This document shows, in pieces, positions 1-53,666 of a stretch of DNA of 53,666 bases (positions are counted from its first letter, which is position 1; each line of letters starts with the position of its first letter). Source of the stretch: Thermotogota bacterium (lineage in GTDB: Bacteria; Thermotogota; Thermotogae; Petrotogales; Petrotogaceae). The stretch spans positions 1 through 53,666 of the forward strand of contig JBNJGY010000007.1 in assembly GCA_051748045.1 (NCBI GenBank), written 5' to 3'. The notes beneath the pieces are model-generated. The model saw nothing but the letters and a program-made list of their open reading frames with translations. It was not told the DNA's origin and searched no databases. Made by a program: the position numbers and the translations under genes.

Positions 1-129
1 CAACAACAAGCTCCACAGCAACAACAACAAGCTCCACAACAACAACAAGCTCCACAACAACAACAAGCTCCACAACAACAACAAGCTCCACAACAACAAC
101 AATCGCCACAGCAACAACAACAGGCTCCG
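1..129 (+). repeat. Coding tandem repeat, at least 7 units of (CAA)3-5-GCT-CCA encoding Q3-5-[A/S]-P
   Basis: Direct reading: three exact 18-bp units CAACAACAACAAGCTCCA at 37-90 plus variant units on either side; begins before the window edge. Confidence 0.95.
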
Positions 130-522
130 CAACAATTCAATAATGACTATGCGCAAAACTCAAATATAATTAATCAAGGAAGTGAGGTAAACGTGAATCC
201 TGTTAATTTTGGAGAAATTTCAGACAGTAATCAACCTCAGCAAAATACACAAAATATAGATATGAACAAATTACAATTACTACTTGATGTTCCTCTTGAA
301 ATAAAAGTAGAACTTGGAAGAGTTCAAATGTCATTGAAAGAAGTTTTAGATTTACATAATGGTTCAATGCTTCAATTAGATAAACTTGCTGGTGAACCTT
401 TAGATATATATGCAAATGGAAAATTAATTGCTAGAGGAGAAGTAGTTGTTATTGAAGAAAGTTTTGGTGTAAGAATAACTGAAATAGTATCATTAAAAGA
501 AAGGCTTAGAACACTTAAATGA
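1..522 (+). CDS. fliY: Flagellar motor switch protein FliY/FliN, 5'-truncated by window edge
   Basis: Frame 1 is open from base 1 through the Q/P-rich linker into the ORF-track ORF 193..522. C-terminal SpoA/FliN domain ([15 protein letters not shown]...[35 protein letters not shown]). The long upstream linker favours FliY over stand-alone FliN. Confidence 0.85.
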
Positions 523-1160
523 TAAAAAGAAAAATATTGTTACTAATACTTTTTGTTTTATTTTCAATATTAATTATAGCTCAAAATCATTTCGAAGATT
601 ATATAAGCACTTATTCTGGAAAAGGAAACTTAGGAATAAGTGCTTCTTTGACATTTGAAATTGATGAAGAAATGAATTTTGAAACTACTGTTAAGTATAT
701 TAATAATAGATATTTAATTGTGGAAATCATAAAACCAGAAATATTTTATGGTATTGACTATATATATGATATGTATAAAGGTGTTTTCTTCACGAAACAA
801 AATGAGAATTTAGATAAATATAGTGAGGTAAGTGTAATTACAGCTAGTATACCATCTATTTTTAACACTTTATTTATTTCATTTCAACCAAATAAACTTA
901 ACAAGGAATATGACGAAAATGATGAAAGACTAATAGAAACATACACTCCAAAATCAAAAAATATGCTTAGACTTTTGGGAATAGATTTTATTAAATTTAA
1001 AGTTTATTTTTCAAAACCAGTTAAAGGCATTTATACTTTTTCAAAATTTGAAATATTGAATTCTAATGAAGATAAAAAAATAATTTTAGAAATTGAGAAT
1101 ATAAGTTTTCTAAATGAACAACAAAGTTTAGAAATGATAAAAAATATTTTAAATAATTAA
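519..1160 (+). CDS. Exported hypothetical protein, possibly LolA-like fold
   Basis: N-terminal signal peptide ([21 protein letters not shown]); ATGA overlap with the fliY stop; beta-rich segment [20 protein letters not shown]. Confidence 0.7.
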
Positions 1161-1871
1161 TTCAGGTAGTAAATAATTTTTAAATTTTTCTTTTCTTTTT
1201 TCTTTATCTATACCTAAATAACCAATTTGGTTATTCAATATATCGATATCTCCGGGTTTACCATGACCTGGAGTTATTTTATTTATGTTGAAATTAATTG
1301 ATAGTTCATTGAGAACCTTTTTCCAAACAAATTCATCACTTAGCATTTTCTCTGGATGAGAATCAGAAAAAATTAAATCGCCACTAATTAAAAGATTAAT
1401 AGGTTTAACAAAATATACTGTACTATCTGGTGTATGCACACCTATTTTATTAGCAGAAATTATCTGGTTATCAAAAACAAAATGATTTGTTTTTTCAAAA
1501 AGATCCAATTTTTTATCATTTAGGTGATTTTTTATAAAAGAAAAATTATAACCAGCTTTAGAAGACAAACTCTTTAAATAATTCTTATTTAAATTAGAAA
1601 GAATATCATATAATGAATAATTCAAAACAACTTCTACATTCACATCTGAAAAAATCACGCCAAAAGAATGATCAGGATGCCAATGTGTTAAAAAAACTTT
1701 ATCCAATTTTTTCCCTGTTTTGCTTTCCATTAGTTTTTTCATTTCAACAAATTTATTCGGATATAAAGTACTATCAAAACAAATTAAAGAATCAGTATAT
1801 TCTATGAATACTACATTTGAAGATGCATTTTCAAACCAAAAAGTATAAGTATTTTCATATTTTTCTAACAT
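1149..1871 (-). CDS. MBL-fold metallo-hydrolase (cyclase/glyoxalase II-like)
   Basis: THWHPDH (HxHxDH), HTPDS, SGD and PGHG motifs; AGGAG RBS upstream. Confidence 0.9.
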   Translation of the reverse strand: MLEKYENTYTFWFENASSNVVFIEYTDSLICFDSTLYPNKFVEMKKLMESKTGKKLDKVFLTHWHPDHSFGVIFSDVNVEVVLNYSLYDILSNLNKNYLKSLSSKAGYNFSFIKNHLNDKKLDLFEKTNHFVFDNQIISANKIGVHTPDSTVYFVKPINLLISGDLIFSDSHPEKMLSDEFVWKKVLNELSINFNINKITPGHGKPGDIDILNNQIGYLGIDKEKRKEKFKNYLLPELII

Positions 1872-1909
1872 TCAATCAACTCCTTTAATTAATATTTCCT
1901 TTAAAACTA

Positions 1910-1938
1910 TTGTAAATCCTTTTATTTAATGATATAAT
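1910..1938 (+). promoter_or_regulatory. Sigma70-type promoter of the ABC exporter operon
   Basis: TTGTAA (1910-1915), 17-bp spacer, extended -10 TG-A-TATAAT (TATAAT at 1933-1938). Confidence 0.6.
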
Positions 1939-1976
1939 TTTGTAAGTAATACTAACTAATTTATGAGGTGGTAAAA

Positions 1977-3704
1977 TTGCTAATAAAAAGTTATTTTAAA
2001 AAATATTGGTGGAAATATGCACTTGGTATTATTTTTCTTTTAATTGTTGATTATATTCAAATTATAATTCCTAGAAGGATTGGTAGAATCATTGATTATA
2101 TAGGAAATGATTCGTGGGATTTAGATAATTTAAAAATATTAGTTTTAGGAATTCTGATGCTTGCCACAGGGTTAGTTATAGGTAGATTTTTTTGGAGATT
2201 TTTTATAATAGGAGCAGCAAGATTATTTCAATATAAAAATATTAATGCAATGTTTGATCATATAATAGAAATGGATCAGAATTTTTATGACAAATGGAGA
2301 ACAGGAGACCTAATGACAAGGTTTACTTCGGATACAAAGCAATTGGAAAGATTGATGGGACCAGCAATAATAATGTTTGTTGATACACTTTTTATGACAG
2401 TTATGACTGTTGTGGCGATGGGAACTTTTGTTGATTGGGAATTAACTTTCTTTTCAATACTCCCCTTACCTATTATAGCAATTATTTCTCTATTTTTTGG
2501 GAAGATTATTCATAAAAGATTTACAGAAGTACAAGAATCAACAAGTGAACTTTCAAATATAACTGAAGAAAGTTTATCAGGGATGGATGTAATTAAATTA
2601 TACTCTAATAAAAAAACTATGAGGCGTTTATTCAACAATAGTTCAAAGGATTATTTCGATTCATACATAAAGCTAATTAAAATATGGGGTTTGATGCACC
2701 CATTAGTAACATTTTTAGGATCTTTAGCCCAATTATTTGTTTTCTTTTTTGGTGGGAAAATGGTTATCAATGGTGAAATTACTCTCGGAGATTTTATAAT
2801 GACAAATCAATATGTAGGAATGTTGATTTGGCCAATGATGGCATTTGGTTTCTTAGTAAATACAATTCAAAGAGGTAGAGCTTCATTGAAAAGAATAAAT
2901 AATGTATTAGCTCAGGAAAGAAATGTTATTGAACCTGAAAAGAAAGAAATAAACTTTGAAGGACATTTTGAAATAAAAAATTTGGATTTCAAATATCCTA
3001 CAAGTGAACGAAAAATATTAAAAAATGTAGATATTGATATTAAACCTGGAGAAATGATAGCTTTTGTAGGTAAAGTGGGTTCAGGCAAGTCGACTGTGGG
3101 CAAATTGATGGCAAAACTTTATCCTATTGAAGAAAATTCTATTTTTGTTGATGGACAAGACATAAATAGTATACATGGAGAATTAATCAGAGAACATGTC
3201 TCATACGTACCTCAAGATAATTTTTTATTTTCAATGAGCATAAGAGAAAACATAGCATTTTCAAATATAGATTTAGCTCCTAGGGCTGAAGAGTTTGCTC
3301 AAAAAGCAAGTGTAGATGAGGATTTAAGAAAGCTTGATAAAGGTTATGAAACAGTTGTAGGCGAAAGAGGAGTTACTTTATCTGGTGGACAAAGACAAAG
3401 AGTAACTATTGCAAGAGCATTAGCTAAAAAATCAAAAGTAATCATTTTAGACGATTGCTTATCAGCTGTTGATACAGAAACAGAGGAAAAAATTATAAAA
3501 AATTTAAGAGAAGAAACTATTGGAAAAACAATAGTAGTTATTTCTCATAGATTAAAAGCGGTTAAAGATGCCAATAAAATTTATGTTTTTGAAGATGGAA
3601 TAATTAAAGAAAGTGGAACACATAATGAATTACTTAATAATCACGATGTATATTATGACATGTATCAAAAACAACTAATAGAAGAAAAACTAGAGGAGGA
3701 ATAA
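1977..3704 (+). CDS. Heterodimeric multidrug ABC exporter, subunit 1 (BmrC/YheI-like)
   Basis: 6-TM domain plus NBD: GKVGSGKS, LSGGQRQR, degenerate Walker B IILDD. ORF track starts at GTG 1968, which lies inside the GAGGTG RBS; TTG 1977 is the better start. Confidence 0.92.
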   Translation: MLIKSYFKKYWWKYALGIIFLLIVDYIQIIIPRRIGRIIDYIGNDSWDLDNLKILVLGILMLATGLVIGRFFWRFFIIGAARLFQYKNINAMFDHIIEMDQNFYDKWRTGDLMTRFTSDTKQLERLMGPAIIMFVDTLFMTVMTVVAMGTFVDWELTFFSILPLPIIAIISLFFGKIIHKRFTEVQESTSELSNITEESLSGMDVIKLYSNKKTMRRLFNNSSKDYFDSYIKLIKIWGLMHPLVTFLGSLAQLFVFFFGGKMVINGEITLGDFIMTNQYVGMLIWPMMAFGFLVNTIQRGRASLKRINNVLAQERNVIEPEKKEINFEGHFEIKNLDFKYPTSERKILKNVDIDIKPGEMIAFVGKVGSGKSTVGKLMAKLYPIEENSIFVDGQDINSIHGELIREHVSYVPQDNFLFSMSIRENIAFSNIDLAPRAEEFAQKASVDEDLRKLDKGYETVVGERGVTLSGGQRQRVTIARALAKKSKVIILDDCLSAVDTETEEKIIKNLREETIGKTIVVISHRLKAVKDANKIYVFEDGIIKESGTHNELLNNHDVYYDMYQKQLIEEKLEEE

Positions 3705-3706
3705 GG

Positions 3707-5641
3707 ATGCCATCATCACATGAAGAAATCTTACTAGAAGAAAAAGAAAAAAGCAAAAGCGATATTCATACCTTTAAAAGATTATGGAAATATATTAGAA
3801 ATTACAAGATGATATTAGTTATTGCTTTTATAACGCTTTTTTTGGCAGCAATAATAGATTTGGCATTACCTTATTTTATAAAATATGGAATAGATAATTA
3901 TATAACTGTTGAATACAATTTCTCTTATAATGAAACTGAAAATTCTTTTGAAATAGATCCAGAGGGTAAATGGGTATATAAAGATAACAACAATGAAAAT
4001 ATAATAGTTAATCAAGAAACTAATGAAAAGAGAGAAATAAGTCAAGAGCTTGTTAATTTAGCTAAAAGTGATAATATCTCAAGCATAACATTCTTTTCAT
4101 TAATATTCTTAGGTATTCTTTTAGTTGGAATTTTATTTAATTATGGGCAAGTTTATTTTTCTAATTTATTAGGTCAAAGAGTTATTTATAATATACGGAG
4201 TGATTTATTCGAACACATAACAAAAGTTCAATATAAATTTTTTACCAAAAATCCTACAGGTAAAATAAATACTAGAATTGTTTATGATACTCAAAATTTA
4301 TCTGAATTTTTTTCTGAGGTTTTAAGTAGTTTGTTAAAAGATATTGCTGTTTTAACAGGAGTAGTAATATTGATATTCACTTTAAATGTTAGATTATCTT
4401 TATATACAGTTATTACTTTTCCTATTGTTTTATTTTCTTTATATTTATTCAGAATATTTGATAGAAAAGCTTACGATAAAGTTAGAACAAGAATAAGTGT
4501 AGTTAATTCATATCTAGCAGAAAATATATCTGGAAGTAGTGTAACTACTTTATTTAATCAGGAAAAAAGGAAGAAAAAAGAATTTGATCATTTAAGTAAT
4601 AAATTGTATAGAGCAAGAATTCAACAAATGTATGTTTTTGCTATTTTTAGACCTGCGATGAATTTTCTCTATTTTTTAACACTATCAATTCTTTTATGGT
4701 TTGGTTCTCAAGGTGTAAGAGAAGGATTTACGACATTTGGTACTTTATACGCTTTTACTTCTTATGTTCAAATGTTCTTTAGACCTTTGTTTAATATAGC
4801 AGAAAAATATGACATAATGCAAAATGCCTTTGCTTCAGCAGGAAAAATATTTAGATTATTTGATGCGAAACATGAATACTTAGGAAAAGGAATAAAAAAA
4901 GACTTAACCCAAGGAGAAGTTAGGTTTGATAATGTAGAATTTTCATATAAGAAAGAAGAAGAACAAGTTTTAAGAGGAGTAAACTTTAATATTAAAGCCA
5001 ATGATAGAGTTTCTATAGTTGGTGAAACTGGTTCAGGTAAAACTACTATGATTAAATTAATGAGTGGTTTATACGAAATCGATAAAGGTGAAATTTATTT
5101 TGACGAAGTTCCACTTTTTGATTATGATCTGGATTCTCTTAGAAGAAAAATAGCAGTTGTTCCTCAAGATGTTTTTCTTTTTTCAGGAAATATTATTGAA
5201 AATATTAGATTATTCAATAATGAAATAACTGAAGATGAAGCCATAAACGCAGCAAAGGAAGTTTATGCTCATGATATAATACAAAAATTACCAGAAGGTT
5301 ATTATACAGAAATAATGGAAAGAGGGGGAACTTTATCTTCAGGAGAAAGACAGTTGATAGCATTGGCAAGAGCTGTATTATTCAATGCTAAGATAATAAT
5401 TCTTGACGAAGCTACTGCAAATATAGATGTTCAGACAGAAGATTTGATTCAAAAAGCACTTGATAAGATTGCTCATAATACTACCATAATATCCATCGCA
5501 CATAGATTATCTACTGTTAAAAGTTCAAATAAAATACTTGTAATGCATAAAGGATTAGTAGTTGAAGAAGGCTCTCATAATGAACTCATAGATAAAAGAG
5601 GAATTTATTATGATTTATATAAACTACAATTTGAAAATTAA
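3707..5641 (+). CDS. Heterodimeric multidrug ABC exporter, subunit 2 (BmrD/YheH-like)
   Basis: TMD with extracellular insertion between TM1 and TM2; GETGSGKT, degenerate signature LSSGERQ, consensus Walker B IILDE, AHRLST. Confidence 0.92.
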   Translation: MPSSHEEILLEEKEKSKSDIHTFKRLWKYIRNYKMILVIAFITLFLAAIIDLALPYFIKYGIDNYITVEYNFSYNETENSFEIDPEGKWVYKDNNNENIIVNQETNEKREISQELVNLAKSDNISSITFFSLIFLGILLVGILFNYGQVYFSNLLGQRVIYNIRSDLFEHITKVQYKFFTKNPTGKINTRIVYDTQNLSEFFSEVLSSLLKDIAVLTGVVILIFTLNVRLSLYTVITFPIVLFSLYLFRIFDRKAYDKVRTRISVVNSYLAENISGSSVTTLFNQEKRKKKEFDHLSNKLYRARIQQMYVFAIFRPAMNFLYFLTLSILLWFGSQGVREGFTTFGTLYAFTSYVQMFFRPLFNIAEKYDIMQNAFASAGKIFRLFDAKHEYLGKGIKKDLTQGEVRFDNVEFSYKKEEEQVLRGVNFNIKANDRVSIVGETGSGKTTMIKLMSGLYEIDKGEIYFDEVPLFDYDLDSLRRKIAVVPQDVFLFSGNIIENIRLFNNEITEDEAINAAKEVYAHDIIQKLPEGYYTEIMERGGTLSSGERQLIALARAVLFNAKIIILDEATANIDVQTEDLIQKALDKIAHNTTIISIAHRLSTVKSSNKILVMHKGLVVEEGSHNELIDKRGIYYDLYKLQFEN

Positions 5642-5648
5642 TTAAATT

Positions 5649-5692
5649 AAAAGCTCAAAATCTCTTTTAAAAAGAAGATTTTGAGCTTTTTT
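5649..5692 (+). terminator. Intrinsic terminator after ABC exporter
   Basis: AAAAGCTCAAAATCT / AGATTTTGAGCTTTT inverted repeat with T-tract. Confidence 0.8.
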
Positions 5693-5712
5693 AAATAAAA
5701 GAAATATTACTC

Positions 5713-5728
5713 ATACAATATATTGTGT
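5713..5728. promoter_or_regulatory. NrdR-box-like palindrome upstream of dnaA
   Basis: ATACAATATATTGTGT matches the NrdR consensus acaCwAtATaTwGtgt at 15/16 positions; no clear second tandem box. Confidence 0.4.
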
Positions 5729-6049
5729 ATTTTCAGAGTTCATATAAATATTTTCATTAAATAGAATTATTATATTATTTATATAGCCAATAGTGAATTA
5801 TAGATATTTTCGTATATAAACAAGTAAAATCGTAGACCACATATAAATGTTTCTGGTATATTACGGCAGTATAAAATATAAAATAATTAATTATATTAAA
5901 AACAGTATACAAGAAATATTTAATAAAAAAATAGTTACACAAAATATTAAACTTAAACTTCTAATTGATACATACAGAGCTAAGTTGAAACATAAAACCT
6001 TTGTATTCCTTTTATGACAATGGTTATAAAGAATTAATGAAAAATTTTC

Positions 6050-6078
6050 TTGATTAACAACCTTCAATATGATAAGCT
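6050..6078 (+). promoter_or_regulatory. Candidate dnaA promoter
   Basis: TTGATT (6050-6055), 17-bp spacer, extended -10 TG-A-TAAGCT (TAAGCT at 6073-6078). Confidence 0.45.
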
Positions 6079-6111
6079 TTATATTGGCTATATTTTGAAG
6101 GGGTGGATTAG

Positions 6112-7476
6112 ATGTTCAAGGATGATCTTCTTGAAAAGTTAAAAATGAATATCTCTAGAGAAACTTGGAACAACTGGTTATCCAATTCCGAAATTCTACA
6201 TATGAATGAAAAAGAAGTAGTAATGGGCTTGAGTAATCATTTTATAAAAGAGACAGTTGAAAAAAAGTTTAATAATGTTATAAAACAGACCATATCAGAT
6301 ATACTTGGTCAAGAAATGAAAGTATCCTATAAAATAAAAACTATAGATCAAGCAAAAAATAGAGCAGCTGGTCCATTAATAAAAAATAGGCCTCTAAAAC
6401 TTTCTGAATTCAATTCTGAGTTTAATTTTGAGTCATTTGTAATTGGCGAATCTAATAGAATGGCCTATTATTCAGCTTATGAAGTTTCAAAAAGTCCTGG
6501 TAAGTTCAATCCTCTTTTTATTTATGGAGATGTTGGGTTAGGTAAAACACATCTAATGCATGCTATAGCGAATCATGTGTTAGAACATAGTACAGATCTT
6601 AGAGTTAAATATTTAACAGCTGAAGACTTTATGAATGAAATGATGGATGCAATAAGAGCTCAAAATATGGACAGTTTTAGAGAAAGATTTAGAAAAACTG
6701 TTGATATACTATTAATAGATGATGTTCAGTTTCTTATTGGAAAAAATAATGTACAAAATGAATTATTCCATACTTTCAATTCTTTGTTTAATGCAGGTAA
6801 ACAAGTTATTGTTTGCTCTGATAGAACACCTGATGAACTAGCAACTTTTCATCCAAGATTAATATCAAGATTTCAAATGGGATTAATAGTAAATGTAGGC
6901 ACTCCAGATGAAGATACAAGATATTTAATAGCAAAAAAAATGGCTTCAATGATATCATTACAAATATCAGATGATGTAGCTCATTATCTAGCTGAACATG
7001 TAAATAGAAACTTACGTAGGCTACGTGGAGCAATAATGAATTTGATGCTTCATACAAAAATTACTGGAGAACCAGCAACAGTTTATTCAGCAAAAAAAAT
7101 TGTTGAATCAATAATGAGAATGAACAAATCAAAAGTAAAATATAACTCAAAAGAAGCATTTGAAACAATAAAAACAAATACTTTAATAAATTCCGTTTTA
7201 GAAGAATATGAAATTACTAGAGAAGATTTATATTCAAGTTCTAGAAAGAAAAGTATTTCTCAAGCAAGACAAGTTCTAGCTTATTTATTAAAAATTTATC
7301 TTAAGATGCCAGTTAAAAAAATTGCTAAGATGCTAAAAAGAAACCATTCAACAATAAGCCATTCAATAAAAAAGATAGACCAATCTTTATTAATTGGGAA
7401 CAACAAGCTTAAAACAAAAATAGAAAATATAAAAGAAAAAATTGAAAATGAAAAAGTTGATATAGATATAGTATAG
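6112..7476 (+). CDS. dnaA: Chromosomal replication initiator DnaA
   Basis: FNFESFVIGESN, NPLFIYGDVGLGKTHL, LLIDDVQF, ELFHTFN, RLISRF; domain IV KRNHSTISHS. Confidence 0.98.
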   Translation: MFKDDLLEKLKMNISRETWNNWLSNSEILHMNEKEVVMGLSNHFIKETVEKKFNNVIKQTISDILGQEMKVSYKIKTIDQAKNRAAGPLIKNRPLKLSEFNSEFNFESFVIGESNRMAYYSAYEVSKSPGKFNPLFIYGDVGLGKTHLMHAIANHVLEHSTDLRVKYLTAEDFMNEMMDAIRAQNMDSFRERFRKTVDILLIDDVQFLIGKNNVQNELFHTFNSLFNAGKQVIVCSDRTPDELATFHPRLISRFQMGLIVNVGTPDEDTRYLIAKKMASMISLQISDDVAHYLAEHVNRNLRRLRGAIMNLMLHTKITGEPATVYSAKKIVESIMRMNKSKVKYNSKEAFETIKTNTLINSVLEEYEITREDLYSSSRKKSISQARQVLAYLLKIYLKMPVKKIAKMLKRNHSTISHSIKKIDQSLLIGNNKLKTKIENIKEKIENEKVDIDIV

Positions 7477-7505
7477 GAGAATGGTTAATTCCATTCTCTT
7501 TTTTT
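7477..7505 (+). terminator. Intrinsic terminator after dnaA
   Basis: GAGAATGG-TTAATT-CCATTCTC followed by T7. Confidence 0.85.
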
Positions 7506-7664
7506 AAACATGTAAGATATTGGAATTTCAACCGATAAAAGGATATTATCTTTGATTATCAATAAAATTCAGTATTCTATGACATTGAAAAATTTTTCAT
7601 TATATTTTAAACTATTAATGGTAAGTAATATAAATTAATTATAAAATATATGAGGAGTGAGATT

Positions 7665-8702
7665 ATGAAAGCTCTTTTAAAAGCTAAAAAAACAAAAGGC
7701 TTTGAACTTGCAGATGTAGAAGAACCAAAAATTATTAATTCAGATGACGTTAAAATAAGGGTTTTAAGAGCGTCTGTTTGTGGTACTGACGTTCATATTT
7801 ATGAATGGAATGAATGGGCAGAAGACAGAATCAAACCTCCACAAATAGGCGGTCATGAATTTGTAGGTGAAGTAATAGAGGTTGGTCCTGAAGTAAAAAA
7901 TTTAAAAAAAGGTGATTTAGTAGCAAGTGAAACACATATCCCTTGTAAAGTTTGTTATCAATGTAAAACTGGCAAAATGCATGTATGTAAAGATATGGAA
8001 ATATTAGGTGTTGATAGAGATGGTGTTTTCGCAGAATATACAGTTGTACCTGAAATTGTTTTATGGAAGATTGATGAAAATATACCTTTAAAATATGCTT
8101 CAGTTATGGAACCACTTGGAAATGCAATACATACAGCAACAGCAACTGATTTAAGAGGGAAAATTGTATTAATTACAGGAGCAGGACCAATTGGGGCAAT
8201 GGCAATAGAAATTGCTAGAGTTTCAGGCGCAGCTGCTGTTATTGTTAGTGAATTATCTGAATATAGAATTAAAATGGCAAAAGATATGGGAGCAGATTTA
8301 GTTATTAATCCTGCAGAAACGGATATTCATGCTGAAATTGAAAAATTCACTGATGGACATGGAATAGATGTTTTAATGGAAATGTCAGGAAGTGTAAAAG
8401 CATTGAATGATGGAATTCTATCATTAACCAATGGAGGATTTGCATCTATTTTGGGAGTGTATAATGAAAAAGAAATACCATTTGTAATGAATGCTTCTGT
8501 TTTCAAAAATATTACTATACAAACAATAACTGGTAGAAAAATGTTTGAAACATGGCATATTGCTTCCCAGTTATTAAAATATAAAAAAATTAATTTAGAT
8601 AGAGTAGTGACTCATGAATTAGATCTTGAAGATTATGAAAAAGCTTTTGATCTAATGATTTCAGGAAAAAGTGGTAAAATAGTATTAAAAATAGCAGATT
8701 AA
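7665..8702 (+). CDS. tdh: L-threonine 3-dehydrogenase
   Basis: Zn-dependent MDR motifs CGTDVHIY, GHE, ETHIPCxxCxxC, GAGPIG, ITGRKMFETW; adjacent to kbl. Start moved from 7650 to ATG 7665 (GAGGAG RBS). Confidence 0.95.
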   Translation: MKALLKAKKTKGFELADVEEPKIINSDDVKIRVLRASVCGTDVHIYEWNEWAEDRIKPPQIGGHEFVGEVIEVGPEVKNLKKGDLVASETHIPCKVCYQCKTGKMHVCKDMEILGVDRDGVFAEYTVVPEIVLWKIDENIPLKYASVMEPLGNAIHTATATDLRGKIVLITGAGPIGAMAIEIARVSGAAAVIVSELSEYRIKMAKDMGADLVINPAETDIHAEIEKFTDGHGIDVLMEMSGSVKALNDGILSLTNGGFASILGVYNEKEIPFVMNASVFKNITIQTITGRKMFETWHIASQLLKYKKINLDRVVTHELDLEDYEKAFDLMISGKSGKIVLKIAD

Positions 8703-8715
8703 AGGGGGACTATAA

Positions 8716-9897
8716 ATGAATTTTTACGAAGATTTGAAAAATGAAATGCAAGAATTAGAAGATAATGGTCTATTAGTAACTATAAGAACATTAAACACAG
8801 CTCAAGGAGCATGGCTTAATGTTGATGGGAAAAAAGTTTTAAATATGTGCTCAAACAACTACTTGAATTTTGCTAATAATGAAGAACTTAAAAAAGGTGC
8901 TATTGAAGCAATAAAAGAATGGGGTGTTGGACCAGGTGCTGTTAGATCTATTGCTGGAACTCTGGAAATCCATAATCAATTAGAAAAAGAGTTAGCTGAT
9001 TTTAAAGGTGTAGAAGATACATTAGTAGTTCAAAGCGGTTTTAACGCCAATCAAGCTGTTATTCCTGCTATAATGGGGAAAGAAGATGCTATATTATCCG
9101 ATGAACTAAATCATGCTAGTATTATAGATGGAGTTAGACTTACAAAATCAAAAAAATATGTATGGAAACATAAAGATGTAAATTCATTAGAAGAAGCATT
9201 AAAAAAAGCTGATGAAGAAGGAGCAAGAAGAAAATTAGTCATTACTGATGGTGTATTTTCTATGGATGGTGACATAGCTCCTCTCGATGAAATAGCCAAA
9301 GTATCAAAAAAATATAATGCTCTCGTTATGGTTGATGATGCTCATGGAGAAGGTGTTTTAGGTAAAAACGGAAGAGGAATTGTAGATCATTTTGGTTTAC
9401 ATGAATCAGTTGATATAGAAGTTGGAACATTATCAAAAGCTTTTGGTGTAGTTGGAGGATTTGTTGCAGGGAAAAAAGAACTTATAAAATATTTAAAACA
9501 AAAAGCAAGACCATTTTTATTCTCAAGTTCACTGTCTCCTGCTGAAACAGGTGCTGCTTTAGCAGCAGTTAGATATTTAGAAGAAACTGGAAAACCTGTA
9601 GAAAAATTATGGGACAATGGAAAATATTTCCAAAATAAAATAAAAGAAATGGGATTTGATATAGGACATACTGTAACCCCAATAACTCCTGTTATGCTTT
9701 ATGAAGCAAAAACAGCAAAAGAATTTTCTAAAAAATTATATGAAGAAGGTATATTCGCTTCAGCAATTGGATTTCCAACAGTACCAAAAGGGAAAGCTAG
9801 AATAAGAGTTATGATAAGTGCATCACACTCGAAAGATGATTTAGATTTTGCATTAGAAAGATTTGAAAAAATAGGTAAAGAATTAAAAGTTATATAA
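8716..9897 (+). CDS. kbl: Glycine C-acetyltransferase (2-amino-3-ketobutyrate CoA ligase)
   Basis: [41 protein letters not shown] (PLP Lys); operon with tdh. Confidence 0.93.
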
Positions 9898-9912
9898 ACT
9901 AACTTTAAACTG

Positions 9913-9942
9913 AAGAGACCAATTAAAATTGGTCTCTTTTTT
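9913..9942 (+). terminator. Intrinsic terminator after kbl
   Basis: AAGAGACCAATT / AATTGGTCTCTT plus T-tract. Confidence 0.85.
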
Positions 9943-10023
9943 AATAAATTTTTATCTTAAAGTATAATAATAAAAACCTTTAGATGATATAATATATTAA
10001 AAATAATCTATGAGGTGAAATGA

Positions 10024-11895
10024 ATGAGTTATGATGAAAAATATGACATAATAGTAGTTGGAGCCGGACATGCAGGAATAGAAGCTGCAGTAGCTGCTGC
10101 TAAAATGAATAAAAATGTTTTAATTTTGAATATAAATTTAGATTCTGTAGGTTGGACTCCTTGTAACCCCGCGATTGGAGGACCAGCTAAAGGTATAGTA
10201 ACAAGAGAAATTGATGCTTTAGGCGGCGTACAAGCTTCTGTCGCAGATAAAACTATGATAAACGTAAGAATGCTCAATACTTCAAAAGGAATTGCAGTAA
10301 GAGCTATGAGAGCACAAATAGATAAGTATGAATATTCTTTAGAAATGAAAAAAATATTAGAACAAACAAAAGGAATAACTCTAAGGTATGGTATTGCAAA
10401 AGAAATTTTAGCAGAAAAAAATAAAGTTATTGGATTAAAAACAGAATTAGGAATTGAATACTATTCTAACTCTATTATAATAACTACTGGTACTTATTTG
10501 AAAGGAAAAATATATATTGGAAGAAAAACATTTGAAGCTGGAAGAATGGGAGATTTATCTTCTAATATTTTAAGTGAATCTTTAAAATCATTAGGTTTAC
10601 AAATGCAAAGATTTAAAACTGGAACACCTGCAAGAGTTAAAAAGTCATCAATAGATTTTTCTAAGTTACTAGAACAAAAAACTTCAGAAGATCCATTATC
10701 TTTTTCTTATTTTTCAGATAGAAAAGTTTTATCATCAGATTATCCTTGCTTTATAGGAAGAACAAATGAAACCACACATAAAGTAATAAAAGATAACATT
10801 AGCTTTTCTCCTTTATATGGAGATGTGAAACTAATTGAGTCAAAAGGCCCACGATATTGTCCATCTATTGAAGATAAAGTTATGAAATTTGAAAAAAATT
10901 CTCATCAAATATTTTTAGAGCCTGAATCAAAAATGTCAGAGGAATATTATATAAATGGAATGAGTACTAGTTTACCTTATGAATCTCAATTAGAAATGCT
11001 AAAAACTATACCTGGACTAGAAAATGTAGTCATCGAAAGGCCTGCTTATGCAGTTGAATATGATTTTGTTCTGCCACATCAATTAAAACATACTCTAGAA
11101 ACAAAAATTATTGAAGGTTTATATTTAGCTGGACAAATAAATGGAACATCAGGTTATGAAGAAGCAGCTGGTCAAGGATTAATTGCGGGTATAAATGCTT
11201 CATTGAAACAAGATAATAAAGAACCTTTTATTTTGGATAGATCAGAAAGCTATATTGGAGTATTAATTGATGATATAATTACAAAAAGTGTAGATGAACC
11301 CTATAGGTTATTAACTTCAAGAGCAGAATATAGATTACATTTAAGACATGATAATTCTCATTTTAGGTTATATAAATATGCAGAAAAATATAACCTTTTA
11401 TCAGAAAAAAAATTACAAAAAATTAAAAACGATGAAAAAAGAGCTAATGAAAAAATAGAAGAATTAAAAAAAATTAAAATAACTCCTGAAAAAATAAATG
11501 ACTATTTGAAATCTAAAAATTCTGGATTAATAAAAAGTAGAACTCCTTTAGGAGATTTACTAAAAAGACCAGAAGTCTTGTACACGGAAATATCTTCTCA
11601 TGATGAAAAACCATTAGATCCAGTTAAGGATTATCAAATAATTGAACAAGTTGAAATAAAATATAAATACAGTGGTTATTTAAAGAAAATGGAAGAAGAA
11701 ATAGAAAAAATGAAAGAAATGGAAAATATTAAAATTCCAGAAAAATTTGATTATGATAAAATTCATAATTTAGCTTTCGAAGCTAAGGAAAAACTAAAAA
11801 AAATAAAACCTGAAAGTTTAGGTCAAATCAAAAGAATTCCTGGAATAAATCCAACAGATATAATTAACATATCAATAGCTTTAAAAAATAGATAA
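10024..11895 (+). CDS. mnmG: tRNA uridine-5-carboxymethylaminomethyl modification enzyme MnmG (GidA)
   Basis: [68 protein letters not shown]. Confidence 0.98.
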
Positions 11896-11899
11896 TAAA

Positions 11900-11923
11900 A
11901 ATGCGGGCTTTTAAGCCCGCATT
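11900..11923. terminator. Hairpin terminator between convergent genes
   Basis: AATGCGGGCTT-TT-AAGCCCGCATT. Confidence 0.8.
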
Positions 11924-11949
11924 AATTTATAATTACTATAAAATTTAGT

Positions 11950-13104
11950 TTATTCTGCTACTGTATATTTAAATACTATTGGATCTCCAGATTCATCAGC
12001 ACCAAAATTTGTTGATGTTGAGTATCCAACCATGTATAAATTTCCATTGTTGTCTATATCAATTGAATAAGCAATATCGTCACCATTTCCACCAACAACT
12101 TCGTGAGAAAGGATTTCTCCTTCTGAGCTATATTCAACTAATAACATATCAAAATTATCATGGTCTTCAGGAGTTGTATAACCAGCGACATAAATATTTC
12201 CATTTTTAGCAACTTTTACTGAATAAGCATGATCACTTTCGTCTTGACCAAATTCACTTTCCCATAAAATTTCTCCATCATGTCCAACTTTTGTTAAGTA
12301 AAAATCTGACCAACCTTTGTCCCAAGAACCATTGTAACCTGCAACTACATATCCATCTTTTGTTTCTTGCACATCAAATCCTCTTGCGTAATCTCTACCA
12401 GTAAATGTTTTTGTCCAAATTTCTTCACCTGACAAGTTTACTTTTGTCAAATAAACTTCTGTTATACCAGAGAAAAAGTTGATTTTAGTACCAGCAATTA
12501 TGAAATTACCATCTGTAGTTAATTGAATAGAAAGTGGTTTAATATCTATTCCAGGTTCTGATCCTGGAAGCCATTTAGTCCATTCTACTTCATTATTTGT
12601 TTTGTTAATTTTGATTAATTTTCCATCCATATTTAAGGTTTCTGGATTTGAACCGTAACCAACAACTATATAAGAATCACCTAATTCTAAACCAGCTGTA
12701 CCTTTTTCTACACCAAAGTTTTTAATTGGTTTTGAAAAAGAATTTTTACCATTCTTAGAGATCATGATATCAAAATCATAACTGAAAGAATTTGAAGATC
12801 CTATAGATACTAAATCACCATCATGAGATTCAAAACCCCATAAAGCCCAATCATCATTGTATCCACCAGAAACATTTGTGTCTAAAATGTTTCCATTTTC
12901 TCCAATTTTCATAGTTAACATGTCTTCATCTACATTACTTTCGTTAGTATAACCAAATAAGTAAACCCCTTCATTTGTTGCATCAGCATAGAAAATTTGT
13001 TGTTCTCCATCCATTGGATAAACTCTTCCCCAATCAAGGGTTGGTGCAGCTATAACTGCTAATGCTGATAAAATCATAAATGCCATAATTAGCTTTGACT
13101 TCAT
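11950..13104 (-). CDS. Secreted beta-propeller repeat protein (SBBP-like)
   Basis: Signal peptide; repeated units such as WTKTFTGRDYARGFDV..DGYVVAG, WESEFGQDESDHAYSV..NGNIYVAG and GGNGDDIAYSI..NGNLYMVG. Confidence 0.8.
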   Translation of the reverse strand: MKSKLIMAFMILSALAVIAAPTLDWGRVYPMDGEQQIFYADATNEGVYLFGYTNESNVDEDMLTMKIGENGNILDTNVSGGYNDDWALWGFESHDGDLVSIGSSNSFSYDFDIMISKNGKNSFSKPIKNFGVEKGTAGLELGDSYIVVGYGSNPETLNMDGKLIKINKTNNEVEWTKWLPGSEPGIDIKPLSIQLTTDGNFIIAGTKINFFSGITEVYLTKVNLSGEEIWTKTFTGRDYARGFDVQETKDGYVVAGYNGSWDKGWSDFYLTKVGHDGEILWESEFGQDESDHAYSVKVAKNGNIYVAGYTTPEDHDNFDMLLVEYSSEGEILSHEVVGGNGDDIAYSIDIDNNGNLYMVGYSTSTNFGADESGDPIVFKYTVAE

Positions 13105-13198
13105 TCTTATCCCTCCTACCTTTAAAAAATAATATCCATAGTAATTATAACATAAAAAAGAAAAATAAAAACAAATTTAATTATAAAAACCTTGAAAT

Positions 13199-14599
13199 TT
13201 AGATATTTTTGATAATGTTTTTGAAATTTTCAAGCTCATTTTTATTCTTGAATTTTAGAAAAATTAATACTTGTTCATCGTTAATTGAAAAAATATCTAT
13301 GTATAAATCATCAATAGAGCTTTTAAAATCTTTTGTACGAGATTTTATATATTCTTTTATAGAAGATATATTGTTATCAAAATAACTGTTTCTAATATCT
13401 TTTATGCATTCAGAATTAATTTCTAAATTTTCTATCATTTCAACATGAGACTTACTCATATCTATTTTATCATAAAACACAAAATTCATATCTTTCAAGT
13501 TATGAATAGAAATATATTCTGGTAATCTTATATAATCATAATATTTATTATATAAAAATAAAAATAAATCTAATTTATTTTCATGTTTTTTACCTCTAAG
13601 AAAATCATTTTCAAACTCTCTTTTTGCTAAAATTTGATTAATAAATGTGAAGACATCAGTTTCATAAGATGATTTTTTTGAAAATTTTTCTAAAAGAGGA
13701 ATTTTTGAAAATAAAATATCATTATAATTTATTTTTGAATAATAATATATGACCAAGAATAAAATAAACAAGCTAGAAAAGCCTAGCAATAATAAATTAT
13801 AATAATTATTATTGTATTGATTGTATGCATATAAATTTGAATTTAAAAATGAAATAGGGCTAGAAATGTAATGGTCAGTAAATGTAGAATTAATATTTAG
13901 ATCTTTCATTTTATTATTATCTATTGGCAAAAAATCAATTTCTAGCAAATCAGATTTATTTATAATAGTTAATTCTGTATCTATCATTGCTAATTTTATT
14001 TCATATAGAATAAAACCTAAACTATTATCAGTAAAATTACCTGCTCTCAATTCTCTATTTTTAGTTGCCAAGTACATATATTTATTATTTTCAAATTCAA
14101 AAATATCTGAAGTAGCAAAAACTGAATTATTAGATAATTTCAACATGACTTTATTGGCTAAATCTTTATTAATAGGTTCTTCTAAATAAGGGGATAATTT
14201 ATCAAAATTATTATTGTATATATAAAATTTATTCAAATAATCATCAAAATATACTTCATCAAGATAATTTTTATACCTATCATGAAATTGAACATAAGTT
14301 TTTATATTATCTGAAATCATTAAACCGTTTTTTAAAGCGCTAATTTCTCCAATATCCATAAGGTTTAACTGTCTATCTAATATATTATGTATAGTTGAAG
14401 AATTAATATCAGAAGCCATTGTGTAAATACTATTTTGTATATTTTCAAGATAATTCTCTAAATATTTTTTTTCAGATAAAAAATTATCTTTATAATTATT
14501 TTTTACCTGATTCTGAAAAAATAATATTATCAAAAGAGTCATGATAAAAAATATCGTAAAAAGAATATAGAATGTATTTTTTTTCTTGATTTTAACCAC
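13199..14599 (-). CDS. Hypothetical 2-TM membrane protein with extracytoplasmic (Cache-like?) domain
   Basis: Two hydrophobic segments flanking ~240 aa. The ORF-track start 14668 lies inside the dnaK terminator; GAGGTG RBS at 14597-14602 suggests a start at GTG 14599 or ATC 14590. Confidence 0.65.
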   Translation of the reverse strand: MVKIKKKNTFYILFTIFFIMTLLIILFFQNQVKNNYKDNFLSEKKYLENYLENIQNSIYTMASDINSSTIHNILDRQLNLMDIGEISALKNGLMISDNIKTYVQFHDRYKNYLDEVYFDDYLNKFYIYNNNFDKLSPYLEEPINKDLANKVMLKLSNNSVFATSDIFEFENNKYMYLATKNRELRAGNFTDNSLGFILYEIKLAMIDTELTIINKSDLLEIDFLPIDNNKMKDLNINSTFTDHYISSPISFLNSNLYAYNQYNNNYYNLLLLGFSSLFILFLVIYYYSKINYNDILFSKIPLLEKFSKKSSYETDVFTFINQILAKREFENDFLRGKKHENKLDLFLFLYNKYYDYIRLPEYISIHNLKDMNFVFYDKIDMSKSHVEMIENLEINSECIKDIRNSYFDNNISSIKEYIKSRTKDFKSSIDDLYIDIFSINDEQVLIFLKFKNKNELENFKNIIKNI

Positions 14600-14643
14600 C
14601 TCATTTTCTTTATGTATATTAATTATATCAGATTTGAGGATAT

Positions 14644-14675
14644 AAAAAAATAGCGTGGTAAAAACCACGCTATTT
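14644..14675 (-). terminator. Intrinsic terminator after dnaK
   Basis: AAATAGCGTGGT / ACCACGCTATTT stem followed by a U-tract on the minus strand. Confidence 0.85.
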
Positions 14676-14685
14676 AAAATGATTA

Positions 14686-16536
14686 TTATTGATTATCTTG
14701 ATCATCTTGTTGATTATTTTCTGGTCCTTGGTCTTGAGGGCCTTGTTCTGGTCCAGCTTGAGGTCCAGGTTCTCCTTGCTGACCCTGTTGTCCGTACATT
14801 TGTTCACCAATTTTCATTGCTTCTTGTTTTAATTCATCCATAACTATTTTAATTTTCCCTATGTTATCTTCTGACAAAGCTTCTCTTAATTCTTTTATTT
14901 TTTCTTGAATTGGACCTTTAACATCCTCTGGAACTTTGTCTCCGTTTTCGTTTAATAATTTTTCTGTTTGATAAGCCATATCTTCTGCCTGATTTTTCAA
15001 TTCAATTTCTTCTTTTTTTCTCTTATCTTGTTCTTCGTATTCTTTTGCATCTTTTATCATTTGTTGTATTTGTTCAGAATCCATTTTTTGTCTTCCAGTA
15101 ACAACCATTGATTGTTGTTTCCCAGTTCCTTTATCTGTTGCAGATACATTTACTATACCATTAGAATCTATATCAAAAGTTACTTCTATTTGTGGGACGC
15201 CTCTTGGTGCTGGTGGTAATCCAGTTAATTTGAAATCACCTAAGAAGAAGTTATCACTTGCTAAAGATCTTTCTCCTTGATAAACTCTAACTTCTACTTC
15301 TGGCTGATAATCTACAGCAGTTGTAAAAGTCTGGGATTTTTTAACTGGTATTTTAGTGTTTCTTTCAATAACAGGTTGCACTAATCCACCTTTAACTTCA
15401 ACACCTAGTGATAAAGGAGTAACGTCAACTAATACTAAGTCTTTATCAGACTTACCTGTCATTATAGCTCCTTGAACAGCAGCACCCATTGCTACAGCTT
15501 CATCTGGATTAACTCCTTTATTGGCATCTTTATTAAAATAAGATTTAACTAATTTTTGAACAGCTGGGATTCTTGTAGAACCTCCGACTAATAACACTTC
15601 ATCAATTTCACTTTTTGAGAGACCAGAGTCTTTTATTGCATTTTCTATTTGAGTTCCTGTAGATTTTATTAAATCGCCAGTTAATTCTTCAAATTTTGCT
15701 CTTGATAATTTTTTTTCTAAATGAACTGGTTGGCCATCAACAACTGTGATAAATGGAAGATTTATTTCTGTTTCAAACTTTGTAGATAATTCAATTTTTG
15801 CTGATTCTGCAGCTTCCTTTAATCTTTGTAAAGCTTGTTTATCACTTGATAAATCTACTCCATTATCTTTTTTAAATTCAGAAACAAAATAATTTATTAA
15901 TCTTTGATCAAAGTCGTCTCCACCTAAAGAATTATTACCCGATGTTGATACAACTTCTATTATATCGTCTCCAATATCTAATATGGAAACATCAAAAGTA
16001 CCTCCACCTAAGTCATAAACTACTACATTTTTATCTCCGTCAGCTGACTTGTCCATACCAAAAGCAATACTAGCAGCTGTAGGTTCATTTATTATTCTTA
16101 AAACTTCTAAACCAGCTATTTCTCCAGCTTCTTTTGTTGCTTGTCTTTGCGCATCGTTGAAATATGCAGGAACTGTAATAACAGCTTGGTTTATTTTTCC
16201 ACCTAAATAATCTTCTGCATCACTAACGAGTTTTTTAAGTATATAAGCAGAAATTTGTTGTGGTGTATATTCTTTTCCGTCTATATTAACAGAATAATCT
16301 TCACCCATATGTCTTTTAATTGATCTGATTGTTTTATCTGAATTTAAAACCGCTTGTCTTTTAGCAGGTTCACCTACTATAATTTCACCATCTTTTGAAA
16401 AAGCTACAATTGATGGTGTTGTTCTTTTTCCTTCTGAGTTTGAAATAACTTCAACATTTCCGTCTGGTTTCATCCAAGAAATTGCTGAGTTAGTTGTTCC
16501 TAAGTCAATTCCTACTACAAATTCTTTTTGACTCAT
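14686..16536 (-). CDS. dnaK: Molecular chaperone DnaK (Hsp70)
   Basis: GIDLGTTNS, TVPAYFND, INEPTAA, YDLGGGTFDVS, LVGGSTRIP, NPDEAVA, APRGVPQIEVTFDID. Confidence 0.99.
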   Translation of the reverse strand: MSQKEFVVGIDLGTTNSAISWMKPDGNVEVISNSEGKRTTPSIVAFSKDGEIIVGEPAKRQAVLNSDKTIRSIKRHMGEDYSVNIDGKEYTPQQISAYILKKLVSDAEDYLGGKINQAVITVPAYFNDAQRQATKEAGEIAGLEVLRIINEPTAASIAFGMDKSADGDKNVVVYDLGGGTFDVSILDIGDDIIEVVSTSGNNSLGGDDFDQRLINYFVSEFKKDNGVDLSSDKQALQRLKEAAESAKIELSTKFETEINLPFITVVDGQPVHLEKKLSRAKFEELTGDLIKSTGTQIENAIKDSGLSKSEIDEVLLVGGSTRIPAVQKLVKSYFNKDANKGVNPDEAVAMGAAVQGAIMTGKSDKDLVLVDVTPLSLGVEVKGGLVQPVIERNTKIPVKKSQTFTTAVDYQPEVEVRVYQGERSLASDNFFLGDFKLTGLPPAPRGVPQIEVTFDIDSNGIVNVSATDKGTGKQQSMVVTGRQKMDSEQIQQMIKDAKEYEEQDKRKKEEIELKNQAEDMAYQTEKLLNENGDKVPEDVKGPIQEKIKELREALSEDNIGKIKIVMDELKQEAMKIGEQMYGQQGQQGEPGPQAGPEQGPQDQGPENNQQDDQDNQ

Positions 16537-16571
16537 GAGAATACCTCCTCGTATTTTATATATTCATTTAT

Positions 16572-16600
16572 ATTATACAAAAAAACTTAAAATATTTCAA
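16572..16600 (-). promoter_or_regulatory. Sigma70-type promoter of dnaK
   Basis: Minus strand TTGAAA (16600-16595), 17 bp, TATAAT (16577-16572). Confidence 0.65.
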
Positions 16601-16742
16601 GTTAAAAAATATTTTAAGAGAATATATATAATACTAAATATAATATAAAAACAGAGTACTAAATCTAAAAGAAATAAAATCTTATATCACTTGTAATGTA
16701 AGAGTGAAAATTATAAAATCATAAAGAAAAAAGAGTTCTATA

Positions 16743-17534
16743 TCACATATAGAACTCTTTTCTTCTGTCTGTCATCACATTATTAAAATCATTTATATTT
16801 TTATTTCTTGATAAATTTAAGTCAACATCAAAAGTTTTTACAATATTTCCACTTTTGCTAAATCTATCAATAACTTCTCCTTTTGGACTGGTCAATTGGC
16901 TCATGCCTGTAAAATTATACTTTATGTCTTTGTTAGTTTCTTCTCCCCATCGATTTGATGTAGCTATAAAAACCCTATTTTCTAAAGATCTGGTTTTATT
17001 TGCTTCTTGACAATGAGGTAGAACAAGATCCGCTGGATGAGCTATTAAATCAGCTCCTAATACGCTTAAAGTTCTAAATGATTCTGGAAAAATCCAGTCA
17101 AAACAAATAGCCATTCCAATATTAAAACCTTTAAATTCTTCTACAAAAAAGCCAGAATCACCAGGGGTAAAAAATAATTTTTCTCTGTAAAACAAATGTA
17201 TTTTTCTATAAATTGAAAAACTTCCGTCAGATTTGATAAAAATAGATGAGTTGAAAAATATATCGTTTGACTTCTCATTAAAACCATAGATAATATTTTT
17301 ATCGTTTTTGATAGCAAAATCTCGGAATTTGGAAATTGAATAAGAAAATTCATCTTTTGGATCCTCGCTAGTATCTTTAACTTCTTGCATATTAGTATAA
17401 GCGTATCCAGTGAATGCTAGCTCAGGGAAAATAATCAAATCTTCTTCTGTGTCTTTAATTAATGAAATAGCGTTTTTTACATTATTTTTTATTTCGAATA
17501 ATTCTGGTTTAAACTGAACTAAACTCAATCTCAT
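16743..17534 (-). CDS. Carbon-nitrogen hydrolase (nitrilase superfamily)
   Basis: Catalytic triad motifs FPEL, YRKIHL, ICFDWIFPE. Confidence 0.92.
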   Translation of the reverse strand: MRLSLVQFKPELFEIKNNVKNAISLIKDTEEDLIIFPELAFTGYAYTNMQEVKDTSEDPKDEFSYSISKFRDFAIKNDKNIIYGFNEKSNDIFFNSSIFIKSDGSFSIYRKIHLFYREKLFFTPGDSGFFVEEFKGFNIGMAICFDWIFPESFRTLSVLGADLIAHPADLVLPHCQEANKTRSLENRVFIATSNRWGEETNKDIKYNFTGMSQLTSPKGEVIDRFSKSGNIVKTFDVDLNLSRNKNINDFNNVMTDRRKEFYM

Positions 17535-18076
17535 TTTTTATACACCCCTTTATTTGTAATTATCATATCTAACTTTTGATCATGTTTTTCTACAGGTAGA
17601 TTTTCTATTATTTGTAAATCAAAGGCTATACCAATTAATTTTGATTTATTAACATTTTTAGATATATATTTATCATAAAAACCTCCGCCATAACCAATTC
17701 TATATTGATGTGGGCTGAAAGCTACTCCTGGGATTAAGAAAAGATCAATATGTCCTTGAAAAACTTTTGTTTTAGGTTCCATTATATTAAAATTCCCTTT
17801 TGAAAAATCGTCAAGGTCTTTTACTAAATGAAAAATCATTTCTTTGCCATGTACTTTTGGGAATAAAAAATTTTTAAAATCTTTATTTTCTTTAAAAATA
17901 TCAAGTAAATCGACTTCATTTTTATATGGATAATACATAGCAATATTTTTTGAATTTTTAAAAAATTCTTCTTGTATAATTTTTTTAATGATGATAGATG
18001 ACATGTTTTCAACTTCATTTTTGCTCAATGATTTTCTTTTGTTAATAATAGATTTTCTTATTTCTTTTTTATTCAT
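17531..18076 (-). CDS. ygfA: 5-formyltetrahydrofolate cyclo-ligase
   Basis: NEVD, IMEP, IPGVAF, RIGYGGGFYD, EKHD. Start moved from 18100 to ATG 18076 (GGAGG RBS). Confidence 0.93.
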   Translation of the reverse strand: MNKKEIRKSIINKRKSLSKNEVENMSSIIIKKIIQEEFFKNSKNIAMYYPYKNEVDLLDIFKENKDFKNFLFPKVHGKEMIFHLVKDLDDFSKGNFNIMEPKTKVFQGHIDLFLIPGVAFSPHQYRIGYGGGFYDKYISKNVNKSKLIGIAFDLQIIENLPVEKHDQKLDMIITNKGVYKK

Positions 18077-18159
18077 TATATCCCTCCATAAAATTAACAT
18101 ATGATATAATTAATATGTACATTTTTATTCTAACATAAGATGTAAAAATATTTGAGAGG

Positions 18160-18990
18160 ATGAGATTTTTGAAATTAGATATGCACATACATTCAAAAGG
18201 TTCTGATGGAACCTATGATTACAAAGAAATAATAGACTTAGCAAAAAAGAAAGAACTCGAAATTTTTTCTATAACAGATCATGATAACTTAAATGTTCAA
18301 AAAGAAGCTTGTGAATATTCAAGAGATAAAAATATTAAATATATACCTGGTGTTGAAATATCTACTGAATATCCAAATATGCTTGATGTTTTAGGTTATG
18401 GAATTGACATTTATAATGATTTATTAAATAAATCTTTAAAAGAAATTCAAGATTATAGAATCAAAAGAAATGATTTAATGGTAGAAAAATTGAATAGTTT
18501 AGGCTTGGCTATTGATTTGTTAGAAGTTAGAAGTGTTGCAGGAAGCGATATAATTGGAAGGCCTCACATAGCTAGGGTAATGATGAATAAGGGATATGTT
18601 AATACAATGGACGAAGCATTTAGTATTTATTTAGGGAATAATAAAAAAGCTTTTGTTCCAAAAATTAAATTAAAGCCTGAAAATGCGATTGAAATTATAA
18701 CAAAAGCTGGAGGTAAAGCTGTATTAGCCCATCCTAAATATATTACTAATTCAAATGATAGATTAAATAGTTTAATAAAAAAATTTAAAGATGCTGGCTT
18801 ATGGGGAATTGAAGCTTATTATAGTAAACACAATCAATCAGACATAGATAAATTTAAAAATCTTGCAAAAAAATATGATCTGAATATTACAGCTGGAAGT
18901 GATTTTCATGGTGATAATAAACCTGAAATAAATTTAGGGATGGAAATACAAGACGAATATTTAAATGAATCAATAAAAAAATTAACATAG
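18160..18990 (+). CDS. PHP-domain metal-dependent phosphoesterase (TrpH/YciV-like)
   Basis: DMHIHS..SDG, ITDHD, GVEIS, GRPHIA, LAHP, GSDFHG. Confidence 0.92.
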   Translation: MRFLKLDMHIHSKGSDGTYDYKEIIDLAKKKELEIFSITDHDNLNVQKEACEYSRDKNIKYIPGVEISTEYPNMLDVLGYGIDIYNDLLNKSLKEIQDYRIKRNDLMVEKLNSLGLAIDLLEVRSVAGSDIIGRPHIARVMMNKGYVNTMDEAFSIYLGNNKKAFVPKIKLKPENAIEIITKAGGKAVLAHPKYITNSNDRLNSLIKKFKDAGLWGIEAYYSKHNQSDIDKFKNLAKKYDLNITAGSDFHGDNKPEINLGMEIQDEYLNESIKKLT

Positions 18991-19007
18991 AATTTTGGGG
19001 GGTTAAT

Positions 19008-19727
19008 ATGAATTTAAATTATCCAGTTATAGTTTTAGGGCAAAAAGGAAAGGTAGATAATTGCTATGAAAATAGTATGAATGGATTTTTGAAATCTATA
19101 GAATACGGAGCTGATGGGATTACTATAGATATAATGCAAATAGCTGATAGTAATCTTATAATATGTAATCCGAATTCAGAAATAGCGAAGAAATTTGATT
19201 TAAAAAATAGAACAACAAAAGAAATTTCAAAATTAAAGTTACCTCATAATCAAAAAATATATTCATTAGAAAAAGCTTATATTAATTTACCTTCAGATAC
19301 TTTAATAAATATTAATGTTTATGAAGAATCAGTAGTATCTCAATTGATTAATTTGATAAATTCATTAGATGTATCTAATAGAACAATGATATCTACGTCT
19401 AATATAGAAGTGATAAAATATCTTTCCGATTTAAATAACGACTTTTTTTACGCTTTTAGAATAAAAGATGAAGATATGGTAAAAGAAGCATTGAAGTTAA
19501 AAAATGATTTACAATTTTATTCTATAAATATTGATTTAGAAGATATAAAAAAATATGGATTTGAAAAATTTAAAGATAAGATTTCTTTAATACAAGAAGA
19601 AAACCTTAAAATAATGATTGAAAATTTTAATGATTATAAGTTATTAGAAGAATTTAAAAACTATATAGATGTAATAGAAACAAAAGAGATAAATAAATGT
19701 ATAGAAATTCTCGAAAAAATATATTAA
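19008..19727 (+). CDS. Glycerophosphodiester phosphodiesterase-like protein, predicted catalytically degenerate
   Basis: GDPD N-terminal pattern (ENSMNGF...YGADGITID) recognisable, but AHRG is GQKG, ExD is TxD and HD is NP. Confidence 0.7.
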   Translation: MNLNYPVIVLGQKGKVDNCYENSMNGFLKSIEYGADGITIDIMQIADSNLIICNPNSEIAKKFDLKNRTTKEISKLKLPHNQKIYSLEKAYINLPSDTLININVYEESVVSQLINLINSLDVSNRTMISTSNIEVIKYLSDLNNDFFYAFRIKDEDMVKEALKLKNDLQFYSINIDLEDIKKYGFEKFKDKISLIQEENLKIMIENFNDYKLLEEFKNYIDVIETKEINKCIEILEKIY

Positions 19728-19739
19728 AGGAGTGAATTT

Positions 19740-20813
19740 ATGTACCCAAAACTAACAATAGATATAGAAAAAATAAAGAGTAATGCAAAAAATGTCATTG
19801 ATAAATGCCACTCTAAAGGTGTAGAAGTCGCTGGAGTAACAAAAGTAATGTGTGGTATGAAAGAAATTGCTGAAGCTTTGATTGATTCGAACTGTGATAT
19901 GATTGCAGATGCAAGAATACAAAATATCATAAAGATGAAAGATAATGGAATAAACTATCCTTTTTTATTATTAAGAATTCCAATGATTTCAGAATTAAAA
20001 AAAGTAGTTGAAAATGTTGATATTACACTTATTAGTGAAATGACAACTATAAAAAAATTATCTCAAATAGCTAAAGAAAAAGACAAAGTGCAAAAAATTA
20101 TTTTTATGATAGATTTAGGAGATTTGCGAGAAGGTGAATGGTATACAAAATCTTTAGAAAAAATAGGAGAAATATTAGATATAGAAAACATAAATTTGAT
20201 AGGGATAGGGAGCAATTTAGGTTGTTTTGGTGGAGTTTTGCCAACAAAAGAAAAAATGCAAATGCTTACCAACATAAAAAAACAAATAAAAGATAAATAT
20301 GACTATGAAATAAAGTACTTGTCCGGCGGAAGTACAGCGGCCCTCCCTTTAGTAGAAGATGATAACTTGACTGAAGGTTTAAATCATTATAGATTAGGTG
20401 AATCGATAATGTGTGGAACTGATGTAACAAATAATAGATTAGTTCAAGGAGCATATCAAGATGCAGTAGTTTTGGAAGCTGAAATTATAGAAATAAAAGA
20501 AAAACCTTCTATTCCAGAAGGTAAAATTGGTTTAGATGCTTTTGGTCGAAAACCACAATTTGAAGATAAAGGTTGGAGGAAAAAATGCATACTTGCAATT
20601 GGAGAGCAAGACATTAACCCTGGTGGTTTAATTCCATTTGATGAAAAAATTCAAGTGTTGCATGCCAGTTCAGATCATACAATAATTGATATAACAGAAT
20701 GTGAAAAGAAATATGAAATAGGAGACATATTAAAATTCAAACTTAGCTATTCATCTCTATTAAAATCAACAACTAGTGATTATGTAAAAAAAGAAATAAT
20801 CAATAAAAAATAG
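19740..20813 (+). CDS. PLP-dependent Lys/Orn racemase (alanine-racemase fold III, Orr-like)
   Basis: MYPKLTID, GVTK (PLP Lys), LLRIPM, DLGDLREG, NLGCFGG, SGG, RLGE, GEQD, ASSDH. Confidence 0.85.
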   Translation: MYPKLTIDIEKIKSNAKNVIDKCHSKGVEVAGVTKVMCGMKEIAEALIDSNCDMIADARIQNIIKMKDNGINYPFLLLRIPMISELKKVVENVDITLISEMTTIKKLSQIAKEKDKVQKIIFMIDLGDLREGEWYTKSLEKIGEILDIENINLIGIGSNLGCFGGVLPTKEKMQMLTNIKKQIKDKYDYEIKYLSGGSTAALPLVEDDNLTEGLNHYRLGESIMCGTDVTNNRLVQGAYQDAVVLEAEIIEIKEKPSIPEGKIGLDAFGRKPQFEDKGWRKKCILAIGEQDINPGGLIPFDEKIQVLHASSDHTIIDITECEKKYEIGDILKFKLSYSSLLKSTTSDYVKKEIINKK

Positions 20814-21012
20814 TGCTTAATAAAAATGAAATAATTAAAGTAGAAAAGAAAATACCAAGCATAAGAAATGCTTTTTTATCATCACTTTTAATTTTTTCCA
20901 AATCTTTATTTTTCCCTTTTTTAATTTCTACAGAAGAAGTAAAAAAATAAGAAATAGATAAAATTAAAGTAATAATTGAAATAACAAATAATATATTTAT
21001 AAATAATTCCAT
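20800..21012 (-). CDS. Small 2-TM membrane protein
   Basis: 70 aa, two hydrophobic helices, GAGGTG RBS upstream; fills the gap before dnaB. Confidence 0.7.
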   Translation of the reverse strand: MELFINILFVISIITLILSISYFFTSSVEIKKGKNKDLEKIKSDDKKAFLMLGIFFSTLIISFLLSTIFY

Positions 21013-21053
21013 TAAAAATCACCTCAAAATATTATAACATAAGGAGGCAAAAA

Positions 21054-22424
21054 ATGGACTCATTATCTTTGAATCCTCCGCATTCAATAGAAGCAGAAGA
21101 ATCGGTAATTGGTAGTATATTAATGGATCCTACTGTATTAGAAGATGTACTTGAAGAAGTAAGATATAGTGATTTTTATCTAGAAAAACATAAAATTATA
21201 TTTAAAACAATAGAACAGGTTTTTTCTTCTGCGCAGCCAGTAGATACTGTAACGTTAATAGACAAGTTAAGGAATTTAGGTCTTATACAAAAAGTTGGTG
21301 GAGAAGAAAGTTTAATACATCTAGCTCAGGTAGTTCCTACAACTGCTAACGTAATGTATTATGCTAATATAGTGAAAGAAAAAGCTCTTCTTAGAAATCT
21401 AATAAAAGCTTCTTCTGAAATAGTAGAGTCAGTAAGAACAGTGGGAGACGCCAAAGAAATACTAGAATTTGCTGAAAAAAGAATTTTTTCAATTGCAGAA
21501 GCTAGAGCTACAAGAACATATGAATCTTTGTCAACAATAGTTCCAGATGTAGTTGATCAGGTAGTTGAATTGAAAAATAAATACAGAAGAGGAGAACTTG
21601 GTCTTGTTACTGGAATACCTACAGGTTTTTCTTCTTTAGATGCTATGACTTCTGGATTTCATAAATCTGATTTGATAATAATTGCAGCAAGACCTTCTAT
21701 GGGTAAATCATCTTTCGCGTTAAATTTGGCTACAAATATGAGCATTAAACATAATGTAGGGGTAGCAATATTTTCTCTAGAAATGTCAAAAGAACAATTG
21801 ACAAATAGGATAATATGTTATCAAGCAAGAGTAGATCTTCAAAAAGTAAGGACAGGCCAAATTTCAGATGATGAATGGAGTATGATTACCCAAGTAGCGG
21901 GAGAGTTAACAGATTCAAGTTTAATATTGGACGATGAACCTGGGCTTGATTCAAGATCTTTAAGGGCAAAAGCTAGAAGAATAAAAAGAGAATATGATAT
22001 TCAAGTTTTAGTAATTGATTATTTACAATTGATGTCAGGGAAATCAGGTAATACTGAAAGTAGACAACAAGAAATATCTGAAATATCAAGATCATTAAAA
22101 TTATTAGCCAGAGAATTAGATATAACAGTTGTTGCTCTTTCTCAGTTATCAAGAGCAGTTGAACAAAGAGAAGATAAAAGGCCAAGATTAAGTGATTTGC
22201 GTGAATCTGGAGCTATAGAACAAGATGCTGATATTGTTATGTTTTTATATAGAGATTCATATTATAAAAGAAGAGGAGAAGGTGATGAAAAGCTTGTTTT
22301 GAACGAAATACATGAATCTGAATTGATAATAGGTAAACAAAGAAATGGACCTGTTGGAACTGTAAAATTTATGTTCAACCCACGTTTAGCATCATTCTTT
22401 GAAATAGATAGGAAACATGAATAA
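21054..22424 (+). CDS. dnaB: Replicative DNA helicase DnaB
   Basis: PPHSIEAE, AARPSMGKS, FSLEM, IDYLQL, SQLSR, SDLRESGAIEQDAD, KQRNGP; no intein. Confidence 0.98.
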   Translation: MDSLSLNPPHSIEAEESVIGSILMDPTVLEDVLEEVRYSDFYLEKHKIIFKTIEQVFSSAQPVDTVTLIDKLRNLGLIQKVGGEESLIHLAQVVPTTANVMYYANIVKEKALLRNLIKASSEIVESVRTVGDAKEILEFAEKRIFSIAEARATRTYESLSTIVPDVVDQVVELKNKYRRGELGLVTGIPTGFSSLDAMTSGFHKSDLIIIAARPSMGKSSFALNLATNMSIKHNVGVAIFSLEMSKEQLTNRIICYQARVDLQKVRTGQISDDEWSMITQVAGELTDSSLILDDEPGLDSRSLRAKARRIKREYDIQVLVIDYLQLMSGKSGNTESRQQEISEISRSLKLLARELDITVVALSQLSRAVEQREDKRPRLSDLRESGAIEQDADIVMFLYRDSYYKRRGEGDEKLVLNEIHESELIIGKQRNGPVGTVKFMFNPRLASFFEIDRKHE

Positions 22425-22450
22425 AAAACAACCTTCAAAGGAGGGTTAAG

Positions 22451-24652
22451 ATGAAAAATTTGGAAAGTAAGATACTTGATTTATTGAAAAAAGGGAAAAA
22501 AATACAAAAAGAAATTTATCAAGAACTAAACGCAACTAAAAAAGATCAAAAAAAGAAAATAAGAAAATCATTAAAAAATCTACTTGAAGAAGGAAAAGTA
22601 TTTAAAGATAGTAGAAATAGATATAACTTACCAGATAAAGATACCGTAATTGGGATTATAGAATTTATTAAAAGTGGAAACATGGGTTTTGTAAAAAAAG
22701 AAAGTGGAGAAGAAATAGCTATACCAGTAGAGAAAAGTAACAACGCTCTTCATGGAGATAAAGTTTTAGTTCAAAAGAAAGGGAAGTGGAGGGACCTTGA
22801 AGCTGGTGAAGTTGTTAAAATTCTTGATAGAAACTTAGAAAAAGTGGTTGGGAGATTTGAAAAGAAAAAAATGTTTGGTTTTGTTGTTCCTGTAGATGGC
22901 AAAATAAACACGGACTTTTATATAGCTCCTGAAGATATGAACAAAGCAAAGGATGGACAAATAGTTGAAATAGAAATAAAAAATTATGGAAAAACTACAA
23001 AAAATCCAGAAGCTAAGATAATAAATGTTATTGGAGATGCGGAAGATCCTAGTGTTGATTTACCTATAGTTATTTCAAAACATGATCTACCACAACCAAA
23101 AGAATTTCCAGAATCAGTTGAAAAAGAAGTAGAAAAAATTCCTAAAACTATAGCTTCTTCAGAGAAAAAAGGAAGAAAAAGCTTTATAAATCAAAATATA
23201 TTTACAATAGATGGAGAAACTGCGAAAGATTTTGATGATGCTGTAGGTATCAAAATTCTAAAAAATGGAAATTTTCAATTAAGTGTACACATAGCAGATG
23301 TATCTCATTATGTAAAAGAAAATTCAGAACTAGATAAAGAAGCGCTAAATAGAGCAACCAGTGTATATTTAATAAATACAGTAATTCCTATGCTTCCACA
23401 TGAACTTTCTGATTGGATGTGTTCTTTAGTAGAAGGCGAAGAAAGACTTACAATGTCACTTGAAATAGAGATCAATCAAAATGGAGATGTAGTGGATTCT
23501 GAGATAAACAATGGTTTGATTAAAAGTGTTAAAAGATTAACTTATAATAAAGTAAATGAATTGTTATCTGAAAATCCCTCTGAAGAAATCAAGGATGAAA
23601 TAGGGTTCTTACAAAAAGATCTAGAGAATATGATAGAGCTCATGAAAATTCTCAGAAATAACAGAAAAGAAAGAGGATCATTAGTTGATATAGAAAGCAC
23701 AGAAGTATATTTTGAATTTGATGAAAAAGGAAATGTAAAAGATATAAAACCAGTTAAAAGAGGTCAATCTGAAAGAATGATAGAAGAATTTATGATAAAA
23801 GCAAACGAAACAGTAGCTGAATATTTTGATGCTCAAGATTTACCTTTTATATATAGAGTTCATGAAGATCCAGACCCTGATATGGTTATACAGTTAAAAA
23901 ACTATCTAGAAATGCTTGGTATGAAAAGTAAAATGCCACAAAATATGCACCCTAAAGCTTTACAACAAGTATTAGAAAATACAAAAGACCATCCTTTAGC
24001 TGATTCAATACAAAAGGTACTGATAAAATCAATGAAAAGAGCGATGTATTCTGAAGAAAACATAGGCCATTTTGGTCTTGCTTCTATGTCATACACACAT
24101 TTCACATCTCCAATTAGAAGATATCCAGATTTAATTGTTCATAGATTACTAAAAAAGTATATAAAGAGTAAAGGAACTTTAAAAAAATCAGATATAGAAA
24201 AATATCAAAATCTTTTACCTGAGATTGCAGATAAATGTTCAAAACAAGAAAGAGTTGCAGATAAAGCTGAATGGGATCTCAGAGATATGAAAAAAGTAGA
24301 ATACATAGCACATCATATTGGAGAAGTTTACGAAGTTTACGTTACTGGTGTTACTAAATTTGGACTTTTTGTTGAAATTCCTGAAAAAATGATTAATGGG
24401 TTAATCCATATTTCAGAGTTAAATGATTATTTTGAATACGACAGTGATAAAAATAGACTTATGGGACAAAAAACTGGAAAAATATATAGAATTGGGGATA
24501 AAATAAACGCGGTAGTAATGAAAGCTAATAAAATTGGAATGGAAGTTGATTTTGCTCCTGCAGAAAATCAGAAAGAAATAGAAAAAAGATTAAAAAAAGA
24601 ACACCCTAATGCAAAGATCAAAGTGAAAAGAAGAAAGAAAAATAAAAGATAA
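22451..24652 (+). CDS. rnr: Ribonuclease R
   Basis: FTIDGETAKDFDDA, HIADVSHYV, EEFMIKAN, HFGL, YTHFTSPIRRYPDLIVHR, S1 domain, basic tail. Confidence 0.96.
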   Translation: MKNLESKILDLLKKGKKIQKEIYQELNATKKDQKKKIRKSLKNLLEEGKVFKDSRNRYNLPDKDTVIGIIEFIKSGNMGFVKKESGEEIAIPVEKSNNALHGDKVLVQKKGKWRDLEAGEVVKILDRNLEKVVGRFEKKKMFGFVVPVDGKINTDFYIAPEDMNKAKDGQIVEIEIKNYGKTTKNPEAKIINVIGDAEDPSVDLPIVISKHDLPQPKEFPESVEKEVEKIPKTIASSEKKGRKSFINQNIFTIDGETAKDFDDAVGIKILKNGNFQLSVHIADVSHYVKENSELDKEALNRATSVYLINTVIPMLPHELSDWMCSLVEGEERLTMSLEIEINQNGDVVDSEINNGLIKSVKRLTYNKVNELLSENPSEEIKDEIGFLQKDLENMIELMKILRNNRKERGSLVDIESTEVYFEFDEKGNVKDIKPVKRGQSERMIEEFMIKANETVAEYFDAQDLPFIYRVHEDPDPDMVIQLKNYLEMLGMKSKMPQNMHPKALQQVLENTKDHPLADSIQKVLIKSMKRAMYSEENIGHFGLASMSYTHFTSPIRRYPDLIVHRLLKKYIKSKGTLKKSDIEKYQNLLPEIADKCSKQERVADKAEWDLRDMKKVEYIAHHIGEVYEVYVTGVTKFGLFVEIPEKMINGLIHISELNDYFEYDSDKNRLMGQKTGKIYRIGDKINAVVMKANKIGMEVDFAPAENQKEIEKRLKKEHPNAKIKVKRRKKNKR

Positions 24653-24661
24653 ATCAAAAAC

Positions 24662-24703
24662 AAAAAGAGAGATTCTTCTGGAGGGAGAATCTCTCTTTTT
24701 TTT
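24662..24703 (+). terminator. Intrinsic terminator after rnr
   Basis: AAAAAGAGAGATTCT / AGAATCTCTCTTTTT plus T-tract. Confidence 0.85.
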
Positions 24704-24749
24704 GATTTGAAAACACTTTCTTGACGAGAAGGAGTTTATACAAATCGTA

Positions 24750-24776
24750 GTATTACAATTACAATGTTTGTAATAC
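24750..24776. promoter_or_regulatory. Candidate operator: perfect 9-9-9 inverted repeat
   Basis: GTATTACAA-TTACAATGT-TTGTAATAC upstream of the MCP operon. Confidence 0.4.
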
Positions 24777-24974
24777 ATTATTATATTAAACGAGAAAAAT
24801 TAAAATAAAGTTTACTAATTGTAAAATTTATATGAATTTCAAAAAAGTTATAATTAATCTTATCAAAGAGGTATTGGTTAGCGATGAAATAATTAACGCC
24901 ATACAAAAGTAATACTAAAGTAAAATAAAAGACATAATTAGAGAGTATTATAAAATAGAAATACAAAAAAATAC

Positions 24975-24987
24975 ATTGTATTACAAT
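24975..24987. promoter_or_regulatory. Candidate operator palindrome next to the MCP RBS
   Basis: ATTGTA-T-TACAAT, containing the same GTATTACAAT decamer as 24750-24759. Confidence 0.35.
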
Positions 24988-25005
24988 ATTTAGGAGGTAG
25001 TATTT

Positions 25006-26619
25006 ATGACAAAGACAAAAAAAAGAATATTTTTATTTGTAGTTATTTTATTTTTTACCTTGGGAGTTTGGTTATTTACTTATTTTTCTATTAATTCATT
25101 CATAGAACTACTACCTCAAAGCAATATAGATGATTTTAAATCATTAAGAAACATTATGTTGTCTATAATATCAATCTTTGGTATTTTTATATTATACTTA
25201 TCATTTTATATGCTTATAAAAAAAACAAATGAAACTTATAAAAAAGAATTAAAATTATTACAAGATTTATCTAATGGATATTTAGGTACGCCTTATAATG
25301 AAAATGTTAAAAATACACTTTCCAATTTATTAGAGTCTATAAGAATAAAATTTTTAAGTTCTTTAAAATATGTACTGAGAACTACTCAAGTATTAAGTAC
25401 AGGGAATTCAAAAATAGAAAAAGTCTCGGATAAAATAAACGATTTGACCTTAAAAATAGATGATTTTATTGAGAAAACAGAAACATCTTCAAAAAACACA
25501 GTAGCATCGGTTCAGGAAGTTAATGCTGGTTCTGAAGAAATAGCAACAACTGCACATGATATTGCAAATTCTTCAGAAGAAATTCAGAAAAATTCAGATG
25601 ATTTATATCAAAAAGCTATAAATGGCAAAGAAAAAGTTGAACATATAAATAGGATTTCTGAAGAGTCAGTAAAACAATCAAAAGATACAAGTGAATATGT
25701 TAAAGAATTAAGTGATAATATTTCTGATGTTGCTAAAATACTAGAGAGTATAAACTCTATAACAGAACAAACTAATTTGCTTGCTTTGAATGCAGCAATA
25801 GAAGCAGCAAGGGCTGGAGAAGCAGGGAAAGGTTTTGCTGTAGTAGCTTCAGAAATAAGAAGTTTAGCAGATGAGAGTAGTAAAGCAACTGAAAACATAT
25901 CAAATATATTACAAAAAATAAATAAATCTAGTGAAAAAGCAAATAATTCTGTAAATAACACTGTAAAAAATATAGAAAACACATTTCAATATTCAAATGA
26001 AGTAAGTGGAATGTTCGAAGAAATAATCACAGATGTTAATTCAGTTCATGAAATGATAGAATCTTTAACAGCTGCTTCTGAAGAACAGAGCGCGACAACT
26101 GAAGAAATGGCTTCATCAATAACAAATATTACAAATGCAATAGAAACAATAGCTCATGATTTGAACAGTATTAAGGATGTATCAAAAAAGAAAAAAGAAT
26201 TAACAAAATCATTGATGAATTTAATTCCGGAGTTAGAAGAATCAAAACAAAATTTAATGGAATTATTTGAAGAATACGATATTTCAGAAAAGTCTTTTGT
26301 AGAAGAACAAAAAAAAGCAGCTATTGAAGCTCACACAAATTGGGTAGAAAACTTGAAAAAAAGTATAAAAAATAAAGATATGCTAAATGTAGAAGGTAAT
26401 CATAAAAAATGTAAATTTGGTATATTTTTACAAATAGTTGAAAAAAATCTTGAAAATCCCAAATGGGAAAAAATAAACGAACTACATGAAGAATTACATA
26501 ACAAAGCTCACAGTATAAAAAAATATTTAAATAATAGTAATTTTCAGGAAGCTGAATCAGAATATAAAAATGCTGAAAACATCAGTACTAAATTAGTTTC
26601 ATTGATAAACTCATTATAA
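25006..26619 (+). CDS. Methyl-accepting chemotaxis protein with C-terminal CZB zinc-binding domain
   Basis: 2 TM with a very short loop; [37 protein letters not shown] ligands AHTNW..HKKCKFG..LHEELH. Confidence 0.93.
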
Positions 26620-26644
26620 GTATTCAAAAATTGGAGATGATTTT

Positions 26645-27622
26645 ATGGTCATTGAAAATAAAATCGATGTAAAGACAATCAAGGCCCCCCTTAAGATAGT
26701 CTATTTTAGTCAGAGAAAAGGGAAGAAAAATTTGTTTTTTCTTCCCTTTCATTTAAAAAATAGAGAATCATATATCATTCTTTCAAATAAGTCAATTTTT
26801 ATATCAATAGCCTTAAAAGGATATATAAATACTAAAGAGATTTTAGATAATCCTACCAAAAATGGTATAATTAAAGTAATATCAAAAAACAGAAAAGAAA
26901 TAAAAAATATTGTAGATATAATAAAAATAAAAGATGTAAAAAGAGTTAACAGAATTAGCGATGTTAAAAAGATATATCATAAGAAAAAACAAAATAACAG
27001 TTTATTTTCATCAATGATTTTTTCTTTTGCTAAAATGTCAGAAATGGGCTTTCCTAAAATAGATTACCATCTTAAATTATTTAGAGTTTTGTCAAAAATA
27101 ATTATTGAAAAGATGGAAGAAAATCAATTATTAAGATCTAAGCCAAAATATTTTTCTAAATATTTTGTAATTTTTAGCGTATTACATGATATAGGTAAAA
27201 TATCTATACCTAATAGATTGTTATATAGTAATAATCATTTATCGGAAGATGAATATGAGATTTATAAAACACATATTAACTTTGGGATTCATATGATCGA
27301 AGATCTTTCTAATCATTGGAATTTAAAAGATAAAAAGATATTAGATATAGCAAAAAATCTTATAAAGGATCATCATGAAAATTATGATGGTTCAGGTTAT
27401 CCAAATTCTTTAAAATCAGAACAAATATCAATTGAAGGAAGAATTACGGCTATTATAGATAATTATTTAAAATATCTTACCAAAGAAAAAAACAAAGAGG
27501 CGGCACATAAAAATGCTATTAATTGTTTAGTCCAAAACAAATCGAAAAAATTTGACCCTGAAATTGTAGATATTTTTATTTCCTTAGAAGATGAAATTTA
27601 TAAAAATATTTCTTCGATATAA
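26645..27622 (+). CDS. HD-GYP domain protein (atypical)
   Basis: HDIGK, KTH, HHENYDGSGYP, KKFDPEIV; uncharacterised basic N-terminal region. Confidence 0.85.
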   Translation: MVIENKIDVKTIKAPLKIVYFSQRKGKKNLFFLPFHLKNRESYIILSNKSIFISIALKGYINTKEILDNPTKNGIIKVISKNRKEIKNIVDIIKIKDVKRVNRISDVKKIYHKKKQNNSLFSSMIFSFAKMSEMGFPKIDYHLKLFRVLSKIIIEKMEENQLLRSKPKYFSKYFVIFSVLHDIGKISIPNRLLYSNNHLSEDEYEIYKTHINFGIHMIEDLSNHWNLKDKKILDIAKNLIKDHHENYDGSGYPNSLKSEQISIEGRITAIIDNYLKYLTKEKNKEAAHKNAINCLVQNKSKKFDPEIVDIFISLEDEIYKNISSI

Positions 27623-27637
27623 AATGGAGTGATATAT

Positions 27638-29671
27638 ATGAGTAAATTAATACCAACTAGTATGAGATTGCCGGAAGAATTAATGAATCATTATCAAGAA
27701 CTTTCAGAAAAATTAAATATTCCTAGAACCATGCTAATGAGAGATGGTTTAAGTGATTACATCAAAAAAGCTAAATCATATGAAAATAATGGAATTGAAT
27801 ATGCTTTTGGAACTGTAAACAAAGAATCAATAGATATTTTTGAAATACATGATTCATTTAAAGAATTCTTTGCGGTATATGAGTGGAATAATAATGCTCC
27901 AGGAAAATTAGTCAAAATAAACTCTTATGGAGAAAATTTATTTGAAAAAGGTAGAAAACCATTAAAAGAACTATTGGAAATAGAAAATGAAATTTATTAT
28001 GAAAAAATACTAAATGATCTAAAAGATAATCAAGTTATTACTGTAAATAGGGAGATTAAAACAGATAGTAAAGAAGAAAAATGGTTTGAATTTAATTTGT
28101 TTTTATACATATCAGATAAATTTCAATTCTTGATAGTAAAAGGAATTTATCTGAACGAAAAAATTAAAAATAGTTTTATTAATGAAAAGATCAATATAAA
28201 CAATATTTTGAGAAAACAATCTGATATAATATATGTTCTTCTAGATGATAATTATAGAATAATTGAAAACAGTGAATATTTCAATAATATAAGTGGGTAT
28301 GAAGAAAAAGAACTATTTATGAAATCATTCGATGATTTTATTTTACAAAATAAAAGTAATTTAATAGACAAAGCAAGTTTAAATTTAGACTTAATAACAA
28401 AAAATGGAGATAATAAAAAGTTAAAAACAAATATCTCAGTTTTTCATAGTAATAACAATAAAAGATTTTTGGTTCATGGTTGGGATATAACAGAAAAAAA
28501 ACATTTGGAGTTTTTAATTGAAAAACAGAATGAAGAAATAAAGAATTTAATCAATGAGAATGTGGAAGAAACTGTACAAACATATCAAAGTATTATAGAT
28601 AAAATACCTTATGCAATTTTTTATAAAGACACAAAAGGTAAGTTTCTCGGTTGCAATAAAAAATTTGAAGTAATTCTTGGAGTAAAAAATGAAAATATTG
28701 TAGGAAAAGATTTTGATAAAATATTAGATACTGAAAATTATAAAAAAATGAAAGAAAAAGAAAATCTAATTAGTCAAGAAAATAGCAAAGAGGAGTTTAG
28801 CCTGTCATTAACTGATGATTTTGGAAATAAAAAACCATCTCATATATTTTTAGAAAACTGGACTGAAAACACAAAAGATTTAGGACTGATAGGAATAATA
28901 TCGTTACAAGAAGAAAAAAATACAGTTAAAAATATACTTGATTCTTATAGAAATACCAATCAATATTTTTTAAAAAATGTTATAGAACTAAAAAATGAAT
29001 ATATAACTCTAAAAGATATTTTTTATACTAATATTGAAAAAAGATTTAGAAAAAAAATTTTGATAGACACTAACTTGGATTTAAAAGATTTACATGTAGA
29101 TGTAGTTTTTCTTACTGCTTTAAATATATTTTTTGAAAATATAATTGATTTTAAAAAAGAAATATTTATTCAAATTTTTATAGAAAATACATATTTGAAT
29201 TTAAACATAAATTATAAAGAAAATAATTTCGAATTTAAAAAATTATTTAAGCTTTATATAGAAGATTTATTAAAGCAAAAAAATATAGAAATGATATGGG
29301 AAGAAGATAACATCTTCTTGAAATATAAAATGCCTGATGAAAGGTTAAAAAAAATACCTATAAAAGAAAGTATAGATTATTCTGGTAAAAAAATAATCCT
29401 TGCTATGGAAAACATGAATATATTATTATTAAAAAACTTATTAAAAACCAAAGCATTCATAGCTACAGTGAACTCTATGGAAGAATTAGTTTTACAATTA
29501 AATTCTTTTGAATATGATAAAATAATTATAAAAGAAAAATTATATAAAAATAATGAATATTTACTGAAAAAATTCGAAAATAAAATAACTATAGTTTCTA
29601 ATGACTATTTGGATACAAATCATAAATATGTTTTATATCCTATAGTTATAAGTTCTTTATTCGAAGGGTGA
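27638..29671 (+). CDS. Ribbon-helix-helix + multi-PAS protein with degenerate HATPase and pseudo-receiver
   Basis: N-terminal PTSMRLPEELMNHYQELSEKLNIPRTMLMRDGLSDYI (RHH pattern); PAS segments (..HGWDITEKK; IPYAIFYKDTKGKFLGCNKKF); eroded kinase/REC tail. Start moved from GTG 27629 to ATG 27638. Confidence 0.75.
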   Translation: MSKLIPTSMRLPEELMNHYQELSEKLNIPRTMLMRDGLSDYIKKAKSYENNGIEYAFGTVNKESIDIFEIHDSFKEFFAVYEWNNNAPGKLVKINSYGENLFEKGRKPLKELLEIENEIYYEKILNDLKDNQVITVNREIKTDSKEEKWFEFNLFLYISDKFQFLIVKGIYLNEKIKNSFINEKININNILRKQSDIIYVLLDDNYRIIENSEYFNNISGYEEKELFMKSFDDFILQNKSNLIDKASLNLDLITKNGDNKKLKTNISVFHSNNNKRFLVHGWDITEKKHLEFLIEKQNEEIKNLINENVEETVQTYQSIIDKIPYAIFYKDTKGKFLGCNKKFEVILGVKNENIVGKDFDKILDTENYKKMKEKENLISQENSKEEFSLSLTDDFGNKKPSHIFLENWTENTKDLGLIGIISLQEEKNTVKNILDSYRNTNQYFLKNVIELKNEYITLKDIFYTNIEKRFRKKILIDTNLDLKDLHVDVVFLTALNIFFENIIDFKKEIFIQIFIENTYLNLNINYKENNFEFKKLFKLYIEDLLKQKNIEMIWEEDNIFLKYKMPDERLKKIPIKESIDYSGKKIILAMENMNILLLKNLLKTKAFIATVNSMEELVLQLNSFEYDKIIIKEKLYKNNEYLLKKFENKITIVSNDYLDTNHKYVLYPIVISSLFEG

Positions 29672-29675
29672 TAAT

Positions 29676-31067
29676 ATGGAAAATAAAAAATATAGCGATT
29701 TAAGAGAAAAAGCAATATCACAGTTGCCTGAAGAAAAATTGAATAAAAAAGATTATAAAGATTTAAATAACGTAATTCATGAATTAAAAGTTCATCAAAT
29801 TGAATTAGAAATTCAAAATGATGAACTAGTACAAACACAGAGAAAACTAATAGATTTAAACCAAAAATTTTATGATTTATATAATTTTGCACCGCTTTGT
29901 TATCTAACTTTAAATTCATCAGGAGATATTATTGAATCAAATTTTAAAGCATATGAATATTTTAAATTAAAAAAGGATGATCTTTTATCAAAGAGTATTT
30001 TGAACTTTGTAGATATTTCTGATTATGATGAAATGTTAAAACATCTACAAAATGTAAAAGAAACTGGAACTCTTCAAACTCAAGAAATAAAATTTAAAGA
30101 TAAATATGGGGAAAATTTTGTAGGGTTAATTCAAAGTGTCATTAATGATTCTAAAAAAGAAAGAATAATATACTCAGCGATTATAGATATAACTAATGAA
30201 AAACAAAAGGAAATAGAGATAGAAGAAAGTTATAAAAACATAAACAAACTTATAAATAATATGCAGGAAATAATTTTAATAATTGATGAACAGGGGATTA
30301 TAAAATTAGCTAACGAAAGGCTCTTAAAATTAGTTGGAGATAATGAAGAAAATTTAATAGGTAATGAATTTATTTCTTTAATCTCTCCAGAAAAAAGAAT
30401 TGATGCTTATAAAAAACTAAATCAATTATATAACAAAGATTATTATGAAAGCATATTTTCTCTCATAGATATAGAAAATAAAGAAAATGATTTTGAGATT
30501 ATTTTTAATAAAGGTTATTGGAAAAATCAAGAAGTCTATTTTTGTTCTGGAAGAAAAATCAAAAAAGAATCTGAAGATGTACTTAAAATAAATGATACTA
30601 CATTGGATAGGTTAAAAGAATATATAGAAGATGACAAGAAAGATATGGCTTTAGATTATATAAATGAAATAAAAACATCTGATAAAGATAAAAATTCAGC
30701 GAAAATGATTCAAGATCTAAATATACTTCTTATAGAAGATAATAAACCTGACACTTTAAAAGAGACATTAGAATCTTTTAATAAAAATATTACCGTAATG
30801 TCTGATATATATAAAGTCTTAGATGATTTTAGAGATAATTATTATAACATAATAATATTAAAAATTTCTTCTGGAGAAATGTCAAAATTAGAATTTCTCA
30901 AAAGAATTAAAAGGAATTATGATATACCTATAATAGGAATTTTTAGTGATTTCAATAGAGAAAACATAAAGAAGTTTGTTGAATCTGGACTAGATGATTT
31001 TATTATAAAACCAATTCTTAAAAATGAAGCCTTAAAAGAAACAATTAATAATATAATAAAAAAATAA
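29676..31067 (+). CDS. PAS-PAS-pseudo-receiver protein with HELxVHQIELE coiled coil, no kinase domain
   Basis: IHELKVHQIELEIQNDEL, YDLYNFAP..PAS..DITNEK, second PAS, REC (ILLIED...IIILK...DDFIIKP). Confidence 0.8.
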   Translation: MENKKYSDLREKAISQLPEEKLNKKDYKDLNNVIHELKVHQIELEIQNDELVQTQRKLIDLNQKFYDLYNFAPLCYLTLNSSGDIIESNFKAYEYFKLKKDDLLSKSILNFVDISDYDEMLKHLQNVKETGTLQTQEIKFKDKYGENFVGLIQSVINDSKKERIIYSAIIDITNEKQKEIEIEESYKNINKLINNMQEIILIIDEQGIIKLANERLLKLVGDNEENLIGNEFISLISPEKRIDAYKKLNQLYNKDYYESIFSLIDIENKENDFEIIFNKGYWKNQEVYFCSGRKIKKESEDVLKINDTTLDRLKEYIEDDKKDMALDYINEIKTSDKDKNSAKMIQDLNILLIEDNKPDTLKETLESFNKNITVMSDIYKVLDDFRDNYYNIIILKISSGEMSKLEFLKRIKRNYDIPIIGIFSDFNRENIKKFVESGLDDFIIKPILKNEALKETINNIIKK

Positions 31068-31078
31068 GCCTACCTAAC

Positions 31079-31181
31079 TGAACAGCCTCATGTCTAGTAA
31101 ACACAAAAATCAATAAAAATACCTCCAAATCAGTTTTGTAATTTCTATTAATTACATTTCTGCTTTGGAGGTATCATATCA
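31079..31181 (-). mobile_element. 103-bp MITE-like / internally deleted IS3-family remnant
   Basis: TG...CA termini, imperfect terminal inverted repeats, internal hairpin TACCTCCAAA/TTTGGAGGTA, near-duplicated flanks TAAC/TAAG; related to the element at 51646-51716. Confidence 0.55.
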
Positions 31182-31186
31182 TAAGC

Positions 31187-32224
31187 TCATTTTTTTATTA
31201 GTTTGTTAGTTATAGGTATTATTTCATTAGCATCATAAGCTGTTCCATCAGCGCCTAACTTATCTACAATTCTTTCATTTCCTCTTATTGCATTACCTCC
31301 AACCAGTATTTTGACATCCGGAAATTCTTTTTTAACCATATTAATCATTTTTTGAGCATCTTTTAAATAAATGCTGAGAGAAATAGATATTCCCAAAACA
31401 TCAACAGTATGATTTTTTAAAATATCTAGAACACTTGAAATTGTTGAAGAACTTCCTATAAAAATAGTTTTCCAGCCATCACTCTCTAAAAAATCGCATA
31501 TCATTCTAAGACCAACTTCGTGATTATCATTAGGCGGACAGACTCCTAAAAAAACTGGTGAATTATCTTTATAAGTTTTTATGTTTAAATTGAATTTTTC
31601 CATAGCTCTTCTTGTAATAGCAGTTCCATAATGTTCTTGAGCTACTGATATCATATTTTTTTGCCACAATTCTCCTAATTTATGTAATGCCATTTGGAAA
31701 ATATTTAAATATATTTCTTTTGCTTTATAACCTTTTTCTCTTATTTTATCAACAACTTCAAAGGCTTCTTCTTTATCCAAATTGAGAATTGCTTCCAAAT
31801 ATTTATTGTAAAAAGAATACAAATCATTATCAAGGTATATTTTTTCTAAATTATCTCTTTCTTTATCTTCTATCTTGAGTCTATCATTAATTGAGTTTTG
31901 AATTGTAGAATCAATAATGCTATAAATTTTCCCGCCATAATCATTCTCTAATAAAAGAGAAATAGCTTCACTTAAAGCGTATAATGATCTAATTAATTCA
32001 TGAACAGATAAATTGTAAGAAATAAAAACATCTCTTAACCATTCAAAATAATTAGTGAAAATCCTTGGTTCTCCATAATCAACTGTAAGGTCTAAATATT
32101 TCAAATGGTAAATCATATCATCAATATCTTTTTGGCCTGATACTTTAATATTTTTTTCTTTAAAAATTTTCAATGTTTTTTTTATTATCCGATCTTGATT
32201 TTTAACAAGAATATTTTCATCCAT
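31187..32224 (-). CDS. Cobalamin-binding sensor protein (helical/globin-like N-terminus + CarH/AerR-type B12-binding domains)
   Basis: W-x9-EH (WQKNMISVAQEH), DxHxxG (DNHEVG), VLGISIS, ILVGG. Start moved to ATG 32224, 1 nt after the cheBR stop, GGGGAG RBS. Confidence 0.88.
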   Translation of the reverse strand: MDENILVKNQDRIIKKTLKIFKEKNIKVSGQKDIDDMIYHLKYLDLTVDYGEPRIFTNYFEWLRDVFISYNLSVHELIRSLYALSEAISLLLENDYGGKIYSIIDSTIQNSINDRLKIEDKERDNLEKIYLDNDLYSFYNKYLEAILNLDKEEAFEVVDKIREKGYKAKEIYLNIFQMALHKLGELWQKNMISVAQEHYGTAITRRAMEKFNLNIKTYKDNSPVFLGVCPPNDNHEVGLRMICDFLESDGWKTIFIGSSSTISSVLDILKNHTVDVLGISISLSIYLKDAQKMINMVKKEFPDVKILVGGNAIRGNERIVDKLGADGTAYDANEIIPITNKLIKK

Positions 32225-32225
32225 T

Positions 32226-35000
32226 TTAACACTCCCCATCAAATTTTATAAAACAATTAATTTTACCGTCTGATCTTTCAAAGAAAATTTCAAATATTTT
32301 TTCCTTATTCTTAAATTTTATTTTTGATTTTATAATTTCTGCAGATTTAATAGCTTCTTCAAAAGATGCTATTATATTTTGTCTATAATTATCATCAATC
32401 AAACTAAAAAAAGAATTATTGAAAATATATTTTTTAGTTTTGGATATGTAATTAATAAAACAATTATTTGCAATATCCACATAACCATCAAAACTTAAAA
32501 CGATAAAAATCTCATCTGATAAATTTAATAGAGAGATATTATTTGAGTTGTTCTTTCTTATATCAGTTATATCTAAAAAAGTTATAATTACCCCTTTCAT
32601 GACATTTTCTGTTGTTAAATATGGGAGTATTCTAAGCAAATAAACTTTACCTTTATTAGCTTTACTCACCAAATATTTTTCTACAGGTTTCATATCATCC
32701 AAAACTGTTTTACAGTCCTCATAAATATCATTATAGTCAAAATTATTTGTTATATGATAAATAGGCCTACCTAGATCTACATTCATTAAGGAAAATTCTT
32801 TCTTCGCTGATGGAGTAAATTTTCTTATTTGCAAAGTCTTATCTAAGAAAATAGTACCAATATTATTTGCATTTAAATAATTATTCAAATCGTTATTTGC
32901 TTCAGTCAGTTCTTCGATTTTACTTTGGTATTCACTATTAACTGTGTATAATTCTTCGTTTACAGATTGTAATTCTTCATTTGTGCTTTGTAGTTCTTCA
33001 TTTGAACTTATTAGTTGTTCATTTGCAGATTGTAGTTCTTCATTAGAAGTTTCAAGTTGTTGGATAGTCTTTTGTAAATCATCATCTTTTTTAATGAGTT
33101 TATTTTCTAAGTCATCTATTCTTTCTTTCATATTTTCATTAATATCAACTACATTATATTTTTTTGGTTCAATATATTCATCATTTTCTTCGAAACTAAC
33201 TAAAAACATACCTAAATCTTTTAAAGATCTAACTGAAACAACGACTCCTTTATCGGTTATATAATTTTTGTTGTCACTGTTATTTTTCTTTGATTTTAAT
33301 ACTAAAGATTCAATTATAAATCTCATATCCTTTGAAAACATGCTCAAAATGTTTAAAGAAATTTTACCGTCAGATATTTCCATGAATCTTCCAGCGCCTT
33401 TGAAAATATGAATTAGATTAAAGTCGGGATCTATTAAAATAGAAGGAGGTAGAAATTCTTCTAATAAGTTTTCAAATACATGTGGATTTTTTTCTTTTGG
33501 ACTATTATTAGATATCTCAGTATCATTTTGCAGTTTTTTTTCATTTCTGCTTATAATCTTACTATAATTATAAATAGTACTTTTTTTATTAGTACTTCCA
33601 CTTAAATAGTTGAAAAGTTTGGCTTTAGTATCAATTATTTTAAACATATCAGTCAATGAACCAATTGATTCACTAGGTCCTAAAAATAAATATGAATTAA
33701 AATTTAGTGCGAAATGGAACATAGATAAAATTTTTTCTTGTTCATCAGAAGTTAAATAAATTAAAAGGTTTCTACAAGATACCAAGTCTATTTTTGAGAA
33801 AGGCGGGTCATTTACAATATTATGTTTCGAAAAGATAACTTTTTTTTTGATTTCATTACTAACGTGGTATTTATTTCCTTTTTTAATAAAGTATTTTTCT
33901 AGGTATTCTTTAGGGATATCTGAAATAATATTATTAGAGTAAATACCTTGATTAGCTTTGCTTAAAGAATCTTCATTCAAATCAGTTGCGAAAATTTTAT
34001 AATTTACATTTTTATTTATTTTTTCAATGGCATCTTCAAAAAGAAAAGCTATAGTATATGATTCTTCACCAGAAGAACAACCTACATCCCAAATTCTTAT
34101 TGTGTGACCTTCTGGTGAGTCATTAACTAAATTTATAATAGCTTTTTCGTATAGAATTTTAAAATATTCTTCGTCTCTAAAAAATTCAGTAACTCCAATA
34201 AGTAGTTCTCTATAAAGTCTATCTATTTCTTTTTCACTATTTTTCAACAAACTATAATACTCATTAACATCTGTCAAATTGTGAGCCTTAATTCTTTTTT
34301 CTATTCTTCGAGAAATTGTTTCTAGCTTATAAGATTTAAAATCAACATCTTTTTTAATTTTAATTATGTCAATTATTTTATAGAAAGATTGTCTTTTATT
34401 ACTGTTGAGATTTTCTTTAGAGTAAAATAAACTTCTAGATATTTCGTTTAGTTTGTAAGCGATTTCAACTGGAGGCAAAATATAATCAATATAACCACTA
34501 TCAATTGAGTTTCTTGGCATACTATCAAATTCACAAGAATCTGGCGATTGAGCTATAGTAATTCCTCCTGATCTTTTAATTACTTTAGAGCCTTCAGTTC
34601 CGTCTGAACCTGTGCCTGATAAAACTATAGATATTGCCCTAGAGTATTTATCAAAAGCTAAAGATTTAAAGAAAGTATTTATTGGTAAATTATTAGAATC
34701 ATGATGTTTAAGATTATCTAAGTATAATTTATCTTCATAAATTTTCAGGAGCTTATTTGGTGGAATCAAATAAATTTTGTTTGGCTCAACTAACAATCCA
34801 TTTTTAGCATATATTATTTCAAGGTTTGTTTTTCTACTTAATATCTCATCCATATAGCTTTGGTGGTCCGGAGATAAATGTTGAATTATTACATAAGCCA
34901 TGTTTTCATTAGGCTCCAACACTTCAATTAAATTTTCTATAGCTTTTAGACCACCAGCGGAAGCACCAATAGCTGCGACAAAAATATTATCTCTATTCAT
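32226..35000 (-). CDS. cheBR: CheB/CheR fusion protein with coiled coil and PAS domains, no kinase output
   Basis: Che[20 protein letters not shown]; Che[34 protein letters not shown] heptad repeats; two C-terminal PAS-like domains. Confidence 0.95.
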
Positions 35001-35056
35001 TCAAATCACACCTTATTTTTAATTAGTCTATATTAAATTATACCATTTTTTTGAGT

Positions 35057-35752
35057 TTAACTTGTTTTTTTATTTAGAAAATCATCACTCAAATGTCCAT
35101 TATCTAATTTCAATATTCTTTTAGAATATTTTTTTATTAAATATTCATTGTGATTAATCATTAATATTGTAATACCCATCTTCTCATTTATAAAATTAGT
35201 AAGAGTCATAATTTTTTCAGCCATATTTGGATCTAATGCTGCTGTATGTTCGTCTAATAATAAAATATTTGGTTCAGAAATAGAAGCAATTATCAAAGAG
35301 AGAGCTTGTTTTTGCCCACCAGAGAGTTCTTTGACATTAGTTTTTAACCTTTTTTCAAGTCCTATACCTAAATTTTTCAATAAATCAATTCCTTTGATTT
35401 TTCCAAACTTAAAAAATCTATTCCCTTTTTTAGAACCTAAAATTAAGTTTTCTTCAATAGACAGATCAGGAAAAACTCCGGTATCAGGGTTTTGATACAC
35501 AATACTAATATTTTTAAGTATCTTATAAGAAGGAATTTTAGAAGTATTTTTATTATCTAAAAAATAATGACCATCTTGCGGTTTAACATCTCCTGTTAAT
35601 ACTTTAAATAGAGTTGATTTTCCAGAACCATTAGCTCCTATTACAGTTATCAATTCGCCTTTAATAAATTGAAAGGAAAAATTTTCTAAAGCGACTTTTT
35701 CATTTATTTGACCTTTATTATATATGACTTTAATTTCTTTAAGCTTAACCAT
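35057..35752 (-). CDS. ABC transporter ATP-binding protein (TrpZ-like)
   Basis: GANGSGKS, LSGGQKQ, LLLDEHTAALDP (typical of this importer family). Confidence 0.92.
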   Translation of the reverse strand: MVKLKEIKVIYNKGQINEKVALENFSFQFIKGELITVIGANGSGKSTLFKVLTGDVKPQDGHYFLDNKNTSKIPSYKILKNISIVYQNPDTGVFPDLSIEENLILGSKKGNRFFKFGKIKGIDLLKNLGIGLEKRLKTNVKELSGGQKQALSLIIASISEPNILLLDEHTAALDPNMAEKIMTLTNFINEKMGITILMINHNEYLIKKYSKRILKLDNGHLSDDFLNKKTS

Positions 35753-36696
35753 TTTTTGACCTCCTCATTTCTTATTCCAATCATTATGATAATAAAAGCA
35801 GAGGTTAAAAGTTTCATATCCCCTGGAGTAAAACCAATTTTATATCCGTGTTTCATAACTAACGCTATAACAAATTGGTAAACAACCCCACCAGTAAAGG
35901 CAAACAAGAGATTGTATAAAACATTTAATTTTCCTAAAATAATTTCTCCAATAATAACTGCAGCTAAAGATGAAACTACTATACCTTGTCCCATGTTCAC
36001 ATCGGAAAACCCTGAATAAATTGCAAAAAAACTACCTGATAATCCCGGGAAAAAATTTCCCAGAAATAATCCAAAGTAACTAAAAACATTTGGGTTCATT
36101 CCTAAATTTTTAATACCTTCTTTATTATTTCCAAAGCCTCTTAATGCTAAGCCAAACTCTGTCTTAAACAATAATGCAAGTATCAAAATTATCAGAGCAG
36201 AAATAGTTAATAATGTAAAAATATTTATGTTAAAAGATTTAAAATTTATAACAGATTTTATAGATTCATCTTTTGACACTTTCGGTGTATCATTATTATT
36301 TTCAAAAAGAAAATCTAGTTTTGTTCCTCCTTCATAAATTACTTCTTTTGAAGAAGTTTCTTTTGGTACAGTTATGTTAGGTCCATCCATTATTCTTAAA
36401 TTTATTGAATATAACATAGTCATAATCAATATACTTGCCAACAAACTATGCATCTTAAACTTATTATACAAAAAAGCTGTAAGGAGCCCAGCTAAACCGG
36501 CAGCTAAAGCTCCAAACAATATTGCCAAAGGGAGGTGAAAATTAAAATATAATAAACTAATAGTAACCGCAGCTCCCAACACATAAGAACCATCAGGTGT
36601 CAAATCAGGTAAATCAATAACTCTAAAAGAAATAAACACACCTAACGCAGCTAATGAAGCTATTAAACCTTGTTCTAAAATACTTATAATGTCCAT
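35704..36696 (-). CDS. ABC transporter permease (TrpY-like)
   Basis: FRVIDLPDLTPDGSYVLG, LYSINLRIM, FSDVNMGQG, AAVIIGE. Confidence 0.9.
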   Translation of the reverse strand: MDIISILEQGLIASLAALGVFISFRVIDLPDLTPDGSYVLGAAVTISLLYFNFHLPLAILFGALAAGLAGLLTAFLYNKFKMHSLLASILIMTMLYSINLRIMDGPNITVPKETSSKEVIYEGGTKLDFLFENNNDTPKVSKDESIKSVINFKSFNINIFTLLTISALIILILALLFKTEFGLALRGFGNNKEGIKNLGMNPNVFSYFGLFLGNFFPGLSGSFFAIYSGFSDVNMGQGIVVSSLAAVIIGEIILGKLNVLYNLLFAFTGGVVYQFVIALVMKHGYKIGFTPGDMKLLTSAFIIIMIGIRNEEVKKWLSLKKLKSYIIKVK

Positions 36697-36707
36697 GATA
36701 AAACTCC

Positions 36708-37643
36708 TTAATCTATAAAATCTGCATTATCTAATAATTCTGGAGGTAAATCAATTCCATAATGATTTGCTCTTTCTAAATTAATATAAAGCTGCAAAGC
36801 ACTACTAGGCATAAAAGTTGATTCAATGTTTGAAACTTCTTCTCCATCAATTATTTTTTTCACCATTTTACCTGTTTCAACGCCTAAACTTCTATAATCG
36901 AAACCAAAACCTATAACAGATGAAGCTCTAGCAAGGTCTATATCTCCAGAAATAGCTGGTATGTTTTTATCCTCAAAAGTATTAGACAATAATTCAATAG
37001 AAGATGCTACTAAATTATCTGTAAAGATATAAAAAACGTCTACTTCATTACCTCTTGAGTTAATGCCAGTAATCAACTCATTAATGTTAGAACCAGAAAT
37101 CTCTACTGTATTTAAATTTAATTTTTCAGTATAATTTTTGGCTAATTGCACAATTTTTTTAGAGTTCACCTCTCCGGTATTAAAAAGTAATCCTACATTT
37201 TTTACATTAGGCATATAATTTTTAATTAATTTCATATGTAATTCAACAGGTAGCATATCAGAAATACCTACTACATTTTCTGTATTTAAACCCATATTTC
37301 TTATTAAGCCCGCAGCAACAGGATCGGTAACAGCACTAAAAATAATTGGTTTATTACTTATTGAATTAACCGCGGCTTGTGCAGAAGGGGTAGCTATCGC
37401 TACTATTATGTCTGCATCAGAATTGAATTTTTTAGCTATTTGTGTAGCGTTTTGAAATGATCCTTGTGCAATTTGATGATCGTAAACAATATTTTCGACA
37501 TCAGATAACTCTTCTTTTAACCCCTCAAATATTGAATTCAATGCAGGATGTTCCACTATTTGTGTAACCCCAATAGTTACAGCAAAAAAATTTACAAAAA
37601 ATACACTAAGTACTAAAATTACCCCAAAAAATCTTTTTTTCAT
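36708..37643 (-). CDS. ABC transporter substrate-binding protein (TrpX / aromatic amino acid family)
   Basis: IGVTQIVEHPALN, AIATPSAQA, FSAVTDPVAAG, GEVNS, TDN. Start moved from 37706 to ATG 37643 (GGAGGTG RBS, then signal peptide). Confidence 0.9.
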   Translation of the reverse strand: MKKRFFGVILVLSVFFVNFFAVTIGVTQIVEHPALNSIFEGLKEELSDVENIVYDHQIAQGSFQNATQIAKKFNSDADIIVAIATPSAQAAVNSISNKPIIFSAVTDPVAAGLIRNMGLNTENVVGISDMLPVELHMKLIKNYMPNVKNVGLLFNTGEVNSKKIVQLAKNYTEKLNLNTVEISGSNINELITGINSRGNEVDVFYIFTDNLVASSIELLSNTFEDKNIPAISGDIDLARASSVIGFGFDYRSLGVETGKMVKKIIDGEEVSNIESTFMPSSALQLYINLERANHYGIDLPPELLDNADFID

Positions 37644-37668
37644 AAAAACACCTCCGAAAAATTTTGAT

Positions 37669-37704
37669 AAAAAAAGGGTGTCTGCAAAATAAAAGCAGAC
37701 ACCC
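37669..37704 (-). terminator. Attenuator terminator in the 5' leader of the ABC importer
   Basis: Minus strand GGGTGTCTGC-(9 nt)-GCAGACACCC-T7, located between the promoter and the first structural gene. Confidence 0.9.
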
Positions 37705-37725
37705 AAAATTGTTTTTGTTTAGTCC

Positions 37726-37833
37726 TTATGCACCCATGACGAAATATGCACCGGATTGACAAAACTGAGTGTCTTTCCAGTACCAATAATATGCATATGA
37801 ATTATTTATTTTTAATGAGAAATGATTAGACAT
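37726..37833 (-). CDS. Tyr/Trp-rich attenuator leader peptide, 35 aa (MSNHFSLKINNSYAYYWYWKDTQFCQSGAYFVMGA)
   Basis: Translated by hand: ATG 37833 to TAA 37726; AGGTGA RBS at 37839-37844; YAYYWYW cluster at codons 13-19; absent from the ORF track. Confidence 0.85.
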   Translation of the reverse strand: MSNHFSLKINNSYAYYWYWKDTQFCQSGAYFVMGA

Positions 37834-37866
37834 AAAAATCACCTAAATCCTTTTTAAATTGATTTG

Positions 37867-37895
37867 ATTATATCACCTTAATTTTATATTGTCAA
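37867..37895 (-). promoter_or_regulatory. Consensus sigma70 promoter for leader + ABC importer
   Basis: TTGACA (37895-37890), 17 bp, extended -10 TG-A-TATAAT (TATAAT at 37872-37867). Confidence 0.85.
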
Positions 37896-37951
37896 ATGGC
37901 TAATAAAAATAAACAGAAATATACTGTATAATAATTTGGGAGGTGTACTTA

Positions 37952-38188
37952 ATGCAAGAAATAAAAATAGAAAAAATAAAAAAAGAACAATTAATTGAAG
38001 AAATAAAAAAGTATTTTTTTAACGAATCAGGTGAAGATATCGGGAACCTTAGAGCTAGAATGATTCTTGAATTCTTCTTAGAAAAGCTAGGTCCAGTCAT
38101 ATACAATCAAGGCGTTAATGATGCTCATGCTTATATGAAAAATAAATTAGATGAAGTTTTTGAGATAGAAATATATAAAAAAAGATAG
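37952..38188 (+). CDS. DUF2164 family protein
   Basis: IKKYF..E.GEDIGNLRA..ILEFFLEKLGPVIYNQGVNDA pattern; start moved from 37943 to ATG 37952. Confidence 0.8.
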   Translation: MQEIKIEKIKKEQLIEEIKKYFFNESGEDIGNLRARMILEFFLEKLGPVIYNQGVNDAHAYMKNKLDEVFEIEIYKKR

Positions 38189-38213
38189 CAATTCTAAGAA
38201 TTGCTATCTTTTT
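38179..38213. terminator. Bidirectional terminator
   Basis: AAAAAGATAGCAATTC-TAA-GAATTGCTATCTTTTT between convergent genes. Confidence 0.85.
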
Positions 38214-40182
38214 ATTTTAAATGATCAGTTGGGCTTTTATTTTTTGAAATAAAATAAATAGGAATCACATAACTACCTAAAATAAATATAGAAAATATGA
38301 ATAAATATAGATAATTATTATTTATTTTAAATATATTTACATGTTCTTTTATAAAAAGAAATTCAAATAATTGCCAGAAAAAATACAAACTTATAATAGC
38401 ACTTATTATAGAAATAATATAAACATATAAGTACTCTTTGAATAATTTTAAAACTACTTCTAAATTTTGAAACCCGAAAATTTTCATTAAAGCTATCTCC
38501 TGTTTTCTTGAAAGAGTATTTTTAATGATGATAAATATATTGATCAATATAGATACAAAAATAATAATAGTATTTATAATATTGCCTATAAAAATCATGA
38601 AATAATTATCTTCCTCTATTTGTTTTTTTAATAATTTATAATTAATAAAATTATTACCCAGGCTATCTTTAAGTATAATATAGCCATTTTTGCTATCTTC
38701 TAAATCTGCAAGAGATGTATTTGACAAATTGTAGATTTTTTGTGTTCCAAATGGTAATTTATAATTAATCTCTTCATAAGTTACAGGTATTATCTTATCA
38801 TTTTCAAGATCATCTAAATGTTTTTGTTCAAAAAATTCAATATTTTCTTGAGTTACAAATGTTTTTCCTTTAAAATATTCAATATTATTTAATTGAACTT
38901 GATAATTAGAGTTGGATAAAGAAGTAAAAAAAACTATCAAAAAAATAAAAACAAGGTTAGAAATAAAAAGATACTTAAAATTACCTGATCTTTGTAGATA
39001 TTTAAAAAAGACAAACTTTTCATTTTTGTAATTAATCTCATCTTTTACATTCATTTTCTTTACTAAATTAAAAATATTCCCTTTTATAATTTTCTTTGAT
39101 TTGTAAAAAATATATAAAATAATAAATAAAGGAATTAAAACAGAAGTAATGTAAATACTAATATCTTCTTTAATAAACATACCAACATCATTAAATATTT
39201 GTTTTTCAATAATACTCAAAAAAGGTTTACTAATTAAAATACCTAAAAGCCAACCAGTGATACTTATAATTGAATATTGAAAAATATTTTTTAATATAAT
39301 ATATTTTTTAGTATAACCAAATGCGTGTAATAACGAGATTTCTTTATACTGATCTTTTAAAAAATAGCTAAAGAAAATTACAATTCCCAGAATGAAAATT
39401 ATGGCTATTAAAATATTCATAAAAATATTCTGAAAAATGTAACTAAAATATCTTTTAAAAAAACTTCTTCTTATAGTCTCTGGTGTTTTTATATAAATGT
39501 TATTGTTCATAAAATCACTAGATCTAATGGATTTTTCAATTGCCTTAAATTGCATTTCATTGCCCAAAATTAAAAAAGTATTATAAGTATCTTTATCATC
39601 TATATAACTTTCATCTATAAAAGCCATTAAAGAAGTATTATCTAAAACTCCAGAAATTTTAAGTTCATTATTGTAAAAGAAATCAGAATTAGGTTTATAA
39701 AAATCACCAATCCATAAACCATGTGAATCTAAAAAACCTTCAGAGGCAACTAATTGTCCATTCTTGAATAAATTCCCATCTGTTAAATTAATACCTAGTT
39801 TATCTATTAAGCCTTCTATTCTATTTGTTTTTCCAACTATTGCCTGAAAGGTCCCTTCAGAAGATCTAAAATATTTATAAGAAAGATTAACAGACTTGAA
39901 TTTATAAATATCGATTTCTTCAAAATGATCTGTTTTTATTTCATACAGATACTTCTCAAATGAATCAATTTTATCTTTATATATATTAATAGTCATAATG
40001 TCATCATTTATCATTGATGTTTTTAACCTGGTATCAGCAAAAGATTTAAAAATACTACCAGTTACAATCCCTGCCAATACAGCGATAGAAATTATAAATA
40101 CTAAAAAAAATACCTTCAATTTATTTCTTGAAAAAAATACTAGAATATTTTTTATCATACTAATCATTCCCATATTCTTCAA
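38212..40182 (-). CDS. FtsX/MacB-like ABC permease (duplicated)
   Basis: Two FtsX-type motifs (KEISLLHAFGY; RKQEIALMKIFGF), multiple TMs; exact start uncertain (40182-40158). Confidence 0.8.
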   Translation of the reverse strand: MKNMGMISMIKNILVFFSRNKLKVFFLVFIISIAVLAGIVTGSIFKSFADTRLKTSMINDDIMTINIYKDKIDSFEKYLYEIKTDHFEEIDIYKFKSVNLSYKYFRSSEGTFQAIVGKTNRIEGLIDKLGINLTDGNLFKNGQLVASEGFLDSHGLWIGDFYKPNSDFFYNNELKISGVLDNTSLMAFIDESYIDDKDTYNTFLILGNEMQFKAIEKSIRSSDFMNNNIYIKTPETIRRSFFKRYFSYIFQNIFMNILIAIIFILGIVIFFSYFLKDQYKEISLLHAFGYTKKYIILKNIFQYSIISITGWLLGILISKPFLSIIEKQIFNDVGMFIKEDISIYITSVLIPLFIILYIFYKSKKIIKGNIFNLVKKMNVKDEINYKNEKFVFFKYLQRSGNFKYLFISNLVFIFLIVFFTSLSNSNYQVQLNNIEYFKGKTFVTQENIEFFEQKHLDDLENDKIIPVTYEEINYKLPFGTQKIYNLSNTSLADLEDSKNGYIILKDSLGNNFINYKLLKKQIEEDNYFMIFIGNIINTIIIFVSILINIFIIIKNTLSRKQEIALMKIFGFQNLEVVLKLFKEYLYVYIISIISAIISLYFFWQLFEFLFIKEHVNIFKINNNYLYLFIFSIFILGSYVIPIYFISKNKSPTDHLK

Positions 40183-40807
40183 GGTCTAAAACAATATCAT
40201 ATTCAAAAGTGCTATTTTGATGAGAAATATAAAAAACAGTCAGATTATATTCTTTAGAAATTTTGTTTATTAAATTAATAACATTTTCTTTATTTTTTAG
40301 ATCCAAAGAAGATGTTGGTTCATCAACGAATAAAACTTTTGGACTATTTATTAAAGCCCTTGCTATTGAAGCCCTTTGTTTTTGACCTCCGCTAACTTCA
40401 GAAGGAAATTTATCCAAAATTTCTAATATATCCAATGTTTCAGAAAGCTTCTCTGGAGAAATATTTGGTGTACCTTTTTTTACTGGTAGTAAAATATTTT
40501 CTTTTATTGTTAAATAATCTATAAAAAAAGATTCTTGGAAAACAAAACCAAAATCTTTGTTTCTTATGTTATCTCTTGTTTTTTCATCTATTTCATTAAT
40601 ATTCAAATCATTATAAATGATTTTTCCTGAATCAGGTTTAATCAATCCGCTTAACAGATTAATCAATGTAGTTTTTCCATAACCCGATTTTCCTTTAATA
40701 AAAATATTTTTATCATCTGGAAAAATCATACTGAAGTCTTTAAAAATTATTTTTTCTTTTTTAAAATTATTTTTATATTTGAAAAATACGTTTTTCATTT
40801 CAAACAT
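40160..40807 (-). CDS. ABC transporter ATP-binding protein (LolD/MacB-like)
   Basis: GKSGYGKT, FGFVFQ, VSGGQKQR, VDEPTSSLD, SH. Start moved from 40843 to ATG 40807. Confidence 0.9.
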   Translation of the reverse strand: MFEMKNVFFKYKNNFKKEKIIFKDFSMIFPDDKNIFIKGKSGYGKTTLINLLSGLIKPDSGKIIYNDLNINEIDEKTRDNIRNKDFGFVFQESFFIDYLTIKENILLPVKKGTPNISPEKLSETLDILEILDKFPSEVSGGQKQRASIARALINSPKVLFVDEPTSSLDLKNKENVINLINKISKEYNLTVFYISHQNSTFEYDIVLDLEEYGND

Positions 40808-40958
40808 AAAATAATCACCCCCCTTATATAAATTATATATCATAATATATATAATAATCGCATGAAAAAAGTAATTATTTATATATTTTTTAATATAAAT
40901 AAAAATTAGTATAATATAAATGTGATAAAAATTTAGGGATTATTTAAGGGGGTATAAA

Positions 40959-42191
40959 ATGACAAAACAAGAAAGAAGCTGGGTTTTATATGATTGGGCG
41001 AATTCTGCTTTTTCTGTAGCTATAACTACAGCGATTTTCCCATTATTTTTTAAGGCTTATGCTGCATCAGACTTACCAAATAATGTATCAACAGCTTATT
41101 GGGGGTATTGGAATTCGATGGCTACTTTTATAATCGCACTATTAGCTCCTATATTGGGAACTATAGCGGATTATAAAAATAGAAAAAAGAGGTTCTTGGC
41201 GTTTTTCTGGATTATGGGTATTACAGGAACAGGGCTTCTTTCTATGATTAATGAAGGTCAGTGGGTAATGGCACTGACTATTTATGTAATTTCTTTAGTT
41301 GGCTTTTCTGGCGCTAATGTTTTTTATGATGCTTTTCTAGTAGACGTAACTACAGATGAAAGAATGGATTGGATAAGTTCCAGTGGATTTGCTTGGGGAT
41401 ATCTTGGTAGTACTATTCCATTTATTATTAGTATAGTTTTTATCCTAAAACCATCTATGGTAGGATTAAGTGGTGACATAGCAGCACAAAAACTTTCATT
41501 TGTGATAACAGCATTATGGTGGGGTATTTTTACAATTCCATTGTTGCTGAATGTCAAACAAAAAAATTTCATTCCACCTTCAAGCACAGTTATTAAAGAT
41601 TCTTTTGAGAGATTAGGAAAGACAATAGGAAATATAAAAAACAACAAAAATATATTTATTTTTCTAATAGCTTATTTTTTCTATATAGACGGTGTTGGAA
41701 CAATTATTAAAATGGCAACTTCTTATGGAGCAGATGTTGGAATAGCAACAAATGACCTTTTAATAATTCTATTAGTTACTCAGTTTGTAGCTTTTCCTTT
41801 TGCATTAATATATGGAAAATTAGCCCACAAAGTATCTGCAAAATTTATGCTTTTTATAGGAATTGGTATATACACAATATTGACTATTTATGCTTATTTT
41901 ATTAATTCTACTTTTGATTATTGGGTTCTTGCTATGCTCGTAGCTTCTTCTCAAGGTGGAATTCAAGCATTAAGTAGATCTCTTTATGGAAAGCTCATAC
42001 CAAAGGAAAAATCAGCTGAATTCTATGGCTTTTATAATATATTTGGTAAGTTCGCTGCAGTATTAGGACCATTTTTAGTTGGTTTTTTCTCACAGATATC
42101 TGGTAGTTCAAGAACTGGAATCATTAGTATAGTAGTATTATTTGTAATAGGTGGACTAGTTCTAACAAGAGTTAAAGAAAGAAGAGTATAA
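40959..42191 (+). CDS. MFS transporter, UMF1/Atg22 (YxiO-like) family
   Basis: SWVLYDWANSAF, VFYDAFL, FFYIDGV, QGGIQALSRS, EFYGFY. Confidence 0.9.
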   Translation: MTKQERSWVLYDWANSAFSVAITTAIFPLFFKAYAASDLPNNVSTAYWGYWNSMATFIIALLAPILGTIADYKNRKKRFLAFFWIMGITGTGLLSMINEGQWVMALTIYVISLVGFSGANVFYDAFLVDVTTDERMDWISSSGFAWGYLGSTIPFIISIVFILKPSMVGLSGDIAAQKLSFVITALWWGIFTIPLLLNVKQKNFIPPSSTVIKDSFERLGKTIGNIKNNKNIFIFLIAYFFYIDGVGTIIKMATSYGADVGIATNDLLIILLVTQFVAFPFALIYGKLAHKVSAKFMLFIGIGIYTILTIYAYFINSTFDYWVLAMLVASSQGGIQALSRSLYGKLIPKEKSAEFYGFYNIFGKFAAVLGPFLVGFFSQISGSSRTGIISIVVLFVIGGLVLTRVKERRV

Positions 42192-42220
42192 AAAAGAAGA
42201 AGCTTAGCTTCTTCTTTTTT
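42190..42220 (+). terminator. Intrinsic terminator after MFS gene
   Basis: AAAAAAGAAGAAGC-TTA-GCTTCTTCTTTTTT. Confidence 0.8.
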
Positions 42221-42272
42221 AATTATTTCTAATAAGTTATTATATTGTATAATCATTTTGGGGGAGATAAAA

Positions 42273-43190
42273 ATGAAAACAGATAGACTTATTTCTATAT
42301 TAATGAAAATTTCAAATAAAGAACTTACAACAGCAAAAGAATTATCAAATTATTTCGAAGTTTCTCTTAGAACTATATATAGAGACATTGATTGTTTATG
42401 TGCTGCTGGGATTCCAATTGGTTCAAAAGGAGGAGTGAATGGAGGATATTATATTTTAGAAGAATATAAACTTGAAAATCTGCAATTCAATAAAAATGAA
42501 TTAAAGACTTTTTTAGCTTTGGCAGATAGTTTGAAAGAATCTTTTGGAAATAAATCTAATTTTAAAGATATACTTTTAAAAATTCAAAAATCTAATAATG
42601 ATAAATTACATAGCAAAAACTTAAAAATCAATCTATCTCATTTTAGCCTTGACGAAGAAATAAAAAAATATCTATATACTATAAATAGTGCTTTAGAAAA
42701 AAACAGGCTGTTAAATTTCGATTATATAAATAGAAATTATGAAAAAATCAATAGAACTGTAGAACCATTTAAATTACATTTTGAAGATGGAAATTGGTGG
42801 TTAATCGGATTTTGTAGAGTAAGAAATGAATTTAGATCATTTAAATTACCAAGAATACAAAACTTAAATATAGAAAAAGAGTTCAATAGAAAAGAAATTT
42901 CTGAAGAAGAAATATTAAAAAAATTTAGAAAACAGTTTTTGGAAAATAGTATTAAAATAGTTTTTAGGTTTTCAAAAAAATCAGGTGAGAGATTGACAGA
43001 ATATTTTAAAAAGGAAAATATTGTCGAAAAAAATGATGGATATTATGTATTCGAACAATTTCCTGATGATGAAGGTTTAATCAAGGCTATAATAAGTTTT
43101 GGGAAAGAATGTGAAGTACTAAAACCTATTGAAATTAGGACTAAGGTAAAAAAATATTTAGAAGAAATGAATTCTATATATAATGACTGA
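42273..43190 (+). CDS. YafY-family HTH-WYL transcriptional regulator
   Basis: TAKELSNYFEVSLRTIYRDI..GGY (HTH_11); RTVEP..WWLIGFCRVRNEFRSFKLPRI (WYL); EVLKP (WCX). Start moved from 42258 to ATG 42273. Confidence 0.93.
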   Translation: MKTDRLISILMKISNKELTTAKELSNYFEVSLRTIYRDIDCLCAAGIPIGSKGGVNGGYYILEEYKLENLQFNKNELKTFLALADSLKESFGNKSNFKDILLKIQKSNNDKLHSKNLKINLSHFSLDEEIKKYLYTINSALEKNRLLNFDYINRNYEKINRTVEPFKLHFEDGNWWLIGFCRVRNEFRSFKLPRIQNLNIEKEFNRKEISEEEILKKFRKQFLENSIKIVFRFSKKSGERLTEYFKKENIVEKNDGYYVFEQFPDDEGLIKAIISFGKECEVLKPIEIRTKVKKYLEEMNSIYND

Positions 43191-43221
43191 CATGATGTTG
43201 TCAGTCATTTTATTTTATAAT
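43182..43221 (+). promoter_or_regulatory. WYL-regulator operator and -10 box upstream of DJ-1 gene
   Basis: Perfect 11-bp arms AATGACTGACA-N6-TGTCAGTCATT (43182-43209), TATAAT at 43216-43221. Confidence 0.7.
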
Positions 43222-43254
43222 TTAATATATATAATTAAAAAAGGGGATGGTAAG

Positions 43255-43818
43255 ATGAAACTTTGTATTTTTTATTATGACAATTTTTGTGAGTTTGAAA
43301 CCGTAATGACTTCAGCAGTATTTTCTAAAGAAGGGGTTATAACAGTAGCATTGGAGGATAGAATTTATGAAAGTTCAGAAAAACAAAGATATCTACCTCA
43401 CAAAAAGCTTAATGAAATAGAAATGGATGAGTTTGATATTTTTTTTATCCCAGGTGGATATCCTGATGATTTATTTAAAAAAGAAGAACTAATAAATTTT
43501 ATCAAAAAAGCATATTCAGAAGATAAAACTATTGCAGGTATATGTGGAGGAACAGCTTTGATAGCCAAAACTGGATTATTAGATGGGAAAAAATGTACTG
43601 GGATGACTTATGGTTTAAAAGATGTTCCGGAATATGCAGAAATATTCAAAAATTGCATAATAGATGATTCAAAAGACGTTGTAGATTCCGAGAATATTAT
43701 AACATCAAAAGGTACAGCATTTGTGGAACTTGCTTTATATTTAGGTAAGAAAAATAATGTTTATAAAAGTGAAGAAGAGTATCAAGAAGATTATAAACTA
43801 TTTAAAAATATTAAATAA
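43255..43818 (+). CDS. DJ-1/PfpI family protein
   Basis: FCEFE (Glu), IPGG, AGICGG (nucleophilic Cys), IITSKG. Start moved from 43183 to ATG 43255 (AGGGG RBS). Confidence 0.9.
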   Translation: MKLCIFYYDNFCEFETVMTSAVFSKEGVITVALEDRIYESSEKQRYLPHKKLNEIEMDEFDIFFIPGGYPDDLFKKEELINFIKKAYSEDKTIAGICGGTALIAKTGLLDGKKCTGMTYGLKDVPEYAEIFKNCIIDDSKDVVDSENIITSKGTAFVELALYLGKKNNVYKSEEEYQEDYKLFKNIK

Positions 43819-43820
43819 CC

Positions 43821-43867
43821 TTGCAAAAAAGATAACATCTTATGTATAATAAGATGTTATCTTTTTT
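43821..43867. promoter_or_regulatory. 19-bp perfect inverted repeat overlapping a promoter (terminator and/or operator)
   Basis: AAAAAAGATAACATCTTAT-GTATA-ATAAGATGTTATCTTTTTT (43825-43867); TTGCAA 43821-43826, 18 bp, TATAAT 43845-43850. Confidence 0.6.
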
Positions 43868-43881
43868 AAGGGGGATGAATA

Positions 43882-44097
43882 ATGAATATAAGAATAGATA
43901 AAAATGGTGAATTTGACATTGAAATTTCAGAAAAAGAATTATCTCTAATATTGGATAAAATAGAAATAAAAAGCATAATAGAAAAATTAATTAGTGATAA
44001 AAATAATGGTATAGAAAAAGACGTTATACTTAAAAAAATTTCAAATGTTTTAGAGTTAGAAAATAGAAAAGGGGGATGTGAAAATGAAAGTCACTAA
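43882..44097 (+). CDS. Small hypothetical protein, 71 aa
   Basis: AGGGGG RBS, fills the gap, overlaps the start of the downstream MBL gene. Confidence 0.65.
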   Translation: MNIRIDKNGEFDIEISEKELSLILDKIEIKSIIEKLISDKNNGIEKDVILKKISNVLELENRKGGCENESH

Positions 44098-45001
44098 TGT
44101 AGGTAATAGAGGTCTAATGTTTGACTTTGAAGAAGGAGAAACAACGCTTGGTCAAACAATAGTTTATTTGATTAAGGGTGAAAAATATCTTTTTTTATGT
44201 GATACACAAACTGGTCCAAAACCAATGAACCTAGTAAAAGAATATATAAAAGATGAATTAGAAAACAAAAAGCTTATTATTTTTAATTCACATTATCATT
44301 GGGATCATATTTGGGGAAATGTTTTTTTTGAAAATTCTATTATTATCTCTCATTCAAAAGCAAGAGAAAATATGCTTGAAAACGCTGAAAAAGAACTCAA
44401 AGAAAACTCGAAATTTGTTGAAGGTAATATAAAAATAAAATATCCAGATATTACTTTTGATAAAAAGCTAACATTCGAAGACGAAGGTATAGAGTTTATA
44501 TACGCTCCAGGACACACTTCTGGGCATGCAATTTGTTACGATAAAAATGAAAAAAATGTGTTTGTTGGTGATCTTGTCGAAGAACCAATACCGATGTTGT
44601 TAGATGGTGATTTAGATTCTTTTAAAAATTCACTAGAGTATATTTTAACAATGGATGTAGAGAAATATGTTACAACCCATTCTTATTTGGCGAGTGAAGA
44701 AATGGTTAATCTAAACCTTCAATATCTAAAAGCTGTAATTGAAGATAAACCAACTCCAGAAAAAATATTAAAAGAATATCCTGGTATTGAAGTACTGGAC
44801 AGATTTAATAGAAATAACTCAATGATGTTAAAATACGAAGAAAAAATTAAAAATTTTAATGATGATTTTGATGGTGAAAAATTTAGAGAAAAATTATGGG
44901 AAGAAATGAAAATAGATAAATCTAAATATGAAAATCCAGTAGTAATGATAGCCTCTATTGATAAAGATGAACTAGAGAAAAAAATAAAAGAAAAATTATA
45001 A
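44084..45001 (+). CDS. MBL-fold metallo-hydrolase
   Basis: NSHYHWDHIWGN, PGHT, VGD, TTH; C-terminal helical extension; start moved from 44078 to ATG 44084. Confidence 0.9.
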   Translation: MKVTNVGNRGLMFDFEEGETTLGQTIVYLIKGEKYLFLCDTQTGPKPMNLVKEYIKDELENKKLIIFNSHYHWDHIWGNVFFENSIIISHSKARENMLENAEKELKENSKFVEGNIKIKYPDITFDKKLTFEDEGIEFIYAPGHTSGHAICYDKNEKNVFVGDLVEEPIPMLLDGDLDSFKNSLEYILTMDVEKYVTTHSYLASEEMVNLNLQYLKAVIEDKPTPEKILKEYPGIEVLDRFNRNNSMMLKYEEKIKNFNDDFDGEKFREKLWEEMKIDKSKYENPVVMIASIDKDELEKKIKEKL

Positions 45002-45029
45002 AAAAACACCCGATTAATCGGGTGTTTTT
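45002..45029. terminator. Bidirectional terminator
   Basis: AAAAACACCCGAT-TA-ATCGGGTGTTTTT. Confidence 0.85.
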
Positions 45030-46120
45030 AAATTTTTTTTAAGATCTTCAATATTTTCAAATTGGTTAATTTCAATTTGTTTTTCCTTTAGATAATTTCT
45101 TAGTTTGTTATCAAAGTGTATGGTTTCTTTTTTTAATATTTCTAAATTATCTTTATCTATGATTTCTATCAAGTTTGGAAACCCTAGTTCTGATAGTGTG
45201 TTTATATTTTCTTTTCCAGGAATATTTTGATTTCTATAAACCTTTTTTTCAACTAAATTTATCATAGGAGCTACTTCTTCAATAGTTGAAATTGTAGAAA
45301 AAAAGGCCATTTCATAATCGTTTTCATTACAAGCATCTATTATTTTGTTAATGGTGCTTTTCAATTCTTCATAAAAACCTTGAAATATTTCTTTGGGTTT
45401 TATGATTGGATTTTCTTTTTTGACAGTATTTTTATAGAAAGCATCATAATCATAAACAAATTTAATCATTTTTTCAATTATTGCTTTTTCATTTTTTTCA
45501 GAAATAATGGATTCAATGATTTCTTGAGTACCATTTATTTTTTTATCAAACTTTTTGATTTCAGATAAATTCTTCCCCCATCCTTTTTTAATAGGAATTT
45601 TGTTCAAGATTGAAAGAGAAGATATAGTGTTCTTTAAAATTTTTGTGCTTTCTAATCTTATCTCCGTAATATCTTCTGAATATTTCAAGTTATTTAAAAA
45701 GACATAGTTATTCAAAAATTTTTCATATGCTTTTGAAAAAGGATTATCCTCTTTTTTATTCAATTCATTTAATTTGTTTTTTTGAATATTTTTAAACTTA
45801 TCCAATTCTTCATCTGAATTTGAATATATAACTTTGGCATCTAAAAGAACAGAAATTAAGTGATCATCATAAGAATCAATATTTTCAAATCTTTCCCAAG
45901 TTATTGGCCAAAAATCTATGCCAAGATCTTCAACTATAAATTGAAAAGAAGCTTTAAATGCATTTTCATTTTTTGGTATAAAAAATAAATCTAAATCAGA
46001 TTTATCATGTGTATCTCCAGTTGCATAAGATCCATAATAAGCAACCAATGCTATATCTTCTTTAAAATTATTTTTTATATTTTCTATTAAAACACCAGAT
46101 ATTTTAAAAATACTTTCCAT
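45014..46120 (-). CDS. Pol-beta-type nucleotidyltransferase (kanamycin nucleotidyltransferase-like architecture)
   Basis: YYGSYATGDTHDKSDLD (GS-x-DxD) then helical domains; start moved from 46132 to ATG 46120. Confidence 0.8.
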   Translation of the reverse strand: MESIFKISGVLIENIKNNFKEDIALVAYYGSYATGDTHDKSDLDLFFIPKNENAFKASFQFIVEDLGIDFWPITWERFENIDSYDDHLISVLLDAKVIYSNSDEELDKFKNIQKNKLNELNKKEDNPFSKAYEKFLNNYVFLNNLKYSEDITEIRLESTKILKNTISSLSILNKIPIKKGWGKNLSEIKKFDKKINGTQEIIESIISEKNEKAIIEKMIKFVYDYDAFYKNTVKKENPIIKPKEIFQGFYEELKSTINKIIDACNENDYEMAFFSTISTIEEVAPMINLVEKKVYRNQNIPGKENINTLSELGFPNLIEIIDKDNLEILKKETIHFDNKLRNYLKEKQIEINQFENIEDLKKNLKTPD

Positions 46121-46263
46121 AAAAATCACCATCCTTTTATATGCAATTATATTAGTATATGTGTATTATTTATACAAACTAAAGTAATGAATAAATATCA
46201 TATTATTAATGAAACAAAAAATTAATAATAGGTTGCTAAAATATTAATGTAGGAGGTGCTATC

Positions 46264-47511
46264 ATGAGAATTAGTGAAACGGCAAATTTATATGCTCAAT
46301 CTGTATATGCAGATCATATGAGGTATGCAATTAACAACAGAAATGAGCAAGTTATGAATTCTAATAATCTATTGCCTCAACAGATTTTCACACCTCAATT
46401 TAATCCACAGCAATACCTACAAGGATTGAGTAATTTTCAAACTGAGTCACAAAATACTTATGAAAATATTCAAGATATTATGGATAGGGATACTTTTAAT
46501 TCAAGAAATGTTATTAATGAAAACCCAGAAGATATTTCAATAACTGCAGATAATTCAACCAGGGGAATGTTTGAAATCTCGGTTAGTCAGATGGGACAAA
46601 GACAAGTTAATGAAAGTCTATTAATGAATCCAGATAATAGTGATTTTTCTTCTGGACAAAATAATTTTGAAATAGGAATTGGTGAAGAAACTTATAATTT
46701 TGAAGTAGAAATATTTGAAAATGATACGAACATAGATGTTTTAAGTAGAATTGAAAACTCTATAAATGATCAAGATATTGGTATAACAGCTAATTTAAAT
46801 GAAACTGATGATGGAATATCTCTTGTTCTTGAATCTGATGAAACTGGTACAAACCAGCAATTTACCATAAATGATACTGAAGGTTCTTTGACATCAAATA
46901 TTCAATTAGATAACACTACTCAACAAGCCCAAGATTTAGTATTTAATTATAATGGTGAAGAAATAACCCAACAAACAAATTTAATAAATCTGGAAGATGG
47001 AATTGAAGTAAATGTATTCAATACAGGAGATTTTACATTTGAAATAGATTATAACAGAGATCAAATTTCAAATGATGTTGAAGAATTAGTTGGGGAACTC
47101 AATAACTATTTGAACTACGCCAACGAAAATGCAGATAATTTATCAGATAGAGCATTAGATAGACTTGATAGAATAACAGACTTTGCCTCATCACTTGAAA
47201 GATATGGAATCAATTTTAATGACTCTGAAGGTAATTTTGAAATTACAGATTCTTTATACAATACCCTACAAAAGGAAGACAATCTCTATTCAATGCAGAG
47301 TACTATGAACATGGTTGGAGAATATGCTTTAAACAGGATAGAAGATAATGTTGAATCTTCTCTATATGAATTAGACAATACTAGTTATAATGGAATATCT
47401 GGAGCGATGAACTTTGGTGCTGGAAGAGTAAATGATACCTTGATGGGCGCTTATATGCAACAAAATATGATTAGTAATTTATTAAGTGGAACATTCAATG
47501 GATATGCGTAA
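46264..47511 (+). CDS. FliD-like (flagellar cap family) protein, orphan
   Basis: EISVSQMGQRQ, SINDQDIGITANL, LVLESDETG, QQAQDLVFNYNG..TN..GIEV, EELVGELNNY match FliD core segments; AGGAGG RBS. Confidence 0.7.
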   Translation: MRISETANLYAQSVYADHMRYAINNRNEQVMNSNNLLPQQIFTPQFNPQQYLQGLSNFQTESQNTYENIQDIMDRDTFNSRNVINENPEDISITADNSTRGMFEISVSQMGQRQVNESLLMNPDNSDFSSGQNNFEIGIGEETYNFEVEIFENDTNIDVLSRIENSINDQDIGITANLNETDDGISLVLESDETGTNQQFTINDTEGSLTSNIQLDNTTQQAQDLVFNYNGEEITQQTNLINLEDGIEVNVFNTGDFTFEIDYNRDQISNDVEELVGELNNYLNYANENADNLSDRALDRLDRITDFASSLERYGINFNDSEGNFEITDSLYNTLQKEDNLYSMQSTMNMVGEYALNRIEDNVESSLYELDNTSYNGISGAMNFGAGRVNDTLMGAYMQQNMISNLLSGTFNGYA

Positions 47512-47518
47512 TTTTAAA

Positions 47519-47674
47519 ATGAAAAAATATAATCCTATATTATTTATATTTTTAATTATAGCTTCAATTACATATGTTTTAGTCTATCCAATAGCTATTA
47601 TATTGGAAATTGTGTTTGAAAAGTTATTTTTCTATATAAAAAGAGAAATTAATAAAGCTTTTATAAAAAAATAG
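47519..47674 (+). CDS. Possible small membrane protein, 51 aa
   Basis: Hydrophobic ORF filling the gap before the terminator; no clear RBS. ORF-track start 47486 overlaps the upstream gene. Confidence 0.3.
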   Translation: MKKYNPILFIFLIIASITYVLVYPIAIILEIVFEKLFFYIKREINKAFIKK

Positions 47675-47700
47675 AAGGGAGAAATTCCCCTTCTATTTTT
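47667..47700. terminator. Bidirectional terminator
   Basis: AAAAATAGAAGGG / CCCTTCTATTTTT. Confidence 0.8.
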
Positions 47701-48557
47701 TAAACATTAAAATATTTTTTTATATTAGATTCTAAATCTATTTTCCCTTCTATTAAAGGCTTTCTACTTGTTATAATAGTCGTTATACCTGGGCCATGAC
47801 CAGCTTTAATACAGTTAGAATGTACAACAATACCTATACTAACAGCGCCTTTAAAATATGTTCTTCCATAAGAATTATCATGATTTTCTATTAAAACTAA
47901 ATCACCAAATTTAAGCTTATCTATACCTAATCTTTCAATTTCATCAACATCGGAAGTCATAATATCATAATCACCATTATAAGCACTAGCACTGCCCACT
48001 CCAGAACCCATTAAATGTGCTGGTATTTTACAGGTTACAGGAACAATTAATTTATCTTCTTTTTCTTCTATGGGAATATTTTCAAAAAGATCTGGATCAA
48101 CATTCATCACTTTTATTTCTGGATAATAATCTTCTAACTTTAAACCTTGACCATAAGCTCTAACAAGTATTTTATCATCGATAGCCATTTTAAACATTTC
48201 TTCTTTATCAAAATCTATAATAGTATGCTCTATTCCACCGTGTGAACCAGTTACAAACCCTTCACAACCTTTAGCTTCGCCAGATACAACAATGGCTTTA
48301 TTTCCTATACAAGATAAGCTCATTAACGCATCATTTTCTATTCTTTCTTCATTTCTTATAGAAACTCCTGGTTCAACGTGATCCCCTACAAGATCAAAAG
48401 CTGTATCACCTACTCTAAAATTATAAGTGATTCCCCCTGTAGCTGGTAAAATCATTGGTTCACCTTCGTTATGTACTCTATAATTCTTTCCCCCTGGATG
48501 ATGAATTTTACCTTGTACAGATTGCATAACTAATTTGTCTTTGTTAGTTTTTAACAT
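47700..48557 (-). CDS. DUF4438 family protein
   Basis: MLKTNKDKLV.QSVQG, LPATGGITYN, GDHVEPGVS, CIGN, HGGIEH, MGSG.G, DYDI, AGHGPG. Confidence 0.85.
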   Translation of the reverse strand: MLKTNKDKLVMQSVQGKIHHPGGKNYRVHNEGEPMILPATGGITYNFRVGDTAFDLVGDHVEPGVSIRNEERIENDALMSLSCIGNKAIVVSGEAKGCEGFVTGSHGGIEHTIIDFDKEEMFKMAIDDKILVRAYGQGLKLEDYYPEIKVMNVDPDLFENIPIEEKEDKLIVPVTCKIPAHLMGSGVGSASAYNGDYDIMTSDVDEIERLGIDKLKFGDLVLIENHDNSYGRTYFKGAVSIGIVVHSNCIKAGHGPGITTIITSRKPLIEGKIDLESNIKKYFNV

Positions 48558-48625
48558 TCACATTTCCCCCTTAAATAATATTCATATAAATTAAATCATA
48601 AAATAATAAGGAATGCAAACTAAAA

Positions 48626-50062
48626 TTATACAATAGGTTGAATATTTTCTTCGGAAAAATCATCATCAATAATATTTTTCATAATTTCAAATCCTTTATT
48701 AATTTGTTCTAGAGAAGTATCAGAAAAACTGATTCTAAAAGCTTTATTCAAATTTTTATTTTCTAAATTAAAATATTTTTCTGGCAATAAAGAAACCCCA
48801 TTTGTTCTACATCTATAAATAAAATTATCGAAATTGTCATTTTTTAGCTTTAACCAAAAATACACACCACCTCTTGGTATAAAAATCATTTCAAAATAAT
48901 CTGAATATCCTTCAATTATTTTTTTTGTTTGTATGAATCTTTTTTTAAATAGTAAGTTTATTTTATATATATGTTTCTCATAATCTCCATTTTTCAAATA
49001 AAGATCAAAAGCCCTTTGGTTTAATCCTGAGGTAGATATATCTGAAGAATACTTTGTAGATATAATTTTTGCGGATAATGATTTTGGGAAAATCATGAAC
49101 CCCAATCTCAGACCAGGCATAAATATTTTTGAATAACTTTTTATGTAAATTACTTTATTGTTATTATCTAATGATTTAAGAGGAAAAACATCTTCATTAA
49201 AGTAATTCAATTCAGAAATACAGTCATCTTCAACAATAAAAAAATCGTGTTTAACAGACATATCTATTAATCTTTTTTTGTCTTCTAAACTCATAATAAC
49301 TCCAGTTGGATTTTGGAAATTTGGCATGCAATATAGAAAATTGATTTTGTTTTTCTGCAAGAAATTCTCTAACTTATCTAAATCAATTCCATTTTGAGTA
49401 ATATTAAAATTATGAATTTTCGCTTTTCGTTCCTTAAACGAAGCCAAAGCTCCCGAATAAGAGGGGTTTTCAATTGCAATGTTATCTCCTTCATTGATAA
49501 ATATTTTTGAAATGATGTCTATGGCCTGTTGTGCACCAGAAACTATTTGAATGTCATTAAATGAACTAACTATATTTTTTGTTTTCAAAAAATCTGAAAT
49601 ATGCTTTCTCAAAGGTATATAACCTTGAGTATTTTGATAATCAAAGGCTTTTCCTCCGTCTCTATCTAAAACATTGTTAATTGCTTTTTTAAAATCATCT
49701 ACTGGGAAAAGGTCATGACTAGGGGTTGCAGAGGCAAAATTTATGTTATTTTTTACATTCATTTGAGTTGAATCAATCTTGTCGTTTACATAGTTATCGT
49801 AATCTTCATGAATTTTTATATCTTTTGCTGAAGATACATAGCTACCGCTACCAACTTTTTTATAAATCAAATTTTCTTCTTTCAGCTTTTCGTAAGCTTT
49901 AACAACAGTAGATGGATTTAAACTATTTTCATCAGCCAATGTTCTTACAGCTGGTAATCTTATGTTTTCTTTTAAATCATTTTTTAGAATTTTTTGTTTT
50001 AAAGACCTATAAACCTGTAAATACAAAGGCGTTTTAGATTTTCTTGAAAGATTTAAGTTCAT
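48626..50062 (-). CDS. pdxR: MocR/GabR-family PLP-dependent regulator, likely PdxR
   Basis: GntR wHTH (LPAVRTLA..TVVKAY) plus aminotransferase domain (PNFQNPTG, EDD, SYSK, PGLRLG); divergent from pdxST. Confidence 0.88.
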   Translation of the reverse strand: MNLNLSRKSKTPLYLQVYRSLKQKILKNDLKENIRLPAVRTLADENSLNPSTVVKAYEKLKEENLIYKKVGSGSYVSSAKDIKIHEDYDNYVNDKIDSTQMNVKNNINFASATPSHDLFPVDDFKKAINNVLDRDGGKAFDYQNTQGYIPLRKHISDFLKTKNIVSSFNDIQIVSGAQQAIDIISKIFINEGDNIAIENPSYSGALASFKERKAKIHNFNITQNGIDLDKLENFLQKNKINFLYCMPNFQNPTGVIMSLEDKKRLIDMSVKHDFFIVEDDCISELNYFNEDVFPLKSLDNNNKVIYIKSYSKIFMPGLRLGFMIFPKSLSAKIISTKYSSDISTSGLNQRAFDLYLKNGDYEKHIYKINLLFKKRFIQTKKIIEGYSDYFEMIFIPRGGVYFWLKLKNDNFDNFIYRCRTNGVSLLPEKYFNLENKNLNKAFRISFSDTSLEQINKGFEIMKNIIDDDFSEENIQPIV

Positions 50063-50097
50063 AATACCCCCTTATGTACCACTACAAAAATTAATAA

Positions 50098-50150
50098 ACA
50101 ATACATTGACAATACAATATAAAAGTGTGAAAATATCACTGCACAATACA
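50098..50150 (+). promoter_or_regulatory. Direct repeats (candidate PdxR sites) over the pdxS promoter
   Basis: ACAATACA at 50098, 50109 and 50143; TTGACA at 50106-50111; weak -10 TG-T-GAAAAT (GAAAAT at 50129-50134). Confidence 0.6.
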
Positions 50151-50176
50151 ATTATATCAAAAAAGGGGTGTGTTTT

Positions 50177-51067
50177 ATGTTAAAAGACTTACAAGAAAGA
50201 TATAGATTGAACAAAAATTTAGCACAAATGCTCAAAGGCGGAGTAATAATGGATGTAACAAATGCTGAACAAGCTAAAATAGCTGAAGATTCTGGCGCTG
50301 TTGCTGTGATGGCTTTAGAAAGAGTTCCAGCAGACATTAGAAAAAATGGTGGAGTAGCCAGAATGTCAGATCCTCAAATGATAAAAGAAATAATGGATGC
50401 AGTTTCAATTCCTGTAATGGCAAAGGTCAGAATAGGTCATTTTGTAGAGGCTCAAATTTTAGAGTATTTAGATATAGACTATATTGATGAAAGTGAAGTT
50501 TTAACTCCAGCTGATGAAACTTATCATATAAATAAAAAAAATTTCAAAACTCCTTTTGTATGTGGTGCCAGAAATCTAGGAGAAGCTTTGAGAAGAATAG
50601 CTGAGGGCGCTTCTATGATAAGAACTAAAGGAGAAGCTGGAACAGGAAATGTAGTGGAAGCAGTTAAGCACATAAAAAAAATTAATGAACAGATAAAAGA
50701 AATTCAAGGGTTATCAAATGAGCAACTGGTTAATAAATCAAAAGAAATACAAGCTCCTTTAGATTTAATTGAATTTGTATCAAAAAACGGTAAATTACCT
50801 GTTGTTAATTTTGCTGCAGGTGGGGTTGCTACTCCTGCTGATGCTGCTTTAATGATGCAATTAGGTGCAGATGGAGTCTTTGTTGGTTCTGGAATTTTTA
50901 AATCAGGAGATCCTCGAAAAAGAGCAAAAGCTATTGTAGAATCTGTAACCCATTTTGAAGACGCATCTATCTTAGCAAAGGTATCTGAAAATTTAGGAGA
51001 AGCAATGGTAGGAATAAATATTGATACTCTTGATGAAAATGAAAAATATGCTCACAGAGGTTGGTAA
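50177..51067 (+). CDS. pdxS: Pyridoxal 5'-phosphate synthase lyase subunit PdxS
   Basis: [47 protein letters not shown]; start moved from 50168 to ATG 50177. Confidence 0.98.
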
Positions 51068-51068
51068 A

Positions 51069-51641
51069 ATGATAAAAATTGGAATTCTATCTTTGCAAGG
51101 TGGAATTGAAGAACATATTAACACATTAAAAAAAATTGATAGAGTTTTACCAGTAAAAGTCAAAAATAATAAACAACTGAAAGAGATCGATGGATTAATA
51201 ATTCCTGGTGGAGAAAGCACTACATTAATGAAATTGATTAAATTGTATGGCTTTGAAAAAGAGATAATACAATTTTCAAAGATAAAATCTATTTGGGGAA
51301 CATGTGCTGGACTTATAATTTCATCTAGGAATTATCTAAATTTAATAGATATAGAAGTTCAAAGGAATGCATTTGGTAGACAAAGTGGAAGTTTTGTAAT
51401 AGAAGAAAAAATCCCTAAAATATCAGATACAAAAATAGAAATGGTCTTTATAAGAGCACCAATAATCACTGAATTTGGTTCTGAAGTAAATATACTCAAA
51501 AAAATAGATGGGAAAATAGTCGCAGCAGAATCAAAAAATGTATTAGTTACTTCATTTCATCCAGAATTAACAGATCAATTATATGTACACAAATATTTTA
51601 TTGAAAAAGTAAAAATGTCAAAAAATCAAAAAGTATTTTAA
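51069..51641 (+). CDS. pdxT: Pyridoxal 5'-phosphate synthase glutaminase subunit PdxT
   Basis: LQG, PGGEST, GTCAG, RNAFGRQ, FIRAP, FHPEL; start moved from 51021 to ATG 51069. Confidence 0.96.
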   Translation: MIKIGILSLQGGIEEHINTLKKIDRVLPVKVKNNKQLKEIDGLIIPGGESTTLMKLIKLYGFEKEIIQFSKIKSIWGTCAGLIISSRNYLNLIDIEVQRNAFGRQSGSFVIEEKIPKISDTKIEMVFIRAPIITEFGSEVNILKKIDGKIVAAESKNVLVTSFHPELTDQLYVHKYFIEKVKMSKNQKVF

Positions 51642-51645
51642 TAAT

Positions 51646-51716
51646 AGATATGCTATCTCCAAAGTAGACACCAGCAATAATTTAAACAAAAATCTACTTT
51701 GGAGATATTTTTTATG
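51646..51716 (+). mobile_element. IS-left-end-like hairpin element, also probable pdxST terminator
   Basis: ATCTCCAAAGTAGA / TCTACTTTGGAGAT inverted repeat then T-tract and ATG; 45/71 ungapped identity to the reverse complement of 31111-31181. Confidence 0.5.
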
Positions 51717-51885
51717 CTAAGTAAAATAAAATTAATTAAAAAAATATTAAAATCATAAATGATTGCAAAGAGTTCTCAAAAAAATTAACTAATCACTTGT
51801 TTATTTAATTCCAAAATATGATATTATTTTAATATATGATTAAATACGATAAAGACTATCTTGTTTGAATATAGGAGGGATCACA

Positions 51886-53535
51886 ATGAATTTCCTAGAA
51901 TCAATAGATGAATACATAAAACAAAGATGGAAAGATATTATAGAATTAATGGAAATAGAAAATGATATTAATATTGAAATAATTTATCCAGAAGATAGAA
52001 ATAAATATCTTTCAGGTTATATTAGAGAGCCAATTTTTCTTGATTCTGGGGAAAGAATAGCTGATATTTATATCTATTCTGAGAAAGCCTTTAAATTAGA
52101 AAAAATAAAAAAAATAATGAATAAACTTAAAGAAATAATAATTAAAGATATAAAACTTTCAGATACTATGAAGACAGCAGAAAAGAATCTTAATTTTTCA
52201 GAAAAAAATAAAATGTTTCAAAAATTAGAATTCCTTTCTCTTCTTCCTGAAACTAATCCAAATATTGTTTTAATTGTTGAATGTGATGGTGAAATTGTTT
52301 ATTCTAACAAATCAACAATGAAGTGGTTAAAAGAAAATGGATTTGAAAATCAAGAAGAAATAAAAGTTTTATATCCAAAACAATTTAATGATAGATTTTG
52401 TAGTGTTTGTGGTTCTTTTAAACTAAAAAGTGAAAAAGTGGAATATAAAGATCAGGTTTTTGATTTTAAAATAAAACCAATTAAATACAATAGAAAATGT
52501 ATGATTATTTTGACTGATATAACAGAAATAGAAAATCTTTCTAAAGAAAAAGAACTCTATTATAAAGCTTTTCAATCATCAATTCATGGAATGCTTATAA
52601 CTGATACCAAAGGATATATAAATTATGTAAATCCAAAGTTCTTAGAATTGTATGGATATAATTATGATGAAGTAATTGGGAAAGGACCTAACATATTAAA
52701 TCCAGGAATTGATAAATATTATGATCTTGGCTATCCAAAACAAAAATATCATGATTTATTCACAGAGTTATGGGAATCTATTTCTGATCCAAAAATAGGA
52801 TATTGGGAAGGTACAATTCCTAATCAAAAGAAAAATGGCGATTTGATATGGGTTAACTTAATAATTAGTGCTATTCATGATTCTGATGGTAATATAACAA
52901 ATTACCTTGGTATACCAGTCGATATAACTGAAAAAAGAGAAGAAGATTTAAAAATAAGATTGGATATATATAAAACAATTACAGAAGTAGCTGAAATAAG
53001 AGACAATGAGACAGGTGAACACATAACTAGAGTAGGAAAATATGCGAAACTAATGGCAGAAAAACTTGGTATGCCAAAAAAATTCTGCCAAGATATAGAA
53101 ATGTTTGCTCCTCTACATGATATTGGTAAAGTTGGAATAAATGATTCAATTCTTCTCGCACCAAGAAGACTTACAAAAGAGGAATTTGAGATAATGAAAA
53201 CACACACATCATTAGGATATGAAATATTAAAAGAAAAGCCTACAATGGAAATGGCTGCAGATATAGCCCACCATCATCATGAACATTATGATGGTTCAGG
53301 ATATCCTTTAAACTTAAAAGGGAATAATATTCCTCTTTGTGCTAGAATTGTTTCCATTGCAGATGTATACGATGCTTTAAGAAGTAAAAGACCATACAAA
53401 GAACCTTGGGGTCATTTGAAAGCAATTAACCAAATCGAAGATGAAGCAAATTCTCATTTTGACCCAGAGTTAGTAAAAATATTTTTAGAAAATGAAAAAG
53501 AGATGAAAAATATAGCTGATAAATATAAAGATTAG
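51886..53535 (+). CDS. PAS-PAS-HD-GYP cyclic di-GMP phosphodiesterase
   Basis: Two PAS domains; RDNETGEHITRV, HDIGK, HHHEHYDGSGYP, IADVYDALRSKRPYK; start moved from 51865 to ATG 51886 (AGGAGG). Confidence 0.93.
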   Translation: MNFLESIDEYIKQRWKDIIELMEIENDINIEIIYPEDRNKYLSGYIREPIFLDSGERIADIYIYSEKAFKLEKIKKIMNKLKEIIIKDIKLSDTMKTAEKNLNFSEKNKMFQKLEFLSLLPETNPNIVLIVECDGEIVYSNKSTMKWLKENGFENQEEIKVLYPKQFNDRFCSVCGSFKLKSEKVEYKDQVFDFKIKPIKYNRKCMIILTDITEIENLSKEKELYYKAFQSSIHGMLITDTKGYINYVNPKFLELYGYNYDEVIGKGPNILNPGIDKYYDLGYPKQKYHDLFTELWESISDPKIGYWEGTIPNQKKNGDLIWVNLIISAIHDSDGNITNYLGIPVDITEKREEDLKIRLDIYKTITEVAEIRDNETGEHITRVGKYAKLMAEKLGMPKKFCQDIEMFAPLHDIGKVGINDSILLAPRRLTKEEFEIMKTHTSLGYEILKEKPTMEMAADIAHHHHEHYDGSGYPLNLKGNNIPLCARIVSIADVYDALRSKRPYKEPWGHLKAINQIEDEANSHFDPELVKIFLENEKEMKNIADKYKD

Positions 53536-53545
53536 GAGATATTTA

Positions 53546-53666
53546 ATGAAATACAAAATTATAGATGAAAGAGATACAATATTTGCTAGAATGTCTTATA
53601 AAAAGGATTCTAAAGAATATATAGATTATTATTCTAAAAACCAAGATAAAAAAGAAATAGATGATA
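53546..53666 (+). CDS. 3'-truncated CDS, N-terminus resembling reductive-dehalogenase-like 4Fe-4S/cobalamin proteins
   Basis: AGGAG RBS; hand translation MKYKIIDERDTIFARMSYKKDSKEYIDYYSKNQDKKEIDD, open to the window end. Confidence 0.55.
   Translation, partial: MKYKIIDERDTIFARMSYKKDSKEYIDYYSKNQDKKEIDD

Follow-up and report, generated by a model that had tools for sequence, protein, structure and literature searches.

In Escherichia coli, the trp operon, pheA and pheST are preceded by leader-peptide attenuators, named trpL, pheL and pheM, respectively. The general mechanism of leader-peptide attenuation has been described (PMC9413887). The accessible part of a 2013 survey gives His, Leu, Thr and Trp as the known specificities, adds Ile/Val and Phe as further characterised ones, and describes attenuators as lying almost always on biosynthetic operons and centred on Proteobacteria (PMC3766115). 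Outside Proteobacteria, other members of this class have been predicted, such as the His leaders of hisS and hisZ in the Bacillus cereus group (PMC2965389), His attenuators in Firmicutes (PMC9413887), and, from a further study, uORFC-13-1, with Phe codons, before aroF in Acholeplasma and uORFC-8-2 before cysS (PMC8632094). Uptake of aromatic amino acids can be controlled by another kind of RNA, as in Streptococcus suis, where TrpX belongs to a TrpXYZ importer governed by a T-box (PMC9382623).

In this study, we examine a leader from a Thermotogota bacterium, lying within a window of 53,666 nucleotides (the whole stretch of DNA that was analysed), that very probably acts as a classical ribosome-mediated, or leader-peptide, transcription attenuator controlling a three-gene aromatic importer. 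A sequence-only reading of this DNA had proposed an attenuator of the trpL/pheL type on an importer. The proposal is supported by a conserved upstream open reading frame (uORF), ribosome-binding site and terminator, by co-variation of the antiterminator, and by compensatory changes in an upstream hairpin, here called P1. Further support comes from the lack of a T-box or Rfam match, and from solved relatives of the binding protein that hold Tyr, Phe and Trp. We found no published description of this aromatic importer attenuator in the literature. The mechanism itself is known; what is new here, as judged from the sequences, is the Tyr-dominated mixed run of codons, the importer as target, and the conservation with co-variation in Thermotogota.

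The focal leader shares with trpL, pheL and pheM a uORF containing cognate codons, an intrinsic terminator, an exclusive antiterminator and an upstream hairpin that overlaps the regulatory codons, but it has no sequence or Rfam relationship to them. Its codon run is mixed and Tyr-dominated, whereas each of theirs is given over to one amino acid, and it serves an ABC importer, where theirs serve a biosynthetic operon or an aminoacyl-tRNA synthetase. Its hosts are Thermotogota, and its antiterminator abuts the run, with only the early codons well placed. With the T-box-controlled TrpXYZ operons of S. suis and Atribacterota, the focal locus has in common the set of PF04392, PF02653 and ABC ATPase genes, termination or read-through before the binding-protein gene and, as we propose, tRNA charging as the signal. 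The sensor differs, since in the focal leader it would be a ribosome translating a uORF and in theirs it is a tRNA-binding RNA. The Firmicutes frame of the earlier reading is an analogy, because the relatives of this locus are Thermotogota. For CD0873 of C. difficile, a relative of the focal binding protein, the accessible text of its description mentions no leader peptide (PMC6816091). Like the hisS/hisZ, aroF and cysS uORFs, the focal leader is a comparative-genomics prediction where a T-box or riboswitch would be expected, but none of those uORFs, as described in the accessible portions of the respective papers, is Tyr-rich or mixed aromatic, precedes a PF04392 gene or belongs to Thermotogota. 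The study that predicted the aroF and cysS uORFs analysed a Thermosipho genome, and no such motif appears in the accessible part of its text or supplement text, figures aside (PMC8632094).

All features described here lie on the minus strand. The leader begins with a sigma-70-type promoter (37867-37895), made up of TTGACA (37895-37890), a 17-nt spacer and TATAAT (37872-37867), the latter forming part of an extended -10 element (TGaTATAAT, 37875-37867, with its TG at 37875-37874). Promoter-like matches in 37300-38300 number 6, against a shuffle mean of 6.1, so their total is not above that of shuffles; this promoter, with its TG, is the sole 12/12 consensus match in that interval. A Shine-Dalgarno motif, AGGTGA (37839-37844), is placed 5 nt 5' of the ATG of the leader ORF (37726-37833; ATG at 37833, TAA at 37728-37726), whose 35 codons specify the peptide MSNHFSLKINNSYAYYWYWKDTQFCQSGAYFVMGA, with 10 aromatic residues. 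Codons 13-19 (37777-37797) read TAT GCA TAT TAT TGG TAC TGG, or YAYYWYW, and constitute the regulatory codon run. Between the leader ORF and the binding-protein gene stands an intrinsic terminator (37669-37704) with a GC-rich stem of 10 bp, in which GGGUGUCUGC (37704-37695) and GCAGACACCC (37685-37676) flank a 9-nt loop and are followed by U7 (37675-37669); its folding energy is -20.0 kcal/mol at 37 C and -13.8 kcal/mol at 55 C. The terminator was found by a custom scan and was missed by a promoter/terminator predictor because the latter takes loops of at most 8 nt. From promoter to terminator the leader measures about 190 nt, most of it occupied by the ORF. The promoter, ribosome-binding site, 35-residue YAYYWYW ORF and 10-bp terminator with U7 had all been named in the sequence-only reading, and all were located at the same minus-strand positions. 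The exact leader peptide is absent from a collection of 15 billion proteins, and therefore the uORF has not been called as a gene.

Two alternative pairings had also been named, one joining AGACACUCA (37774-37766) to UGGGUGUCU (37705-37697) as an antiterminator, the other joining GUACUGGA (37783-37776) to UCCGGUGC (37755-37748), with an inner GACA/UGUC stem, to sequester it; both exist. The second is P1, an anti-antiterminator hairpin (37748-37783; inner stem GACA 37773-37770 with UGUC 37761-37758) that has a folding energy of -15.7 kcal/mol at 37 C. Codons 17-19 supply its 5' arm, and the antiterminator strand lies inside the hairpin. The antiterminator itself comprises 16 bp between a 5' strand at 37759-37774 and a 3' strand at 37697-37718: AGACACUCAG (37774-37765) pairs with UUGGGUGUCU (37706-37697), and UUUUGU (37764-37759) adds 6 further pairs with ACAAAA (37718-37713). 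The portion of the 3' strand at 37706-37697 overlaps the 5' arm of the terminator, and antiterminator and terminator are mutually exclusive. Until the terminator 3' arm is made, the nascent transcript has the antiterminator structure as its minimum-energy fold, at -23.5 kcal/mol. The duplex of the focal antiterminator with the terminator arm has an energy of -12.8 kcal/mol; shuffles average -6.7, and none of 200 was as low. The minimum-energy fold of the full leader consists of P1 and the terminator, with a z-score of -3.8 and 0 of 200 shuffles folding as well.

Behind the leader lie genes for a substrate-binding protein of 311 aa (36708-37643; ATG at 37643, ribosome-binding site GGAGGTG at 37655-37649; PF04392 ABC_sub_bind, E 1e-67), an ABC permease of 330 aa (35704-36696; Pfam PF02653 BPD_transp_2) and an ABC ATPase of 231 aa (35057-35752; Pfam PF00005 ABC_tran). 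Together they make a complete gene set of the TrpXYZ/PF04392 type in one operon, in line with the earlier view that the target is a transporter rather than a biosynthetic operon. The binding protein is a relative of TrpX and not an equivalog, scoring 210.4 bits against the NCBIfam TrpX equivalog cut-off of 390 (NF041285). Its best solved relatives are 6hni (E 5e-51), 3lkv (E 1e-49) and 3lft (E 2e-36), that is, CD0873 of C. difficile (6HNI/6HNJ/6HNK), VC_1101 (3LKV) and SP1069 (3LFT), which hold Tyr, Phe and Trp, respectively (PMC6816091). By analogy with these relatives, the focal operon would encode an ABC importer for aromatic amino acids. The CD0873 specificity positions Glu-263 and Tyr-279 (PMC6816091) have Asp234 and Tyr250 as their counterparts in the focal binding protein. 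A ligand prediction from these two positions was rejected; they are uninformative here because the same residues are common to proteins behind mixed, Trp-only and T-box (UGG) leaders.

The binding-protein gene has undergone lineage-specific duplications in which the leaders of paralogues have switched to WWW or FSFF, and the binding proteins behind such leaders sit on long branches. From these duplicates, with their Trp-only or Phe-only leaders, leader codon content appears to follow the substrate of the importer. The genome G009 has a trio of paralogous binding proteins with WWW, FSFF and mixed leaders, and the genus g16 has a pair. In both, the Trp-leader binding-protein genes are without a permease or ATPase of their own, and all translocator genes follow a mixed leader that contains WW. 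The leader may provide a substrate prediction from sequence alone for this poorly characterised family of transporters, and the prediction is testable on the duplicated copies, whose leaders are Trp-only, Phe-only or mixed.

Homologues of the binding protein were found in 38 of 61 related genomes in a first sample, and all 45 loci with E < 1e-20 in these 38 genomes were examined. An aromatic-codon uORF followed by a terminator is present at 43 of the 45 loci, as 38 mixed Tyr/Phe/Trp leaders, 4 Trp-only (WWW) leaders and 1 Phe-only leader, and is absent from the remaining two (L117 and L123). A second sample gave a match in 19 of 58 genomes and a uORF at 17 of 17 evaluable loci (starts: 13 ATG, 3 GTG, 1 TTG); L128, at a contig end, and L143 were left out as non-evaluable. 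A search upstream of orthologous binding-protein genes had been suggested in the sequence-only reading, and in both samples the aromatic uORFs are conserved. The leader is not a chance feature, because it is conserved across related genomes; these relatives do not count as independent observations. Among 29 homologous leaders, a Shine-Dalgarno-like motif lies 4-16 nt 5' of the uORF start in 27 (the exceptions are L009, which has no such motif, and L025, which runs off its contig), and a terminator is found in all 29. The peptides are 25-44 aa long and vary between subfamilies outside the aromatic run, which is the sole peptide feature common to all subfamilies and includes Tyr in 29/29, Trp in 27/29 and Phe in 25/29 leaders. 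Ten homologous leader peptides were sought in public protein data, where 2 are called as unnamed genes and 8 are absent. A wider scan of named genomes, covering at least 80 loci, mostly from Proteobacteria, placed the leader at 5 (L032-L036) among the matches listed; L031 went unflagged because the script demands a Shine-Dalgarno-like motif. The other 74 loci among the matches listed comprise 72 without an aromatic uORF and two, L072 and L107, with weak, chance-like ones. The named relatives that carry the leader are Thermotogota of several families.

The antiterminator co-varies with the terminator. The segment just after the aromatic run always matches the 3' arm of the local terminator, despite sequence differences between subfamilies, and the antiterminator word (for example AGACACCC, GGCAUCCAC, AUGCCCUCUU, CCCUCUU or GCCCUUU, according to subfamily) and the terminator change together between lineages. 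Column-wise covariation of the antiterminator across subfamilies was dropped, since the register is shifted by 4 columns between A and B in alignment A2; across subfamilies, the antiterminator was tested by duplex energies and shared words. The mean duplex energy was -15.3 kcal/mol for the antiterminator with its cognate terminator arm, -10.6 with the arms of other subfamilies and about -7.7 for shuffles. In 26 of the 29 leaders, at most 3 of 200 shuffles reached the observed duplex energy, and the duplex was not beyond shuffles in L002 (22/200), L030 (19/200) and L029 (6/200). The shared-word test was not significant for L002, L007, L025, L027, L029 and L030. P1 could be compared as a homologous helix in 13 same-family leaders, where it has 14 pairs, 6 of them changed on both sides, and 92% of cells paired, values reached by 0 of 500 shuffles. 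In the same-family alignment, 5 of the 10 terminator pairs are compensatory and 100% of cells are paired. RNAalifold, applied to the 13 same-family leaders, recovered both P1 and the terminator. Of their 24 pairs, 11 are compensatory, and 95.5% of cells are paired, as compared to 38-46% with partners slid; again, 0 of 500 shuffles reached the observed values.

We propose that the leader operates as follows. Transcription would start at about 37860 from the consensus promoter, and a ribosome would begin to translate the 35 codons of the leader. With ample charged tRNA-Tyr (and probably tRNA-Trp, with tRNA-Phe in relatives), it would pass the aromatic run and reach the stop codon at 37728. Once the ribosome is past the run, P1 (37783-37748) would re-form behind it and lock away the antiterminator strand, the terminator (37704-37676 plus U7) would form, and polymerase would stop short of the binding-protein gene. 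A shortage of charged tRNA-Tyr would instead stall the ribosome on codons 13-16, perhaps 17, where it would cover the 5' arm of P1, leaving AGACACUCAG free to pair with the terminator 5' arm once this is transcribed; no terminator would then form, and the importer operon would be transcribed. From this arrangement we infer that the leader is translated, that ribosomes stall in it, in what kinetic order the RNA folds and which codons do the sensing.

The dependence on ribosome position was examined with a modelled ribosome on a nascent transcript cut before the terminator 3' arm. With the ribosome at or before the early aromatic codons, the terminator 5' arm was paired upstream, and in most of the 29 leaders this pairing was lost once the ribosome had passed the run. 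In the equilibrium fold of complete leaders, the terminator probability was about 1 with the ribosome at any codon in 11 of 15 leaders, including the focal one. Equilibrium folding of complete leaders was rejected as a test of the switch, since the perfect terminator wins nearly everywhere and the test is blind to a kinetic switch. Since the terminator persists at equilibrium in these 11 leaders, the modelling implies that the switch would have to be kinetic. The focal nascent transcript needs no ribosome to adopt the antiterminator as its minimum-energy fold, and in free RNA the terminator arm is paired upstream with a probability of 0.62. Termination under plenty would therefore need P1 to form first and would depend on ribosome position.

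The spacing between the codons and the antiterminator bears on which tRNAs are sensed. Measured from the first base of the codon that closes the aromatic run, the antiterminator strand starts 0-11 nt further on, and stalls at the last one or two codons would be expected to mask it; in the focal leader the strand starts at 37774, which is +22 nt from Tyr13 and +4 nt from the first base of Trp19. In the 3' direction, a ribosome covers about 12 nt of mRNA, counted from the first base of the codon in its A site; this is a generic figure that does not come from these ribosomes. On this geometry, Tyr codons, joined by Phe in relatives, would be the ones best placed for read-through; Tyr13, Tyr15 and Tyr16 are predicted to be productive stall sites, stalls at Tyr18 and Trp19 would mask the antiterminator strand, and Trp17 would be marginal, masking 2 nt. 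That the leader senses both Tyr and Trp, as had been claimed, is less secure than that it senses Tyr, because a stall at Trp19 would cover the antiterminator strand; the Tyr part of the claim stands on well-placed codons 13, 15 and 16, and the Trp part is weaker. The same attenuator could conceivably sense only tRNA-Tyr, plus tRNA-Phe in relatives, with the Trp codons serving RNA structure, a version that we regard as possible but rather doubtful. The G-rich UGG triplets would then be there to build the 5' arm of P1, and stalling on the last Trp codon would even favour termination. The spacing agrees with this, as do the Trp codons being nearly always last or second-last in the run and inside the P1 5' arm, the subfamilies of L026 and L029 with no Trp in the run when Tyr occurs in every leader, and the separate WWW leaders that serve Trp elsewhere. 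Against it, subfamilies D and F have a Trp codon at +13 nt from the antiterminator, a productive distance, and the sole translocator of g16 and G009 behind a WW-containing mixed leader makes sense only if Trp starvation opens it; the footprint length, moreover, is the generic one.

Readings in which the uORF or the RNA works in some other way are far less probable. Trp-containing leader peptides that respond to free Trp exist, such as tnaC of E. coli; this type needs conserved arrest residues and has Rho-dependent termination downstream. A TnaC-like arrest peptide that senses a free aromatic amino acid, and turns the operon on under abundance, could accommodate the Trp in the leader and the motifs KDT, FRG and KTKPS conserved after the run within subfamilies. 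These residues, however, coincide with the terminator-pairing nucleotides and change with the terminator, no peptide feature beyond the run is common to the subfamilies, and the intrinsic terminator in 29/29 leaders comes with a classical three-helix alternative and no Rho-dependent spacer. Induction by excess would also be odd for a high-affinity-type importer when searches of the genome revealed no Tyr and Phe synthesis genes, and we consider arrest very unlikely. No more credible is a functional small protein, for instance a membrane or signalling peptide, co-expressed with the transporter and accompanied by incidental hairpins and a terminator. The good ribosome-binding site, the conserved position and the two homologous peptides called as genes would fit such a protein, but the spread in length, the absence of eight of ten peptides from the protein collection and the lack of conservation outside the run between subfamilies do not, nor does L011, in which the uORF stop codon comes directly after the antiterminator strand. 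A terminator before operon partners and a co-varying antiterminator would be left unexplained. Equally improbable is a riboswitch, a T-box-like or a protein-binding (TRAP-like) leader RNA with an incidental uORF. T-boxes with a UGG specifier, detected with the same RF00230 model, do precede the Atribacterota homologues L052 and L103, which indicates that this transporter family is placed under RNA control by other means as well. In the focal region (37400-38300), however, an Rfam search at E up to 10 gave no family at threshold (the best at 23 bits versus 52), and no covariance-model match to the Rfam leader families, among them Trp_leader, His_leader, Leu_leader and Thr_leader. T-box RF00230 occurs neither in this region nor anywhere in the 99.65%-complete genome; the same search gave matches in 5 of 14 control genomes. 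The ORF takes up most of the leader, and conservation falls on codons and on two simple alternative helices, with no core resembling a ligand pocket.

The attenuator that we favour is set in a T-box-free genome in which Trp and Met codons mark further leaders. In front of trpS and trpB there are WWW leaders with terminators, and a MetQ-like gene is headed by an MMM leader; similar leaders were looked for before tyrS and pheS in this genome, with none found. An ORF after trpB was considered as trpA and rejected, being a YgjP-like metallopeptidase. Chorismate synthase is present, but searches for the prephenate dehydrogenase, prephenate dehydratase and IGPS families, each detected in all 14 control genomes, gave nothing in the focal genome. 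Genes for the last steps of Tyr and Phe synthesis, and for the greater part of the Trp pathway, thus went undetected. For an organism of this kind, regulated uptake of aromatic amino acids would be vital.

The leaders may, more tentatively, be viewed as position-weighted, multi-input sensors in a modular system, in which duplicated binding proteins with leaders of their own share one translocator. An ancestral broad aromatic importer would have had a Tyr/Phe/Trp leader, its copies would later have gained WWW or FSFF, and the shared translocator would have stayed behind the mixed leader. Early Tyr/Phe codons would open the operon, and the 3'-most Trp codons would open it weakly or even close it, so that a hierarchy among the three aromatic amino acids would result. 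If so, leader peptides in these Thermotogota would do the job of T-boxes in Firmicutes, and the codons of a leader could tell the substrate of an uncharacterised binding protein. As for the focal operon in sequencing data, one RNA library yielded a single 252-nt contig (37371-37622) inside the binding-protein gene, and one DNA run covers the leader.

On the minus strand, the leader of the importer operon opens with a promoter (TTGACA at 37895-37890, a 17-nt spacer and TGaTATAAT at 37875-37867), followed by a ribosome-binding site, AGGTGA (37844-37839), and an ORF that runs from an ATG at 37833 to a TAA at 37728-37726 and encodes the peptide MSNHFSLKINNSYAYYWYWKDTQFCQSGAYFVMGA. A hairpin of GGGUGUCUGC, a 9-nt loop and GCAGACACCC (37704-37676) comes next, then a U7 tract (37675-37669), and a second ribosome-binding site precedes the ATG (37643) of the 311-aa binding-protein gene. 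The sequence-only reading had named the promoter, the first ribosome-binding site, the ORF and the terminator in this order, together with two alternative pairings, and all were found. The promoter is the sole 12/12 site with an upstream TG in a scan of 37300-38300, a region in which the total of promoter-like sites does not exceed that of shuffles. The standard promoter/terminator scan is limited to loops of at most 8 nt and so leaves the terminator, with its 9-nt loop, unlisted; our own scans recover it. The minimum-energy fold of the leader comprises a hairpin at 37783-37748, here called P1, and the terminator (z = -3.8; equalled by 0 of 200 shuffles). The element is very probably a classical leader-peptide attenuator. 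This reading, put forward earlier, is upheld by conservation, co-variation and nascent-transcript folding, with a permissive Rfam scan of 37400-38300 returning chance-level matches only.

Homologues of the binding protein occur in 38 of 61 related genomes. The first sample consisted of all 45 loci with E < 1e-20, 30 retrieved as loci and 15 as further upstream regions. A script requiring at least four aromatic residues per seven-residue window found a correctly placed aromatic uORF at 29 of the 30 loci, and the remaining one, L015, has MFESNYSNFNMNNWWWHL. The 15 upstream regions hold nine mixed (Tyr/Phe/Trp) leaders, three that are Trp-only (N-x-WWW-KRTLS) and one that is Phe-only, its run IFSFFRGG lying below the script threshold and being recognised by eye; two hold none. 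The total of aromatic leaders is 43 of 45 loci. The two regions that on inspection lacked an aromatic uORF, L117 (G056:C9) and L123 (G050:C178), belong to more distant binding-protein paralogues; L123 has a GC-rich, terminator-like hairpin immediately before the gene, for which no reading frame accounts. A second sample, centred on a more distant relative, gave matches in 19 of 58 genomes and leaves out one locus cut by a contig end and one not evaluable. All 17 evaluable loci carry a leader, F-A/S-Y-A/I-Y-W-W-F (in L142, Y-G-W-W-H), with 13 ATG, three GTG and one TTG starts. The search of orthologous genes for aromatic uORFs, proposed as a check on the attenuator, was thus positive in both samples. 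Among the matches listed, leader-bearing named records are titled Thermotogae, Petrotogaceae, Kosmotogales or Pseudothermotoga, apart from L032, titled Patescibacteria group bacterium; every other carrier listed has a Thermotogota title. The L032 leader peptide is identical to that of L006, its binding protein is 54% identical to the query, and the contig may be mis-binned. Of a further 74 named loci with homologues, largely proteobacterial among the matches listed, 72 have no such uORF and two have weak, chance-like ones. Most leader peptides have escaped gene calling: eight of ten are missing from the protein collection, and the other two are present there unnamed.

The peptides vary from 25 to 44 aa, and the aromatic run is the sole feature common to the subfamilies. 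Across these, the nucleotides directly 3' of the run always match the 3' arm of the local terminator and are therefore able to pair with its 5' arm: AGACACCC with GGGUGUCU, GGCAUCCAC with GUGGAUGCC, AUGCCCUCUU with AAGAGGGCAU, CCCUCUU with AGAGGG, and GCCCUUU with GAAAGGGC. Mean duplex energy is -15.3 kcal/mol for cognate arms, -10.6 for arms of other subfamilies and about -7.7 for shuffled strands; the cognate value was matched by no more than 3 of 200 shuffles in 26 of the 29 leaders, the weak duplexes being those of L002 (22/200 as low), L030 (19/200) and L029 (6/200). RNAalifold, applied to 13 leaders from the window's own family, returned two helices: the terminator, and a hairpin that has the W-Y-W codons as its 5' arm and the antiterminator strand inside it. 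Both sides change in 11 of 24 alignment pairs (compensatory in 6 of 14 in the hairpin and 5 of 10 in the terminator), counts that overstate independence because the genomes are related. Paired cells amount to 95.5%; sliding the partners by 1-3 columns lowers this to 38-46%, and none of 500 shuffles equalled the real alignment.

At 37 C the focal terminator has a folding energy of -20.0 kcal/mol and P1 of -15.7 kcal/mol. When the nascent transcript lacks the terminator 3' arm, its minimum-energy fold is a 16-bp antiterminator (-23.5 kcal/mol), in which 37774-37765 pairs with 37706-37697 and 37764-37759 with 37718-37713. If a ribosome is taken to cover about 12 nt of mRNA 3' of the A-site codon's first base, stalling at Tyr13, Tyr15 or Tyr16 would cover the P1 5' arm and leave the antiterminator strand free, stalling at Trp17 would cover two bases of that strand, and stalling at Tyr18 or Trp19 would cover most of it. 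A ribosome at the stop codon (37728) would have cleared P1, leaving it free to re-form, and would also cover part of the antiterminator 3' strand, favouring the terminator. In the 29 leaders the distance to the start of the antiterminator strand is 14-28 nt from the first aromatic codon and just 0-11 nt from the last. Folding with a modelled ribosome, akin to the codon masking that the sequence-only reading had proposed, gave the same pattern in transcripts cut before the terminator 3' arm: in most of the 29 leaders, the terminator 5' arm is paired upstream as long as the ribosome has not gone beyond the early aromatic codons, and this pairing is lost once the ribosome has passed the run. Equilibrium folding is unable to reveal the switch. 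Thermodynamics favour the antiterminator in the focal transcript even without a ribosome, and termination under plenty would therefore depend on kinetics. The logic is that of classical attenuation; translation, stalling and the order of folding are what the model would imply.

Sensing of both Tyr and Trp had been proposed. The Tyr half is the more secure, with Tyr codons in 29 of 29 runs and a suitable geometry; the Trp codons would, because of the stall geometry, be poor sensors in the focal leader. Its run combines four Tyr with two Trp codons and lacks Phe, and across the 29 leaders Trp occurs in 27 runs and Phe in 25. Trp codons nearly always end the run, a placement consistent with their having a structural role in P1, so that the leaders might sense Tyr alone (plus Phe in relatives). 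We consider this rather unlikely: in genus g16 and in genome G009, binding-protein copies with Trp leaders lack a permease or ATPase of their own, and the shared translocator sits behind a mixed leader containing WW, which would also need to open on Trp starvation. The g16 order is WWW leader, binding protein a, mixed leader, binding protein b, permease, ATPase; tandem attenuators lie in a single operon with this gene order in L021 (G038, 1-3924) and L020 (G045), with upstream parts L125 and L124, and the second leader there is FYFYYFWW with a terminator. G009 has three paralogous binding-protein genes (L015, L111/L149 and L112/L151) with Trp-only (NNWWWHL), Phe-only (IFSFFRGG) and mixed (FSFYFYYW) leaders. 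The Phe-only and mixed leaders are identical over their first 15 residues and therefore reflect a recent duplication; at 383 aa, the L151 protein is the longer, the query aligning in two overlapping pieces, and L015, the Trp-leader gene, is followed by a chemoreceptor gene and no permease. In a tree of 33 binding proteins, Trp-only copies arose twice, on long branches, each sister to the mixed-leader copy of its lineage, and the Phe-only copy is likewise sister to a mixed one. Leader codon content therefore shifts with binding-protein duplication and divergence, which supports reading it as a substrate label.

The operon encodes a PF04392 binding protein, a PF02653 permease and an ABC ATPase. 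The binding protein scores 210 bits against the NCBIfam TrpX model, short of the equivalog cut-off of 390 bits, and its nearest solved relatives are 6HNI/J/K, 3LKV and 3LFT. As given in the available text of PMC6816091, these hold tyrosine (CD0873, 6HNI/J/K; KD 94 uM), phenylalanine (3LKV) and tryptophan (3LFT). From these ligands, an aromatic amino acid is a reasonable prediction of the substrate at the level of the family. The two specificity positions described in that text correspond to Asp234 and Tyr250, which are invariant among homologues with different leaders and therefore uninformative on which amino acid is bound. The T-box model (RF00230) has zero matches in the whole of the window's own genome (99.65% complete). 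Among the matches listed, two Atribacterota-titled records have T-boxes, each specifying UGG (Trp), before homologues of the binding-protein gene (L052:937-1164 and L103:874-1082; downstream proteins 38-40% identical). Since T-boxes precede these genes and leader peptides their homologues, PF04392 genes would thus be under tRNA-charging control via two different devices.

The novelty of the attenuator lies in its codon content, target and host lineage. Full-text literature searches turned up no published account of leader peptides that are Tyr-rich or mix aromatic codons, that precede a PF04392 transporter, or that serve amino-acid control in Thermotogota. Candidate attenuators in Thermotogales are reportedly mentioned by Vitreschak and colleagues in a comparative study of 2004. 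The characterised specificities given in the accessible text of a 2013 survey (PMC3766115) are His, Leu, Thr and Trp, together with Ile/Val and Phe. His leaders in bacilli are presented, in the available part of PMC2965389, as the first for Firmicutes, and PMC8632094 predicts a Phe uORF before Acholeplasma aroF; the latter study analysed a Thermosipho genome, and a related motif is absent from its available text and supplement, supplement figures excluded.

Elsewhere in the window's genome (2.41 Mb, 28% G+C), the Trp leader MKNQLKYINKRLWWWHL (C5:53924-53977, plus strand, L146) lies outside the window before trpS (TIGR00233, 296 bits; cut-off 177), a gene for tryptophan--tRNA ligase, which in Firmicutes is usually T-box-controlled. 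This leader is followed by alternative hairpins of the GGCAUC/GGAUGCC type and two terminator-like hairpins. Another Trp leader, MLKNSLKLNRNWWWHLK (C30:20482-20535, plus strand, L155), lies with terminators before a stand-alone trpB (TIGR00263 above cut-off); the ORF after trpB is not trpA and encodes a YgjP-like metallopeptidase. A candidate Met leader, MKNNNKTKNININLFNMMMPWRNRFFSHGYFAI (MMM; C5:4887-4786, minus strand, L156), precedes with a 12-bp terminator a MetQ/NlpA-like lipoprotein gene that matches MetQ family models strongly, below their cut-offs; if true, it would place a second importer under leader-peptide control. The upstream regions of tyrS and pheS hold no comparable leader. 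This genome has chorismate synthase, while searches for the families of prephenate dehydrogenase, prephenate dehydratase and indole-3-glycerol-phosphate synthase returned nothing, each being found in 14 of 14 control genomes. The organism probably depends on uptake of Tyr and Phe and on a supply of indole or Trp, the lack of a detected indole-3-glycerol-phosphate synthase beside a stand-alone trpB suggesting indole salvage only.

The gene directly behind that of the ATPase (32226-35000, minus strand) encodes a 924-aa fusion protein in which CheB methylesterase, CheR methyltransferase and a PAS domain are joined; a protein with B12-binding domains comes next (31187-32242, minus strand). Divergent from the leader promoter is a DUF2164 gene (PF09932; 37943-38188, plus strand). 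It shares with the upstream FtsX-type ABC operon (38212-40843, minus strand) a 16-bp perfect palindrome flanked on both sides by T-runs (38179-38213), which resembles a bidirectional terminator.
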